From: an uncultured Gemmatimonadales bacterium
Lineage (GTDB): Bacteria > Gemmatimonadota > Gemmatimonadetes > Longimicrobiales > RSA9
Direction of reading: 5' to 3'
DNA length: 64,000 bases
Assembly (NCBI GenBank): GCA_963798085.1
Contig: CAWCRS010000009.1
Location: forward strand, 233,889 to 297,888
Made by a program: the position numbers and the translations under genes. Shown here one piece after another: positions 1 through 64,000 of this stretch. The notes under the pieces were generated by a model. It was not told the origin of the DNA and did no database searches. It was given only the letters and a program-made list of their open reading frames with translations. How positions within the stretch are numbered: the stretch's first letter is position 1; every line of letters begins with the position of its first letter.

Positions 1-19
1 CGTGTTAGTAGTGGAAACT

Positions 20-48
20 GCGTTGCCCCGGCAACCAGCCCCGGCAAC
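20..48. repeat. partial copy of GC-rich intergenic repeat family A
   Basis: The sequence gcgttgccccggcaaccagccccggcaac lies just downstream of the permease stop at 65. The same CCCGrGCAACCAGCCCCrGCAAC core recurs at 10981-11004, 15435-15461, 25261-25308 and 58425-58447. Confidence 0.6.
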
Positions 49-64
49 ACAGTTCTCCAAGACA

Positions 65-2768
65 CTATTCCGACCTCAGCGTCCGCGCCGGTTCCGTGGC
101 AGCCGCGCGCCAGCCGGGGACCAGGCAGGCCAGTACAGCGACGATCAGCGTGCCCGCGAACACTGCTGTCAGCGTCGCCGGATCGCCCGGCTTCACGCCG
201 AAGAGCAGGGTGCGCAGCAGCCGGCTGGCGGCCAGCGCGCCCGCCACGCCCAGTACGGCGCCCCCGAGGCCCAGCCACACGCCCTCGCGCAGCACCATGA
301 GCAACACAGCGCGCGGGCGCGCGCCCAGCGCCAGCCGGATGCCGATCTCGCGCCGCCGGTGATTCACCGCCCACGAGAGAATGCCGTAAATGCCAATGGC
401 CGCAAGCGTGAGCGCCAGCCCGGCAAATACGGCAAGCACGAACATGACCAGGCGAGGCGGATCGGCGGGGGCGGCCAGCACGTGCTGCAGTGGCTGCGCA
501 TCCGCCAGCGGCAGCGTCGGATCGATGCGGTGGACTTCTGCGCTCAGTGTGCGCAGCAGCGAAGCGGCATCGCCCGCGCCCCGCACGTAGAGGTGCATTC
601 TGAGGAATGGGAACTGCCGGAACGTGAAGAAGACCGCTGGCTCGGGAGCGCTCGCTAATGACGTGTTCATGACGTCGCGCACCACACCGATGATCTGGTG
701 GTCGCGCGCGGGCTTGATGCGCTGACCCAGTGGGCCAATGGCGACCGTCACAATGTCGATGTGCCGGCCAATGGGGTCCTGATCCGCGAAATACCGCCTC
801 GCCAGCGCTTCGTTGATCACCACCACGGAGGGGCGCGTGCTGTCGTCCTGCGCCTCGAACGTGCGACCACGCACCAGCGGCACACGCAGCGCCTCGAACC
901 AGCCTTCATCCACCGTGTGAAACTGCGCTTCGGGTTCCTTGCCCTCCACGACGGGTTCACCCGGCAGCAGGAACGTCGAGCGCCAGCCCGGCTGCAGCGG
1001 CAGGAAATTCGAGGTGGCCGCCGCGCCGATCTGCGGCTGCTGGCGCAGATTCGTGAGCAGCGCGTCGTAGAAGCGCACTACCGCGCCCCAGTCCTTGTAG
1101 GTGCCGCCCGGCAGTGAGAGATCGGCTGTCGCCACCGAGGTCGGGATCGAGACCCGAATTCACGTGCAGCATGCTCGCCACGCTGCGGATCAGCAGCGAC
1201 GCGCCCGAGAGCAGCATCACGGCGAGCGCGACTTCCGCCGCCACCAGCAGACTGCGCATGCGGCCGCCCGCGCCGCCGCTGCCCGCGCCGCGCGAGGCGC
1301 GCAACGCGTTGCGCATGTGCGTGCGCGAGAGCACGAACGCGGGCGCCAGACCGAAGGCCAGCGCCGTCGCCACCGAGAGCAGCAGCGCGAAACCCAGCAC
1401 GCTCGCGTTGACACCCACCTGCTCCGCGCGCGGAATCTCGACCGGCGTCCACGCCAGGAAAGCGCGTACGCCGCCCACGGCCACCAGCGTGCCCAGCAGC
1501 GCGCCCGCCCCGGCCAGCAGCAGGCTCTCGATGAGCAGCTGGCCCAGCAGGCGCAGCCGGCTGGCGCCCAGCGCCGAGCGCACCGCCACCTCCGTGGTCC
1601 GCGCCGTGGCCCTCGCCAACAGCAGGTTAGCCACGTTGATGCACGCGATCAGCAGCAGCAGGCCGGCCGCGCCCAGCAGCACCAGCAGCGCCGGCCGGAA
1701 CACGCCCGTCACCTCGACGTCCAGCGGCGTGGCGCGCACGCCCCGGCCCAGGTTGCTGTCGCGATACTCCCGCTCCAGCCGCGTGCCCAGCGCCGCCAGC
1801 TCCGCGTTGGCCCGCTCCAGCGTCACGCCCGGCCGCAGCCGCGCCACTGCCTGCATGAAGTGCGCGTAGCGTGAGTGCGCGGCCAGATTCCAGCTCAGCC
1901 GCCGCCAGACGTCGGTCGTTTCGGGGAACTGGAAGCCCGGCGGCATCACGCCCACGATCGTGAAGGGCCGGCCGTTCAGCCGCACCGTGCGGCCCAGCAC
2001 CGTCTGCGCGCCCGCGAACCGCGTCCGCCAGAGGCGATGGCTGATCACCACTTCGCTCTCGTTGCCGTACAGCGTCGAATCGCGCGGGAACGCACGCCCC
2101 ACGGCCGGATGCACGCCCAGCACGTCGAAGAAATTCTCCGAAACCTCGATCGTCGAGACGCGGATGGGCTCGCCCGCGTCATCCGCCAGGTTGTACTCGG
2201 GACGCCACCACGCCGCGGCATCCTCGAACACGCGGTCCAGCCCGCGATAGTCGAGGAAATTCACCGGCGAGATCGGCTCGTGCGTCAGCGACTTCGGCCG
2301 GTTCGTCTCCCACAGCATCACCAGCCGGTCCGGCTGCGCGAACGGCAGCGGCCGCAGCACCACGCCCTCTACCACGCTGAACACCGCGGTTCCGGCTCCC
2401 GTGCCCAGACCCAGGGTCAACACCGCCGCCGCCGTGAACGCCGGTGTTCGCAGCAGCCCGCGCATGCCCTGTCGCGTGTCCCGCCACACCGCATCCAGCA
2501 GTCGATCCGCCATGCTCCGCCTCCGCCGTGGGTCCGGTTCGCGATTCCCGCCCGCCGCCAGCGCCGCCTGACGCGTCGCCCGGCGCAGCGCCAGCGGCCG
2601 CGATCGCAGCACCTCCAGCCAGTACCACGCGTGCGCCGCCCGCCGCCCGCGCTCCCGCAGCACCACCGCGTAGCGCTCCGCCAGGTCGCCCGTGAACGAC
2701 GCCCGCAACGACTCCGGCAGCCACTGCTCGATCAGCCATCGCGCCATGCCTGGCGGTGTGCCGCGCAC
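65..2768 (-). pseudogene. ADOP-type duplicated FtsX/MacB-like ABC permease, reading frame broken once near 1137-1150
   Basis: Overlapping minus-strand ORFs 957..2768 and 65..1135 together give one ~900-aa protein. It has a prefix helix ([14 protein letters not shown]), TM1, a MacB-like periplasmic domain and an FtsX 4-TM block, followed by a second periplasmic domain plus FtsX block ending EPARTLRSE. A GGAGG lies 8 nt upstream of the GTG at 2768. The junction ...[11 protein letters not shown] / [16 protein letters not shown] needs a 1-nt shift. Confidence 0.8.
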
Positions 2769-2809
2769 GTCGATTGCCTCCGTCCGTGGTGCGTATGACG
2801 ATTATTTTG

Positions 2810-2850
2810 ACATCGTCGATTATACCAAGGGTTGCATCCCGCCACCACGC
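2810..2850 (-). promoter_or_regulatory. putative extended -10 promoter (TGgTATAAT) for the permease gene
   Basis: On the minus strand, CCTTGGTATAATCGACG has its TATAAT at 2824..2819 with TG two nt upstream. This is about 50 nt upstream of GTG 2768 and of the GGAGG at 2781..2777. It sits in an AT-rich island in otherwise ~70% GC DNA. The -35 element is poor (TGGTGG). Confidence 0.4.
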
Positions 2851-3014
2851 TGGCCCTTGCACGCACTGCGCCACGCCCGTTCCTTGGTGTGGGCGACGAC
2901 GTGGCCTCCGGGTTCCGGCGCCGGCCGCAGGCGGCGCCTCGGTCCGCCATCGGGCGAGGGAGCGACGGTGGGGCAGGCCAATGTCCGGCCGCCGCGCGAT
3001 CACACGCACAACGG

Positions 3015-3626
3015 ATGGGCGAGATGAGCCGTTACGATTTCCTGATCGATACCTACGACACGGAGCGCATCAAGACGTTGAGCATCTGGTCGCAGTTCGA
3101 CGATGCGGACCTGGAGTTCCGGCCCGAGCCGCGTGCGCGCACGCCGCACGAGCACATGGTGCACCAGTGCGTGGGCGAGGACCTGTGGATGCGCAGCATG
3201 CTGGGCATCGAGCTGAGCGAACCGGCGCTGCCGCAGGCGGAGGGGCGCCTCGACTTCATTCGCCGCTACGCACGCTCCTCGGCGCAGCGCGCGGAGCAGC
3301 TGCGTCGCATGACGTACGCGTGGTGGGAGCAGACCACGCAGTTCTTCGACGTGGAGCGTTCGCGTGCGTGGGTGCTGACGCGGCGCATCGCGCACACCGC
3401 GCATCATCGCGGGCAGCTGACCACGTACCTGCGCCTGCTGGGGCGGGACCTGTACTCGACGTACGGCCCGACCGCGGACACGGGCGGTCTGCTGCAGAAC
3501 CAGGCGCACGTCATCTACCGCTACGCATCGATCGACGAGCTGCTGCAAGCGGAAGCGACGGGTGGTCGTCATCGGCCGTTGCCCGGTCCGGGCGCGAAGA
3601 ACCCGACCGAACGCCCGCGCGGCTGA
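3015..3626 (+). CDS. DinB-family (DinB_2-like four-helix bundle) protein
   Basis: ATG at 3015 inside ORF 2832..3626. The sequence MGEMSRYDFLIDTYDTERIKTL...HMVHQCVGEDLW...RRIAHTAHHRGQLTTYLRLLG shows the spaced His triad pattern typical of the DinB/YfiT superfamily. Confidence 0.75.
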   Translation: MGEMSRYDFLIDTYDTERIKTLSIWSQFDDADLEFRPEPRARTPHEHMVHQCVGEDLWMRSMLGIELSEPALPQAEGRLDFIRRYARSSAQRAEQLRRMTYAWWEQTTQFFDVERSRAWVLTRRIAHTAHHRGQLTTYLRLLGRDLYSTYGPTADTGGLLQNQAHVIYRYASIDELLQAEATGGRHRPLPGPGAKNPTERPRG

Positions 3627-3690
3627 CGCGCTGCGCTCCTTACACGGAATCGAGGCGACCGTCCTGGCCCGCACGCCGCTGTTCCGACTG

Positions 3691-5310
3691 GTGCGCCGCG
3701 CACTGGCGCAGGCGGGCGCGGCCAACCGTGCGGATCGGACGACGGCCGAATTCCTGGAGCAGCAGCGCGCGCAGGCGCTTGCGCCCATCACGCGCCGTCG
3801 CTTCGTCGGCATCTCCGCGGCGGGTGCGGCCGCGACACTGGCCGGCTGCGCCACGACAGGGGCGGGCCGCGCGCCACGTTCGGACCCCGTGCTCATTGTC
3901 GGCGCCGGCATTGCCGGGCTGACGGCTGCGCAGCGACTGCGCCAGGCCGGTGTTCCGGTGCGCGTATTCGAAGCACAGAATCGCGTGGGCGGGCGCATGT
4001 TCAGCCTGCGCGACTTCTTCGCCGACGGGCAGGTGTGCGAGCTGGGCGGCGAGCTGATCGACACGAACCACGCGCACATCCGCGCGCTCGCCGCCGAGCT
4101 GGAGCTGCCGCTCGATGATCTGTCGCAGGAGGCGCCGGATGTGGCCACGGACTTCTGGTATTTCGGCGGCGCGCGGCGCACGGAGATCGAGCTGGTCGAT
4201 GGCTTCCGCCCCATGGCCGCGCGCCTGGCCGCCGATAATGATACGTTAGGCGGCGACGTCACCTGGCGTACCCCCGTGCATGCCGCCGCCCTGGACCGGC
4301 TCACCATTGACGAGTGGCTGGAGCGCAACGACGTGAACGGCTGGCTGCGCGACCTCTTCCGCGTCGCCTACACGACCGAGTACGGCCTGGAGACGGACCA
4401 GCAGTCCGCGCTCAACCTGCTGCTGCTGATCGACAGCGATCCCTCGCCGTTCCGCATCTTCGGCGAGAGCGATGAGCGCTTCCACGTGCGCGGCGGCAAT
4501 GACAGCATACCGCGCCGGCTCGCGGAACGGCTCGAGGACGCCATCGAGCCGGCCACCGTGCTGGAGGCCGTGCGCGTGCGTGCCGGTGGCGACATCGTGT
4601 GCAGCTTCAAGCGGAACAGCGGCGGCTTCGACGCGGCCTCGCCGGATGTCATTCTCGCGCTGCCGTTCACGTTGTTGCGTCAGGTGCGCATCGATGCCGT
4701 GCTGCCTCCCGCCAAGCGCCGCGTCATCGACGAGCTGGGCTACGGCACCAACGCCAAACTCATGGTTGGGTTTTCCAGCCGGCTCTGGCGCGAGCGCTAT
4801 CGCTCGAACGGCAGCGTCTTCAGTGATCTGCCCTTCCAGCTGACCTGGGAGACCAGTCGCGCACAGCCGGGCGCGGCCGGCATCCTCACGAATTTCACGG
4901 GCGGGCATCACGGTGAGGAGCTGGGCGCCGGCACACCCGCCGCGCGTGCCGCCGACCTGGTGCGCGACCTCGAGCACGTGTTCCCCGGCATCGCGGCGCA
5001 GCGCGCGGGCATGCGGGAAGTGCGCATGCACTGGCCCACGCATCCGTGGACGCAGGGCAGCTACTCCTGTTATCGGCCGGGACAGTGGACCGCGTTCCGC
5101 GGGATCGAAGGGGAGCCCGTGGGCCGGCTGTATTTCGCAGGTGAACACTGTTCGCTCGCGGCGCAGGGATTCATGGAAGGCGGGTGCGAGACGGGTGAAC
5201 GTGTGGCGCGGGAAGTGTTGCGCGCGCGTGGCAGACGCGTGGGTGCAAAGTCTCGGCGAGGCCTGCTGCTGGCCGGCACGCGGGCAGTAATGGGGCGAGT
5301 CACAGCTTGA
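3691..5310 (+). CDS. FAD-dependent amine oxidase (flavin monoamine oxidase family) with Tat signal and lipobox
   Basis: The ORF is 3562..5310, but its 5' end overlaps DinB, so the start is probably GTG 3691 (uncertain). Twin-arginine motif ITRRRFVGISAAGAAATLAGC. Dinucleotide-binding motif VLIVGAGIAGLTAA...RVFEAQNRVGGR. C-terminal FAGEHCS motif typical of amino-oxidase family proteins. Confidence 0.85.
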   Translation: MRRALAQAGAANRADRTTAEFLEQQRAQALAPITRRRFVGISAAGAAATLAGCATTGAGRAPRSDPVLIVGAGIAGLTAAQRLRQAGVPVRVFEAQNRVGGRMFSLRDFFADGQVCELGGELIDTNHAHIRALAAELELPLDDLSQEAPDVATDFWYFGGARRTEIELVDGFRPMAARLAADNDTLGGDVTWRTPVHAAALDRLTIDEWLERNDVNGWLRDLFRVAYTTEYGLETDQQSALNLLLLIDSDPSPFRIFGESDERFHVRGGNDSIPRRLAERLEDAIEPATVLEAVRVRAGGDIVCSFKRNSGGFDAASPDVILALPFTLLRQVRIDAVLPPAKRRVIDELGYGTNAKLMVGFSSRLWRERYRSNGSVFSDLPFQLTWETSRAQPGAAGILTNFTGGHHGEELGAGTPAARAADLVRDLEHVFPGIAAQRAGMREVRMHWPTHPWTQGSYSCYRPGQWTAFRGIEGEPVGRLYFAGEHCSLAAQGFMEGGCETGERVAREVLRARGRRVGAKSRRGLLLAGTRAVMGRVTA

Positions 5311-5342
5311 CGCGCCCGGCTCGACCCGGTATCCATCGGCTC

Positions 5343-5789
5343 ATGCTGAACGCACGGGTTCGCTGGCGTGCACGCTGTCTGCGCATGGCACTGGGTGCGG
5401 CCTTCCTGGTCCGCCCCCTCGTCATGCAGCCGTTCATGATGGCGGACAATGCCGCCGCCATGGCGGGCGGCAGCATGGCACGGCATGCGGGCACGATGCC
5501 GGGCATGGATCCGATGCGCGCGCCCGCCGCAACACCGGCGGCGCACGAGCACGACGGCTCGGACCACGGTCAGAGTCACGACCACGGCGGCGGCGACTGC
5601 TGCTGCCCCGCATGCGTCGGCGCCTGCGCCCTGCTGGCGCCCGAAAACGCAGTCGATACCGCCGCGCGCGTTCCGTTCGCGCGTATCGTTGTTACGCCTG
5701 TCGGTCGCGCCACGGGCCGCCGGCTGCCTCGCCGGGCGATTCGCTACCTGCTCCCTCTCGCCATTGGTCCCCCAGCGCTCCACGCCTGA
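5343..5789 (+). CDS. hypothetical Met/His/Cys-rich protein (DUF2946-like, putative metal binding)
   Basis: ATG at 5343 inside the TTG-initiated ORF 5307..5789. N-terminal hydrophobic segment, then MQPFMMADNAAAMAGGSMARHAGTMPGMDPM, HEHDGSDHGQSHDHGGGDCCCPACVGACALL, and a tail LLPLAIGPP. It lies immediately upstream of a TonB-dependent receptor. Confidence 0.55.
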   Translation: MLNARVRWRARCLRMALGAAFLVRPLVMQPFMMADNAAAMAGGSMARHAGTMPGMDPMRAPAATPAAHEHDGSDHGQSHDHGGGDCCCPACVGACALLAPENAVDTAARVPFARIVVTPVGRATGRRLPRRAIRYLLPLAIGPPALHA

Positions 5790-5903
5790 TCACGACTGAG
5801 GGGACGCCTCCCGCGTCCGCCTGTGCCGGCGGTCGTTTCCGTCGTGCACACAACAGTGATTTTCGAGCAATAAAATGTCGCCTCGAACAGCGTGGAGATC
5901 AGC

Positions 5904-7928
5904 ATGCCATTGCGATCGCCGTTTCTCGTGCTGCTGCTGCTGGCGCCGTGCGTACCGCACGCACTCGCCGCGCAGGTGCCGCCACCTGTACGCCGGGACA
6001 CCATGCATCAGCACGGTGACTCGCTGTCCCGGCCCGTCGTGCCGCTGCGCGAAATCACCGTGGCCGCCACTCGCGCACGCCGCGACGAGCCCATGGGCGC
6101 GACGCAGGTCACGCCGCTGGAGCTGCAGCGTACGCCCTCGATCGACACTTATGAGCTGCTGCGCCAGACTGCGGGCCTCGAGGTGCACGACCAGGGACAG
6201 GGCCCCGGCTTTGCCTCCGATGCTTCCCTGCGTGGCTTCAGCTCCGACCATTCCACCGACCTCGCGCTCTGGATCGACGGCGTGCCCATCAACGAGCCGG
6301 TGAACGGCCACGCCGAGGGCTACAACGACTGGAACCTGCTCTTCCCGGAGGCCGTGAGCAGCATTGACGTGATCAAGGGCCCGTCCAGTCCGCTCTATGG
6401 TAATTTCGCGTTAGCGGGCGCCGTCAACGTGCGTACCCTCGAGCGCATGCAGGGCAGCCGCGCCTGGCTCTCGGGCGGCGCATACGGCCGCGCCGAAGGC
6501 GGTCTCATGGCGGGTTTCGATCACGGCACGTCGGGCGGCGTGTTCGGGTTCCGTGGCCAGCGGGAGGACGGCTGGCGCCCCAACAGCCGCAATACGCTGG
6601 GCCAGGGCCATGCCCGTCTGGTGCAGGCGCTTTCCGCCAGCACCACGCTGGATGCCGGCCTCGAGCTGTACGGCGCCGGCTGGGACTCGCCCGGCTTCCT
6701 GACACTCGACCAGTTCAATGACAACCAGTTCGATCTCGTGTCCGATCCCACCGATGGCGGTTACAAGCGGCACGCGCAGGAGCGCGTCAGCCTGCGCACG
6801 CTGCTGCCCGACGGTGTGCTGTGGCGCACGACGCTCTACGGCACGCAGGGTCGCTGGCAGCTGTTCCTCACCACGCCGCCCGAAGGCGGCGGCGAAGAGG
6901 GCACCGGCAGTCAGACCGAAGAAGAAGATCATCGCTACGGTTTCGGCCTGACCAGCGCGCTGACCACCGTGCGCGGTCGCGTGGAAGCCACGGCCGGTGT
7001 GGAAGGACGCTGGGATCACTCCGACTACGAGAACTGGCTGACCACGCACCGCGTGCGTGACGAAGCGCAGGCCGATGTGGTGGCGCACCAGGTTTCGGGT
7101 GCGGCGTTCGTCGAAAGCCTCATCGACGTGACCCGGCATTTCCGACTCACCGCCGGCGGCCGCTACGATGTGCTCGGCACGCGCTCCACGCCACAGGGCG
7201 CGACCGAAACGCTGAGTGACACGAAGGCCCTGCTCTCACCCAAGCTGGGTGCACTGCTGCACCTGCGCCACGGAGCCGAGCTCTACGTCAATGCTTCGCG
7301 CGGCTTCCGTCAGACGGATGGCGTGATCGACGACCCGACACTGCCGTTCATCACGGCGTGGGCGTACGAGAGCGGCCTGAAGCTGGACGCCGGCCGCGTA
7401 AGCGCCGATGTCGCCCTGTTCCGCATGGATGTGAGCAACGAGCAGACATTCGACCCGATAACACTTGCGTCGACGAGTGGCGGACGCAGCCGCCGGCAGG
7501 GTGTCGAGCTGGGACTGCGCGCCGATCTCTCCGATGCGCTGTCGCTGGATGGCGACTGGACCTTCAACGACGCGAAGTACCGCGAGCTGGTCACCGAAGA
7601 CGGCGACACGCTTTCCGGCGCACGCGTCTTCAACACCGCCAAGTACGTCGGCTCGGCGGCGCTGCAGCTGGAGCCTCCCGCATCCATCTGGAACGTGCGC
7701 CTGGGCACAAACGTGGTCGGGCCGTACACGCCGTTCGATGAGCCCGGCACCGTGGTCTCCGCCTACGGGCTGCTGCACGTGAGTGGGGGCGTACGCATCC
7801 AGCGCGCGCTGCTCGAACTGGGTGTGCGCAACATGCTGGATCACAAATACGCCGAGCTGCGCGCGGGTGGCTTCGTTTCGCCCGGACAGCCACGCTCCGT
7901 GTATGCCACGCTGCGGTACGCGTTCTAG
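5904..7928 (+). CDS. TonB-dependent outer-membrane receptor
   Basis: Signal peptide MPLRSPFLVLLLLAPCVPHALAAQ. Plug domain (ITVAATRARRDE...GLEVHDQGQGPGFASDASLRGFSSDHSTDLALWIDGVPINEP...IDVIKGPSSPLYGNFALAGAVNV). Long beta-barrel ending in the terminal motif YATLRYAF. Confidence 0.92.
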   Translation: MPLRSPFLVLLLLAPCVPHALAAQVPPPVRRDTMHQHGDSLSRPVVPLREITVAATRARRDEPMGATQVTPLELQRTPSIDTYELLRQTAGLEVHDQGQGPGFASDASLRGFSSDHSTDLALWIDGVPINEPVNGHAEGYNDWNLLFPEAVSSIDVIKGPSSPLYGNFALAGAVNVRTLERMQGSRAWLSGGAYGRAEGGLMAGFDHGTSGGVFGFRGQREDGWRPNSRNTLGQGHARLVQALSASTTLDAGLELYGAGWDSPGFLTLDQFNDNQFDLVSDPTDGGYKRHAQERVSLRTLLPDGVLWRTTLYGTQGRWQLFLTTPPEGGGEEGTGSQTEEEDHRYGFGLTSALTTVRGRVEATAGVEGRWDHSDYENWLTTHRVRDEAQADVVAHQVSGAAFVESLIDVTRHFRLTAGGRYDVLGTRSTPQGATETLSDTKALLSPKLGALLHLRHGAELYVNASRGFRQTDGVIDDPTLPFITAWAYESGLKLDAGRVSADVALFRMDVSNEQTFDPITLASTSGGRSRRQGVELGLRADLSDALSLDGDWTFNDAKYRELVTEDGDTLSGARVFNTAKYVGSAALQLEPPASIWNVRLGTNVVGPYTPFDEPGTVVSAYGLLHVSGGVRIQRALLELGVRNMLDHKYAELRAGGFVSPGQPRSVYATLRYAF

Positions 7929-8047
7929 CAGTCCGTAACCGGAATTTCCGCTACGGTCGAGCGCCGCGACTGGCGCCCGCGCGCCACGGGGCCGCATATA
8001 CAGGTGGAGACGGTCCACGGGCGGGTTCTCGACCATGCGGGGGCGCC

Positions 8048-9152
8048 ATGCGATTCAGCAGGTTGTTGTGCGGGGGGGCGGTACTGGCAGTGCTGGCGTG
8101 CAATCGCGTGCCTCGCCGTGACGGCAGAATCGAGCTGAACATCGGCTCGGGCGCGGGCGATGCGCCCGAGCGCATTGGCGAGGTATCAGGGCTCGCGCAG
8201 GACAGCGCGGGTCGCATTTGGATCGCCGAGCCGCTGGCCAGTGAAGTGCGGGTGTTCGGTCGCGACGGCGCTTTCCTGTTCGCCTTCGGCGGGCGAGGCG
8301 AGGCTCAGGGTCAGCTGGACACACCCTGCTGCATCAACTTCGACGCGCAGGGCCGGCTCTGGGTCCACGACGTGGGCAATGCCCGATACACGGTGTTTGC
8401 CCCGGGCGCATCCGGGGCGACACCGCTGTTCTCCGTTCCCAGCATCAAAGTCGATCGCACGTTCCGCGCACCCATCCGTTTCGATGCCCAGGGCCAGCTC
8501 ATCGATGTGCGCCCCGGCGCAGCCACGGGCGGTGGTGGCTTCCTGCTCTTCCGCGTCGACACCACGGGCGCCACGCACGGCTTCACGCAGATCCCCGATG
8601 CACCCTCCGACAGCCTGGGCGTGATAACACTGCGCAACCGTGGCGACCTGGTCTTCATCCATCTGCCCTTCGGGCCTCATCTGCTCGTCGCCTACGCGCC
8701 CGACGGCGGCTTCGCCCGCGCCCTTTCGCAGTACTATCGCGTGGCCTGGTACGACGCGCGCGCCACATTCCTGCGCCGACTCGAGGAAAGCGGGCACGGA
8801 CCCGTGCTGGAACAGGATCAGCGCACCGAGGCGGCCCGTCAGATCACCGCCGATGCGCGTCAGTCCGGCATGGACCCCGCCGAGCTGGCCGCGGTCGTAC
8901 CGCTGCGCAACCAGAATGCTGGCCGGCCTCTGGTTCGACCGCGCCGGCCAGTTGTGGGTCGAGCGCGTCGCACGCGTGGGCCAGCCCCGCCATGCCGACG
9001 TGTACGATCCGTCGGGTAACAAGGTGTTTACGGCAAGGTGGCCGAAGGAAGTGGATTTCTCGAAAGTGAACTGGATGGGCGCGGACTACGCACTCGGCAT
9101 CATGCCTGACACCACCGGCATCACGCACGTCGTGCGCGTCGTCTGGCATTGA
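8048..9152 (+). pseudogene. beta-propeller (NHL-like) lipoprotein, frame broken near 8913
   Basis: ORF 8048..9019 has a signal/lipobox (AVLAVLACN) and repeated propeller strands (GRIWIAEP, GRLWVHDVGN). It continues in ORF 8640..9152 from MLAGLWFDRAGQLWVERV... to ...HVVRVVWH. The junction PLRNQ / MLAGLWFD needs a 1-nt shift. Confidence 0.7.
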
Positions 9153-9299
9153 ACCCGCGGCGCACGAACCCGCGGGCTGATCCCCGCTGCCGTAGCGGCA
9201 GCAACAGCGGTCCCGGTTCCTGTCCGTTGCGTCGACAGCGCGCCATCAGGTGAAGTCGGCAGGCGACGCGCTGCCGACAGTGTGACGCCCGGCGCAGCC

Positions 9300-10739
9300 T
9301 CAGCGCAGGCCCACGGTCCCGCGCACGGACGCGATCAGGCGCGCGGGGTCGTAGCCGGTGCCGTCCTTGAAGACGATCTCCACGTTCTCCACATCCGCAA
9401 TGCGCGTGGCGGGATCACCGCGCACGACAATGAGGTCGGCGGCCTTGCCGACCGCAATGGAGCCGGTGTGGTCCTGCACGCCCAGGAACGTGGCGCCATT
9501 GAGCGTCGCCACACGCACGGCCTCCACGGGAGAGAGCCCCGCCTCGACCAGAAGTTCGACCTCGCGCTGATTCGAGAATCCGGCCACCACCCCGCCGTAG
9601 CCCGTGGGGTCCGTACCCGAAACCAGCAGACCGCCCGCGCGCACGTACGCGACCTCCATGTCCATCATGTTGCGGAAACGCCGTCGCGCCTCGCTCAATG
9701 TGTCCGGTGCAATGCGCGAGAACTGGCGCAGATACTGGTCGCGCACATCGGGCAGCATCGCATCCAGCGCGCGATCCGGCGCGCGCGGCCGGCCGGGCAC
9801 GGTGGTCTCGAATATCGTGAGCGTCGACGTGATGGCGACGTGCGCGCGCACCAGGTCCTGGATCAGGCTGCGCGCCGCATCGCCCTGCGGGTCGAGTTGC
9901 GTGAGTGAGGCGCTGGCGCCGCCCGGACAGCGGTCCGGCTGCTTGTCCGTAACGAAATCCGTGCTGGCAAAGAAGCCGTGCTCCAGATTGTCGATCCCGA
10001 TCGCCGCTGCCTCACGATACGTGACCGAACACAGATGCCCCGTCACTTTGAGTCCGCGGCGGTGCGCTTCTGCCACCACGGCGCGCAGCTCATCACGCGT
10101 GATGTGCATGTACGCCTTGAACGACGTGAACCCCTCATCCGCCCAGTACGCCGTCATGCGCTGAGCGTCCGCCACATCGCGCAGTGCCTTCACTGCCGGT
10201 ATGGGCAGGCCGGGGCCGTTCAGATAAGGCAATGTCAGGAACATCTTCGGTCCGGGTGTCGCGCCTTCATCGATCGACTTCTTGATGTTGACGTCGGCGT
10301 ACGGCACCATGCTGCCGCCCGTGCGGATCGTCGTCGCGCCGCCCGCCAGGTACAGCCGCGGGAAACTGTAGCCCAGCTCGTTGTACATCGCATTGCCGGC
10401 CGGATAGAACATGTGTTCGTGCAGCATGACAAAACCCGGCAGCACCGTGCGCCCCGCCAGATCAATGACTTCCGCGCCGGCCAGCGACGCACCTGCTGCA
10501 TCGCCTGCGTACACGATCACGCCGTCCCGGATCACGATCGTCTGGTTCGCCTTCGCAGGAGAGCCCGTGCCATCAATGACCCGCACATTGGTGAGCGCGA
10601 TCGTCGGCGCACTCGTGCGCACGAACGCCTGCACCTGCGGCCCCAGCGTTCGCTGTCCCCGTACCGGCGCAGCCAGCCCCAGCCATACCACAGTGAGCAG
10701 ACAGGTCTGCCACAGCACGAATCGACAATGCACGCGCAT
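9300..10739 (-). CDS. secreted amidohydrolase-family metallohydrolase
   Basis: Start at the internal Met (MRVHCRFVLWQTCLLTVVWLGLAAPVRGQ signal peptide). Contains VRVIDGTGSPAKANQTIVIRDGVI...VLPGFVMLHEHMF (HxH metal motif) and a C-terminal GSIAVGKAADLIVV...P motif typical of the amidohydrolase superfamily. Confidence 0.88.
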   Translation of the reverse strand: MRVHCRFVLWQTCLLTVVWLGLAAPVRGQRTLGPQVQAFVRTSAPTIALTNVRVIDGTGSPAKANQTIVIRDGVIVYAGDAAGASLAGAEVIDLAGRTVLPGFVMLHEHMFYPAGNAMYNELGYSFPRLYLAGGATTIRTGGSMVPYADVNIKKSIDEGATPGPKMFLTLPYLNGPGLPIPAVKALRDVADAQRMTAYWADEGFTSFKAYMHITRDELRAVVAEAHRRGLKVTGHLCSVTYREAAAIGIDNLEHGFFASTDFVTDKQPDRCPGGASASLTQLDPQGDAARSLIQDLVRAHVAITSTLTIFETTVPGRPRAPDRALDAMLPDVRDQYLRQFSRIAPDTLSEARRRFRNMMDMEVAYVRAGGLLVSGTDPTGYGGVVAGFSNQREVELLVEAGLSPVEAVRVATLNGATFLGVQDHTGSIAVGKAADLIVVRGDPATRIADVENVEIVFKDGTGYDPARLIASVRGTVGLR

Positions 10740-10904
10740 GGAGAATCCAGCCTCGTCTGATGGAAGAATGTCAGCGCAAGATAAAGCCGGCATCCGATCC
10801 GCACAGCAGGCGAGGGACACAACGCCTCCTGCGTTGCACCACTGCCAGCTGCTAGTGCCCGGTTATCAATCCGCGCAACGGAAAAGGGCCGGGACCCAAC
10901 TCGT

Positions 10905-11020
10905 CCCAGCCCCCGGCCCCAGCCCGCCGTTCAGTCCGATCCCGGCCCCAGCCCGAGCCCCAGCCCGCCGTTCATCCGTTCCCGAGCAACCAGCCCCAGC
11001 AACGTCTTCCAGCAGTTCAA
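10905..11020. repeat. GC-rich intergenic repeat family A copy (minus orientation)
   Basis: Two tandem CCCAGCCC..GCCGTTCA units (10905-10940 and 10941-10980) are followed by cccgagcaaccagccccagcaacg. The reverse complement aligns with 25110-25185 (GTTGCyGGGGCTGGTTGCyCGGGAACGrAT.AACGG...GCTGGGGCTCGGGCTGGGG). It abuts the moeZ stop codon. Confidence 0.7.
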
Positions 11021-12230
11021 TCAATACCGCGGCACCGCAGGATCGACCTCGTCGGACCATGCGAGGATCCCGCCCTTGAGGTTCCAGAGCCGGCGGAAGC
11101 CCGCGTCACGCAGCTGGCGGAGTGCCTTGCCGCTGCGCGCGCCCGAGCGGCAGTACAGCACGATTTCGTCGGCGCTGCTCAGCTCGTTCATGTGCTCGGG
11201 CAACGTGCCAAGCGGGATCAGTCGTGCGCCATACAGTCCGAGATTGCCGATTTCCCATTCGTGCGGCTCCCGCACATCGACGAGGACCAGCGGCTCCTCT
11301 CTGTCGAGGCGCTGCTTCAGCGTCGTCGCCGTGATCTCCGGGATAGTCTTCTGCTCGGCCTCTTCCGCCGCGTGTGCCTGCGGGATGCCGCAGAACTCAT
11401 CGTAGTCGATGAGGCCGGTGAGCGTGGGGTGCTCGCCGCAGATCGGGCAATTGGGATCCTTGCGCACCTTCAGCTCGCGGAACCGCATGGCCAGCGCATC
11501 GAACAGCAGCAGCCGGCCGATCATGGCGTTGCCGCGATCGATGATGAGCTTGATGCCCTCGAGCGCCTGCAGCGTACCGACGATGCCGGGCAGCACACCC
11601 AGCACGCCGCCCTCGGCGCAGCTGGGCACCAGTCCGGGCGGCGGCGGTTCGCGGAAGAGGCAGCGGTAGCACGGCCCCTCCTTCGCGTAGAATACGGAGA
11701 GCTGCCCCTCGAAGCGGAAAATCGAGCCGTAAACATTGGGTTTGCCCAGCAGCACACAGGCATCATTGACGAGGTACCGTGTGGGGAAATTGTCGGTGCC
11801 ATCGATCACGATATCCCAGGGCTCGAGGATCTCCAGCGCATTGTCGCTGCGCAGCGGCGTCTCATGCCCGATCACATCAATGTGCGGATTGATGTCGAGC
11901 AGCCGGTCGCGCGCGGATGCGATCTTGGGCCGGCCCACATCCTTCGTGCCGTGCAGCACCTGGCGCTGCAGGTTGGTTTCGTCGACGACATCGAAGTCCA
12001 CGATCCCAATGGTGCCCACACCCGCCGCGGCGAGGTAGAGACCCAGCGGCGAGCCCAGACCGCCCGCGCCCACGCACAGGACCTTCGCCGCCTTCAGCCG
12101 CTTCTGCCCCTCCATGCCCACTTCCGGCATGATCGAGATGGCGGCTGTAGCGGCGGATCTCCTCCGCCGACAATGCGACATCACCCGCGCGTGCCGCGAG
12201 CAATGCCGAGAGTAATGTCGCCTCTTCCAA
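11021..12230 (-). pseudogene. moeZ: MoeZ/MoeB-type E1-like adenylyltransferase with C-terminal rhodanese domain, frame broken near 12135
   Basis: ALSAEEIRRYSRHL (frame of ORF 11877..12419) joins IMPEVGMEGQKRLKAAKVLCVGAGGLGSPLGLYLAAAGVGTIGIVDFDVVDETNLQRQ... (ORF 11021..12331). It is colinear with mycobacterial MoeZ, including the CxxC pairs and a rhodanese domain with CRSGARS. The given sequence has an extra base in cat ctc g atc atg. Possible own start at TTG 12230, preceded by GGGGGA. No stop codon separates it from cysO upstream. Confidence 0.85.
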
Positions 12231-12248
12231 TGCGGTTCCCCCTGTTGC

Positions 12249-12520
12249 CCCGCCGGCAATGCTGGGCACAATGGTAATGGTGTCGCCCTCGTGGATGCGC
12301 GCAGCCGCGCCACCCAGCGCGCGCGCGTCATCCTCGTTGATGTACGCGTTCACGAAATTGCGCAGACTGCCGCGCTCATCATAGAGGTGCGGCCGGAGCG
12401 ATGGATGCTGCGTCACCAATGCTCCAGCGCCTCGCCCACCGTGGCCGCCGCAACACTGACCTCCTGTCCGCCGCCCGCGTACTGTTTCAGCGCCGCCGGT
12501 ATCCGTATGGTCACGCTCAT
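12249..12520 (-). pseudogene. cysO: CysO/MoaD/ThiS-like ubiquitin-fold sulfur carrier ending in Gly-Gly, frame broken near 12415
   Basis: MSVTIRIPAALKQYAGGGQEVSVAAATVGEALEH (ATG 12520) plus VTQHPSLRPHLYDERGSLRNFVNAYINEDDARALGGAAARIHEGDTITIVPSIAGG gives about 91 aa. The apparent stop (cat tgg tga) becomes cat ttg gtg if one T is restored. The GG codons are at 12254..12249, and the frame then runs on without a stop into moeZ. Confidence 0.8.
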
Positions 12521-12542
12521 TCTGACCCCGCAGTCTCGTGTC

Positions 12543-12968
12543 TCAGTCCTCGACGTGCATGACTTCTTCTGCGAACGACGACCGGTCCTCCGCCATGCGC
12601 CAGGCTCTGGTCTCCGCCGGCTCACCCTGACGCACGCTGACGATCAGGTAGGTATACCACGGCCACGAGTGCTCGAGGTCGAAAGCCGAAGGCGATGCCG
12701 GATGGTCGGGGTGCGAGTGGTAGAAGCCCACGATCTCGAGGTCATCACGCGCGGCCGCGCGCTCGATCTGCAGCATGGCATCGGGGGGAATCAGGTAGCG
12801 CCGCTCGCGCTCATCCGTGCGCGCGTTCGCCACACTCGCCACGCCCGCAATGCGGCGCATGGCGCCGTCCTGATCACGGCCCAGCAGCACGCCGCAGATC
12901 TCCTCGGGATAACCGTCCCTTGCGGCCTCACGAATGACCGCGAGATGCAGCTGCTCAATGCGTATCAA
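12543..12968 (-). CDS. mec: JAMM/MPN+ zinc metalloprotease (Mec+-like)
   Basis: 141 aa. Contains EICGVLLG and the JAMM motif FYHSHPDHPASPSAFD. Positioned between cysM and cysO, as in the mycobacterial mec-cysO-cysM cluster. Confidence 0.9.
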   Translation of the reverse strand: MIRIEQLHLAVIREAARDGYPEEICGVLLGRDQDGAMRRIAGVASVANARTDERERRYLIPPDAMLQIERAAARDDLEIVGFYHSHPDHPASPSAFDLEHSWPWYTYLIVSVRQGEPAETRAWRMAEDRSSFAEEVMHVED

Positions 12969-13027
12969 TCCAGGCTCCCGTCGCTCAGGGTCTCAGCAAA
13001 CCCGTATTCAGCAATCGGCCGGCCGCT

Positions 13028-13987
13028 TCATGCGCCCGGTCCGTTCTCGGCGCGCAGCCAGGCTTCCGAGAGGTAGCGCTCGCCCGAGTCCGGCAGCAGC
13101 GTGGCGATCACCGAATGCACCGGCGCTTCCGCGGCAACGCGCAGCGCGGCCACGACGTTGGCGCCGCCCGATACGCCCGCCAGCAGGCCCTCTTCGCGCG
13201 CCAGCCGACGGGCCATCCGCTGCGCATCCTCGGTCTCGATCTCCATCATCCGATCCGCCAGCGAAGGGTCGTAAATGCCCGGCACGATCGCCGTGGGCAT
13301 GTGCTTCAGACCTTCCAGCCCGTGAAACGACGAAGCCGGCTGCACCGCGATGAGCACGATGTCATCACGGTACATGCGCAGCCGGCGGCCCGTCCCCACG
13401 AAGGTGCCGCTCGTACCCAGGCCGGCCACGAAATGCGTGATGCGACCGCGCGTCTGCTGCCACAGCTCGTAACCCGTGCCCTCGAAATGCGACTGCACGT
13501 TCGCCCGATTGTTGTACTGGTCCGCGTAGAAGTAGCGCTCCGGAAACTCTGCGGCACGCCGTCTTGCCTCACGGATGGCGCCGTCCGATCCGAATTCCGC
13601 CGGCGTGATCACGAGCCGCGCGCCGTACGCCCGCAGCATCTGCTTGCGCTCCTCACTGGCTGTTGCCGGCAGGCAGATCTCGCAGCCGTAGCCGCGTTCC
13701 GCGCACAACATGGCGTATGCGATCCCGGTGTTACCCGAGCTGGCGTCGAGGAGTGTGCGACCGGCACGCAGCAATCCCTGCCGCTCGGCCGCACGCACGA
13801 TCGCCAGCGCCGGCCTCGCCTTCACACTGCCGCCGGGATTCTGCCCTTCCAGCTTGACCAGCACGCGCGCACCACCCGCCGGAGCCAGGCGCTGCAGCGG
13901 CACCAGCGGTGTGTGGCCAATGGCCGCCTCCAGCCGGCCAGCGGGCTCATCCAGCTCGGAGATGACGACGTGGGGCATGGATGACAT
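13028..13987 (-). CDS. cysM: PLP-dependent cysteine synthase (CysM/CysK family, probably CysO-thiocarboxylate dependent)
   Basis: 319 aa. Contains PLVPLQRL...KLEGQNPGGSVKARPAL (PLP lysine), SSGNTGIAYAM and GLGTSGTFVGTG. The assignment as the CysO-dependent form rests on operon context with mec, cysO and moeZ. Confidence 0.9.
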   Translation of the reverse strand: MSSMPHVVISELDEPAGRLEAAIGHTPLVPLQRLAPAGGARVLVKLEGQNPGGSVKARPALAIVRAAERQGLLRAGRTLLDASSGNTGIAYAMLCAERGYGCEICLPATASEERKQMLRAYGARLVITPAEFGSDGAIREARRRAAEFPERYFYADQYNNRANVQSHFEGTGYELWQQTRGRITHFVAGLGTSGTFVGTGRRLRMYRDDIVLIAVQPASSFHGLEGLKHMPTAIVPGIYDPSLADRMMEIETEDAQRMARRLAREEGLLAGVSGGANVVAALRVAAEAPVHSVIATLLPDSGERYLSEAWLRAENGPGA

Positions 13988-14604
13988 CGTCGCGTACTCC
14001 AGGAAAAAAGAACGGCCGCGGGCTTCAGAATATCTGGCCCACGGCCGCTGGGTTCGGAGAACCGACCGCCCCCTGAATGGGCGGCCTCAGCCGTCGGCCC
14101 CAGGGGCGCCGCATCATGGCGCCCAGGCTCGAACAACAGCAGCTGCGACGGCAATCGTGCATCACGTTTTTCGGTCCCCGCCAGGTTTCACGAGCGGGCC
14201 CATCCGGCACCCGCTTCACAGCCCTTCAAACCCGCGCGCCGCGATTCCGGTTCCAGACCTTCGCCAGTGTCGGCAACACATCCTGCCGCCGCGTCGCTCG
14301 CCGCAGCACGATCTCGCTCCCCGCGCGCGTCCGCTGATCGAGTTCGCTGGCCTCTGCACGTCGACAGGGTCAGCCGTACGGATTTGCTCACACCGGGGTC
14401 ACAGGGGGACTGAGGGGCGCAGTTCGGGGCTGCGGCTGGCCGTCCGCGAGGGGCTTGGTGAGGCAGTTCGATTTTCCGCATCCCCGGCAACCCGCCGGGA
14501 CGTGGAGCTGCAATTCGAGGTGATGTCGGCCGGCGCGGCGCCCGCTAACTCAACGTTACAACCGCCGCCCGGCCATCCCTCTGCTCTCCGGGTGGACGGA
14601 GAGG

Positions 14605-15247
14605 TCAGGCGGTCTTGCGCTCGAACGCGGCGGCTTTCACCTCGCTGCGCGACAGGCCCTTCTGCTTGCGCCACGCCATCTCGTCGGTGTAGGCGTCAGC
14701 GAAGAACTGCGCCACCTCGTCGGCCGGTGTCGCGATCATGGGGGCAGTGGGCCGCTCCCGCGTGAACCGCAGGTGCAGCGCGGCGGGTGTCAGTCCGGGT
14801 GCACGCACCTTCGTGCGTCCCGGATGCTCGTCCAGTCCGCCGCCCATGCGGGCATTCGTCACCGTGAAGCTGGTGCCGTCCTGGTAGCGGCAGCAGAATG
14901 TCGCAGAACACGCCCGCCTGCGGATGCTCGTAGACCACCGCGATCGCCGCCTCATCCTCTTTCACGAGAAAGTGCAGGGGCAGGTTCTTCATCTCGGGTA
15001 CGGTGAAGCTGCCCGCCGCCACGAAGCCTCGCCGCTGCAGGGATTCCACCGCCGACCTCGCCTCGGGCCTGGCGGGGGGGCCGCTGGCAGGATTCAGCGT
15101 GATCGCATCCGGCTGACTCGCCAGCGCCGCCTTGCCGATCGCATTCCCCGCCACCGCGACCACCAGCCTGTGGAACAGGTCCGGCCGCAGCTTGATGATG
15201 GCGTAGATGAGGCAGAGGATACCGATCCAGAGAAGATCGCGACTCAT
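14605..15247 (-). pseudogene. hypothetical membrane-anchored protein, frame broken near 14905
   Basis: MSRDLLWIGILCLIYAIIKL (N-terminal TM, ATG 15247) ...AVVYEHPQAGVF continues in another frame as ATFCCRYQDGTSFTVTNARMGGGLDEHPG...KAAAFERKTA (ORF 14605..14955). I recognise no family. Confidence 0.55.
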
Positions 15248-15410
15248 GGCCGTTTCCGCGTCCGCAGCACGGGTCACCCGGGGAACGGGCGTATGGTCCC
15301 AGTATCGACAGCGCCCGGATACGGGGTGAATCGCGACTGGAACGCCCCCAGCCGCTTCACCATGCCTATCCGACTGCAATCGCCAGTCGAAAAACCGTTC
15401 TCGATCTCCG

Positions 15411-15485
15411 GCCAGCCCGACTCCCAGGGTCGTTCCCAGCAACCAGCCCGAGCCCCAGCCCAAGCGACGCCGTTGCAGTCCGCCT
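15411..15485. repeat. GC-rich intergenic repeat family A copy
   Basis: The sequence gccagcccgactcccagggtcgttcccagcaaccagcccgagccccagcccaagcgacgccgttgcag contains the CAACCAGCCC / GAGCCCCAGCCC / GCCGTTGCA modules shared with 10905-11020 and 25088-25308. Confidence 0.6.
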
Positions 15486-15563
15486 GCCCAACCCTCATGG
15501 AAAAACGCCTCATTGCGATGCGCCCGACCGCGAGTCCAGATTCGGCGGTCGCCAACCAGTCGG

Positions 15564-17028
15564 GTGGCGATCCCGCAAGGAATCAACGCCTGGAAAGCGA
15601 GCGGAACCGCAGTGCTGACGCTGGGTGGACCCGGGGTCTCGATCCGGCTGGGACACTGGCACGAGCCGGTCGTCTGCGATGGCGAAGACACCCGCCAGAC
15701 AGCGCTCCGCTTCGGGGATCTCGTGGAGGCGACGACGCTGCTTCGCGCCTTCGTCGAAACGCCGCTCGCATGGCAGGGCCTGCGCCAGCTGCTGACTGAA
15801 GCCGCGCCCTCCGAGACTGGCGTCCACGACGTCGCATCGGACAGCGTGCAGCGCGCCGCCGAACTGCTGCTCGAGGGCCGCCTGCAGGCGTTGCGCTGTG
15901 AGCGTGAGTTCTGGGCCGAATCGGTAATTGGCCCGGAGCCACGCCCGGAACCCGAGCCGCCTCGCCCGGCGCCGCCTCCGCCCGGACCCCGGCGCGAGCC
16001 TGCGCCTGTGCTCTCCTTCTACGAGGTGGCACTGCTGGATGAGCTGGAAGCGGGCATTGCCGGCGTGACGCTCGAGCTGAACACGCCGGGCGGCCGGCGC
16101 CAGCTGAAGACGGACGGTTCGGGCAAGGTGCGCATCGACAACGAGCCGCCCGGGCAGGGCACGGCGCGCATTGCCAGCGCCACGCAGCTGGCGCAGGCGC
16201 TGCAGGACCGCCTGTCGCGGCCCGTCCGTAACAAGCCGTTACCAGAACCGGCCAATGACCTCGTGATCGTGACACCCGCGAAGGCAGCGGGCACCGTGTC
16301 GTTCCCTGATGCTCGACCGCAGCGCATCATGATCGTGGCGCGCACCAACGTCGTGTCCGCCACGACGAGTCAGGCGTGGGGCGACCTCGCGCCCGCCGAC
16401 GACGGCGGACCCTGGGATTTCGCGCAGGACCTGTGCAGTCTGCTCAAGCTGTGCTCCACCGGCGAAGGCACCGGCACCGTGATCGGGCAGCGCCCCCTCG
16501 ACCCGCTCGAGCCCCCCGAAGCATCGCCCTCGCCCGACCCGCTGCCCAATACACTCTGGCCTTCGCCGGATACCTGCATCGCACAACCGGACGACACGTT
16601 CGCGACCCTTGCACAGCGTTACCTCGGTGATGCGGAGCGCGGCAGCGAGATCCAGCAGCGGAATCCGCTGCTGGCCGCGCTCGCGCTGTTCGCGCCCATT
16701 CCGCCGGGAACACCCGTGCTGATGCCGTCCGGTTCAATGCCTTCGTTCATGCAGTCCTCGTCGCCAGGCGAATGGCCCGCGGCCGAGGCGGCGCCGCAAT
16801 CGCCCTGGCTCAATGTCGACGTCGAATGCGCTGCACGACGACCTTTTCAACAGCGCGTACGACGCGGTGATCAGCACCTTGAGCGGCGCGCTCGAGGAAC
16901 CGCCGCCGCCGCCCCCGCCGGACTGGCCGCCGCCTGTTGGCGAATCGGTCGAGTTCGCCAACCAAATGCTGGTTCTGGCAATGCAGGGCTACGTGGACTC
17001 ACCCATCGAGCCCGAGGAGCCGGCGTGA
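15564..17028 (+). pseudogene. hypothetical proline-rich protein with C-terminal LysM-like domain, frame changes near 16826
   Basis: Coding frame of ORF 15513..17081. There is no in-frame ATG, so the start is uncertain (candidate GTG at 15564 or 15612). Pro-rich linker EPRPEPEPPRPAPPPPGPRREP. LysM-like CIAQPDDTFATLAQRYLGDAERGSEIQQRNP...IPPGTPVLMP. High third-position GC moves to the frame of ORF 16813..17028 (NALHDDLFNSAYDAV...PPPPPPPDWPPP...EEPA). This is therefore either one frameshifted gene or two genes. Confidence 0.55.
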
Positions 17029-17077
17029 ACCCGTCGCCTCGATCGGGAACGGGGCTCAGCGTGATCCGGCCGCCTTC

Positions 17078-18523
17078 ATGACCATTCGCCTGCAGGTCCA
17101 GTGGCCCAACGCAGACCACCCGCTGCTGCAGGGCGTGTCCGTCGACATGACCATCGATGGCTCGCCCAACCTGCCCATCTCGGCGACACCGGGTAAGATC
17201 CTGTTTGATATCGACGAGGGCAGTTCGCACGTTCTGCTCAAGGTGAAGTTCGAGCCTACCCTGCCGATCCCCGATCTGGAAACGGTTCCGATCGAAGTGC
17301 TGAGCGCGGACCAGGCCTGGAACGTCGAAGGCAACACGCTGCGTCCGGACCCGACACCGTTCCACCTCGAAGACGGCGAGATCATCCTGCAGAATGTCCA
17401 CCCGCTCATTGACACGATCAGTGCCGGCAACGCGGCCTCGGGTGTGACCATTGCCGAAGTGCGTACGGAGTATGTGGACTCTACCGACATCTGGGGCCTG
17501 GTCGCGAATGGCTATTTCCTGAGCGAGTACACGGCGGACAAGGAGCCCGGCATCAACCTGGTGTCGATAGCGGCCACAGGAAAACGAGGGCCGCCGCTCT
17601 GGTTCGCGAACTTCCCGACAGGCCTGATGCCGCCCACGCCGGAAGTCGGCACGTTCATTTTCTTCCGGCCCACCATGCAGTACGACTACAGCACGGCATG
17701 GGACAAGCGGCACGGCGGCGACTGGGGACAGTCGCTGCTGAACCGGTACATGCTGGCCGGCGGCGATCCCAATGTTCCGGTCATACGCTGGTACACGAGC
17801 TTGATGGATCGTCCCGGCGGCGCCATGTGGCTGATCCGCGATGCCTATGCACTGCGCTGTTCCATGCAGAGCGCCATGCTGAAGAGTGGCCGGCCCATCG
17901 TCGCGCTGCATCCCTGGCCCACGGGCGGTACGAATTTCGGCGACGCAATGAATGCCAACCTGCCCGAGGCGCTGCGCGGGATTCTGCGGATGCTGCGCGG
18001 CCTGGGTTACGTCGGCATCAATCACCCGGCCATCGTGCCCGGACGGGTCGGCATTGGCGGTTTCAGCGCGGGTGGCAGGCCCGTGTTCGCGTCGCTCCTG
18101 GCGAATCGCACACTGGTCAAGGAGCTGTATCTCTGGGACCCGATGGGTCTCGCTGCGGTGGCGCCATTCATCATTCAGTGGGCACGACACACGCCGGATT
18201 TCCGACTGCACATGACCGGGCTCAACGCCTACGCTTCGATGATGGGCATCTACAACGCCGTACGCGCGGGTGTGAGCGGTGAGGCCGGCGATCTTTTTCT
18301 GTCCGCGCAGCCCCAGGACCAGCGCTTCTGGAACCCCGTCGACAAAGGCGGCAGTCCCTACTGGAACTTCGTGATCCAGGAACATCCCGAGATGCAGCAC
18401 GACTGGAGCGTCATGCACCAGTTCATGATGTTCGGAGGCAGCGAGATCCAGGTGAACGAAGCCAACAAGATCGACAACAACGTGACCTGGTTCGAGAAGT
18501 TTCTGAACGCGTCGGGATTCTGA
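17078..18523 (+). CDS. hypothetical protein with C-terminal alpha/beta-hydrolase (esterase-like) fold features
   Basis: ATG at 17078 (MTIRLQVQWPN). The N-terminal ~200 aa are beta-rich. The C-terminal half has RPIVALHPWPTGG, a nucleophile elbow RVGIGGFSAGG (GxSxG), LYLWDP and SVMHQF as possible Asp and His. Amino-acid composition is normal, unlike the antisense shadow ORF 16871..18592. Confidence 0.6.
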   Translation: MTIRLQVQWPNADHPLLQGVSVDMTIDGSPNLPISATPGKILFDIDEGSSHVLLKVKFEPTLPIPDLETVPIEVLSADQAWNVEGNTLRPDPTPFHLEDGEIILQNVHPLIDTISAGNAASGVTIAEVRTEYVDSTDIWGLVANGYFLSEYTADKEPGINLVSIAATGKRGPPLWFANFPTGLMPPTPEVGTFIFFRPTMQYDYSTAWDKRHGGDWGQSLLNRYMLAGGDPNVPVIRWYTSLMDRPGGAMWLIRDAYALRCSMQSAMLKSGRPIVALHPWPTGGTNFGDAMNANLPEALRGILRMLRGLGYVGINHPAIVPGRVGIGGFSAGGRPVFASLLANRTLVKELYLWDPMGLAAVAPFIIQWARHTPDFRLHMTGLNAYASMMGIYNAVRAGVSGEAGDLFLSAQPQDQRFWNPVDKGGSPYWNFVIQEHPEMQHDWSVMHQFMMFGGSEIQVNEANKIDNNVTWFEKFLNASGF

Positions 18524-18605
18524 AGCAGAGCCGTCGCCTGAAATACGAAAGGGGGTACGCGCCTCTCGGCACGCACCCCCTGATGCTGCCATTCCCGCGC
18601 CGGAC

Positions 18606-21180
18606 TCAGTGCATCGTGGTTTCCTGCGAGGGCAGCCGGGTCTCGGGGAACACGAGTGATCCCTTCTCCAGACTCGCGCCGCGCAGGGCCAGCGCCAGCA
18701 CCTCGCCCAGATCGCGCACCGTGTGGAACTTCATCTGCGCGTGCACCTCGCGCGGCAGATCATCGAGATACGCCTCGTTGTCCTTGGGCAGAATGATTTC
18801 GCGGATCCCGGCACGGTAGGCGCCGAGCACTTTCTCCTTCAGCCCGCCGATGGGCAGCACGCGACCGGTGAGCGTGATTTCGCCGGTCATGGAAACGTCG
18901 CTGCGCACGGGTCGCGCCGACAACGCGGACACGATCGCCGTCGCCATTGTCACGCCCGCCGACGGACCATCCTTGGGAATGGCGCCGGCCGGCACGTGAA
19001 TGTGCAGCTCGACTGTCCTTCAGATTCTCCTCCGGAATGCCCAGCCGGTCGTAATGCGTCTTGGCGTACGTAAGCGCCGCACGCGCGGACTCCTTCATCA
19101 CGTCGCCCAGCTGTCCGGTGAGAATCAGTCCATCGCGGCCCTTGGCCACGCTGGCTTCGACGAACATGATGTCACCGCCCACGGGCGTGTAGAACATGCC
19201 TGTTGCGACGCCCACCATGTCTTCGCCCGCCGCCCGCTCCGGATGGACCCTCGCGCGGCCCAGCAGGTCATCCATGTCAGCTGGTCGATCGTCACGTGCT
19301 CCGACTTCGCCGGCCGCAATGCGACGCGCCGCCTTGCGCGCGACCTTGCCCAGCTCGCGCTCGAGTTGGCGCACGCCGGCTTCGCGCGTGTACTCACTGA
19401 TCACGGTCTCCAGGCGCCGTGTCCGTGACATCGATCTGCTCCTCACCCAGCCCGTTCTCATCGCGCTGGCGAGGAATCAGGTAACGGCGTGCGATCTCCT
19501 TCTTCTCCAGCTCGGTGTAGCCGGTGAACTCGACCGTCTCCATGCGGTCGAGCAGCGGCGCCGGGATCTGATCCCGGTAGTTCGCCGTGGCAATGAACAG
19601 CACCTCGGACAGATCGAACGGCAGACCGAGGTAATGGTCGACGAACGAGTGGTTCTGCGCCGGATCGAGCACCTCGAGCAGTGCCGCCGAGGGATCGCCC
19701 TGCAGACTGACACCGAGCTTGTCGACCTCGTCGAGCAGGAACACGGGATTCTTGGTGGCTGCCTGGCGCAGGCCCTGGATGATGCGGCCCGGCATGGCAC
19801 CCACGTAGGTACGCCGGTGTCCGCGGATGTCGGCTTCATCGCGCGCGCCGCCCAGGGCGATGCGCACGTACTTGCGCGAGAGCGCGCGCGCAATCGACTT
19901 GGCGATGGATGTCTTGCCCACACCCGGCGGTCCCACGAAGAGCAGGATCGGTCCGCGACCCACCGCCTTCGCCTTCGCGCGCACCTCGCTCTTGTGCGAC
20001 CTCCTTCACGCCCTCGCCCTTGCCGAACTCGTCCAGCGGACCAATCTCCTCGGCGCCGCCGTTCTTCGAACTTCGGCGGCGCGACACCTGCGTCTCTTCC
20101 TCCACTTCGACCTTCAGCTTCTCCTCTTCCGCAGCCTCCCTCGCCGCCCGCTCCATCTGGCAGCTTGCGCACGGCCAGGAACTCGAGAATGCGATCCTTC
20201 ACATCTTCGAGACCGTAATGGTCCTCCTCGAGGATGCGCTCGGCTTCGGGCAGATCGATCTTGTCTTCCGTGCGCTCGTTCCAGGGCAGCTCGGCGACCA
20301 GCTCGAGATACGTACGCACCACCTGGTATTCCGCGGACTGCGGGTTCGTGCGCCGCAGTCTGCCCAACTCGCGCTCGATCTCGGTCCTGGCTTCGGGCGG
20401 AAGCTCGAGGGAGTGCAGGCGCTCCTCCAGCTCCTCGATCTCGGAGCCTTCGTCCTCTTCACCCAGCTCTTTCTGAATCGCCTTCATCTGTTCGCGCAGC
20501 ACCATCTCGCGCTGCTTCTCGCCCAGCTCTTCCTGCACCTTCTGCTGGATCTCCTGCTGCGCCTCGAGGCGCACGAGATCGCGCTCCACGCCGACGAGCA
20601 CGCGGCGCATGCGCTCGGGCACGGGAAACAGCTCGAGCAGCTGCTGCTTCTCGCCCGCGGGCATGTCCAGATAGAAGGCGACGAGGTCCGCGAACGCGCC
20701 CGGCTCCTCGACACCCTGTACGATCTGCGCCAGCGCCTCGCGGGGCATGCCGCGACGCCGGCCCAGCTCGACCGCGCGCTCACGCAGCTCGCGATCGAGT
20801 GCGATCACCGCAGGCTCGTACGGCTTCGACGGCTCCTGCGGATCGATGACCCAGATGTCGGCCTCGAGCATGGAATCACCCTTGCGCGTGTACGTAAGGG
20901 CCTTCGCACGCTTTTCGCCGTGAATCAGTACCTGGAGTCCGCCCGTCGAGCGCTGCACCTGCACCACGCGCACGATCACACCCATTTCGTACAGCACTTC
21001 GGGAACGGCCTCGTCTACGTTCTCCCGCTGGCAGGCCGCGAACAGCAGGCGGTCGCCATCGAGCACTTTTTCGATTGCTTCCAGCGTGCCCGGCCGGCCG
21101 GCACTGATAGGAAGCGCCACGCCGGGGAACACGACGGTCTCCCGCATGGGGAGCACGGGCATTTTCAGTCGCTCAGCCAT
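18606..21180 (-). pseudogene. lon: ATP-dependent Lon protease, frame broken at about 20157, 19995, 19415 and 19013, plus a compensated pair at 19276-19308
   Basis: Five consecutive minus-strand ORF pieces. (1) LON N-domain MPVLPMRETVVFPGVALPI... (2) A charged insert. (3) AAA+ core [16 protein letters not shown]...FLLDEVDKL. (4) [19 protein letters not shown]...LTGQLGDVMKESA. (5) Protease domain [23 protein letters not shown]...[20 protein letters not shown]. All motifs are intact, and only the frame changes. Confidence 0.9.
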
Positions 21181-21498
21181 TGTTCTTCTTCAGTTGAAAG
21201 TCCGGTCCCGCCGACACGGCAGTATCCGGATGAGTCTCGACAGCAGGGAGCAGGAATCTTGCCATCCGCGGTGGCTTTTCTTTCACGCGTGTTATTGCTG
21301 GAGATGCACGCGGCGAGGCGCGAAGCCGGGTCGCCGCGGGTTCGAGCGTGAGGCTGGCTGCGCGTCGCGCACGGTGCCGAATGCCGGCCGATTTGGCAAG
21401 GATCGCCGCGCGACTGTCTGCGCGGCAGGCGAGCAGCGGCTCGCGATTCGTGCGGCCGTGAATCGTGACGCAGGAGCGGTCCGTGCAACCGCGCCGCG

Positions 21499-22266
21499 TC
21501 AGCGGATCAGATCGCCGATGCGACTCCAGCGGATGTGATTGAAGAGCGGAATCGGACCCAGTGCGTTACGGTCGTAGGAGAAGTAGAGCACGACGGCCTT
21601 GCCCTTCATCCACGACGGATCGACGAAGCCCCAGTAGCGCGAGTCGAGGCTCTCATCGCGGTTGTCGCCCATGACGAAGTACTTCCCCAGCGGCACGACG
21701 AGCGGGCCCCAGTTGTCGCGCGTGGGCTGATACGTGCGCGGATCGATGGTGTCCGCGAGGTAGCTCGACTGCCAGCCCATCCAGTTGGGTGCGGGTGCGT
21801 CGCCCGTCGGATCGGTGTGCCGCACATAGGGCTCGATTTGAGCCACGCCGTCGATCGATAACACACCGTCCTTCATCGACAGCGTGTCGCCCGGCATGCC
21901 GATGAGTCGCTTCACCAGATCGATCGGCTCGTGGTGCCCGCGGAACACGATGACATCACCGCGCTGCGGATGCGTGTAGCCGGGCAGATGCATGTGCGTG
22001 CCGGGAATGGTCGCGCCGTACGCCGACTTGCTGAGCACGAGGAAGTCACCCACCAGCAGGGTGTTTTCCATCGAACCCGATGTGATGGTGAAGGTCTGGA
22101 TCAGGAAGGTGCGCAGCACGAGGAACAGCACGAAGCCCATCGCCAGCGACTTGGTCCACTCCCACGCCACGTGCCCAATGGTTTGCCGTGCCCCCGCCGC
22201 GGGCGCCGGCTGTCCGGCCGACATTCTGCGTGCCGTGCTGACCCGCCTGCCGCGATTCGTCGCCAT
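21499..22266 (-). CDS. lepB: signal peptidase I
   Basis: Start taken at MATNRGRR (22266). Contains a TM segment, the catalytic-Ser box ITSGSMENTLLVGD, RGDVIVFR, KRLIGMPGD and YFVMGDNRDESLDSRYWGFV. Confidence 0.9.
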   Translation of the reverse strand: MATNRGRRVSTARRMSAGQPAPAAGARQTIGHVAWEWTKSLAMGFVLFLVLRTFLIQTFTITSGSMENTLLVGDFLVLSKSAYGATIPGTHMHLPGYTHPQRGDVIVFRGHHEPIDLVKRLIGMPGDTLSMKDGVLSIDGVAQIEPYVRHTDPTGDAPAPNWMGWQSSYLADTIDPRTYQPTRDNWGPLVVPLGKYFVMGDNRDESLDSRYWGFVDPSWMKGKAVVLYFSYDRNALGPIPLFNHIRWSRIGDLIR

Positions 22267-22465
22267 CCCGTGGCCTCGATCTGCTCTGGAACATGGTCGT
22301 ACGGTCCGCGACGAGCGGGCGCACGCGAAACGATACGCCATAATGCAGATGATGTTTCAAACGCGCGACGCGCAGCGCGATGCTCGGGGCGGGTTGCCTG
22401 CAATCGCGTGCGGGATGGCCAGGGCGGCGAATACGCGTGAATCGTTCCTGGCCTCGGGGGAAAAG

Positions 22466-22775
22466 GGTCAGAGGAGGGGGAGCGTTCAGGGGTCGAGCGC
22501 GGACAAGGGCACCCGTTCAGGGGAGAGGGCGGGGAGCTGTGGCCAGTTCAAATGAACCGTCCTGCTCTCGAGGATTCCGATTTACCCGAACGCAGCCGTG
22601 AGCTGTCGCTGCTTCTCGCATTGTCCGACACGGCGTGAGCAGAGGCGCGCGGGTGACGACTGCCGGCGGCGACGGAATCCGAGCGGGCGGAAAGTGCGGC
22701 CAGCGCACCCACCCCGACCCCTCAACGGGTGCCCGTGCCCGCGCTCGACCTCTGAACCCGACCGCTCCCCTGACC
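22466..22775. repeat. large imperfect inverted repeat (58-nt arms, ~194-nt loop)
   Basis: Arm 22466-22523 (ggtcagaggagggggagcgttcaggggtcgagcgcggacaagggcacccgttcagggg) matches the reverse complement of 22718-22775 at 49 of 58 positions by hand alignment. It lies in a 1.07-kb gene-free interval. Confidence 0.75.
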
Positions 22776-22822
22776 CCGGCCCCTGCGCAGCCGCCACCCA
22801 CCACCATCCAGAAGCCTGCCCG

Positions 22823-22863
22823 AAAAAAACGGGAGGCACCGCCGCGCCTGCGACGATGCCTCC
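22823..22863 (-). terminator. canonical intrinsic terminator with no annotated gene upstream
   Basis: The minus strand reads GGAGGCATCGTCG-CAGGCG-CGGCGGTGCCTCC, a 13-bp stem including two G.U pairs, followed by C G TTTTTTT. It is one of only two hairpin-plus-T-tract terminators I could find in the window. Confidence 0.7.
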
Positions 22864-23130
22864 ATCCCCCTTCTCCCCCACCAACTGTGCCGCATCATGC
22901 GGCGTGCCCACCATTTCCGAACCGAGGGGACACCGTCCTCGGGTGTCCGGCCTCATCACCGGCACGGCGCGCCGTTCTGGTCGGCGCCGCTCGCATGGAG
23001 CGTCTGTCCGTGTCGCCAGGCCCGCGTCGGCGAGGCATACTCCCGTTGGCTCGTGTCCGGACGCGGGTCATTACAAGACCGGTGCCGCTTCCTGCGTGAC
23101 CTGCGGCCAGACCCGGCGCGGGTCGCCTCC
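22864..23130 (-). ncRNA. candidate unannotated structured transcript ending at the 22823-22863 terminator
   Basis: This call is inferred from the orphan terminator, the absence of a plausible ORF, an AT-rich island at 23131-23170 that could hold its promoter, and several local hairpins (GGACACC..GGTGTCC, GCCGCAT.ATGCGGC, CCCGCGTC..GACGCGGG). The 5' end is unknown, and I could not match it to any RNA family by eye. Confidence 0.3.
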
Positions 23131-23170
23131 AGTATTTGTTAAGTAATTTGTATCAAACGATTTAACTGCA
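23131..23170. promoter_or_regulatory. AT-rich island, possible divergent promoter/operator region (hutU side and minus-strand transcript side)
   Basis: The sequence agtatttgttaagtaatttgtatcaaacgatttaactgca is far more AT-rich than its flanks. It lies 243 nt upstream of the hutU ATG and contains TTTG/TTGT motifs and a TTGATA on the minus strand. Confidence 0.3.
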
Positions 23171-23412
23171 TGCGACAACACGGATCCCGGGGCTGCTATG
23201 GCGATGCCGGAGCGGTTGCCAGAGCCTGCCGGCGGGCTTCGCGGCTGGCGTCGTGCAAATACCGTTGCAAAGCGCCATGAAATCCCGGTCCGGGTCCGGG
23301 TCAGCGCGGCACGGTGCCGCGGCGGCGCAGGCAACCGGCCGGGCGGCGGCGTTGCGATTCGGGGAGAGGCCAGCCATTCTCCGCCAACACCTCCTGCCGA
23401 GGAAGAACCGTC

Positions 23413-25074
<1,662 letters not shown>

Positions 25075-25087
25075 CCGTGACCCGACT

Positions 25088-25308
25088 GCGTTGCTGGTTG
25101 CTCGTTGCCGGGGCTGGTTGCCCGGGAACGAATTGAACGGATCCGGAGGCGTTGCTGGGGCTGGGGCTCGGGCTGGGGCTGGGGATTGCATCGTGCGCTT
25201 CGAACACGTGGTTAGGTTACCGTCCGGGCCCCAGAAGCGCGGGTTGATCTGATGAATCCCTTCCCGGGCAACCAGCCCCAGCAACCAGCAACCAGCAACC
25301 AGCAACGC
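25088..25308. repeat. inverted-repeat-bounded GC-rich element (family A) filling the hutU-hutF spacer
   Basis: The left arm gcgttgctggttgctcgttgccggggctggttgcccgggaa (25088-25128) matches the reverse complement of the right arm ttcccgggcaaccagccccagcaaccagcaaccagcaaccagcaacgc (25261-25308). Internally there is a (GCTGGG)n run at 25153-25185, and a (GCAACCA)n run lies in the right arm. Confidence 0.8.
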
Positions 25309-25340
25309 TGTCCGACAACGCTGAAAAGGCGAGACCCCGA

Positions 25341-26753
25341 GTGCAGGCCCTGATCCCCGATCTCCTCTACGTCGACGGGCGGTTCCGGCGGGATTTCGCG
25401 GTGGAGTTTTCGCCGACGACGGGGCTCATCACGCGGGTGGTGGAATCGAAGGAGCTGTTCGCCAACGGCGTCGCGGACGGCGGGCCCATGCTGCGCCTGC
25501 GCGATCGCGCGCTGCTGCCGGGCTTCGTGAACGCGCATTCGCACGCGTTCCAGCGCGTGATCCGCGGGAAAGGCCAGTGGCGGCCGGTGGATCGCGAGAA
25601 GTCCGACTTCTGGACGTGGCGTGAAGCCATGTACGGAGCGGCGCTGTCACTGACACCGGAGGATGTATTCGAGGTTTCGCGCTTCTGCTTCATCGAGATG
25701 CTGTGCGCGGGCTACACGACGGTGGGCGAGTTCCACTACCTGCACCGCGCGGAGGATGGGCAGCCGTACGACTCGCCCGGCGAGCTGGCGCACCGCGTGA
25801 TCGCCGCGGCGGAAGATGCGGGCATCCGCATCTGCCTGCTCAACACGGCGTACGCGTGCGGCGGCATTGGCCAGGCACTGCAGCCGGAGCAGCGGCGCTT
25901 CGCCACGCCCGATCTGGAAGCCTATCTCACGGACACGGTGGAGCTGGCGGACCTTGCGGGCAAGCGGCCGCTGGTAACCGTGGGTGTTGCGCCGCACAGC
26001 CTGCGCGCAGTTCCGAAAGCGTGGCTGGGGCCGATGCATTCGCTGGCGTTCGGTCTGGGCGCGCCGCTGCACATGCACGTGAGCGAGCAGCCGGCGGAAG
26101 TCAGCGCGTGTCTCGAGGTGTACGGTCGCCGTCCCATCGAACTGCTGGCCGAAAGCGGCATGATCGACCAGCACTTCACCGCGATTCACGCGACGCACCT
26201 CACCTTCCGCGAAGTCGAACTGCTGGGCACACCCGGCCCCACGGTATGCGCGTGTCCCAGCACGGAGCGTGATCTGGGCGACGGCTTTCTTCCCGGCAGA
26301 GAGCTGATCGAAGCGGGCGCGCGCATTGCGCTCGGCACGGACAGTCAGACGCTGATCGATCCGCTGGGCGAGATGCGGCTGCTCGAGTATCACGAGCGCC
26401 TGCGCCGCCAGCGGCGCACGGTGCTGACGCAGCCGGTGGGCAGCGCGCGCATGGAAGTGGCGCCCACACTTCTGGAAATGGGAACAGCCGCGGGCGCGCG
26501 CGCGTTGCATCTTCCGGCGGGCCGGATCGCGCGTGATGCGTGCGCGGACTTCGTCGCCATTGATCTGGGACATCGCGCGCTGGAGGGCTGGACGGACGAA
26601 AACCTGGATGCGTTTCTCGCGTTGTGCGCACCGCCGGATGTCGTAAGCGACGTGTGGGTGGGCGGACTGCAGCGCGTGCAGGGTGGCCGGCATCGCCTGG
26701 ACCGCGAGAGCGCTGCGGCGTTTCGCGGGGTAGCAGCACGTATTGCGGGTTGA
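25341..26753 (+). CDS. hutF: formimidoylglutamate deiminase (amidohydrolase superfamily)
   Basis: GTG at 25341. Contains LLPGFVNAHSHAFQRVIRG (HxH) and HVSEQ..E, with 470-aa colinearity to HutF/guanine-deaminase-like enzymes. Adjacent to hutU. Confidence 0.85.
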   Translation: MQALIPDLLYVDGRFRRDFAVEFSPTTGLITRVVESKELFANGVADGGPMLRLRDRALLPGFVNAHSHAFQRVIRGKGQWRPVDREKSDFWTWREAMYGAALSLTPEDVFEVSRFCFIEMLCAGYTTVGEFHYLHRAEDGQPYDSPGELAHRVIAAAEDAGIRICLLNTAYACGGIGQALQPEQRRFATPDLEAYLTDTVELADLAGKRPLVTVGVAPHSLRAVPKAWLGPMHSLAFGLGAPLHMHVSEQPAEVSACLEVYGRRPIELLAESGMIDQHFTAIHATHLTFREVELLGTPGPTVCACPSTERDLGDGFLPGRELIEAGARIALGTDSQTLIDPLGEMRLLEYHERLRRQRRTVLTQPVGSARMEVAPTLLEMGTAAGARALHLPAGRIARDACADFVAIDLGHRALEGWTDENLDAFLALCAPPDVVSDVWVGGLQRVQGGRHRLDRESAAAFRGVAARIAG

Positions 26754-26789
26754 AGTGTCGCTGGAATTTCTGTCACAGGTTGCCGCAAC

Positions 26790-27923
26790 ATGAGTGGATT
26801 CCGCCTCGGCTCCATTTTCGACTTCGAGATCCGCATCGACTTCTCGTGGTTCGTGATCTTCTTCCTCATCCTGTGGTCGTTCTCGACGGGCGTCTTTCCC
26901 GCACAGGTACCCGGTTACTCGCGCACGGTCTACCTGCTGATGGGGGGTGCGGGCGCGCTGCTCTTCTTCGCATCGCTGCTGGGCCATGAGCTGTCCCATT
27001 CGCTGATCGCGAAACGCAAGGGCATCGTCGTGGAAGGCATCACGCTGTTCATCTTCGGCGGCGTGGCGAGGACGCGATCGGAGGCGACGACGCCGGGCGA
27101 CGAGTTCGCGATTGCGGGTGTCGGCCCGCTGGCCAGCCTGATTATCGCCGCCGCGCTCTACGGCCTGTCCGTGCTGGGCGCGCGCGTCGGCATCAGCAGC
27201 GCCGTCAATGCGGTGCTCGAGTACCTGGCGCTGCTCAACCTGGTGCTCGCGATTTTCAACCTGCTGCCCGGTTTTCCGCTGGATGGCGGGCGCCTGTTCC
27301 GCGCCATCGTCTGGAAGCTGACGGGCAGCCTCGACCGGGCCACACGCGCGGCGACGGCGGGCGGACGACTGCTCGGATGGGCGCTCGTGCTCTGGGGCGC
27401 CGTGCAGGCGCTCTACCAGAACAACTGGGTAGGCGGCATCTGGCTCGTGTTCATCGGGTGGTACCTGCGCAATGCCGCGGTGGTGAGCTATCAGCAGCAT
27501 CGCATCCAGGATGTGCTTAGCGGGGTGAGCGCGGCGCAGACGATGTCGCCATCGCCGCAGACCGTGACGCCCGACATCACGCTGCAGCAGCTGATGGACG
27601 ACGTGTTCATGCGCAGCCGCTTCGTTGCGTTTCCCGTGGTCGAGGACGGCAGGCCCATAGGTCTGGTGACGCTGCATCAGCTGCGCGAGGTACCACGCGA
27701 CGAGTGGGCGTACGTGCAGGTTCGCCATGTCATGCTGCCGCTCGAGCCGCAGCTCGTCGTGAGTCCGGAAGAGAGCATGATGACCGTGATGGATCGGCTG
27801 CGCGCGTCGCCGGCCAGCCGCGTGCTGGTCATGTCGGACGGTCAACTCGTCGGCATCATTACGGCACGCGATGTGGCGCACTGGCTGGAACGCGCACGCC
27901 AGATACAGGATGTGCGTTCGTGA
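26790..27923 (+). CDS. site-2 (M50) metalloprotease with tandem CBS domains
   Basis: HELSHSLIAKRKG (HExxH) and NLLPGFPLDGGRLFRAIVW (the second metal-ligand motif). Multiple TM helices. The C-terminal CBS pair includes GLVTLHQLREV...GIITARDVAHWL. Confidence 0.9.
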   Translation: MSGFRLGSIFDFEIRIDFSWFVIFFLILWSFSTGVFPAQVPGYSRTVYLLMGGAGALLFFASLLGHELSHSLIAKRKGIVVEGITLFIFGGVARTRSEATTPGDEFAIAGVGPLASLIIAAALYGLSVLGARVGISSAVNAVLEYLALLNLVLAIFNLLPGFPLDGGRLFRAIVWKLTGSLDRATRAATAGGRLLGWALVLWGAVQALYQNNWVGGIWLVFIGWYLRNAAVVSYQQHRIQDVLSGVSAAQTMSPSPQTVTPDITLQQLMDDVFMRSRFVAFPVVEDGRPIGLVTLHQLREVPRDEWAYVQVRHVMLPLEPQLVVSPEESMMTVMDRLRASPASRVLVMSDGQLVGIITARDVAHWLERARQIQDVRS

Positions 27924-27946
27924 GCGACCGGTCGCGTCGAGCCGGC

Positions 27947-28774
27947 ATGTTCATTCCCGCAGCGCAGCTGCCGGATGGTTTCGTGGACCAGCTGCACGAG
28001 TCGAGCGCGCATCCGGTGCAGCCCAGGCCGGCGGCGACGGTCGTGCTCATGCGCGACGGCGAGGCGGGTCCCGAAGTGCTGCTCCAGCGGCGCACGCGCA
28101 ACGTGGGTTTCGTGCCGGGCGCCTGGGTCTTTCCTGGTGGGCGGGTCGACGCCGCGGATGGCGATCCCGCGCTCTGGACAGGTCAGAGCCCGCCGCTGGA
28201 ACCGGCACCGGAGTACTGGGCGGCCGCGCTGCGCGAGCTGTTCGAGGAAGCCGGTATCCTGCTGGCGCAGAACGAGCGCGGCGAGTACGCTCCTGACACA
28301 CGCGATGCCGCGATGAACGAGTCACGCGCCGCACTGCTCGCGAATCGCGTGACCCTGCACCGTGTACTGGAGGAGCGCCGACTGCGCATCGCACTCGAGC
28401 CGATGGTCTATTTTTCTCACTGGATCACACCGCTACCCGAGCCCCGTCGCTACGACACGCGTTTCTTCCTCGCCGCGCTGCCGCCTGGCCGCACGGCCAC
28501 GGCGAACGTGCATGAGACCAGCGCCAGCGCCTGGCTCACGCCGGCCGCCGCGCTGCAGCAGTTCGCCGATGGACGCCTGCCGATGGTGTTTCCCACGGTG
28601 CGCACGCTCGAGGGCCTGGCCGGATTCGCTCACGTAAACGCGGCGCTGCAGGCTCTGCGCGGCCGATCGGTGACACCGGTGCTGCCCCGGCTCGTGCGCA
28701 CCATCGAGGGCGTTTCGCTGCTGGTGGATGAGGCTTCTGCTGGAGGGAACGAGGAGGATCATGACGGAGCGTAG
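27947..28774 (+). CDS. NUDIX-family hydrolase
   Basis: MFIPAAQLPDGF... then VVLMRDGEAGPEVLLQRRTRNVGFVPGAWVFPGGRVD...AAALRELFEEAGILLA (Nudix box with an insert). An alternative GTG start at 27920 overlaps the M50 stop as GTGA. Confidence 0.75.
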   Translation: MFIPAAQLPDGFVDQLHESSAHPVQPRPAATVVLMRDGEAGPEVLLQRRTRNVGFVPGAWVFPGGRVDAADGDPALWTGQSPPLEPAPEYWAAALRELFEEAGILLAQNERGEYAPDTRDAAMNESRAALLANRVTLHRVLEERRLRIALEPMVYFSHWITPLPEPRRYDTRFFLAALPPGRTATANVHETSASAWLTPAAALQQFADGRLPMVFPTVRTLEGLAGFAHVNAALQALRGRSVTPVLPRLVRTIEGVSLLVDEASAGGNEEDHDGA

Positions 28775-30221
28775 GCCCGCGACGGTGGGCGAGTTGAAGA
28801 AGAGCGGTTATCAGCCGCGATCCGTGAAGGATGAGCTGCGCATCAACCTGATCTGCCGACTGCGCCGCGGCGACGCACTCTTCCCCGGCATCGTCGGCTA
28901 CGAAGACACGGTGATTCCACAGATCATCAATGCACTGCTGGCGCGGCAGAACTTCATTCTGCTGGGTCTGCGCGGACAGGCGAAGAGCCGCATCATCCGG
29001 CAGCTTGCCGACCTGCTGGATGCCGAGACGCCGATCATTGCGGGCAGTGAGATCAACGACGATCCGCTGCAGCCCATCTCGAAGCATGCGCGCATGCTGC
29101 TCGAGGAGATGGGTGACGAAGCGCCCATCGCCTGGGTGCCGCGCGATGCGCGCTTCGTCGAGAAGCTGGCCACGCCGGATGTGACGATCGCCGACATCAT
29201 CGGTGATGTCGATCCCATTCGCGCCGCGCGCGGCGGCCATGTGCTCGCCGATGAGCTGACCATCCATTACGGGCTGCTGCCGCGCGCCAACCGCGGCATT
29301 TTCGCGCTCAACGAGTTGCCCGACCTGGCTGGCAAGATCCAGGTGGGCCTCTTCAACATCATGCAGGAAGGCGACATCCAGATCAAAGGCTACCCGGTGC
29401 GACTGCCGCTCGATGTGCTGCTCGTTTTCACCGCGAATCCGGAAGACTACACGGCGAGAGGCAAGATCATTACGCCGCTCAAGGACCGCATCGGTGCGGA
29501 GGTGATGACGCACTACCCGGAAGGCATCGAGGCAGGCGTGCGCATCACTGCACAGGAAGCCTGGCTGGCGCGTGACACGGACGGCGCACCCATCATCATT
29601 CCGGAATTCGTGGCCGAGACGATTGAGCGCGTGGCTTTCCTGGCGCGCAAGGACAAGCGCGTGGACCAGCGCTCCGGTGTGAGTCAGCGCATGCCCATCA
29701 GCGTGCTGGAGAACGCGGTCTCCAACGCCGAACGGCGCGCGCTCTCCTGCCGCGAAACGGAAATCGTGCCTCGCCCGTCGGACATTTACGCCGCACTGCC
29801 CTCGATCACCGGCAAGATCGAGCTGGAGTACGAGGGCGAACTGATCGGTGCGGACAAGATCGCGCGCGAGCTGGTCAGCTCGGCCGCCGGCGAAACCTTC
29901 TCGGCATGGGGGGGCGAAGCCGCAGCCGATCCGCTGGAGGAAGTCGTCGATTACTTCGAGCGCGGCGGCGTGCTGCAGGTGGGTGATACGGCCAGCGGTC
30001 CGGCATCGCTCGAGGGCTTCCAGACGGTGCCCGGACTCCTCGATGCGGTGGACCGCGTGGGCTGGCGCAAGGCGGATTCGCCCGGCTGGACCGTCGCCGC
30101 ATGTGAAATGGTGCTGGAAGCGCTCGTTGCGGAACGACGCATCTCGCGCAGCGAGGGCGGCAACTACGGCCGCGCGCCGCGCCGAGGTCCGTCGCCCGGC
30201 AAGCCACCGTTCGACGTGTGA
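28761..30221 (+). CDS. ChlI/MoxR-like AAA+ ATPase (magnesium-chelatase-like family)
   Basis: ATG at 28761, preceded by GAGGAGGA. Contains FPGIVGYEDTVIPQIINALLARQNFILLGLRGQAKSR, RGIFALNELPDL (Walker B region), FNIMQEGDIQIKGYPVRLPLDVLLVFTANPEDY and ITPLKDRIG. Confidence 0.85.
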   Translation: MTERRPATVGELKKSGYQPRSVKDELRINLICRLRRGDALFPGIVGYEDTVIPQIINALLARQNFILLGLRGQAKSRIIRQLADLLDAETPIIAGSEINDDPLQPISKHARMLLEEMGDEAPIAWVPRDARFVEKLATPDVTIADIIGDVDPIRAARGGHVLADELTIHYGLLPRANRGIFALNELPDLAGKIQVGLFNIMQEGDIQIKGYPVRLPLDVLLVFTANPEDYTARGKIITPLKDRIGAEVMTHYPEGIEAGVRITAQEAWLARDTDGAPIIIPEFVAETIERVAFLARKDKRVDQRSGVSQRMPISVLENAVSNAERRALSCRETEIVPRPSDIYAALPSITGKIELEYEGELIGADKIARELVSSAAGETFSAWGGEAAADPLEEVVDYFERGGVLQVGDTASGPASLEGFQTVPGLLDAVDRVGWRKADSPGWTVAACEMVLEALVAERRISRSEGGNYGRAPRRGPSPGKPPFDV

Positions 30222-30271
30222 ACGAAAGCGGCGGCGCCAGCGCGCCACCGCCATCACGCGCGGCTCTCCAG

Positions 30272-30312
30272 GCGCCGGCGGAACGCGAGTGTTCCGCCGG
30301 CGCTTTTCATTT
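30272..30312 (+). terminator. intrinsic terminator of the M50/NUDIX/AAA+ operon
   Basis: Perfect 13-bp stem GCGCCGGCGGAAC-gcgagt-GTTCCGCCGGCGC followed by TTTTCATTT, 51 nt after the stop at 30221. Confidence 0.8.
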
Positions 30313-30381
30313 CGCGACGCTGCGTTTGACGGCTGCGGATTTCGCCACCCGTCCTGTGAAGCCTGCAACGAGAGTGGCGCG

Positions 30382-31761
30382 CTACTCGTGTTCGTGCTGC
30401 GCAGGCATGCTCCTGCGCTGCGCAGCGGCGGGACGGAGTGAAGCGAACAGGGCGAAGCCGGGCGCGCGCTCGCGACCATAGATGTCGGCGATCTGCGTGG
30501 GCACGAAGCTGAGCGATGCACGCCCGCCGATGCCCGCCTCCGCGCTGCCCATGCGCACGCGCAGCTGATAGCCGGCCGACAATTCCGCAACACGCAGGCG
30601 CCGCGGGTTCGCAATGTGGTCGTGGGAGCCGTCCTCGTGCTCGATGATGGTGATGCGCGGATCATCGCGCTGCGCGTACTCGGCGCGCGCGAAGAACGTG
30701 TGGCGCATAGTTGGCGACAGCGCGGTCTCGAACAGCGCGGCACTGAGCGGCAGGAAGCCGTCGTGCATGTGCGCGGCGCCCACGGTCGTAGCCCACTGTC
30801 CCTCTCCCAGTGGCTGGTTCTGCGATGCGCTGAGCGTGATCATGCGCAGGGTGCTGCCCGCGCCCGGATAATGCGACACCGTGCTGTGGATACGGCCAGC
30901 CGAAGCCTGCAGCGACCAGTGCGCCGCAGGATTGTACGAGAGGCGGGCGGACTGCGAATGCAGCGGCGCGAGAGATGGCGCGAAGCGGTCGCCGTTCACG
31001 GGTTCGCCATTGAAGATGGAGCCTTCCAGCTTCCAGCGGCTCGCCACCAGGCCGGCCGTGACCACACCATCGGCGACGTGTGCGGGATTCAGCTCGTGGT
31101 CGGTAATGGGCGATACCGGATCGAACGCGGCCGAGGCCCTGTGCACGGAGGAGACGGGTCCGAGGGCGGGTTCGCCGGCCAGGCCGCCGTAGAGCAGCAG
31201 GCCCAGCCGCCCGCTAACAGGTTGTTCCCAGCGCGCGGCCAGTTCCATGAGCGGCGGATGCGGGTGCTGGTACTCGCGCACGCCATCCGTGGAGCAGAGC
31301 GGGCCCGCCGAAAAGAGCAGGGGATAGCCGCAGCTTCCCAGGGTCAGCGTTTCCATGCTGCCCATGGCCGTCAGGGCGAGCGAACCGCCCAGCGCTGCGC
31401 GGCTGGCGCCCAGCATGAGCCAGTTGGCGCTGCCCAGCCGGGCGCTGCCCTTCGTCGAAGTTTCGCGCACGTATCCGAAGAACACGGAGCCGTGCAGCAT
31501 CAGCTGCCAGCCACCCAGGCGGCCATGCAGCGCATCCATGGGCGTGGCATCGGGCTGCCAGCTGGTGCCCGAAGCCAGGCGGGTCGCCGGGGTGGTGGAC
31601 TCACGACTGGCGCCGTTCTGAGCCAGCTGCGCCCGCAGCGGCGGCGGCAGAAACAGCAGCGCCGCGGCCGGGATGACGCCGCCTGCGGAGACCCGCAGCG
31701 TCAGCCGGACCACGGCGCCGCGCAGCGTGCCGCGGCAGCGCCGGCTGCCGCGCTGCATCAT
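30382..31761 (-). CDS. hypothetical secreted, probable outer-membrane beta-barrel protein
   Basis: 459 aa. Signal-like N-terminus (...AAALLFLPPPLRAQ). Alternating-pattern strands, Gly- and aromatic-rich, with a His-rich patch (YQHPHPP). Last gene of the cupredoxin-CHRD operon, with a 6-nt gap to the CHRD stop. I cannot name a family. Confidence 0.6.
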   Translation of the reverse strand: MMQRGSRRCRGTLRGAVVRLTLRVSAGGVIPAAALLFLPPPLRAQLAQNGASRESTTPATRLASGTSWQPDATPMDALHGRLGGWQLMLHGSVFFGYVRETSTKGSARLGSANWLMLGASRAALGGSLALTAMGSMETLTLGSCGYPLLFSAGPLCSTDGVREYQHPHPPLMELAARWEQPVSGRLGLLLYGGLAGEPALGPVSSVHRASAAFDPVSPITDHELNPAHVADGVVTAGLVASRWKLEGSIFNGEPVNGDRFAPSLAPLHSQSARLSYNPAAHWSLQASAGRIHSTVSHYPGAGSTLRMITLSASQNQPLGEGQWATTVGAAHMHDGFLPLSAALFETALSPTMRHTFFARAEYAQRDDPRITIIEHEDGSHDHIANPRRLRVAELSAGYQLRVRMGSAEAGIGGRASLSFVPTQIADIYGRERAPGFALFASLRPAAAQRRSMPAQHEHE

Positions 31762-31767
31762 GGCCGG

Positions 31768-32262
31768 CTACCTGGTCACGACCTGGCCGCGGATCTCGCC
31801 CGCCGCATTGGTCACCGTGTGATAGTTGACGTACGCATGGCCGTTGCGCAGCAGCGTCAACACGGAGTCCACCGTGACGCCGGTCTTGATGGTGAAGCTG
31901 CTGGAGGGAAACGTACCGCTGCTCAACACGCCGTTAGTCACGTTGACGCCCGGCGCCGCCGCCGCGAACAGCGTCACCAGCACGCCCACGGCCGTGTTGC
32001 TGTCAGCCGGGCCGTGGATGTGCGCCGCCGTGGCGCCGGTCAGGTTGGTCGCGTTCAGCGTGAAGGTCACGGTGCCATCGGCATTGTTGGTGAAGGTGGC
32101 CGTGCCGGTGGCGTTGCTGTTGATGGCGGTGGGCTTCTCGTTGGCGCCGTTCAGCGTGGCCGTGAACTGCTCCTTCGCCGGCTCCGTGTTGCTGTCCTTG
32201 CAGCCGAGTGAGAACGCGACCAGGCTGGTGAGCAGCGCGGAAAGCAGGGGACGATGCGACAT
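31768..32262 (-). CDS. CHRD-domain lipoprotein
   Basis: ATG at 32262 with lipobox LVAFSLGC. Contains FTATLNGANEKP...GTATFTNNADGTVTFTLNATNLTGATAAHIHGPA...YVNYHT..N.AGEIRGQV, the CHRD signature. Confidence 0.85.
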   Translation of the reverse strand: MSHRPLLSALLTSLVAFSLGCKDSNTEPAKEQFTATLNGANEKPTAINSNATGTATFTNNADGTVTFTLNATNLTGATAAHIHGPADSNTAVGVLVTLFAAAAPGVNVTNGVLSSGTFPSSSFTIKTGVTVDSVLTLLRNGHAYVNYHTVTNAAGEIRGQVVTR

Positions 32263-32307
32263 GAAGTCTCTCCTGTGAGCGATGGTCAAGAATGGGCGGG
32301 CATTGGC

Positions 32308-32787
32308 CTACTCCACCACGACGACGCCGCGCATGAACTGCGCATGAGGAATGCAGTGATAGTCGTAGCGACCGGGCTGACTGAACACGAAGCTGAAGAT
32401 GGAGCCGGTCGTGAGCGAAGGTGAGTTCCACAGCCCTGTGTCCGAGGTGGTGGTGTGCGCGTCGATGCTGGACACCTCGCAGTCCACCCAGGTGACGCGC
32501 GTACCGGCGGGCACGTGCAGCTCCTCCGGATGAAAGGCGAAATCCTTGAGCGCCACCACGGCGCCGACCGCGCCGATGACCGGGGAGTCGAGACGGAGCC
32601 GGCAGTCGCCGGCGGCGGGACCGACGACAGCGCCGGGCTGATCGGAAAAGCAGCCGAGCAGCAGTGTGGCGATGCCGGTGAAGGCGAGCAGCACGCCGGT
32701 AGTCCATGGCCGCCGCGTGTGCAGGCGGTACCTCGCCCGCTGCGGGCAAGGGCGGGTCGAGCAGAGATGACGCAGGGGCTGATCCAT
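32308..32787 (-). CDS. cupredoxin (plastocyanin/azurin-like type-1 copper protein), lipoprotein
   Basis: Start taken at MDQPLRHL (32787). Lipobox ATLLLGC. FAFHPEELHVPAGTRVTWV (His ligand region) and YDYHCIPHAQFMRGVVVV (C-x2-H-x3-M copper ligands). Confidence 0.8.
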   Translation of the reverse strand: MDQPLRHLCSTRPCPQRARYRLHTRRPWTTGVLLAFTGIATLLLGCFSDQPGAVVGPAAGDCRLRLDSPVIGAVGAVVALKDFAFHPEELHVPAGTRVTWVDCEVSSIDAHTTTSDTGLWNSPSLTTGSIFSFVFSQPGRYDYHCIPHAQFMRGVVVVE

Positions 32788-33335
32788 GAGTGCGTTGTCG
32801 ACTGTTCCAGTACAGTATTCGCCGTGCGACGCGTTGCCGTGCACGACAACGCGTGCATGGTGCGGCCTCGCGGGACTGGTCATCACAAACGTGCGAACCA
32901 CGAAAACCTGACTCCGCATTTCCACCCGACCACGCGGGTAACGCGGGGGACGCTGACCGCGAGCCCCTGTAATCCCTGGTTAGGGGGCGCGCCTGCGGCG
33001 GAACCGTGCGCGTCAGCACGCGCGGAGCGTCGGGCAACGACGATCAGTCTGGAAAGCGTGTACGGCGAAGTGCCGCACCGGAGAATCCGTCCACCGTGAT
33101 ATGACCGTGCACACGCGAGGGCGCAGCACCGCGTCGCGCGCGGCAGAGATGGACGGACGGCGCCAAAAGGCACGTCGGCCGCAGTGAAGAACGTTCGAGA
33201 GAATGCGAAGCTGACTGTGTGGCGCGGGCCGCATGAAAACGCGGCGCCTGTCAAGGTCGCGCGGACCGTCTCGACCGCATACTCTTCCGGGGCGCAAGGC
33301 GGCGGCTCGCAACCGTTCCGGAGGGGAGGTCGACG

Positions 33336-33914
33336 ATGACGCCTGACGATTCACACCGCAGACCGCATCGCACCGAATACTACATGGGCATTGCCATCGC
33401 CGTGCGGCGGCGGGCGAACTGCATTGGCAACCGCGTGGGCGCGGTGCTGGTGCGCGAGGATCGCATCATCTCGACCGGCTACAACGGCACGCCGCAGCAC
33501 ATGCGCAACTGCGATGAGGGCGGGTGCGAGCGCTGCGCCAACCGCGATCGCTACCCGTCGGCGACGAGCTACGACCTCTGCATCTGCGTGCACGCCGAGC
33601 AGAATGCGCTGCTGAGCGCGGCGCGCTTCGGCATTCCAGTGGAAGGCTCCGTGCTGTACACCACGCTGCGGCCGTGCTTCAACTGCGCGAAGGAGCTGCT
33701 GCAGGCGAGGGTGCACGCGGTGTATTACCTGCACGACTGGAAGCCGCCGGCCGATGATCTGGGCCAGCAGTATCAGCTCCTGGAGCAGCGCTTTCCGGGT
33801 GGCGTGGCAAAGATCGACATGGCGGATGCGGATGCGACGTGGGCGCTGTCGTCACTGCGCGAAGCCGGGAGCGGCGGCCCGGCAGCTTCGCCGGCGGATG
33901 CAAAGTCAGGATGA
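33336..33914 (+). CDS. deoxycytidylate (dCMP/CMP) deaminase, zinc-binding
   Basis: Contains YYMGIAIAVRRRANC..NRVGAVLV, the HAE motif CVHAEQNAL, and PCFNCAKELLQA (PCxxC). Confidence 0.88.
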   Translation: MTPDDSHRRPHRTEYYMGIAIAVRRRANCIGNRVGAVLVREDRIISTGYNGTPQHMRNCDEGGCERCANRDRYPSATSYDLCICVHAEQNALLSAARFGIPVEGSVLYTTLRPCFNCAKELLQARVHAVYYLHDWKPPADDLGQQYQLLEQRFPGGVAKIDMADADATWALSSLREAGSGGPAASPADAKSG

Positions 33915-33946
33915 CGGCGCGTCGTCGCCTGAAGTGAGATGGCGAG

Positions 33947-34366
33947 TCAGTGCGGCCAGGCCTTCAGGATGAGCAGCACCAGCGCACCGACGAGGGCGAG
34001 GAAGATGGCCTGGCTCAGGATTCGGCGCACCGCATGCGGACCGAACAGACCGGAGCCGGTGCGATCACCGTTGCGGAATGCGAGCGTGAAGTGCGTCTCG
34101 ACGGGCACCGGTCGATTGCCGAAGCCCACGGTTTCGAGGGACTGATCCACGAGCGCGCGGTCTTCCGGTGAGAGCTGGCGGGAATCCGTGAACACCCGTG
34201 TCTGAAAGCCGGTTCGCCACGGTCCTTTTTCCAGCAGGTCCGGCACGCCGTTGCCGTTACGATCCTGCATCAGGTTCATGGCTTCCTGAAACCGTGCACG
34301 CACGTCGGCCGGCATCTCATCCGGACTGGCGTACTCGACGCCATTGAAAACGATCGCAGGCTTCAT
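33947..34366 (-). CDS. hypothetical small protein with C-terminal TM helix
   Basis: ATG at 34366, preceded by GGGAGGAATGG. Sequence MKPAIVFNGVEYASPDEMPADVRARFQEAM...AIFLALVGALVLLILKAWPH. The upstream part of ORF 33947..34999 looks non-coding. Confidence 0.55.
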   Translation of the reverse strand: MKPAIVFNGVEYASPDEMPADVRARFQEAMNLMQDRNGNGVPDLLEKGPWRTGFQTRVFTDSRQLSPEDRALVDQSLETVGFGNRPVPVETHFTLAFRNGDRTGSGLFGPHAVRRILSQAIFLALVGALVLLILKAWPH

Positions 34367-34432
34367 GGGTCCATTCCTCCCTGTCGAAGGATCGGTCCTG
34401 CCGGGCGCGCGCATGAGTTGCGGTGAGGCCGC

Positions 34433-34915
34433 GTGACGGCGCCGCGGCGCAGTGCCGGGCTGCTGCTGTACCGCTGGGGCAGGGACGGGCCGGAGGTGCT
34501 GCTGGCGCACCCCGGCGGCCCGTTCTGGGCGAAAAAGGATGCCGGCGCCTGGACCATACCCAAAGGGGAGCTGAAGCCGGATGAAGATGCGCTTGCCGCC
34601 GCGCGCCGCGAATTCGAGGAGGAGACTGGCATCCGCGCGAGCGGTCCGTTCCTGGATCTGGGCGAGATCCGGCAGAAGGCGGGCAAGGTCGTGCAGGCAT
34701 GGGCTTCGGGGGGCGACGCCGATCCCGCACGCATCGTCTCGAATACCGTGCGACTGGAGTGGCCGCGCGGCTCCGGCCGCTGGCTGGAGTTCCCGGAAAT
34801 CGATCGCGGCGCCTGGTTCGGCATGGCGGAGGCAAAGCGCAGGATCAATCCCGCCCAGGCGCTGTTTCTCGATCGGCTGGCCGAGCGAATCGGCGAAGGC
34901 GGCGAGGGCGCATAG
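34433..34915 (+). CDS. NUDIX hydrolase
   Basis: GTG at 34433. Classical Nudix box PKGELKPDEDALAAARREFEEETGI. Confidence 0.85.
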   Translation: MTAPRRSAGLLLYRWGRDGPEVLLAHPGGPFWAKKDAGAWTIPKGELKPDEDALAAARREFEEETGIRASGPFLDLGEIRQKAGKVVQAWASGGDADPARIVSNTVRLEWPRGSGRWLEFPEIDRGAWFGMAEAKRRINPAQALFLDRLAERIGEGGEGA

Positions 34916-34920
34916 TAGCA

Positions 34921-34957
34921 GCGTCGTCGCCTGCCATCCGATTTCAGGCGACGACGC
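34921..34957 (+). terminator. perfect 13-bp stem-loop after the NUDIX gene (no T-tract)
   Basis: GCGTCGTCGCCTG-ccatccgattt-CAGGCGACGACGC starts 6 nt after the stop. There is no downstream U-run, so terminator function is uncertain. Confidence 0.4.
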
Positions 34958-35175
34958 GCTGTCCGATTCCGGGACGGATACCGCCTGCGGCGAACGCACG
35001 GCCGCCTGCCCGGGGTTGCTTCCAATATGCCAAGATCAATGCACACAACGGCTTGACATTGCAGTCGCGGACGGCACGGCCCGTGCCCGAGGGGAAGCCA
35101 CCGTGAGCAGGTTCGCGCGCGCCGTGCTGCGGCCGGCCCAGCCATTGGGCCGGGACCCGAGCTTCCGAGGAAATC

Positions 35176-37596
35176 ATGGACGCATTCCGGCAGGATCTGC
35201 GTTTCGCCTGGCGCACGCTGCTATCGCGGCGAGGCTTCACGCTCGTGGCTGTGCTGACGCTGGCGCTGGGGATCGGCGCGACGACCGCAATCTTCAGCGT
35301 GGTGCACGGCGTGCTGCTGCGGCCGTTGCCGTATGCACAGTCGGACCGGCTGGTGCACGTGTGGCAGTCGGCGAAGGACAGTCCGCCGGGCGAACGGCTG
35401 CTTTCGCATCCCAACTTCCAGGACGTGGGCGCCGAGGCACGCAGCATCGAGTCGATTTCGCAGGTCGATGGCGTCAACCTGACGGTGAGCGCGGATGGTG
35501 GCGCGGAGCTGGTGCGTGGTGGTGAGGTGAGCGACGGTTTCTTTCACGTCTTCCGCGCGCCGCTGCTGCTGGGTCGCGAGTTCACGGCACTGGAGGATCG
35601 GTACCAGGGTCCGCTGGTGGCCGTGATAAGCGAGGGTTATTGGCGCGAACGACTGGGCGCGCGCTCCGACGTGGTGGGCTCCACCATCCGCATCGGCGGC
35701 GCCGACCACGAGATCGTGGGCGTGGTGCGGGCCGGATTCTCGTATCCCGATGACGCGAGGATCTGGGTGCCCGTGCAGAACAACGATGAAGGCTGCGGCC
35801 GCGGCTGCGTGACGCACGTGGCGGTGGCGCGTCTGGCGGCGGGCGCAACGCTGGGGCAGGCGAATGCGGAACTCGCAGCGCTGCACGCGCGACTGGAGAA
35901 GGCATATCCGCGCTCCAGCGCGGGGGGCGCACTGGTCGCGGCTTCCATGCGCAGCGTCGTGGTGGGCGACGTGCAGCCGGCGCTGGTCATCGTGCTGGGC
36001 GCGGTGCTCATGGTGCTGCTGATCGCCTGCGCCAACGTGGCGAATCTGCAGCTGGTGCGGGGGAACGGGCGGGTCACGGAGATTGCGGTGCGGTCGACAC
36101 TGGGTGCGAACCGGCGCCGGCTGCTGTCGCAGCTGCTGACGGAGAGCGCGCTGCTGGCGGTGCTGGGCGCAGTGGCGGGCGTGGCGCTGGCCGCGTGGGG
36201 CGTGGATGCGCTGCGCCGACTGGCGCCATCGGATATTCCGCGGCTGGATGAAGTGCGCCTGGACGCGATAACACTACTGTTTGCAAGCGCCCTGGCCGGT
36301 GCCAGCGCCCTGCTGTTCGGGCTGGCGCCCGCGCTGAACCTGTCGCGCGTCGAGCTGGCGACCGCGCTGCGGCGGGGCGGGCGAGGCGATGTGAACGCGG
36401 GCCGCAGCGGCGTGGGGCGGTCGGCGATCCTGGCGGCAGAGACCGCGCTCTCCGTGATCCTGCTGCTGGGTGCGGGTCTCATGGTGCGCAGCATGGTACG
36501 GCTGACACGCGTGCAACCCGGTTTCGACACGCGGGGGGTCATGCAGTTCCGCCTCTCGTTGCCGGACGCGCGCTACCCGACGCCGGACGATAACGTGCTG
36601 TTCATGGACCGCGTGCGGGAGGAGCTGTCGGCGGTGCCGGGCATCGACAGTGTGGGCATCATGGTGGCGGCGCCGCTCACCGGCATCTCGCTGCACGGCG
36701 GTTTCACGCGCACGGACCAGCCTCCTCCCGAGCCCGGCAGGGGGCCGCAGATCAACTACCGGGTGACGGACGGGTACGGGGCTGCCATGCTGCACGTGCG
36801 CCTGCTCCAGGGGCGCGGCTTCAGCCCGGCGGACCGCCACGGCGGGCAAGGCGTTGCGCTGATCAGCCAGAGCACGGCGCAGCAGTACTTTCCGGGCGAG
36901 GACGCGGTGGGCAAGGTGATACAGCTGCACATCTCGACCGGCTACGAAGAGGACGCGCCGCGCACCATTGTGGGCGTGTTCGCGGATGTGCGCGCCGGCC
37001 GGCTCAGTGCCTCGCCGCAGCCGGAGTTGTGGATCCCCTACGCGCAGGCCGGCTCGAGCTTTCCTAACGTGCTGCTACGCGGCTCGCTGGGCCGGCGTGC
37101 GATGATCGAGAGTGCCCGCGGTGTGCTCCGCAGCCTGGACCCGGAGCTGCCGCTGATCCGGCCGGTGCCGCTCGATACCTTCGTTGCCGAACAGCTGGCG
37201 CAGCCGCGTTTCTATCTGCTGCTGCTGGGACTGTTCGCGGTACTGGCGGTGGCGCTGGCGGCGGTCGGCATCTTCGGCGTGGTGGCGTTCGCGGTGTCGC
37301 AGCGCACGCGCGAGATCGGGGTGCGCATTGCCCTGGGCGCGCGCATCGAGCAGGTGATCCGGCTGGTCATGCTGCAGGGGCTGCGCCCGGCCGTGGCGGG
37401 TGTCATCATCGGGTTGCTGGGTGGCCTTGCCGGCACACGCCTGATGCAGGCATTGCTCTATGACGTGGCGCCGCGCGATCCTGTGACGTTCGCGCTCGTG
37501 CCGCTGGTGCTGCTGGCCGTGGTCGGCCTGGCGTGTGCGCTGCCGGCAAGGCGAGCGACGCGCATTCCGCCCTCCGTGGCGCTGCGCTCCGAATGA
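35176..37596 (+). CDS. ADOP-type duplicated FtsX/MacB-like ABC permease
   Basis: 806 aa, intact. MDAFRQDLRFAWRTLLSRRGFTLVAVLTLALGIGATTAIFSV, then two MacB periplasmic domains and two FtsX blocks (ACANVANLQLVRG..R..EIAVRSTLGA and EIGVRIALGA). Ends VALRSE. Confidence 0.9.
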   Translation: MDAFRQDLRFAWRTLLSRRGFTLVAVLTLALGIGATTAIFSVVHGVLLRPLPYAQSDRLVHVWQSAKDSPPGERLLSHPNFQDVGAEARSIESISQVDGVNLTVSADGGAELVRGGEVSDGFFHVFRAPLLLGREFTALEDRYQGPLVAVISEGYWRERLGARSDVVGSTIRIGGADHEIVGVVRAGFSYPDDARIWVPVQNNDEGCGRGCVTHVAVARLAAGATLGQANAELAALHARLEKAYPRSSAGGALVAASMRSVVVGDVQPALVIVLGAVLMVLLIACANVANLQLVRGNGRVTEIAVRSTLGANRRRLLSQLLTESALLAVLGAVAGVALAAWGVDALRRLAPSDIPRLDEVRLDAITLLFASALAGASALLFGLAPALNLSRVELATALRRGGRGDVNAGRSGVGRSAILAAETALSVILLLGAGLMVRSMVRLTRVQPGFDTRGVMQFRLSLPDARYPTPDDNVLFMDRVREELSAVPGIDSVGIMVAAPLTGISLHGGFTRTDQPPPEPGRGPQINYRVTDGYGAAMLHVRLLQGRGFSPADRHGGQGVALISQSTAQQYFPGEDAVGKVIQLHISTGYEEDAPRTIVGVFADVRAGRLSASPQPELWIPYAQAGSSFPNVLLRGSLGRRAMIESARGVLRSLDPELPLIRPVPLDTFVAEQLAQPRFYLLLLGLFAVLAVALAAVGIFGVVAFAVSQRTREIGVRIALGARIEQVIRLVMLQGLRPAVAGVIIGLLGGLAGTRLMQALLYDVAPRDPVTFALVPLVLLAVVGLACALPARRATRIPPSVALRSE

Positions 37597-37686
37597 CCGG
37601 ACCACGGCGGCGCGAGTCATGATCGCGCGTCGCAGTTCGTTGTGGGCGCAGGCTGAACGGCTGAATTATGCAATGAGGCGAATTCG

Positions 37687-40102
37687 ATGAGTCTGTCCAT
37701 GGACCTGCGCGTGGCGCTGCGCGGGCGTGCGTCGAGACCCGGCCCTTTCCCTGATCGCGGTGCTGGTGCTGGGGCTGGGCATCGGACTCACCGCGGCGAT
37801 GTTCAGCGTGGTGCGCAGCCTGGCGCTGCGCGGTCTGCCGGTGCCGGAAGGCCAGCGCATCGTCGACATCGAGCGGCGGCCGCACGGCGCGACCGGCGAA
37901 GGCTGGGGCGTACAGCCACGCGACTGGGTGGCGTGGCAGGAGCAGCAGCACACGCTGGAAGGCCTTGCCATCTATTCAACGAACACGGTGGCCGTGCGCG
38001 TGGACCGCGGCGCGTGGCGTTATCCGGCCGCGCAGGTGAGCGCCAATGCGTTCGAGCTGTTGCGCGTGCACGCGGCGCTGGGACGCACCTTCCGCACGGG
38101 CGATGATGCGGAAGGCGCGGATCCCGTGGTCGTGCTGGGTCACGATCTGTGGCGCGACCGCTTCGACTCCGATCCCGGCGCGGTGGGCCGCACCCTCTTC
38201 GTCGACGGCGTGGCGCACGTCGTGATTGGCGTGATGCCCGCCGGCTTCCGCTTCCCTTCCAGCGAAGATCTGTGGCTGCCGTTCGTGATTCCGGCCAGCG
38301 CGGTGACGTCCACGAGCTTCCCCAGCTTTGGCGTGTTCGCGCGGCTGGCGCCCGGCGTTTCGCGCCGTCAGGCGAGCGCTGATTTCGCGGTGATCGCGGC
38401 GCGGCTGGAAGCGCAGTACCCGGCGACGAACCACAACATGGGTGTCGCCATCAAGTCCTTCACGGCTCGCGCCATGGGTGAAGCCGCAATCGCGCAGATG
38501 CTGGTGATCCTGGGCGCCGTCGGCCTGGTCCTGCTGATCGCGTGCGCGAACGTGGCCAACCTGCAGCTGGTGCGCGCGATTCATCGCATGCGCGACCTCT
38601 CCGTGCGCGCATCACTGGGCGCCACCCGCGGCCGGCTCATGGCGCAGGCGCTCACGGAGTCGACCGTGCTGGCGCTGCTGGGCGCCGCGCTGGGCGTGCT
38701 GGTGGCGCTGGCCGCCACCGGCGGTCTGCGCCACTGGCTCACGAGCCGCCTGCCCTACTGGGCCGTGTTCCGGCTGGATGGCATGACTCTGCTGTTCGTG
38801 ATGGCCGTGGCGCTCGGCGCCGGCCTGCTCGCGGGTGCGCTGCCTGCACTGAAGGCGGGGCGCGCCTCAATGCACGATGCGCTGCGCGATGAGGCGAGAG
38901 GCTCGACCGGATTCCACTCTGGTCGCGCCATGCAGACGCTGGTCGTGCTCGAGATCGCGCTCTCGCTGGCACTCATGGTTGCGACCGGACTCATGCTGCA
39001 GGCAGTGCGTCGCGTGCGTGACGTGCGCGCCGGCTTCGCTGTGGATCGGACGGTGACCGCGCAGGTGACGGTGCCCGACGCGTGGGATGCGGCGGCCCGC
39101 CTGCGTTTCGCGGTGAGCCTGCAGACAGCCCTGACGCAGGCGCCGGGCGTGGCTACGGCGGTGCTTGCCTCGAATCTGCCGACCACGCGCGCGAACACGA
39201 CGCGCTACGCGCTCCAGGGCCAGGCGTACGACGAGGATCGCGCCATGCCGTACGCGCGGCTGGTGTCCGTGTCGCCGGGCTTCTTCGAGCAGTTTGGTGC
39301 GGCGGCGCGGGCCGGCCGGTTGTTCGACAGCCATGATGGCGCGGCGGGCGAGCCGGTCGCCATCATCAACCAGCGGCTGGCAAACACGCTGTTCGGGAGC
39401 GCCGATCCGCTGGGCCGGAGCATTCGCACGGGTGGCAGGGAGTCGCAGCAGCCGTGGCGTCGCATTGTGGGCGTGGTGCCCAACCTGTGGATCGCCGGAC
39501 TGGATGCGTTCCCGGACCGCAATCCGGCGGGCATCTACGTGCCGCTGGCACAGCAGCCGCCGGCCACGCTGGCGATCGCGCTGCAGGTACGGGGCGAGAC
39601 CGCGGCACCTGCGGCCGCGATTCGCGAGGCGGTGGCAGCGCTGGCGCCGGATGTGCCCGTGTACGACAGCAAGCTCATGGGCGAAGTGATCGAGGATAAC
39701 AGCTGGTTCTACGGCATGGCGGCCACACTCGTGGGCACGTGCGGCGTGGCCGCAATGCTGCTCGCCACCATCGGACTGTACGGCGTGATCGCGTTCACGG
39801 TGGGCCGGCGCACACGCGAGTTCGGCATCCGCATGGCGGTGGGTGCGCGGCCCGGCAGCATTGTGGCGCTGGTGCTGCGGCGAGGCTGGCTGCAGACGGG
39901 CATTGGCATGACACTGGGTTTCGCACTGGCGGCTGTGATTGGTGGCGGCCTGAGTACACTCGTGTTCGAGGTGAACCCGCACGATCCCGTGGTTTTTGCC
40001 ACATTCGGCCTGCTGCTGATCCTGGTGAACATGACCGCCACGCTGGCGCCTGCGCTGCGCGCCGCGCGCATCGATCCGCTGCAGGCGCTGCGCTCGGAAT
40101 AG
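37687..40102 (+). pseudogene. ADOP-type duplicated FtsX/MacB-like ABC permease, N-terminal frame break near 37725
   Basis: MSLSMDLRVALRG (ATG 37687) is in a different frame from VRRDPALSLIAVLVLGLGIGLTAAMFSV... (ORF 37727..40102). Together they recreate the family N-terminus DLRxALRxxRRxP. The remaining 791 aa are intact and end LQALRSE. Confidence 0.85.
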
Positions 40103-40109
40103 CACGACC

Positions 40110-40721
40110 GTGCCGCGCCCGGTCGTCACGGTGTACGGCGGGGGCGGCGCCGGCGGCAGTGGCCGCAACAGCGTGTTTGCCGCCGCGGCCGCCTGGGCCA
40201 CGGGACGGAATCCCTGGGCGCGTCTGGGGCTGCTGCTCGGCATGACATGGGTGTTCTGGCGGCATCTGCGGGACACCGGCTACAACAGCCTGCTGGGCGG
40301 CCTCAACCTCGGCATCCACGAGCTGGGCCACGTGGTATTCTCGCCCTTCGGGCAGTTCCTCGCGATTGCCGGCGGTACCCTCCTGCAGTGCGCGGCACCC
40401 ATCATTGCCGGTGTTCTCTTCTGGCGGCAGCGGGATTATTTCGCGATCGCTTTCGCACTCTGCTGGCTGGGCACGAACTTCTTCGCCATTGCGCCGTACG
40501 CCGCGGACGCCATCGTGCAGGAGCTGCCACTGGTGTCCGTGGGCTCGGGCGAGCCGATTCACGACTGGGGCTACATGCTGGGGCGTCTGGGCTGGATGCA
40601 TCACGCCACCACCGTGGGCGGTCTGTTCCGCGCGGCGGGCGCCAGCGCCATGCTGTGCGGGCTGCTGGCTGGAGGCTGGCTGGTGTGGCAGAATGCTGCG
40701 CACGCGCGAGGAGGCACATGA
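40110..40721 (+). CDS. hypothetical polytopic membrane protein with HExxH motif
   Basis: 203 aa. Contains GGLNLGIHELGHVVFSP and 4-5 hydrophobic helices. The stop overlaps the next start as ATGA. The start is uncertain (GTG 40110, or the internal Met at MTWVFW). Confidence 0.6.
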   Translation: MPRPVVTVYGGGGAGGSGRNSVFAAAAAWATGRNPWARLGLLLGMTWVFWRHLRDTGYNSLLGGLNLGIHELGHVVFSPFGQFLAIAGGTLLQCAAPIIAGVLFWRQRDYFAIAFALCWLGTNFFAIAPYAADAIVQELPLVSVGSGEPIHDWGYMLGRLGWMHHATTVGGLFRAAGASAMLCGLLAGGWLVWQNAAHARGGT

Positions 40722-41944
40722 GAACACGACCAGGCCGTGACGCTTCAGGTCAGAAGCGGAACCCGAAGCGGCGTCGTCGCCTGCTCCTGCTGTTTCCGGG
40801 ACTGCTGGCCGCACTGGCGCTGCGCGGTCCCTCACCCGGGCCAGCGGGTGTGCCTGACAAGGAGTCAGGCGACCGGCGGCTTCCGCTGGCCGGCGCCGCG
40901 CTGCGCACTTCCAGCGGGCGCCTGCTGCGCGCCGATGTGGTGGCGAGCGGGCTGGACACGCCCTGGGATCTGGCGTGGGGCCCGGACGGCGCGCTCTGGT
41001 TCACGGAGCGGCCGGGGCGGGTGTCGCGGCTGGACCTGGCGACCCGCCGGGTCACGCGGGTGGCGGACATTGCGGTGGTCGAGTCGGGCGAGAGCGGACT
41101 CCTGGGCATGGCCTTCCATCCCGACTTTCCCAGCCAGCCGTACGTGTACTTCGCGCACTCCTACCGCGGCCTGACCGGCATCAGGAACCGGCTGATCCGC
41201 ATGACCTGGCGCAGCGGCAGGCTGGAGGACCCGAAGACGCTGCTGGAGGGCATCAATGGCGGCGGCATCCACAACGGCTCCCGCCTCACCGTCGGGCCGG
41301 ATCGCATGCTGTACATGACCACCGGCGATGCCGGCAACGGGGATCACGCGCAGGACAAACAGTCGCTTAACGGCAAGATCCTGCGCCTCACGCTGGATGG
41401 CCGGTCCCCGCCCGACAATCCTTTCGGCAGCGCCGTCTGGACCTGGGGCCACCGCAATCCGCAGGGCATTGCGTTCCGGCCGGGCACGGCGGAGCTGTAC
41501 GAGACCGAGCACGGGCCCAGCGATGCCGACGAAGTCAACCGCATCGAGAAGGGTCGCAATTACGGCTGGCCCGAGGTGCACGGCGCCTGCGACCGCGCCG
41601 ACGAGGTGGAGTTCTGCCGCACGCACGAGGTAATGGAGCCGATCACCGAATACACCCCCACCATCGGCATTTCCGGCCTCGCCTTCTATGATAACACTGT
41701 TGTTAGCGGCTGGCAGGGCAGCATGCTGTACACCTCGCTGGTCGGCCGCAAGCTCATCCGCCTGGTGCTCACGGGCGACGGCCGCCATGCGGCGAGCCAG
41801 GAGATCGTCATCAACGGCCAGTACGGCCGCCTGCGTGATGTGCTGGTGGCGCCCGACGGCGCCGTCTACATCGCGACCAGCAACAAGGACGGCCGCGGCA
41901 CCCCCGCCCCCGGCGACGACCGCATCATCCGCATTACTCCATAG
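40718..41944 (+). CDS. PQQ-dependent sugar (glucose/sorbosone) dehydrogenase, beta-propeller
   Basis: ATG at 40718, preceded by GAGGAGGCAC. Signal peptide. Contains SGLDTPWDLAWGPDGALWFTERPGRV, GLLGMAFHPDF, HNGSRL, MYMTTGD, GKILRL..DG..P.DNPF, WTWGHRNPQG and GWPEVHG. Confidence 0.88.
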   Translation: MRTRPGRDASGQKRNPKRRRRLLLLFPGLLAALALRGPSPGPAGVPDKESGDRRLPLAGAALRTSSGRLLRADVVASGLDTPWDLAWGPDGALWFTERPGRVSRLDLATRRVTRVADIAVVESGESGLLGMAFHPDFPSQPYVYFAHSYRGLTGIRNRLIRMTWRSGRLEDPKTLLEGINGGGIHNGSRLTVGPDRMLYMTTGDAGNGDHAQDKQSLNGKILRLTLDGRSPPDNPFGSAVWTWGHRNPQGIAFRPGTAELYETEHGPSDADEVNRIEKGRNYGWPEVHGACDRADEVEFCRTHEVMEPITEYTPTIGISGLAFYDNTVVSGWQGSMLYTSLVGRKLIRLVLTGDGRHAASQEIVINGQYGRLRDVLVAPDGAVYIATSNKDGRGTPAPGDDRIIRITP

Positions 41945-42207
41945 CTCTCTTCACCTCGGAGAGCGCGGTGGGCGTGGAGGCTGCTGCGCATGTGGGAGCG
42001 CCGAGGGCGATTGAACGGACGGATTGCTGGTTTACCGCGAAGTGCACGGAGGGCGCAGGCTGCAGAAACGGGCGGGCGGGGCGTGGAGCGAGCCGTGAGC
42101 CTTGCGATGAGCGCCTCGACTGGCGGGGTGCGCGGGTGAATGCCACTGGACTTCGGAGTTGCGGCAGCAGGTTTGCTGCCATCCACCCTTCAACCTGGTG
42201 AGCTGCA

Positions 42208-45200
42208 ATGCGCGCGTACGCACGAGTTCCGGCCATGGTGCTGCTCGTCGGTTTCACTGCCAGTCTGCTCGCGCGACGGGCGAGCGCACAGACGGCGGCG
42301 CAGAACGACAGCGCGGCGGCGGCCGCGTTGAAGGCGAAGTCGCTGCCGCTGATCGCGACGCGCACGCTCGATTTCACGACGGACGAAGGTTCCTGGATCT
42401 CGCTCAATGTGTCGCGCGACGGGAACACGATCGTGTTCGAGCTGCTGGGCGATCTCTACACGCTGCCGATCGCGGGGGGCACGGCCACGCGTATTACCAG
42501 CGGACTCGCGTACGACATGCAGCCGCGCTTCTCGCCGGACGGCCGGCGCATCGTCTTCATCAGCGATCGCAATGGCGCGGAGAACGTGTGGATCGCGGAT
42601 GCGGATGGGTCGCACGCGCGTGCGCTCACGACCACCGAGCGCGACAGTTACATGTCGCCGGTCTGGACGCCGGATGGCCAGTACGTGATTGCCGCGAAGG
42701 GCGCGCAGCTGTGGCTCTACCATCACGAGCGTGGTTCCGGTCTGCAGCTCACGGGCAATCGCGGTGCCGGTGCAACCGCCGCACCCGGTGCGCCCGGACA
42801 GGCCGCACCCGCACTGCTCGGCCCCGCTTTCGGCAGTGACCCGCGCATCCTCTGGGTCAACGTGCGCGGTTCGGTTACGAGCGGCTTTGCGGCTGCGGCG
42901 CGCGAGCCGTGGGATGATGATTTCGATCCCGCCGATGCGCGCAGCTCGGCGCGCGTGGTAGGGCCGTACCAGATCGGGCAGTACGACCGCGAGAACGGGC
43001 GGCTTCGCTTGCGCACGCACGAGATGGAAGGCGCGTTCCGGCCGGTGCCCAGCCCGGATGGAAGGTGGCTGGTCTACACGACGCGCTACGATGCGCGCGA
43101 GGCGCTCAAGCTGCTCGACCTCGGCACCGGCGAGGAACGCTGGCTGGTGATGGATGTGCAGCGCAATGACAGCGACGGCGGCGGTTCGCGCGATCGCAAT
43201 GTCTACCCGGGCTCGGCGTTCACGCCCGACTCGCGCTTCCTGATCACGAGTTATGGCGGGAAGATCTGGCGCGTGGCCGTACCCACGGGTGAAGCGACGC
43301 AGATCCCGTTCAGCGCGCACGTGCAGCAGCAGATGGGAGCGCTCTCGCACTTCGAGTATCCCATCAACGATTCGGTGCTGACCGTGACGCAGATCCGCGG
43401 CGCGCGTCCCTCGCCCGATGGCCGGCGGGTGGTGTTTGCAGCGCTGGACCACCTCTGGATCGCGGACCTGCCGGCCGGCCGCGGCGGGCCGCCCGCCGAC
43501 AACGAACCGCATGCGACGATTCGCGACGCCACCCGTCTGACAGCGTCCGCGGATGTCGAGCACGCTCCCGTGTGGTCGCCGGATGGCCAGTACATCGCAT
43601 GGATCACCTGGAACGACTCCACAGGCGGCGACATCTGGCGCATGCGCGCGAGTGGCGCAGGACAGCCCGAGAAGCTGACCCGCAGTCCGGCGTTCTACGA
43701 CAGGCTCGCGTACTCGCGCGATGGCTCACGACTCATCGCGGTGCGCGGCTCGAAGATGCACCGCATGCGCACGCTCGAGGACTTCGGCAACAACGACGCT
43801 TCGGCGGAACTGGAGTACGCCTGGATGCCCGCCGGCGGCGGCGACATGCAGCGCATCGCCTGGGTGGGGAGCGGCGCGACACAGGAAGGCCGCAATGAGC
43901 CACACATCGGACCGGACTCGTCGCGCATCTATGTGTGGGCCGGCAGCGAAGGTCTCATCTCAATGCGTTACGACGGCACCGACATCCGCACGGTAGTGAA
44001 GGTGAGCGCGCCGCCGCAGCCGGGGAGCACGGGGCCCGCGCCACCGCCGGAGGAGGTGCTGCTCTCGCCCGACGGCACGCGTGCGCTGGTGTACGCCAAC
44101 CGCAATGTCTACATGATCACGGTGCCACCGGTGGCCGGTGACGCGCCGGCGGTCTCGGTGGCGGCGTCGTCTTCGGTGCCGACCTGGCGACTTACCCGCA
44201 TTGGCGGCGACTTCATTGGCTGGCGCCAGGACGGCGCCGTGGCCTACTACTCCATCGGTCGCAGCCTCTTCCTCTACGACATCGCCATGGCGGACTCGCT
44301 GCACGCCGATTCGCTGGCGCGCGCGCGCGCTGACACGGCGAGGACCCGCGCAGCCGGCGATTCGGCCGCGGCCGGCGCACGGGCACGACCGGCGTACGAG
44401 CCGCACCGTGTCAATGTCGAGATCACCGCAAGGAAGGACAAGCCCGGCGGAACGCTGGTGCTGCGCGGCGCCCGCATCATCACCATGAAGGGCGACGAGA
44501 TCATCCCGTCCGGGGACATCGTGATCCGCGACAACCGCATCGCCGCAGTGGGCGCGCGCGGCAAGGTCGCGGTGCCTGCGAACGCACGTGTTATCGACGT
44601 GAGCGGCAAGACCATAATTCCCGGCTACGTCGACATCCACGCGCACACCTGGGTGGCGTGGGGCGTGCACCGCAGCCAGGTCTCGCAGTTCATGGCGCAG
44701 CTGGCGTACGGCGTGACCACGCAGCGCGACCCGCAGACATCGTCGGAGGACATCCTCACCTACAGCGACCGCATGGAGATGGGCGAGCTGATCGGACCTC
44801 GCCTGTACTCGACCGGCCCGGGCATCTTCGCCTCGGACAACATCCACAACCTGGCGGAAGCCCGCGACGTGGTGCGCCGCTACGCGGATTATTTCAACAC
44901 GCACACGATCAAGCAGTACCTGGTGGGGGACCGCAAGGTGCGGCAGTGGGTGATCATGGCGGCGCGTGAGCTGGGACTGACACCGACCACCGAGGGCGGC
45001 TCCAACTTCACGATGAACCTCACGCTCATGCAGGACGGCTACGCCGGACTCGAGCACGCGCTGCCCATCAGCCCATTCTACAACAATGTGGTCCAGCTGG
45101 AGCGCACCAGTGGCATCACCTACACACCCACACTGATCGTGAGTTATGGCGGGCCGTGGGGCCGCGACTACTACCTCACCCGCACCAACATCGACGAGAA

Positions 45201-45675
45201 CGCGAAGCTGCACCACTTCACACCACACGATGAGCTGGACAAGTGGCAGACCGCGACGTTCAACCGCACGGACCAGTACGTCTACACGCTGCACGCGCAG
45301 CAGCTCAAGAAGGTGGTGGAAGCGGGCGGCCGCGTGGGCCTCGGCTCACACGGCGAGGTGCAGGGGATCGGCGTGCACTGGGAACTGTGGATGATCGGCT
45401 CGGGCGGCATGCGGCCGCATGATGTTCTGCGCATCGCCACACTGTACAGCGCGGACGCGATCGGCTTGAGCCGGGACATCGGTTCGCTCGAGCCCGGCAA
45501 GCTGGCGGACCTGCAGATTCTCGACGCCAACCCGCTCGACAAGCTCGAGAACAGTACGTCGATTCACTATGTGATGAAGAACGGGCGGCTGTACGAGGCC
45601 GCCACGCTGAACGAAGTCTGGCCGCGGCAGCGGGTGCTGCCCACGCAGTGGTGGTGGCGGGTGGAGCCCCGGTAG
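42208..45675 (+). CDS. secreted multidomain protein: TolB/PD40-like beta-propellers fused to a C-terminal amidohydrolase
   Basis: 1155 aa. Signal peptide MRAYARVPAMVLLVGFTASLLARRASAQ. Repeated PD40-type motifs (PRFSPDGRRIVFISDRNG, SPVWTPDGQYV, PSPDGRWLVYT, PVWSPDGQYIAW). C-terminal IIPGYVDIHAHTW (HxH) ...GSLEPGKLADLQILDANPL. Confidence 0.88.
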   Translation: MRAYARVPAMVLLVGFTASLLARRASAQTAAQNDSAAAAALKAKSLPLIATRTLDFTTDEGSWISLNVSRDGNTIVFELLGDLYTLPIAGGTATRITSGLAYDMQPRFSPDGRRIVFISDRNGAENVWIADADGSHARALTTTERDSYMSPVWTPDGQYVIAAKGAQLWLYHHERGSGLQLTGNRGAGATAAPGAPGQAAPALLGPAFGSDPRILWVNVRGSVTSGFAAAAREPWDDDFDPADARSSARVVGPYQIGQYDRENGRLRLRTHEMEGAFRPVPSPDGRWLVYTTRYDAREALKLLDLGTGEERWLVMDVQRNDSDGGGSRDRNVYPGSAFTPDSRFLITSYGGKIWRVAVPTGEATQIPFSAHVQQQMGALSHFEYPINDSVLTVTQIRGARPSPDGRRVVFAALDHLWIADLPAGRGGPPADNEPHATIRDATRLTASADVEHAPVWSPDGQYIAWITWNDSTGGDIWRMRASGAGQPEKLTRSPAFYDRLAYSRDGSRLIAVRGSKMHRMRTLEDFGNNDASAELEYAWMPAGGGDMQRIAWVGSGATQEGRNEPHIGPDSSRIYVWAGSEGLISMRYDGTDIRTVVKVSAPPQPGSTGPAPPPEEVLLSPDGTRALVYANRNVYMITVPPVAGDAPAVSVAASSSVPTWRLTRIGGDFIGWRQDGAVAYYSIGRSLFLYDIAMADSLHADSLARARADTARTRAAGDSAAAGARARPAYEPHRVNVEITARKDKPGGTLVLRGARIITMKGDEIIPSGDIVIRDNRIAAVGARGKVAVPANARVIDVSGKTIIPGYVDIHAHTWVAWGVHRSQVSQFMAQLAYGVTTQRDPQTSSEDILTYSDRMEMGELIGPRLYSTGPGIFASDNIHNLAEARDVVRRYADYFNTHTIKQYLVGDRKVRQWVIMAARELGLTPTTEGGSNFTMNLTLMQDGYAGLEHALPISPFYNNVVQLERTSGITYTPTLIVSYGGPWGRDYYLTRTNIDENAKLHHFTPHDELDKWQTATFNRTDQYVYTLHAQQLKKVVEAGGRVGLGSHGEVQGIGVHWELWMIGSGGMRPHDVLRIATLYSADAIGLSRDIGSLEPGKLADLQILDANPLDKLENSTSIHYVMKNGRLYEAATLNEVWPRQRVLPTQWWWRVEPR

Positions 45676-45936
45676 CCGGACCGTCTTGGCGTTCTTGGGT
45701 TAGGCCTGATCAGACATGCGACCCGGCCTCAAGCCTTCCCGCCTGCCATGCCCGCGGCGCGGCCAGCCATGGAGATCGGGGGTCCAGGCGGTAGAATTAC
45801 GCGTCCACGCACAATGCTCCGGCACGAAAGTGCTGCACATCCGGGCTGCGACGCGTGGAATCGCTCGTTCGCAGGCGTTCTTGAGGCACAGGCATGGGAG
45901 CAGCGGCCACAACCCAAGAACGCCAAGACGGTCCGG
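45676..45936. repeat. MITE-like element (family B) with perfect 26-bp terminal inverted repeats
   Basis: CCGGACCGTCTTGGCGTTCTTGGGTT at 45676-45701 is the exact reverse complement of 45911-45936. It starts at the base after the TAG of the plus-strand gene and ends 4 nt before the TGA of the minus-strand gene. A second, shorter copy is at 60817-60950. Confidence 0.75.
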
Positions 45937-45940
45937 AACC

Positions 45941-46351
45941 TCAGCGCGACACGCCAAAGGTGCCGCGCACACCCACCCCGTTGCTCCACTCGCCCTGCAC
46001 TCTTCCGCCGTTGACCTCGCCGTCCAGCAGCCACTCGTCGCCGCCCGTGCGCTTGAGCCGCAGGTGCACCCGACCATTCGCTGCCGACCCCGTCAGCTCG
46101 CCGCCTGACTGCTCTACGCTCGCCCGGCTACCTACCCTCTTGGACAGGATGAGCCGGTAGTTGCCGCTGACCTGCCCGTTCGCGTCGATCAGCGTGAGGG
46201 TGAGCGCGCCACCATCATAGGCCGGGTGACTCAGCGTGCCCTGCCAGGTCCCGCTCACGTCCGGCTCCGTCTCCGGACCGCTCATGTCCTTGCACGCACC
46301 AGTCACCGCCACCGCCAGCACCAGCATCCACAGATTCCGTCGCGCCCGCAT
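45941..46351 (-). CDS. hypothetical small secreted/lipoprotein
   Basis: 136 aa. MRARRNLWMLVLAVAVTGACKD signal with a Cys, then a beta-rich body (GTWQGTLSHP...GQVSGNYRLIL...). I recognise no family. Confidence 0.6.
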   Translation of the reverse strand: MRARRNLWMLVLAVAVTGACKDMSGPETEPDVSGTWQGTLSHPAYDGGALTLTLIDANGQVSGNYRLILSKRVGSRASVEQSGGELTGSAANGRVHLRLKRTGGDEWLLDGEVNGGRVQGEWSNGVGVRGTFGVSR

Positions 46352-46603
46352 CGGTCGGCTCCTTCGAGAGTAGTCTCAGCGTCTTCTACTCAGAAGGGCG
46401 ACAGAACCCGGGCTCCACCCTCATCGCGGGCAGATCGCGGTGTCCGTGACCGACCGACGGACGGCCAGGAACGGGCGACCGCGTACGCCGGACCCTCCTC
46501 CGCCAGCCTGGCCTCCGCGGCTGCCCGGCCAACTGCTGCCACCGGAAAAGCCGAGTCGCGCTCACTCGTCCCGTGGAACGCAGCCACGCGCTCGTCCAGT
46601 TGT

Positions 46604-46622
46604 CTATAACATAGTGTTATAG
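46604..46622. promoter_or_regulatory. AT-rich perfect palindrome CTATAACA-tag-TGTTATAG (operator-like)
   Basis: 8-bp perfect arms with a 3-nt centre, about 250 nt upstream of the 46351 start on the minus strand. The half-site TAACA/TGTTA resembles the TGACA/TGTyA palindromes in the three repeats at 46693-46897. Confidence 0.45.
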
Positions 46623-46692
46623 GGAGACCGTTCGCGCAACCACGCGGAGATCTCCGCCGGCCGCATTCAGTCCAGGCGAGGACGCCTGCACC

Positions 46693-46897
46693 GGCACTTC
46701 TGACATCGTGTTACAAGCGGGACACGCGCACACGCAACCAGGCAGAGGTCGCCTCACAACGTTCGCGGCAATCCCCAGCCGGTCATCCTGCCGGCACTTC
46801 TGACATCGTGTCATAAGCAGGGAACGTGCACACGCAACCAGGCGGAGACCCAGGCACTTCTGACATCGTGTTACAGGTGCCGCGCACGCACACACAC
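46693..46897. repeat. three direct copies of a ~51-bp unit, each carrying a TGACA-N3-TGTyA palindrome and a (CA/CG)n tract
   Basis: Copy 1 at 46693-46743: ggcacttctgacatcgtgttacaagcgggacacgcgcacacgcaaccaggc. Copy 2 at 46793-46843: ggcacttctgacatcgtgtcataagcagggaacgtgcacacgcaaccaggc. Copy 3 at 46853-46897: ggcacttctgacatcgtgttacaggtgccgcgcacgcacacacac. Start-to-start spacing is 100 and 60 bp. Confidence 0.8.
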
Positions 46898-47130
46898 TAC
46901 TGCCCGATTTCTGGTGGTTCCGTGATTGGGGCAGCGCGTCCTTGACGCAGTCAGCGATTCCTTGCCGCCTTGCCCGGCGCGCGCAGCGCACTCGGCGGTG
47001 AAGCCACCGCAGGGAGGAGCCGGTGGAGGATAGCATCGGCCGGGGCGTGGACGGCGGCGGGCAGCGGCAGGGAGATCGCATCAACGAAGGCGTTGGGTTC
47101 GCGCAGGCGGAGGCTCAGCACGTCGCCCGA

Positions 47131-47682
47131 TCACGAATAGCTCATGAACTTCGACCACGGGGACAGGTAGCCCAGGTTGAGGAGGCCATTCTGGCGCAGC
47201 TCCAGGCGGCTGCGGGCCCGCAGCAGGGCAGCCGTGGCGGCACTGAGCCCCGCGAGATCGAGACCAATGCCGGAAAGACTGAAATCGTGGCCGATGAATT
47301 TGCTGAGTATGTGCCCGCTGATGGACACGCCCAGGAGCACGACGCCGAGCCGAAGGTGCGAGCGCTGCGGCGTCGGGCCGGCATCGAGGAGGAGGGCACC
47401 GGACCCGAGGCGGCGGCGTCGCCATTGCACCAGGTCGCGGGCCTCCAGGACGGCTGCGGCCAAACCGAGCGCGGCACCGAAGCGCTGCAGTACGCCGGGG
47501 GTGATCGTATGGTGGCGGGCCAGCAGGATCCCCGCGAGTACGGCGACGCTGGGCAGCAGCAAGGTCAAGCCCAGGACGACTCTGGCTCGTTTGTTGACGC
47601 GGCGCCAGACGCCTCGCAGAGAAAACGCGAGAGCGCCCGCCATTGCTACCGCCGCAAGCAGCATTACACCCATGTTGTGCAC
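47131..47682 (-). CDS. hypothetical membrane protein
   Basis: 183 aa with four hydrophobic segments (MGVMLLAAVAMAGALAF, VVLGLTLLLPSVAVLAGILL, GAALGLAAAVL, LGVVLLGVSISG) and a soluble tail. I recognise no family. Confidence 0.55.
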   Translation of the reverse strand: MHNMGVMLLAAVAMAGALAFSLRGVWRRVNKRARVVLGLTLLLPSVAVLAGILLARHHTITPGVLQRFGAALGLAAAVLEARDLVQWRRRRLGSGALLLDAGPTPQRSHLRLGVVLLGVSISGHILSKFIGHDFSLSGIGLDLAGLSAATAALLRARSRLELRQNGLLNLGYLSPWSKFMSYS

Positions 47683-47839
47683 CCCGGGGGAACAACCATG
47701 CCTGCCTGACTCGACGGGCAGCGAGTGTGTCCTTCCCGAAGCCGGGGAGCGAACGGGCCGTGGCCCGGCTGAAACGGACGGCGGGACCCGGCCGTAATGG
47801 CGGGTCAGTTCCCCGGACCCGCTCAGACGACGAGGCTCG

Positions 47840-50258
47840 ATGAACGCGCTGCTGAAGGACCTGCGCTACGGTGCGCGCATGATCCGCAAGACGCCGGGCG
47901 CATCGCTCATCGCGGTCATTGCGCTGGCGCTGGGCATCGGCCTGACCACGCTGATGTTCAGCATCGTGTACGGCGCGCTCATCCGGGGCCTGCCCTTCGA
48001 GCACAGTGAACGCCTGGTCAACATCAACCGCGTGCGCAAGGATCGCGGCAACGTGGGCATTTTCGCGCCCGACTTCGCCGACTGGAGCGCACAGCAGCGC
48101 TCCTTCGAGGAGCTGGGCGCCTACGCCGGCACATCCATCACGCTGTCGAGCGGCGACGCGCCGCGGCGCGTGAGAGGCGCGTACGTGTCAGCCAGCCTGT
48201 TCCGCGTGCTGCGCGTGCATCCACTGATGGGTCGCGTGTTCACGGATGAAGACGACCGGTCCGGCTCACCTGACATGCTGATCATCGGCTACGACGTGTG
48301 GCAGAGTGATTTCGCCGGCGATCCCGGCATCATCGGCAGGTCCGTGCGCATGAACGGCATCGATGCCGTGATCGTCGGCGTCATGCCGCGCGGTTTCGGC
48401 TTCCCCGACACGCAGAGCGCGTGGGTGCCATTGCGCCTGGATCCGGCGCGGACGGAGCGGGGCAGGGGCATGTCGGTGGGCGTCGTGGGCCGGCTGCGGG
48501 CCGCGGTGAGCATGGCGCAGGCGACGGCGGACATGGAGGCCATCGCGCAGCGCCAGGCGAGCGCGTATCCGGTCACGAACCAGGACATCACCGTCAGACT
48601 GCAGACCTCGCAGCAGGCGAGACTGGGCCGGGACGAGCGCACCGTGCTCTACACGATGCTGGGCGCCGTGCTGTTCGTGCTGCTCATTGCCTGCGCCAAT
48701 GTGGCGAATCTGCTGATCGGCAGGGCCATGGTGCGCACGCGCGAGATCGGCGTGCGCACCGCGCTGGGCGCATTCGAAACTGCGTGTGATGAGCCAGTTC
48801 CTCACGGAATCGCTGGCGCTGGCCATCGCCGGTGCCGCCATCGGTGTGGTGATCGCGGCGGTCGGCATCCGCGCGTTCAATGGCGCGATTGCAGGCGTCA
48901 ATCCACCGTTCTGGCTGAAGATCGCGCTGGACACGCCGTCACTGCTCTGTGCCAGCGCCGCCACGGTGCTGGCCACGCTGGCGGCGGGCTCCATTCCCGC
49001 CGTGCAGGCGGCCACCGCGAACACGCACGACATCCTGAAGGATGAGTCGCGCGGCAGCTCGAGCTTCAGACTGGGCAACCTGAGCCGCGTCCTGGTGATG
49101 GCGGAAATGGCGCTGTCGGTCGGGCTGCTCGTAGGTGCCGGCCTCATGATCAAGAGCGTGGTCAAACTGGAAACAATCGATCTCGGCTTCGACGCAAGGC
49201 ACACGCTGAATGCACGCATGATCATGTCCGACACCATCTACAACGACCGCGAGCGCCGCCTGCGCCTGGCCACGGACCTGCTGACACGCGTGTCAGCAAT
49301 GCCGGGTGTCACCGCGGCCACGCTCACCACGTCCGCGCCGGGCATGGGTGGCGGCAGCAACCTCTTCGCACTGGAGGGCGTCACCTACGCCACCGATCGC
49401 GACTACCCGTCGGCGCCCGGCGCCACTATCGCGCCCGGGTTCTTCGCCACGCTGGGCTTCAGGGTCATCGGTGGCCGCGAATTCACGGCGGACGATCGCG
49501 ACGGCACGCTGCCCGTTGTGGTCGTCAATCAGTCGTTCGAGCGACGCTGGTTCCCGGGGCAGAGCGCGCTGGGCAAGCGCCTGCGCTTCGGCACCAACAT
49601 CGCCGGCAACCCGAACCCGTGGATGACGATCGTGGGCGTGGTCCCCGATCTCTATGTCACTGCCGTGGACGAACAGGTGCACGAAGGTCTGTACCGGCCG
49701 ATTGCGCAGGCGGGCCCGCGCGGCCTCACGGTGCTGGCACTGACGCGCGCGAAGCCGGCATCGCTCGTGAATGCGCTGCGCGGCGTCGTCGCCGATGTGG
49801 ATCCCAACCTGGCGCTGGATCAGCTGGGTTCGCTCGAGGAAGTCATCCAGCAGGAGAACTGGTACTACGCCGTGTTCGGTGCGCTGTTCGTCGCGTTCGG
49901 CGGCGCTGCTCTCTTCCTTGCCTCGATCGGGCTGTACGGCGTCATGTCGTTCGCCGTGAGCCGGCGGCGGCGCGAGATGGGTGTGCGCATGGCCGTGGGT
50001 GCGGACGCGCGCGACGTGGTGCGCCTGGTCCTGCGACAGGGCATGACACAAACCGCCATCGGCCTCATTGTGGGAACCGCTTTTGCGCTTTTCGTGTCGA
50101 AACTGCTGGCGGCCATCCTCTTCCAGGTGCAGCCCCGCGATCCGGTGATCTTCGCGTCCATCATTGCAGTACTGCTGCTCACCGCCGTGCTGGCGTGCTG
50201 GATCCCGGCCCTGCGCGCGGCCCGCGTGGACCCCCTGGAAGCTCTGCGCTACGAGTAG
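47840..50258 (+). pseudogene. ADOP-type duplicated FtsX/MacB-like ABC permease, frame broken near 48773
   Basis: ORF 47840..49045 (MNALLKDLRYGARMIRKTPGASLIAVIALALGIGLTT...ACANVANLLIGRAMVRTREIGVRTALGA) continues as SKLRVMSQFLTESLALAIAG... in ORF 48786..50258, ending LEALRYE. One extra base lies in gca t tcg. Confidence 0.85.
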
Positions 50259-50404
50259 CCCGGCCCGCCCGTGCGCGCTACCGCTGTCGCGCGCGGTTGC
50301 CCGCAGGGTGGCGGGGGCGTACGTTGCAACGCCCCGTCGTTGCGATTGTCGGCGCGGGTTACAGCAAATGTCTCCAGCGCGAGAATCGAGAACATCCACA
50401 CGGC

Positions 50405-51124
50405 ATGCTGAGCATCCGCGAGGTGTCACGCATCCTGGACGTGTCCGAGCGCACGGTGCAGCGCTGGATCCGCTCCGGTGATCTGCCCGCCAGCCGGCAG
50501 CGCGAACAGGCACTGATCAATCCCGTCGACCTGCTGGAGTGGGCTTCCGCGCGGGGCGTCGAGCTGTCGCCCGAGCTGAGCCAGCAGTGGGCCGTGCCCG
50601 AGCTGCCCTCGCTCTACGACGCCCTTGCGGCAGGCGGCATTCACACGGACGTACCGGGGCACAGCAAGGACACGGTGCTGCGCGCCGTGGCCCGGCGCCT
50701 GCCGCTGCGCAACGAGGACGAGAAGGAGTTCGTGCTGCAGGGCATGCTGGCCCGCGAAGCGCTCGGTTCCACTGCGATCGGCGGCGGTGTCGCCATTCCC
50801 CACGTGCGCAACCCCATCATCCTGCACGTCACCCGACCCGCCGTGATGCTATCGTTCCTGGAGAACGAGATCGATTTCGGCGCCCTGGATGGGCAGCCGG
50901 TCACGGTCCTGTTCACAGTCGTCAGTCCCACCGTGCGCCTGCACCTGCACCTGCTGTCGCGCCTCGGTTTCGTGCTGCACGATGCCGATGTGCGGCGGTT
51001 GCTGGGTGAGCGTGCCTCACCCGCCGCCGTGCTGGAACGCGTGCGCTGTGTGGAGGCGGCACTGCCCGGCCGGGATGGACTGGACGGCCACGTCTCCACC
51101 AACGGGCCGGCACAGGCGAGCTAA
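50405..51124 (+). CDS. HTH (excisionase/MerR-like) plus PTS EIIA(Ntr/fructose-type) domain protein
   Basis: ATG at 50405. MLSIREVSRILDVSERTVQRWIRSGDLPA (helix-turn-helix). EIIA_2 domain with STAIGGGVAIPHVR (phospho-His region) and VTVLFTVVSP. The stop TAA overlaps the next ATG as TAATG. Confidence 0.8.
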   Translation: MLSIREVSRILDVSERTVQRWIRSGDLPASRQREQALINPVDLLEWASARGVELSPELSQQWAVPELPSLYDALAAGGIHTDVPGHSKDTVLRAVARRLPLRNEDEKEFVLQGMLAREALGSTAIGGGVAIPHVRNPIILHVTRPAVMLSFLENEIDFGALDGQPVTVLFTVVSPTVRLHLHLLSRLGFVLHDADVRRLLGERASPAAVLERVRCVEAALPGRDGLDGHVSTNGPAQAS

Positions 51125-53094
51125 TGCTGCTGGCGGGCGCGTTCCTGGCACTCCTGCTGGGCGCGGTCCTCTCGCTGGTCTTCGGCCGTGATGCGCTGAC
51201 CCGCGCCCGACTGGGCGTGGCCGGCGCCGTCACTGCATCGCTGCTGGGTCTGGCCGCCTGCCTGCCCCCGCTCATCTCTGCCGGCGCCGTGGTCTACCAC
51301 GTTGCGTGGTCCGTGCCCCGTGGCTCCTTCACGCTGGTGCTCGATCCCCTGGCGGCGTTCTTCCTGCTGATCACGTTCCTGCTGACACCCCTGACCGCGT
51401 GGTACGGCGGGCGCTACCTGCGCGAGCAGGCGCACGCACCGCGCGCCACGTGGTTCTTCTGGAACCTGCTGATCGCGGCGATTGCGCTGGTGCTGCTGGC
51501 GGGTAACGCAGTGTTATTCCTGGTCGCATGGGAAGTGATGACCATCGCCTCCTTCTTCCTGGTCACGACGGAGGATGAGCGGCTCGAGGTGCGACGCGCG
51601 GGCTGGATCTACCTGATCGCCGCGCACATTGGCACGGCCTTCCTGATGGTGTTCTTCCTGCTGGCCGGCGGCAGCGCGGGTTCGCTCGATTTCGCGGCGC
51701 TCGGCGGCCACGCGCTGGTGGCGCCGGGTCTGCTGTTCGCACTGGCGCTGGTGGGTTTCGGCGCCAAGGCCGGACTCGTGCCCCTGCACGTGTGGCTGCC
51801 CGAAGCGCACCCGGCGGCGCCCAGTCACGTGTCCGCCCTGATGTCGGGTGTGCTGATTGCGACCGGCATGTACGGTATTCTGCGCGCCCTCGTGCTGGCC
51901 GGCCCGCTGGCGCCCGCATGGGGACCGGCCCTGATCGTGATCGGCGCACTGAGCGGACTGGTGGGCGTGGTGTTCGCGCTCGCGCAGGATGACATGAAGC
52001 GCGCTCTCGCATACTCGAGTGTCGAGAACATGGGGATTGCGCTGCTCGGCATCGGCGCGGGCGTGACCGGACTGAGCCGCGGCTCGCCCGTGCTGGCCGA
52101 GATCGGCTTCGGCGCTGCCCTGCTGCACGTGCTGAATCATGCGTGCTTCAAGGGACTGCTGTTCCTGGGCGCGGGCGCAGTGCGCCAGGCAACGGGCCAG
52201 ACGGGAATCGACCGGCTGGGTGGCCTGCTGCGACGCATGCCGCGCACCGGCCTCGCCTTTCTCGTGGGGTGCGCTGCCATCACGGGCCTGCCGCCGCTCA
52301 ATGGCTTCAGCAGCGAATTCCTCACGTTCCTCGCGGGACTGCGCATCGTCCGCGACATGCCGCCGGGCACGCGCTGGGCCGGCATCATCCTGGTGTGCGC
52401 GCTGGCCGCGGTGAGCGGCCTGGCCGTGGCACTGTTCGCGAAGTTGTTCGGCAGCGCATTCCTGGGCACGCCGCGCAGCGCGGCTGCGGCGCAGGCGCGC
52501 GAGGCGCACGTCGATCTGCGCACGCCGCTGCTCATCCTGGCAGCCGCGTGTGTGCTGCTGGGTCTCTTCCCGATCGTGGGCGTGCGTGCCGCGGCCGGTG
52601 CGGTGGGGCGGCTGGCGGGGCGGCCGCTCGATACCCGGACAGCCACACTGCTGCTCAGTACGCGGCTGCTGGGTAACGCCGTGTTGGGACTGAGCGCTCT
52701 GCTCGCACTGTGCGCCGGCCTGCGCTGGTCGCTCGTGCGACGACGCGAACGTCAGATCTCCGTCACCTGGGGCTGCGGTTATGCCGGGACGGTGGAACGC
52801 GCGCAGTACAGCGCATCATCGCTGGTGGCACCACTGGTCGCGTTCCTGGGCGGGGTGCTGCCCAGTGAGACGACAAGGGTGGCGCCGCCCCACGGCCTGT
52901 TCCCGGACACGGCAACGCTGCATGCGGGCGCCGCCGACGTATTCACGCAGCGCATGTACGGTCCCTCCTTCCAGTGGCTGAGCCGCTCCTTCCGCAGGCT
53001 GCGCATCGTGCAGCACGGCCGCCTGCACTGGTACCTGCTGTACGTGTTCCTCACGCTGCTGCTCATGCTGCTGATCGAGTTCGGCCAATGGTGA
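51124..53094 (+). CDS. HyfB-like (NuoL/Mrp antiporter-like) membrane subunit
   Basis: 656 aa, polytopic. Contains the proton-pump family motifs WEVMTIASFFLV, GFGAKAGLVPLHVWLPEAHPAAPSHVSALMSGV, LAYSSVENMG and HACFKGLLFLGAG. Confidence 0.9.
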   Translation: MLLAGAFLALLLGAVLSLVFGRDALTRARLGVAGAVTASLLGLAACLPPLISAGAVVYHVAWSVPRGSFTLVLDPLAAFFLLITFLLTPLTAWYGGRYLREQAHAPRATWFFWNLLIAAIALVLLAGNAVLFLVAWEVMTIASFFLVTTEDERLEVRRAGWIYLIAAHIGTAFLMVFFLLAGGSAGSLDFAALGGHALVAPGLLFALALVGFGAKAGLVPLHVWLPEAHPAAPSHVSALMSGVLIATGMYGILRALVLAGPLAPAWGPALIVIGALSGLVGVVFALAQDDMKRALAYSSVENMGIALLGIGAGVTGLSRGSPVLAEIGFGAALLHVLNHACFKGLLFLGAGAVRQATGQTGIDRLGGLLRRMPRTGLAFLVGCAAITGLPPLNGFSSEFLTFLAGLRIVRDMPPGTRWAGIILVCALAAVSGLAVALFAKLFGSAFLGTPRSAAAAQAREAHVDLRTPLLILAAACVLLGLFPIVGVRAAAGAVGRLAGRPLDTRTATLLLSTRLLGNAVLGLSALLALCAGLRWSLVRRRERQISVTWGCGYAGTVERAQYSASSLVAPLVAFLGGVLPSETTRVAPPHGLFPDTATLHAGAADVFTQRMYGPSFQWLSRSFRRLRIVQHGRLHWYLLYVFLTLLLMLLIEFGQW

Positions 53095-53998
53095 TCCGCA
53101 GCCTGCTGCCGCCGCTGCTGGGCCTGGCCGGCGCGCCCCTGCTGCTTGGCACGATCAACAAGCTGAAGGCCGCGTTCGTGGGCCGCACGGGCGCACCCCT
53201 GACACAGCCGTATCACGACCTGGCCCGCCTGCTGCGCAAAAATCTGGTGTACAGCAGCACGACGACGTGGCTGTTCCGCGCGCTTCCCGCAGTCTCGCTT
53301 GCGGCCGGCGTGGCTGTCGTGCTGCTCCTGCCGGCACTGGGACAGCGCCCGCCGTTTTCCTTCCCTGCCGACTTCCTGGTTCTGGCCGGTGCCCTGGCGC
53401 TGAGTCGCGCGAGCACGGTGTTAGCGGCGCTGGACACGGGATCGAGTTTCGAGGGCATGGGCGCCAGCCGCGAGCTGTTCATCGCCGCCCTGGCCGAGCC
53501 GGCGTTCTTCCTGGTGCTGCTGGTGCTGGTGACCCGGAGCGGGGAGCTGTCATGGCGGGCATGCTGGGTCCGGCGCTGACCGCGCACGGGTCAGGCGAGG
53601 CTGCCGCTCTGCTGCTGGCGGGCGGGGCCTTGCTGCTGCTGCTGCTCGCCGAGAACTCGCGTGTGCCGGTCGATGATCCGACGACGCATCTCGAGCTGAC
53701 CATGATTCACGAAGTCATGGTACTGGACCATGCCGGGCCCGATCTGGCGTTCATCCTGTACGGCGCCATGCTCAAGTTGTGGCTGTTCGCGGCGCTGCTG
53801 GTCGATCTCGCGCTTCCGGTGGGCGGCCTGCCCGCGCTGCCTGGCGCGCTGCTCTTCCTGGCGGGCATGGCGCTCAGCGCGCTGCTGGTGGCGCTGGTGG
53901 AGTCGAGCATGGCACGACTGCGGCTGGCGCGCGTGCCCCAGCTCCTGATCGCGGCATCCGTGCTGGCCGCGTTCTCCCTCCTGCTATCGGCGAGTTAG
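53088..53998 (+). pseudogene. HyfC/HycD-like (NuoH-like) membrane subunit, frame broken near 53551
   Basis: MVIRSLLPPLLGLAGAPLLLGTINKLKAAFVGRTGAPLTQPYHDLARLLRK... (ORF 52974..53579) continues as MAGMLGPALT...LLAENSRVPVDDPTTHLELTMIHEVMVLDHAGPDLA... (ORF 53267..53998). The junction GELS / MAGML needs a 1-nt shift. The ATG at 53088 overlaps the hyfB-like stop. Confidence 0.85.
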
Positions 53999-53999
53999 C

Positions 54000-54644
54000 A
54001 TGCAGCCGCTGCTGGAGACCCTGCTCATCGGCATTGTGCTGGTGAACCTGTCCATCCTGGGGTCGAGCCGGCTGGCCGGCTGCATCCGGCTGGTGGCGGT
54101 GCAGGGGGTGCTGGCCGGGCTGCTGCCCGCACTGCTGGGCACCACCGCGAGCGGCGCACGCGCCTTTGTCATGGTCGTGGTGGCCATGGGCGTGAAGGGG
54201 TTTCTGATGCCGTGGCTGCTGACGCGCGCGATCCGCGAAGCCAACGTACGCCGCGAGGTGGAGCCGTTCGTCGGTTTCAGCGCGTCCGTCGTGCTGGGAG
54301 CGCTGCTCACCGCCGCCGGGTTCGCGCTGGCCGCGCAGCTGCCACACCAGGGACCGGTGCAGGCGCCGCTCCTGGTGCCGGTGGCGTTCGCCACGCTGCT
54401 GAATGGCGCGCTGCTGATGGTGACACGGCGCAAGGCGATCATGCAGGTGCTGGGTTACCTGGTGCTGGAGAACGGCATCTTCCTGTTCGGCCAGAGCCTG
54501 GCGACGGAACTGCCCACACCCGTCGAGCTGGGCATCCTGCTCGACCTGCTGGTGGGCGTGTTCGTGATGGGCATCGCCATCTTCCGCATCAACCGCGAGT
54601 TCGACAGCACGGCCGTGCACCACCTGGCGGAGCTGAAGGACTGA
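54000..54644 (+). CDS. HyfE-like small membrane subunit
   Basis: 214 aa with 7 hydrophobic helices. Contains KGFLMPWLL and MQVLGYLVLENGIFLFG, typical of hydrogenase-4 component E homologues. Starts 2 nt after the previous stop. Confidence 0.8.
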   Translation: MQPLLETLLIGIVLVNLSILGSSRLAGCIRLVAVQGVLAGLLPALLGTTASGARAFVMVVVAMGVKGFLMPWLLTRAIREANVRREVEPFVGFSASVVLGALLTAAGFALAAQLPHQGPVQAPLLVPVAFATLLNGALLMVTRRKAIMQVLGYLVLENGIFLFGQSLATELPTPVELGILLDLLVGVFVMGIAIFRINREFDSTAVHHLAELKD

Positions 54645-56080
54645 TGCTGCCGGCGCTCGTGCTGCTTCCCGCGCTGGCGGGCGTGCTCGCGTTCTTCGCG
54701 CGCTCGGCCCGGGTGCGCGCCAACACGCTGCTGGGCGGTGCCCTCACGCACGCCCTGCTGACCGCCGTAGTGGCGTGGCGGCGGCCAGGACCAATGCTGG
54801 GCGGCTGGCTGCAGCTGGACGCGATCGGCCTGCTGTTCCTGGCCATTGTGAGCGTGTTGTTCCTCGTGGTGGTGCTGTACCTGGGCGTGCGGCGCACGCC
54901 GGACGAGCAAAGGCCGGAGCGCACGTTCGCGGCCTGCCTGCTGTGGTTCGCCGCATCCATGTCCCTGGTGACCATCAGCCATCATCTCGGTCTGCTCTGG
55001 GCGGCAGTGGAGGCGACGACACTCGCCAGTGCTCCGCTCATTTATCACCATCACAGCCGCCGCTCGCTCGAGGCGGCGTGGAAGTATCTGCTGATCTGCT
55101 CCGTCGGTATCGCGCTGGCACTCATGGGCACGTTCCTGCTGGCTCTGTCGGCGGCGGGCGGCGCCGTGCCGCACGGCGATCCGCTGCTGCTCCAGCGTCT
55201 GGTCGCCGCGGGACCTCGCCTGGATGGACCCGTGCTGCGCGCCGCGTTCGTGTTCCTGCTGGTCGGCTACGGCACCAAGATGGGACTCGCGCCGCTGCAC
55301 ACGTGGCTGCCCGATGCGCACAGTGAAGCGCCATCGCCGGCATCGGCGCTGCTCTCGGGGGCACTCCTGAATTGCGCGTTCCTGGCACTGCTGCGCGGCT
55401 GGCAGGTCGTGGCCGCCGCCGGCATGCAGGCGTTTGCCGCGCGCTGGCTCGTGCTCTTCGGCCTGCTCTCCATGGCGCTGGCCGGCGCGCTCATCCTGGG
55501 ACAGCGCGACTACAAGCGCATGCTCGCCTACTCGAGCGTCGAGCACATCGGCATCCTGGCGCTGGGTCTGGGAGCGGGGGGTGGCGCCGCGTTCGGCGTG
55601 CTGCTGCACGCGCTGAATCACTCGCTGGCCAAGGGCCTGCTGTTCCTGACCGCGGGCAACATCCTGCTTGCCTATGACACGAAAAGCAGCCGCAATGTGC
55701 GCGGTGTGCTGTCCGCCCGTCCGCTGACCGGCGTGCTCTGGCTGGCGGGATTCCTCGCCATCGCGGGCATGCCGCCATTCGGCCTGTTCCTCAGCGAATT
55801 CAGCATCCTGCGCGCACTGCTGGACCAGCAGCGCTTCCTCGTGGCCACGCTGTTCCTGGCACTGCTCGCCGTGGTGTTCGCGGGGCTGTCCTCCATCATG
55901 CTGCGCATGGCACAGGGAAAGCCTTCCGAGGTCGTGCCGGTGCCCGGCCGGGAGCGCTGGAACACGCTGTTATCACCCGCGCTGCTGGCCGTCGCCGTCC
56001 TGCTGCTTGGCCTGTACCTGCCACCCCAGCTCGACCGGCTGCTGCACGACGCCGCCGCCATCCTGCAGGCAGCGCCATGA
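54644..56080 (+). CDS. HyfF/HyfD-like (NuoM/N antiporter-like) membrane subunit
   Basis: The ATG at 54644 overlaps the previous TGA (ATGA-type overlap). Contains LLWAAVEATTLASAPLI, GYGTKMGLAPLHTWLPDAHSEAPSPASALLSG, LAYSSVEHIG and HSLAKGLLFLTAGN. Confidence 0.9.
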   Translation: MLPALVLLPALAGVLAFFARSARVRANTLLGGALTHALLTAVVAWRRPGPMLGGWLQLDAIGLLFLAIVSVLFLVVVLYLGVRRTPDEQRPERTFAACLLWFAASMSLVTISHHLGLLWAAVEATTLASAPLIYHHHSRRSLEAAWKYLLICSVGIALALMGTFLLALSAAGGAVPHGDPLLLQRLVAAGPRLDGPVLRAAFVFLLVGYGTKMGLAPLHTWLPDAHSEAPSPASALLSGALLNCAFLALLRGWQVVAAAGMQAFAARWLVLFGLLSMALAGALILGQRDYKRMLAYSSVEHIGILALGLGAGGGAAFGVLLHALNHSLAKGLLFLTAGNILLAYDTKSSRNVRGVLSARPLTGVLWLAGFLAIAGMPPFGLFLSEFSILRALLDQQRFLVATLFLALLAVVFAGLSSIMLRMAQGKPSEVVPVPGRERWNTLLSPALLAVAVLLLGLYLPPQLDRLLHDAAAILQAAP

Positions 56081-57611
56081 GCACCCGCCGCACGCTCCGG
56101 CTGCACAACGGTCAGGCGTTCGATACCGCCCTGCTGCCCGAACTGTCGATCGCCGAATTCACCGGGTTCGTGACCAGCCGTTGTCGCGAAGGCGAAAGGC
56201 TGGTGACGCTCTTCGGCTGGCAGGAACCCGATCCCGCGAACGACCGGGCGCGCACCCGGCTCGCCGTGGTGCTGGCCAGCGATCAGAGCGGACAGCTGGA
56301 AGTGCTGTGCTGCACGGTTGCAGGGCATCAGTACACATCGCTCACGCCCGACGTGGCCGCAGCCGCACGCTTCGAGCGCGAGATCCGCGAGCAGCTGGGC
56401 ATCGTGCCAGTGGACCACCCCTGGCTCAAACCACTGCGCAGCCAGCCACCGCTATATCCCGGTCTCCGGCCCCTGCACAATGCGGCGGTCGAGATCGGCG
56501 TCGACTATCCCTTCTTCCGCATGGAAGGCGAGGCAATACACGAGGTCGCGGTAGGCCCGGTGCACGCGGGCATCATCGAGCCCGGACACTTCCGCTTCCA
56601 GTGCTACGGCGAGCGCGTGTTCCACCTCGAGATAATGCTGGGTTATCAGCACCGCGGCATCGAGCGCGCACTGCTGGGCGGTCCGCAGCGCAATTCCGCC
56701 GTGCAGATCGAGGAGCTGGCCGGCGACACCACCGTGGGCCACAGCATGGCGTGGGCCCAGGCGCTGGAAGCGCTGGCCGCGTGCGACGTGCCCCTGCGCG
56801 CCCAGGCGCTGCGCGCGCTCGCGCTCGAACTCGAGCGCCTGGCCAACCACACCGGTGACATCGGCGCACTCGCCGGCAATGTCGCGTTCCTGCCCACGGC
56901 GGCCTACTGCGGGCGCATTCGCGGCAGTTTCCTCAACATGACGGCGCTGCTGTGCGGGAACCGTTTCGGTCGCGGCTTCATCCGGCCCGGCGGCGTCGCC
57001 TTCGATATCGATGGCGGAGATGTGCTGCAGCTGCAGGCTGCGCTCAATGCGGCGAGCCACGATCTGCACATTGCCGTCGAGCTGTTCTTCGAGACCGGAT
57101 CGGTCGTCGACCGGCTCGAAGGCACCGGACCGGTGACGCCCGAGCTGTGTCAGGAGCTGGGTGTCGTGGGTCCGGCCGCCCGCGCCTGCGGCATCGCCCG
57201 CGACGTGCGCCACGACCACGCCCACGGCATGTACCGCCTGGCGCACATTCCCACCGCCACCGTGGAAGGCGGTGACGTGTACGCGCGTGCCATGGTGCGC
57301 TGGCTGGAGATGCAGCGCTCGCTGGCATTCATTCGCGAGCTGCTCGCGGGCTTGCCACCCGGACCGTCCAGCGTGCCCATGCCGGGTCTGCTGCCCAATC
57401 TGGGCACCATTTCCCTTGTCGAAGCCTGGCGCGGTGAGATCGCGCACATCGCCATGACCAATGCACACGGCCGCTTTCTGCGCTACAAGATCACCGACCC
57501 CTCGTTTCACAACTGGCCGGCACTCGAAATCGCAATGCGCGGCCAGCAGATTCGGACTTTCCGCTCTGCAACAAGAGCTTCAATCTTTCCTATTCGGGGG
57601 CGGATCTTTGA
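56077..57611 (+). pseudogene. HyfG/HycE-like fused NuoC-NuoD large subunit lacking all four NiFe cysteine ligands, frame broken near 57552
   Basis: NuoD-type core VGPVHAGIIEPGHFRF...LGYQHRGIE. Where hydrogenases have R-x-C-G-x-C-x3-H, this protein has E-L-A-G-D-T-T-V-G-H. After GQQI the frame must shift by 1 nt to read SDFPLCNKSFNLSYSGADL-stop (TGA 57609-57611), which aligns with D.P....S.DPCxSCxDR with Cys replaced by Ser and Gly. The ATG overlaps the previous stop (ATGA). Confidence 0.85.
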
Positions 57612-57619
57612 ATGCGGAA

Positions 57620-57727
57620 TGCGTTGGAGTTGCTGAGGCTGGGGCTGGGGCTCGGGCTGGGGACGAATTGAAATGCGTTGCCTGGGGGCTGGTTGCTGGG
57701 GCTGGTTGCTCGGGAACGGCAGCAACG
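57620..57727. repeat. family A GC-rich repeat block (left boundary of the intra-operon spacer)
   Basis: The sequence gcgttggagttgctgaggctggggctggggctcgggctggggacgaattgaaatgcgttgcctgggggctggttgctggggctggttgctcgggaacggcagcaacgg shares its modules and the GAATTGAA linker with 25110-25185. Confidence 0.75.
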
Positions 57728-58337
57728 GATACAGCGTGCAGCTGCCCTGGTAGGGCTGGCACGGGGGACGGACTGCATGCGTTTGCGGCGGCTGGTTGCT
57801 CCACGGCATCAACGGAAACCGCCCGCACGGAGTTGTTCGGGATGCTGTCTGGGAATGGCGCGGCAGGCTGCCGCCGTCTACGCCATCGACGTTCGCACGA
57901 AGCGGCGACCAGAGCCATGCTGCCCATGGAAAGCACTGGATTGAGGCTCGACAGCAGCGGGTGGTCTTGCGACAGGCGCCGGGCCGCGGGGTGGGACCGG
58001 GGCGGAAATCGAGACGCGTCGCGGGCGAAGGGTGGGACAACATTGGCTTGCACTGCAGGGCCGTTGCCCGGGAGCACCCGGGAACATCGTGGAGGTGGCG
58101 GACGCGACCTGCGCACGCCTGCACCGAATTCTGTGTTAGTACGATGATCGAGGTTCAGGCCGTGGATCGGTGGCCCGCGCACGCCGGGCAGACCCTGAAC
58201 GCGTCGAGGGGGAACCGTTTGAGAAAGGTCGAACCGCGGCGCCGGTTTTCTTCCGTCGGGGCGCGACAGCGCGTGCGCGACACCCGCCTCACGGCAGCCG
58301 TGCGCAATCGTGCAGAGGGCGCGGGAGCCGCGCTGTT

Positions 58338-58462
58338 TCCCAGCCCCGGTCCCGAGGTCAGCCCCGGCCCCGGCGCCAGTGCCAGCCCCAGCCCGGGGCA
58401 GGCCGTCCAGTCCGTCTTGCCATACCCGGGCAACCAGCCCCGGCAACGAGTTCCAGCAACGA
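58338..58462. repeat. family A GC-rich repeat block, inverted (right boundary of the intra-operon spacer)
   Basis: ...cccagccccggtcccgaggtcagccccggccccggcgccagtgccagccccagcccgggg...cccgggcaaccagccccggcaacgagttccagcaacgac. Its reverse complement, gttgctggaactcgttgccggggctggttgcccggg, is nearly identical to 25091-25126. Confidence 0.75.
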
Positions 58463-58472
58463 CGCCGGCTCC

Positions 58473-59240
58473 ATGTTAGAGATTCTGCGGGCTCGTCTCG
58501 ACCAGGGGCATCGCACGATCCGGTTTCCGCCCGAGGATGCCGGGCTGCCGGAGCGCTACCGGGGCAGGCCGGTGATCGGCGAGGGGCCGTGCCCGGACGG
58601 CTGCGACGAGTGCCGTGAGGCCTGTCCGACCGAAGCGATCGTGATCGAAGGCGGAGGCGTTCAGCTCGACCTGGGTCGCTGCGTCTTCTGCGGCGCATGC
58701 GAGGCCGCATGTCCGGCAGGGGTCATCACGTTTGGCCAGGACTATCGCATGGCAACACGCACGCGCCAGGATCTCGTCGTGCGCGCAGACGCCGAATACC
58801 CGCTCGCAATGGAACTCGACAAGCATATGCGTCGCCTCTTCGGACGCTCACTCAAGCTGCGACAGGTCTCGGCGGGCGGCTCCGGGGCCGAAGAAGCAGA
58901 CTGCAACGTGCTGAACACCGTCGTATTCGACCTCGCTCGCTTCGGCATCCAGTTCGTCGCCTCGCCTCGCCACGCTGACGGACTGCTGGTCACCGGACCC
59001 GTCTCGCGCAATATGCGCCGCGCGCTCGAGCTGACCTGGGAAGCGCTGCCTTCACCCCGCCTGGTCATCGCGGTGGGCGCCTCCGCGATCAGTGGCGGTC
59101 CCTGGCGCGGCCAGCCCGCTGTCCTCGACGGCGTCAGCGCCATTCTGCCTGTCGATCTCTACATTCCGGGTTTTCCGCCACATCCTCTTACGATCCTCAA
59201 TGGGCTTCTTCGGCTTCTCTCTCACCGCGGAGTGCGCTGA
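58473..59240 (+). CDS. fusion of a 2x[4Fe-4S] ferredoxin-like domain with a NuoB/HycG-like small subunit that lacks all four cluster cysteines
   Basis: ATG at 58473 inside ORF 58170..59240. The N-terminal part has CPDGCDECREACP and CVFCGACEAACP. The C-terminal part has FGIQFVASPRHADGLLVTGPVSRNM, AVGASAISGG and PVDLYIPGFPPHP. Aligned by eye to HycG (GSCNGCE, GACGNSGG, IPGCPP), the four Cys positions read S, A, S and F. Confidence 0.85.
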   Translation: MLEILRARLDQGHRTIRFPPEDAGLPERYRGRPVIGEGPCPDGCDECREACPTEAIVIEGGGVQLDLGRCVFCGACEAACPAGVITFGQDYRMATRTRQDLVVRADAEYPLAMELDKHMRRLFGRSLKLRQVSAGGSGAEEADCNVLNTVVFDLARFGIQFVASPRHADGLLVTGPVSRNMRRALELTWEALPSPRLVIAVGASAISGGPWRGQPAVLDGVSAILPVDLYIPGFPPHPLTILNGLLRLLSHRGVR

Positions 59241-59796
59241 GGGCGCAGAGAGCGGCTCCGGAGAGATCAGGCCGGGGGCGGGAACAGATTCTGTTGATCT
59301 GGTTTCACCCGGAGGCCGGTGAGGACGCGGAGGATGCAGGGCCACTCTGGTGTTTGTGTCTGGTTCTTTCAGCATGTCACCAGAGGTCAATGTCTTTTCT
59401 TTCGCATTTGGCAGAGGCCGATCTCATGCTTGGACGTTGGTGTGCTCGGTCACGGGCGCGCGAAGTCAACGGCGTCCACGCGCGAGCCTGCGCAACGCGG
59501 ATGCGCTGACGCTCGAGCTATCGCTGGGGAGTGCGGCGCGTTGCGGTGCGGGCCGGGCCGCGCGGATGAAGGTGTGATCGTGTTAAGGCACTGTTAAATG
59601 GTCGCGCACGGAGCCGCCAATGGTGGCAGCGCGCTCGACCCTCTCGCCTCACGTGGGCGTCTGCGCGTGACGGGAGGCTTGACGCTCAGACTTCAGGCAG
59701 GGACATTTCTGCTGCACCGCGTCAGACAGGGCAGGCTGCTGCGCTGCAGCACTGCCGCACGGTCACCGTCAATCGAGCTGAGAGAGTCGCCAGGGC

Positions 59797-60615
59797 ATGC
59801 CGCTCTTCATGGACCGTCACGATATTCGCAATGCAACGGCCGAGGCTGTTGCCGCGGCGCACCAGCGGGATCTCATCGTCCAGGCGAGCCATGCGTGCAA
59901 AGCTCTCACCTACTGGTTCGATGAGGACCGCGGGACGGCTTTCTGCCTCATTGAAGGACCTACCGAAGCAGCCGTTCGTGCCATGCACCGCGAAGCGCAC
60001 GGCCTCATTCCCAACGTCGTCGTGGAAGTCGATCCCGCGGCTGTTGCCGGCTTCCTGGGACGCGTCACTGATCCCAATGACGCAGTGGCGAACCCGATCC
60101 GCGAGGCAGGGTTCCGGGCACTGATGTTCACCGACATGGTGAACTCCACACTGATCACGAACACACTCGGCGACGACAGGGCACAATCGGTTCTGGCGAA
60201 GCACAATGAGATTGTGCGGAGGACGCTGCTGAGCCACGGCGGGCGCGAAATCGACCGGGCCGGTGACGGCTTCCTGATATCCTTTTCGTCCGCCGCGCAA
60301 GCCGTGGCGTGTGCCGTGTCAATGCAGCGTGCGTTCCAGGACTACAATGCCGATGCCGCCCGTCCCGCCGACATCCAGGTGCGCATTGCGCTGGGGGCGG
60401 GCGAACCGATCGCCGACGGAGAATCGCTGTTTGGTTCCGTGGTCAACCTGACCGCGCGCATCTGCGCTCACGCTGGCGCGGGCGAGATCCTGGCTACACG
60501 CGTCGTCCGCGATCTCTGCACCGGCAAGCCGTTCACCTTCCTGCCAGCCGGCGCTCTGGAACTCAAGGGTTTCGCCGATCCGATCGAAGTGCACCGCGTC
60601 GACTGGACCGCCTGA
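59797..60615 (+). CDS. DUF4242-like N-terminal domain fused to a class III adenylate/guanylate cyclase catalytic domain
   Basis: N-terminal MPLFMDRHDI...AHQRDL..Q...CKALTYWFDEDRGTAFCLIEGPTEAAVRAMHREAHGL (SCO4226-like). Cyclase domain RALMFTDMVNST...REIDRAGDGFLISFSSAAQAVACAVSMQ...IRIALGAGEP...GSVVNLTARI...LKGF.DPIEVHRV. Confidence 0.8.
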   Translation: MPLFMDRHDIRNATAEAVAAAHQRDLIVQASHACKALTYWFDEDRGTAFCLIEGPTEAAVRAMHREAHGLIPNVVVEVDPAAVAGFLGRVTDPNDAVANPIREAGFRALMFTDMVNSTLITNTLGDDRAQSVLAKHNEIVRRTLLSHGGREIDRAGDGFLISFSSAAQAVACAVSMQRAFQDYNADAARPADIQVRIALGAGEPIADGESLFGSVVNLTARICAHAGAGEILATRVVRDLCTGKPFTFLPAGALELKGFADPIEVHRVDWTA

Positions 60616-60816
60616 TCCAGACCATCCGCTGAGCATCGCGCTACGGCACGATGATCCCACGGCGGGCGAAGTCACTCCCGGAGTCAGCGGTGAGGCGTTC
60701 GCGCCCCGCCGGAGCCGCCGGCACCACGCGCTTCGCCGCCCCATGAACGCCAGCTCGTGGTCAAGCACCGACCACATCAGGAGCCGCAACCCGCATTGAG
60801 CAATTAGTCCGCCCGC

Positions 60817-60950
60817 CCGGACCGTCCTGGCATTCTCGCGTTCCGGCCGCGTGCGCTATCGAAGCATGCGGCTTCGCGCCGCAAACGGCGTGTTACAGGA
60901 CACACGCATGGCGGTACCGGCCACAACCCAAGATTTCAAAGACGGTCCGG
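60817..60950. repeat. second, shorter and degenerate copy of MITE-like family B
   Basis: The left end ccggaccgtcctggcattctcgcgtt resembles the left end at 45676. The right end ggccacaacccaagatttcaaagacggtccgg (to 60950) matches 45905-45936 at about 80% over ~50 nt. As in the first copy, it ends 4 nt before the TGA of a minus-strand gene (modC). Confidence 0.6.
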
Positions 60951-60954
60951 CGAT

Positions 60955-62097
60955 TCAGTCGAGGAGCGCCACGCTCTTGACGCGTGCGTACACGTCCAGG
61001 CCCGCGGTGATGCCGAGGCGCTGGCAGGAGTGGCGGGTGATGAGAGCGAGCAGGCCGGGTTCGCGGCTGGCGCCGGTCATGCGCACCAGGACTTCGCCGG
61101 GTAAGGTCTCGCGCAGCTCGGCGACGCGCACCGAGAACTGATTCATGATCGTCGTGAGGGGCTCCGTCGCGAGACTGAGCGACACGTCGCTGGCTTCGAT
61201 CTGGAGGCGGACGCGGCGGCCCGGCTCCCGCTGCTGCCGGCGCACCCAGACGGGACCCCACGGGCCGTCCAGCAGGGTGAGCGCGTTTGCCTCGTCGTGT
61301 TCGCGCACCACCGCGTCCACGACGACCGCCGCCTGGTCTCCCCGCGCCTGCGCGAAGTCCAGCTGTCCGATCACGGAGCCCGTCGGACCGGCAGCACGCA
61401 CGCGTCCATCGACCAGCCAGATCATGTGATCCGCGAGCCGGCCCACCTCGGCCAGCGCATGACTGACATAAATGATGGGAATGGACAATCGCTCCGGCAG
61501 CCGCTGCAGGTAGGGCAGTATCTCGAGGCGGCTGCTTTCATCGGTTGCGGAGAGCGGCTCATCCATGAGCAGCAGCCGCGGGCTCGCGAGCAGGGCACGC
61601 GTGATGGCCACACGCTGGCGTTCGCCACCGGAAAGCCCGGCGGGAGAACGCGACAGCAGCGGCTCGACTCCGAGCCATTCCACCGCATCATCCCAGGCTA
61701 TGCAATGCGCGGGCGCGCGGCGCCACGCGTAACGCAGATTGCCCCGCACGTCGAGGTGCGCGAACAGGTCGGCTTCCTGGAAGACGTAACCCACCGAGCG
61801 GCGGTGCGCGGGCAGAAAGCGGTTGTCCTCGGTATCCTGCCACACCTCGTCGCCGACTCGGAGGAACCCATCCGCGACGCGTTCCAGGCCCGCGATGCAG
61901 CGCAGCAGTGTGGTTTTGCCCGCGCCCGACGGTCCAAACAATCCGGTTACACCACGCGCCGGACAACCCAGTGTCGCATCCAGCTCGAAGCGACCTCTCG
62001 CCAGACGGAATCTCGCCTCGAGACCGCTGCGGCCGGCCGCGCCGCCATCGGGCGAGGACGAAGACGTGACGGGCATCGTCGCCTGATCCCCACTCAC
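60955..62097 (-). CDS. modC: molybdate ABC transporter ATP-binding protein with C-terminal TOBE/Mop domain
   Basis: Walker A GPSGAGKTT, signature LSGGERQRVAITRAL, Walker B LLLMDEPLSATD. The C-terminal ~130 aa are TOBE-like. The start overlaps the modB stop. Confidence 0.9.
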   Translation of the reverse strand: MSGDQATMPVTSSSSPDGGAAGRSGLEARFRLARGRFELDATLGCPARGVTGLFGPSGAGKTTLLRCIAGLERVADGFLRVGDEVWQDTEDNRFLPAHRRSVGYVFQEADLFAHLDVRGNLRYAWRRAPAHCIAWDDAVEWLGVEPLLSRSPAGLSGGERQRVAITRALLASPRLLLMDEPLSATDESSRLEILPYLQRLPERLSIPIIYVSHALAEVGRLADHMIWLVDGRVRAAGPTGSVIGQLDFAQARGDQAAVVVDAVVREHDEANALTLLDGPWGPVWVRRQQREPGRRVRLQIEASDVSLSLATEPLTTIMNQFSVRVAELRETLPGEVLVRMTGASREPGLLALITRHSCQRLGITAGLDVYARVKSVALLD

Positions 62098-62783
62098 AGA
62101 CGAGGCGCCTCGAAGCGCCGGCCGCCCAGCGCGTACACCACCAGCAGCACGAGGAAGGAAAACAGCAGCAGGCCCGCCGCCAGCGTGTGTGCCTGTCCAT
62201 AGCGCACGGCCTCGACATCGTTGTACAGCGCAATGGAGACCACCTGTGTGCGACCCGGTATGTTGCCGCCCAGCATCAGCACCACGCCGAACTCGCCCAT
62301 GGTATGAGCGAAGGCCAGCACCGCGGCCGTGAAGAAACCGGGTCTCGCCTGCGGCAATGCGACCGAGAAGAAGCGATCGAGCGGGGAGGCGCGCAGTGTC
62401 GCCGCCACTTCGAGCGGGCGACTGCCGATTGCGAGAAACGAATTCTGCAGGGGCTGCACGACGAAAGGCAGGGAATAGAGCACGGAGCCGATCACCAGGC
62501 CGCTGAACGAGAACACCAGCCGGTCACCGCCCAATCGTTCCCAGACGCTGCCCACAGGGCCGGCCGGGCCTAACAGCACCAGCAGATAGAACCCGAGCAG
62601 CGTGGGCGGCAGCACCAGGGGCAGCGCGCATAGCGCCTCGATCACGGCACGCGCCCGGGTCCGCGTGCGCGCCAGCCACCAGGCCAGTGGCGTGCCCAGC
62701 ACCAGCAGCACGGCCGTCGTCACGGACGCGAGCTTGACGCTCACGATGACGGCGCGCAGGTCGGCCGGATCAAAGGCGATCAT
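62094..62783 (-). CDS. modB: molybdate ABC transporter permease
   Basis: 229 aa with five or more TM segments and an EAA-type loop (ATLRASPLDRFFSVALPQARPG) typical of ModB/CysTW permeases. Lies between modA and modC. Confidence 0.88.
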   Translation of the reverse strand: MIAFDPADLRAVIVSVKLASVTTAVLLVLGTPLAWWLARTRTRARAVIEALCALPLVLPPTLLGFYLLVLLGPAGPVGSVWERLGGDRLVFSFSGLVIGSVLYSLPFVVQPLQNSFLAIGSRPLEVAATLRASPLDRFFSVALPQARPGFFTAAVLAFAHTMGEFGVVLMLGGNIPGRTQVVSIALYNDVEAVRYGQAHTLAAGLLLFSFLVLLVVYALGGRRFEAPRL

Positions 62784-62958
62784 GGGTGCGGTCGCCCGGC
62801 TGACAGTGTGTTATGGAAGCCGCGGCGTGACGCTTCACGTGCCGATTCGACCTGGAAGGCTGCTTGCGGCGCCGGCGCGTCCGCGCCTGCTGTGGCTGCC
62901 GTGACGACCCATTCGCCGGTTGCCGGGTCACGTGGCCTGGCTCTGCAGAACGCGTGCA

Positions 62959-63964
62959 TCAGCGGGTGCCGTACCCGAACGATTCGATGAGCCGCCTGGC
63001 CACGTCGCCGCGCAGGAAGTCCAGGTACGCGCGCGCCGCGGGATGGTCGCGGCCGGGCAGGAGCAGGACCGCGTCCTGCGCAAGGGGCTCATGGTACTCG
63101 GCGGGCACCAGCCAGTACGTGTGCTCCGGCTCGTGGATTACCTGCGACCACGCGACGAAGCCCAGCTCCGCCGCGCCCGACTTCACGAACTGCAGCGTCT
63201 GCGTGAGGCTCTCGCCGCGCACGAGGCGGGCGGCAATCGCATCGTACAGACCCAGAATGCCGCAGCACCTGCATGGCCGCCACACCGTAGGGCGCCGTCT
63301 CCGGGTTGGCGATGGCAATGTGGCGAAACCGCCCGCTGCGCAGATCCTCGCCGGCCGCGCGGACGGAATCGAGCGACGGGCCGTACAGCGCGAGTCGCCC
63401 GACCGCGTACGTGAAACGCGAGCCCGCCACCGCGTAGCCATCACGCTCCAGCAGCGCGGGCCGCTCGCTGTCCGCCGACAGGAACACGTCGAAGGGGGCA
63501 CCGTTGCGCGCCTGCGCGTAGAGCAGCCCGCTCGAGCCCACGCTGCTCACCACACGCTGGCCCGATCCCGCCCTGAACTTCGCCGCCAGCTGCTCCTGCA
63601 CCACTGCGAAATTCGCGGCCACCGCCACTCTCACCTCTGCGGCCACCGCCACCCTCACCTCTGCGGCCACCGCCACCCTCACCTCTGACGACTCGCGCGC
63701 TCCCGCGTATGCGTGAGCGCGCGTACCCGGACCGTCGCGCCGTCCGGCGCCCGATGTGCCGAGCCCGAGCAGCAGCAGGAACACGCTGTGCCGCGCAGCA
63801 GCGCGCCCGCAGCGGAAGGTCGCGCGGACAGAGGTGGACACGGCTGCAGCGACACGGGCCGGCGCGCAGGCGGAGAGCCCAGCCGCGCGCGCCCGGGCGC
63901 GGCCTGACAGGCTGCCAGGCGGCCGGCGGCGGCGCCACGCGCGGATTCCTGCTGCCGCCATCAC
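62959..63964 (-). pseudogene. modA: molybdate-binding periplasmic protein, frame broken near 63262, with an in-frame 3 x 24-bp tandem repeat near the signal peptide
   Basis: VAVAANFAVVQEQLAAKFRAGSGQRVVSSVGSSGLLYAQARNGAPFDVFLSAD...IANPETAPYGVAAMQVL (ORF 63089..63964) continues as LGLYDAIAARLVRGESLTQTLQFVKSGAAELGFVAWSQV... (ORF 62959..63501). The true start is uncertain. Confidence 0.8.
63615..63686. repeat. perfect-frame tandem triplication of a 24-bp unit inside modA
   Basis: GCGGCCACCGCCAC(T/C)CTCACCTCT occurs three times (63615-63638, 63639-63662, 63663-63686). On the coding strand it encodes (EVRVAVAA)x3. Confidence 0.85.
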
Positions 63965-64000
63965 GCCAGTTCGCCGGTGCGTGCGGCGTTGTAACCCGGC

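Follow-up and report, generated by a model that had tools for sequence, protein, structure and literature searches.

To see what a repeat can do inside an operon, it is useful to begin with E. coli, where the REP/BIME of the malE-malF interval makes the message upstream of it more stable and causes genes of the one operon to be expressed at different levels. The locus described here lies in a 64-kb stretch of DNA, analysed at its full length, that we call the window, and it likewise has a repeat hairpin right after an upstream stop codon inside an operon. The malE-malF elements, however, are palindromic, stay below 100 nt and have a measured effect, whereas the effect we propose here is deduced from sequence. 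Another obvious comparison is with the REPINs and REP doublets of REP-RAYT systems, which are abundant, short intergenic repeats found singly or as inverted hairpin pairs (PMC3116915, PMC3337134). As in those systems, our repeat is abundant and, by its count in the window, strictly intergenic, it comes both as single units and as inverted pairs able to form a hairpin, and the element that it builds is lineage-specific and probably non-autonomous. The differences are also plain: REPs are imperfect palindromes, whereas single units here are strand-asymmetric, microsatellite-like arrays; the arms measure about 95 nt as against about 25 nt in REPINs; and the spacing between facing units is 598 nt here, far beyond the tens of nucleotides of REPINs, and 66 nt in a sister element between hutU and hutF.

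In Neisseria, the inverted repeats of Correia elements (CREE) pair in the mRNA, RNase III binds or cuts them, and the expression of neighbouring genes is altered (PMC2649163, PMC2229807, PMC10969869), a behaviour that may serve, by analogy, as a model for the effect we envisage at this locus. Our element resembles bacterial MITEs and Correia elements in being non-coding, in having terminal inverted repeats and in sitting between genes that are presumably co-transcribed. Unlike them, it has no target-site duplication, its core is not repeated, it shares no sequence similarity with them, and at 786-861 nt it is well above their usual 100-400 nt. Because several of the features that define REPINs and MITEs fail here, we file it broadly among dispersed intergenic repeat elements and non-autonomous insertions, and under no named family. 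Our view is that the spacer is probably a non-coding, lineage-specific insertion, in which inverted family units of about 95 nt surround a 598-nt orphan core, with an extra short unit at the left. We take it most likely to be selfish or neutral, an insertion of repeat elements that is of a fairly ordinary kind and lies in an unusual place and lineage.

A gap in a tightly packed operon

On the plus strand of the window, whose GC content is 68%, positions 51124-59240 encode a Hyf/Ehr-type membrane complex related to complex I (Pfam). Its genes, again by Pfam, specify a NuoL-like subunit, a NuoH-like subunit, a small membrane subunit, a NuoN-like subunit, a NuoC+NuoD-like large subunit and a ferredoxin+NuoB-like small subunit. 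A gene for a regulator with HTH and PTS-EIIA domains lies 5' of the cluster and is also kept in the closest relative (locus L001, compared by tblastn with its ORFs). The two genes that concern us most are these:

56077..57611, + strand: large-subunit gene, a NuoC+NuoD-like fusion (Pfam Complex1_49kDa, Complex1_30kDa), whose C-terminus fits the orthologs only after a change of frame
58473..59240, + strand: small-subunit gene, a 2x[4Fe-4S] ferredoxin domain plus a NuoB-like domain (Pfam Oxidored_q6, Fer4)

Between them lies a spacer of 861 nt (57612-58472), which runs from the large-subunit stop at 57611 to the small-subunit ATG at 58473. The initial annotation of this DNA had drawn attention to the gap and given it as 862 bp, so that the gap itself stands and its length is corrected by one nucleotide. 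It had also described all other junctions of the cluster as overlapping or at most 2 nt apart, and we could verify this at each of them (a 2-nt gap, a GTGA overlap, a 1-nt gap, a TGATG overlap and an ATGA overlap).

The left boundary of the spacer needs some care. As assembled, the ORF that begins at 56077 continues to a stop at 57636, and the conserved C-terminus that ends at 57611 lies in a different frame, one base having been lost from an ATT(T)CG run near 57550. The C-terminus reads RGQQI followed by SDFPLCNKSFNLSYSGADL and the stop, with the frame switch between the two, and all orthologs read GQQISDFPLCNKSFNLSYAGHDL and then stop, exactly 19 residues past the end of the alignment. An end of the large subunit at 57611, as first annotated, therefore requires a correction of 1 nt and is right only on that understanding.

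Similar errors are found elsewhere in the window. The Lon protease gene (18606-21180, minus strand) is broken up into four ORFs that differ in frame; LON_substr_bdg falls in one, AAA in another, Lon_lid in a third together with the N-terminal half of Lon_C, whose C-terminal half makes up the fourth, and at least three frameshifts are implied. Alignment to a paralog or to orthologs revealed further 1-nt frameshifts at short A/T runs, near 48770 in an ADOP-type permease (47840-50255), near 53560 in the NuoH-like gene and, as described, near 57550 in the large subunit. Since the essential Lon is broken three times, these point to an assembly rich in indels rather than to decay of this operon, and the errors are probably of the long-read type. 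We had considered a decaying operon, with two frameshifts and an insertion, and dropped it in view of the like frameshifts in Lon and the ADOP permease, both outside the operon.

Several observations on the flanking genes deserve a place here. The large subunit ends (57552-57611) in DFPLCNKSFNLSYSGADL, the same in all orthologs, and, judged on this C-terminus alone, it is without the C-terminal CxxC [NiFe]-binding motif, which we take to be typical of true hydrogenases, so that its absence would suggest an Ehr-type, non-hydrogenase complex. The small subunit aligns with its orthologs from residue 1 and is 100% identical to a database protein (P0001), and its nearest homolog other than the source is 75% identical. 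In the 11 nt that separate the repeat from its ATG, we looked for an obvious Shine-Dalgarno sequence and could see none. Its second codon is TTA, a rare leucine codon in GC-rich genomes, which probably reflects the usual AT-rich codon bias near start codons, and which also supplies the TAG that closes the long plus-strand frame of the spacer (ATGTTAG, 58473-58479). The roughly 550 nt 3' of the small subunit (59241-59796) lack coding signal in all frames and contain neither a family repeat nor an Rfam match, with an AT-richer patch near 59340-59400; the next gene (59797-60615) joins an SCO4226-like domain to an adenylate/guanylate cyclase domain.

Is there a gene in the spacer?

With a codon model trained on 16 long ORFs of the window, the six frames of the spacer give log-odds of -0.26 to -0.73, as against 0.58 +/- 0.11 for genes in 200-codon windows. 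A sliding test with 50-codon windows matters here because assembly indels could hide a gene across frames, and over 57600-58245 the best of the six frames is never above -0.09; where the C-rich repeat array reads as Pro/Ala/Ser, the best-frame score reaches only 0.10-0.16. The two long open frames, of 239 and 286 codons, are near chance for the base composition (P = 0.05 and 0.13). The earlier view that no ORF here is protein-like is thus borne out. Nor did databases offer a homolog: the plus-strand frame 57754-58476 had 0 matches among 1.84 billion representative proteins, the two open minus-strand frames of the spacer gave no protein homolog, and Pfam, NCBIfam and PHROGs had no match to the spacer, permissive thresholds included. 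One signal does count against our main reading, which is that GC by codon phase in the core is 0.75, 0.68 and 0.62, a weak period-3 pattern (permutation P = 0.015) with which an ancient coding frame, by now decayed past recognition, would be compatible.

A family of strand-asymmetric repeats

The ends of the spacer belong to a repeat family with two recognisable modules. Module X (TTCCCGRGCAACCAGCCCCRGCAAC...CCAGCAAC) occurs 6 times in the window where 0.02 occurrences are expected, and module Y (CCCAGCCCGAGCCCCAGCCC) occurs 8 times where 0.07 are expected. The family occupies six sites in the 64 kb, all of them intergenic: 25-55, 10897-11014, 15430-15483, 25084-25312 and both ends of the spacer. 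Multiple alignment resolves them into one unit, which in its G-rich orientation reads GCGTTGCTGG..GTTGCYGGGGCTGGTTGCYCGGGAACGG, a linker and (GGGCTG)n; it is about 95 nt long, and its conserved anchor (GCGTTGCTGG...GGGGCTGGTTGCYCGGGAACGG) leads into arrays of hexamers and heptamers (GCTGGG, GCTGGTT). Copies are about 75-90% alike, and their longest exact match is 28 nt. The members of the family, and the parts of the spacer, are as follows:

25..55, + strand: single X module, at the window's left edge (X matches, alignments)
10897..11014, + strand: solo family unit (Y'-Y-linker-X), about 10 nt past the stop of the minus-strand gene 11024-12349
15430..15483, + strand: short-form family unit in a divergent intergenic region (Y match, alignments)
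25084..25312, + strand: sister element between hutU and hutF, its arms (72 nt, 81% complementary) separated by a loop of 66 nt; G4 array at 25157-25178
57619..57665, + strand: short-form repeat unit, G-rich on the sense strand, with a Y match of 0 mismatches at 57642-57661
57676..57771, + strand: left arm, a full unit (rcX, linker, degenerate rcY), G-rich on the sense strand, with an X match at 57692-57711 on the minus strand
57772..58369, no strand: core, unique, 598 nt, non-coding, with no homolog and no excess RNA structure
58370..58461, + strand: right arm, a full unit (Y, linker, X), C-rich on the sense strand, with an X match at 58428-58447; partner of 57676-57771

In the short-form unit, TRF finds a GCTGGG array at 57632-57662 and a canonical G-quadruplex motif, GGGGCTGGGGCTCGGGCTGGGG, lies at 57641-57662; at the right edge of the core there is a degenerate CAGCCC array (58339-58369). 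The two full units form a nested inverted repeat (57676-57771 against 58370-58461), whose gapped alignment scores 55 where shuffled sequences give 18.8 +/- 2.6 with a maximum of 30. A crossed-arm reading, which had come from ungapped pairs, was ruled out by the gapped alignment, in which a degenerate Y module (57753-57771) makes the left unit whole. We can therefore affirm the initial annotation in seeing repeat blocks of opposite orientation at the two ends, now resolved as nested full units plus an extra short-form unit, and in likening the whole to the hutU-hutF element, which is built alike. Its unique core of about 610 bp is indeed unique, although the gapped alignment makes it 598 nt.

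One strand of the X and Y modules is rich in G and T and the other in C and A, and neither module is palindromic singly. Consistent with this, we searched the solo unit at 10897-11014 for an inverted repeat within it that would take in the X or Y modules and found none. Since the unit is strand-asymmetric, a hairpin arises only when two units face each other, and they do so in two places, this spacer and the 229-nt hutU-hutF element. That single modules are not palindromes counts against our main reading, as do the 75-90% likeness of the copies and the size of the element (786-861 nt), which exceeds that of typical REPINs or MITEs. The same is true of the missing target-site duplication: a search that had been suggested at the outset found no direct repeat at the flanks of the spacer (TGAAATG on the left, ACGCCGG on the right), and none at those of the hut element (GTGACCC and CGACAAC).

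Copies of the core and of its arms were also sought, as had been proposed. By blastn against the window, plasmids and phages the core has no second copy, and in the window the arms match the other copies of the family. A scan of metagenomes for module X returned a single contig with a unit (L081, JGI, 5.5 kb), which has only the repeat unit in common with the window and does not contain the core. A viral scan for the repeat gave two chance matches, both within coding DNA. As for the idea of a non-autonomous insertion, what we find is a non-coding, repeat-bounded insertion, and its mobility is no more than putative, there being no target-site duplication, no second copy of the core in the collections searched and no transposase that could be linked to it. 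With the core single-copy in everything searched, mobility of the whole unit stays a candidate property.

Some features of the family are reported here in their own right. The G-rich strand of the Y array is a canonical G-quadruplex motif in a motif scan, and, of the seven such motifs that the window contains, four fall within Y modules (25157-25178 and 57641-57662 on the plus strand, 10905-10925 and 10946-10966 on the minus strand); the candidate G-quadruplex sequence of the repeat is GGGGCUGGGGCUCGGGCUGGGG. Units that lie no more than about 15 nt past a stop codon (25-55, 10897-11014, 25084-25185 and 57619-57771) are G-rich on the sense strand of that gene in 4 of 4 cases, a number too small to test. 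Near the right edge of the window, at 63601-63687, there is a tandem repeat of period 24 (GCGGCCACCGCCACCCTCACCTCT) with about 3 copies and a 97% match.

Is there a structured RNA?

The initial annotation had offered a large structured RNA as the other reading of the spacer, and this finds no support here. Rfam 15 has no match over the window at gathering thresholds and none at E <= 5 over 57450-58650, a range that includes the core, and the scan for tRNA or tmRNA found none. The spacer as a whole folds somewhat better than its shuffles (z = -2.5 on the plus strand and -2.0 on the minus strand), and this excess is due to the arms, whose pairing is kept in both the MFE and the centroid fold. 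Folded alone, the 610-nt core is less stable than shuffled sequences (z = +1.4 and +1.2), so that the sole structural signal of the spacer is the pairing of arm with arm. The gain on cofolding the arms is -51 kcal/mol, as against -35.6 +/- 6.2 for shuffled arms, and this is only about 2.5 sd past what a G-rich strand facing a C-rich strand gives by composition, which counts against our main reading. A scan of the spacer for promoters and terminators found no promoter-like or terminator-like sites.

The same junction in other genomes

With the large subunit as query, we gathered 80 related loci, at most 62% identical to it and mostly from Gemmatimonadota, Eisenbacteria, Elusimicrobiota and Hydrogenedentota, and 79 of these hold both genes. 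The nearest orthologs come from Longimicrobiales (Gemmatimonadota) MAGs, at 62-75% identity. Across the 79 loci, the junction of large and small subunit measures from -4 to +320 nt and is no longer than 40 nt in 65; in the closest relatives, L001 and L004, it is 13 nt. Comparison of orthologous clusters had been recommended as a test, and its outcome is clear, in that the spacer is absent from 79 of 79, none has a conserved gene in this position, and modules X and Y are absent from all 80 loci. Because the junction is short in the orthologs and holds no conserved gene, the spacer is a derived feature.

Four of these loci have something else at the junction:

L003, 2811-2981: 36-nt inverted (GGGACAG)n arrays around a 79-nt core
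L031 (a Gemmatimonadales MAG), 7509-7833: 21-bp perfect terminal inverted repeats and a 93-aa GIY-YIG ORF (Pfam E = 4.5e-12)
L058, 7580-7653: a REP-like hairpin
L007, 6091-6157: a hairpin

In four lineages besides that of the window, the junction has thus gained hairpins or mobile elements independently, none of them related to the spacer, and is a recurrent landing site; such recurrent, unrelated insertions are the strongest argument that the spacer of the window is of the same general kind. The mini-element of L031 is the most direct comparison, since it lies at the same junction and also has inverted-repeat ends. It differs in having 21-bp perfect repeats and an intact 93-aa ORF, whereas the window element has imperfect arms of about 95 nt and no detectable ORF, and the two share no similarity.

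Could it be something else?

Other explanations have to be weighed against an insertion, and one of them is compatible with it. The core might be a decayed gene that was once flanked by the repeats, either the family's own transposase or some other cargo, and RAYT genes are indeed typically flanked by their own REPs. The period-3 pattern in GC would fit such a relic, as would the plus-strand frame 57754-58476 and its codon-aligned antisense, both of which are open as expected around a GC3-rich frame, and the GIY-YIG gene of L031 rides between inverted repeats at this same junction. However, no domain library has a match even at permissive E-values, there is no protein homolog, ORF lengths are near chance and every 50-codon window looks non-coding, so we consider a decayed gene unlikely, if still worth bearing in mind. 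A decayed RAYT or transposase in particular was a candidate that we set aside, no Pfam match supporting it. A living orphan protein, read from TTG 57796 or ATG 58144 to 58479, would have the attraction of restoring coupling, since its stop would overlap the start of the small subunit (ATGTTAG). It could draw on an open frame of 239-241 codons, on the TAG 4 nt after the small-subunit ATG and on a GC content that is highest at the third codon position of the frame. Against this, its codon log-odds of -0.26 are far from those of genes, it has neither a domain nor a single match in the 1.84 billion proteins, its length is ordinary for the composition, and its translation is rich in Arg, Gly, Pro and Ala and has for a C-terminus the repeat array read as protein, all of which makes an orphan protein highly improbable in our eyes.

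At the level of RNA and DNA, there are further candidates. A functional RNA (a leader, a processing module or an independent ncRNA, with a stem that regulates or uncouples the small subunit) or an internal promoter would be in keeping with arm pairing that brings the stop and start codons side by side, with a sense-strand G-quadruplex motif 30 nt past the stop, with a small-subunit ATG that no Shine-Dalgarno sequence precedes, and with the G-rich sense strand of stop-adjacent units in 4 of 4 cases. We nonetheless think it quite unlikely, because the core folds no better than shuffles and has no Rfam match, the spacer has no promoter-like or terminator-like sites, there are no homologs in which to look for covariation, and the closest relatives do without the spacer. 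That foreign sequence was joined at the repeats by the assembler is a fair concern, given repeats at both spacer ends and an assembly error-prone enough to have put 1-nt frameshifts into Lon (at least 3), the ADOP permease, the NuoH-like gene and the large subunit. These errors, however, are single-base indels at short A/T runs, of the sort usual in a consensus of long reads, which would reach across 861 nt; no exact match between copies exceeds 28 nt, too little to mislead most assemblers; and two compensating wrong joins back into the same operon would be needed. An artefact is, for these reasons, very unlikely. The arms might, in principle, be recombination sites that flip the core as an invertible DNA switch, and inverted repeats about 600 nt apart directly upstream of a gene are suggestive of one; no recombinase gene is found among the neighbours examined, though, the core has no promoter-like site, and the repeats are a dispersed family rather than a unique pair, so that we give a switch almost no credence.

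How might the insertion act?

An insertion of repeat elements, which is the reading we prefer, could have arisen through a REPIN- or MITE-like spread of the family, or through repeat-mediated capture of DNA between two units. The resulting element would be selfish or neutral, would be co-transcribed with the operon and would abolish, at this one junction, the stop/start translational coupling that is present at all the others. The G-rich arm begins 9 nt past the stop codon and the C-rich arm stops 11 nt short of the ATG, and the two are predicted to pair in the mRNA. Such pairing would loop out the core, put the stop and start codons about 20 nt apart and make a long double-stranded stem, which may act as a 3'-end stabiliser or as an RNase III-type processing site, like REP and Correia elements. 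A bolder idea, which we advance as an outside chance, is that the family represents an undescribed class of dispersed bacterial repeats, non-palindromic, made up of hexamer and heptamer arrays, G4-bearing and set directly after stop codons with the G-rich strand first, and that arm pairing in its long form, the 786-nt element, frees or insulates a cargo RNA of 598 nt and so resets expression of the small subunit.

What does it mean?

For annotation, the practical points are that no gene should be called in the interval, that the large subunit has to be read through a probable sequencing frameshift, and that the assembly is best handled as one rich in indel errors. If our reading is true, this would be one more case of a dispersed repeat colonising a permissive junction in a conserved operon, the lineage in this instance being uncultured and poorly sampled. 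The repeated and independent invasion of this one junction in five lineages is a small but clear comparative finding as to where operons tolerate insertions.
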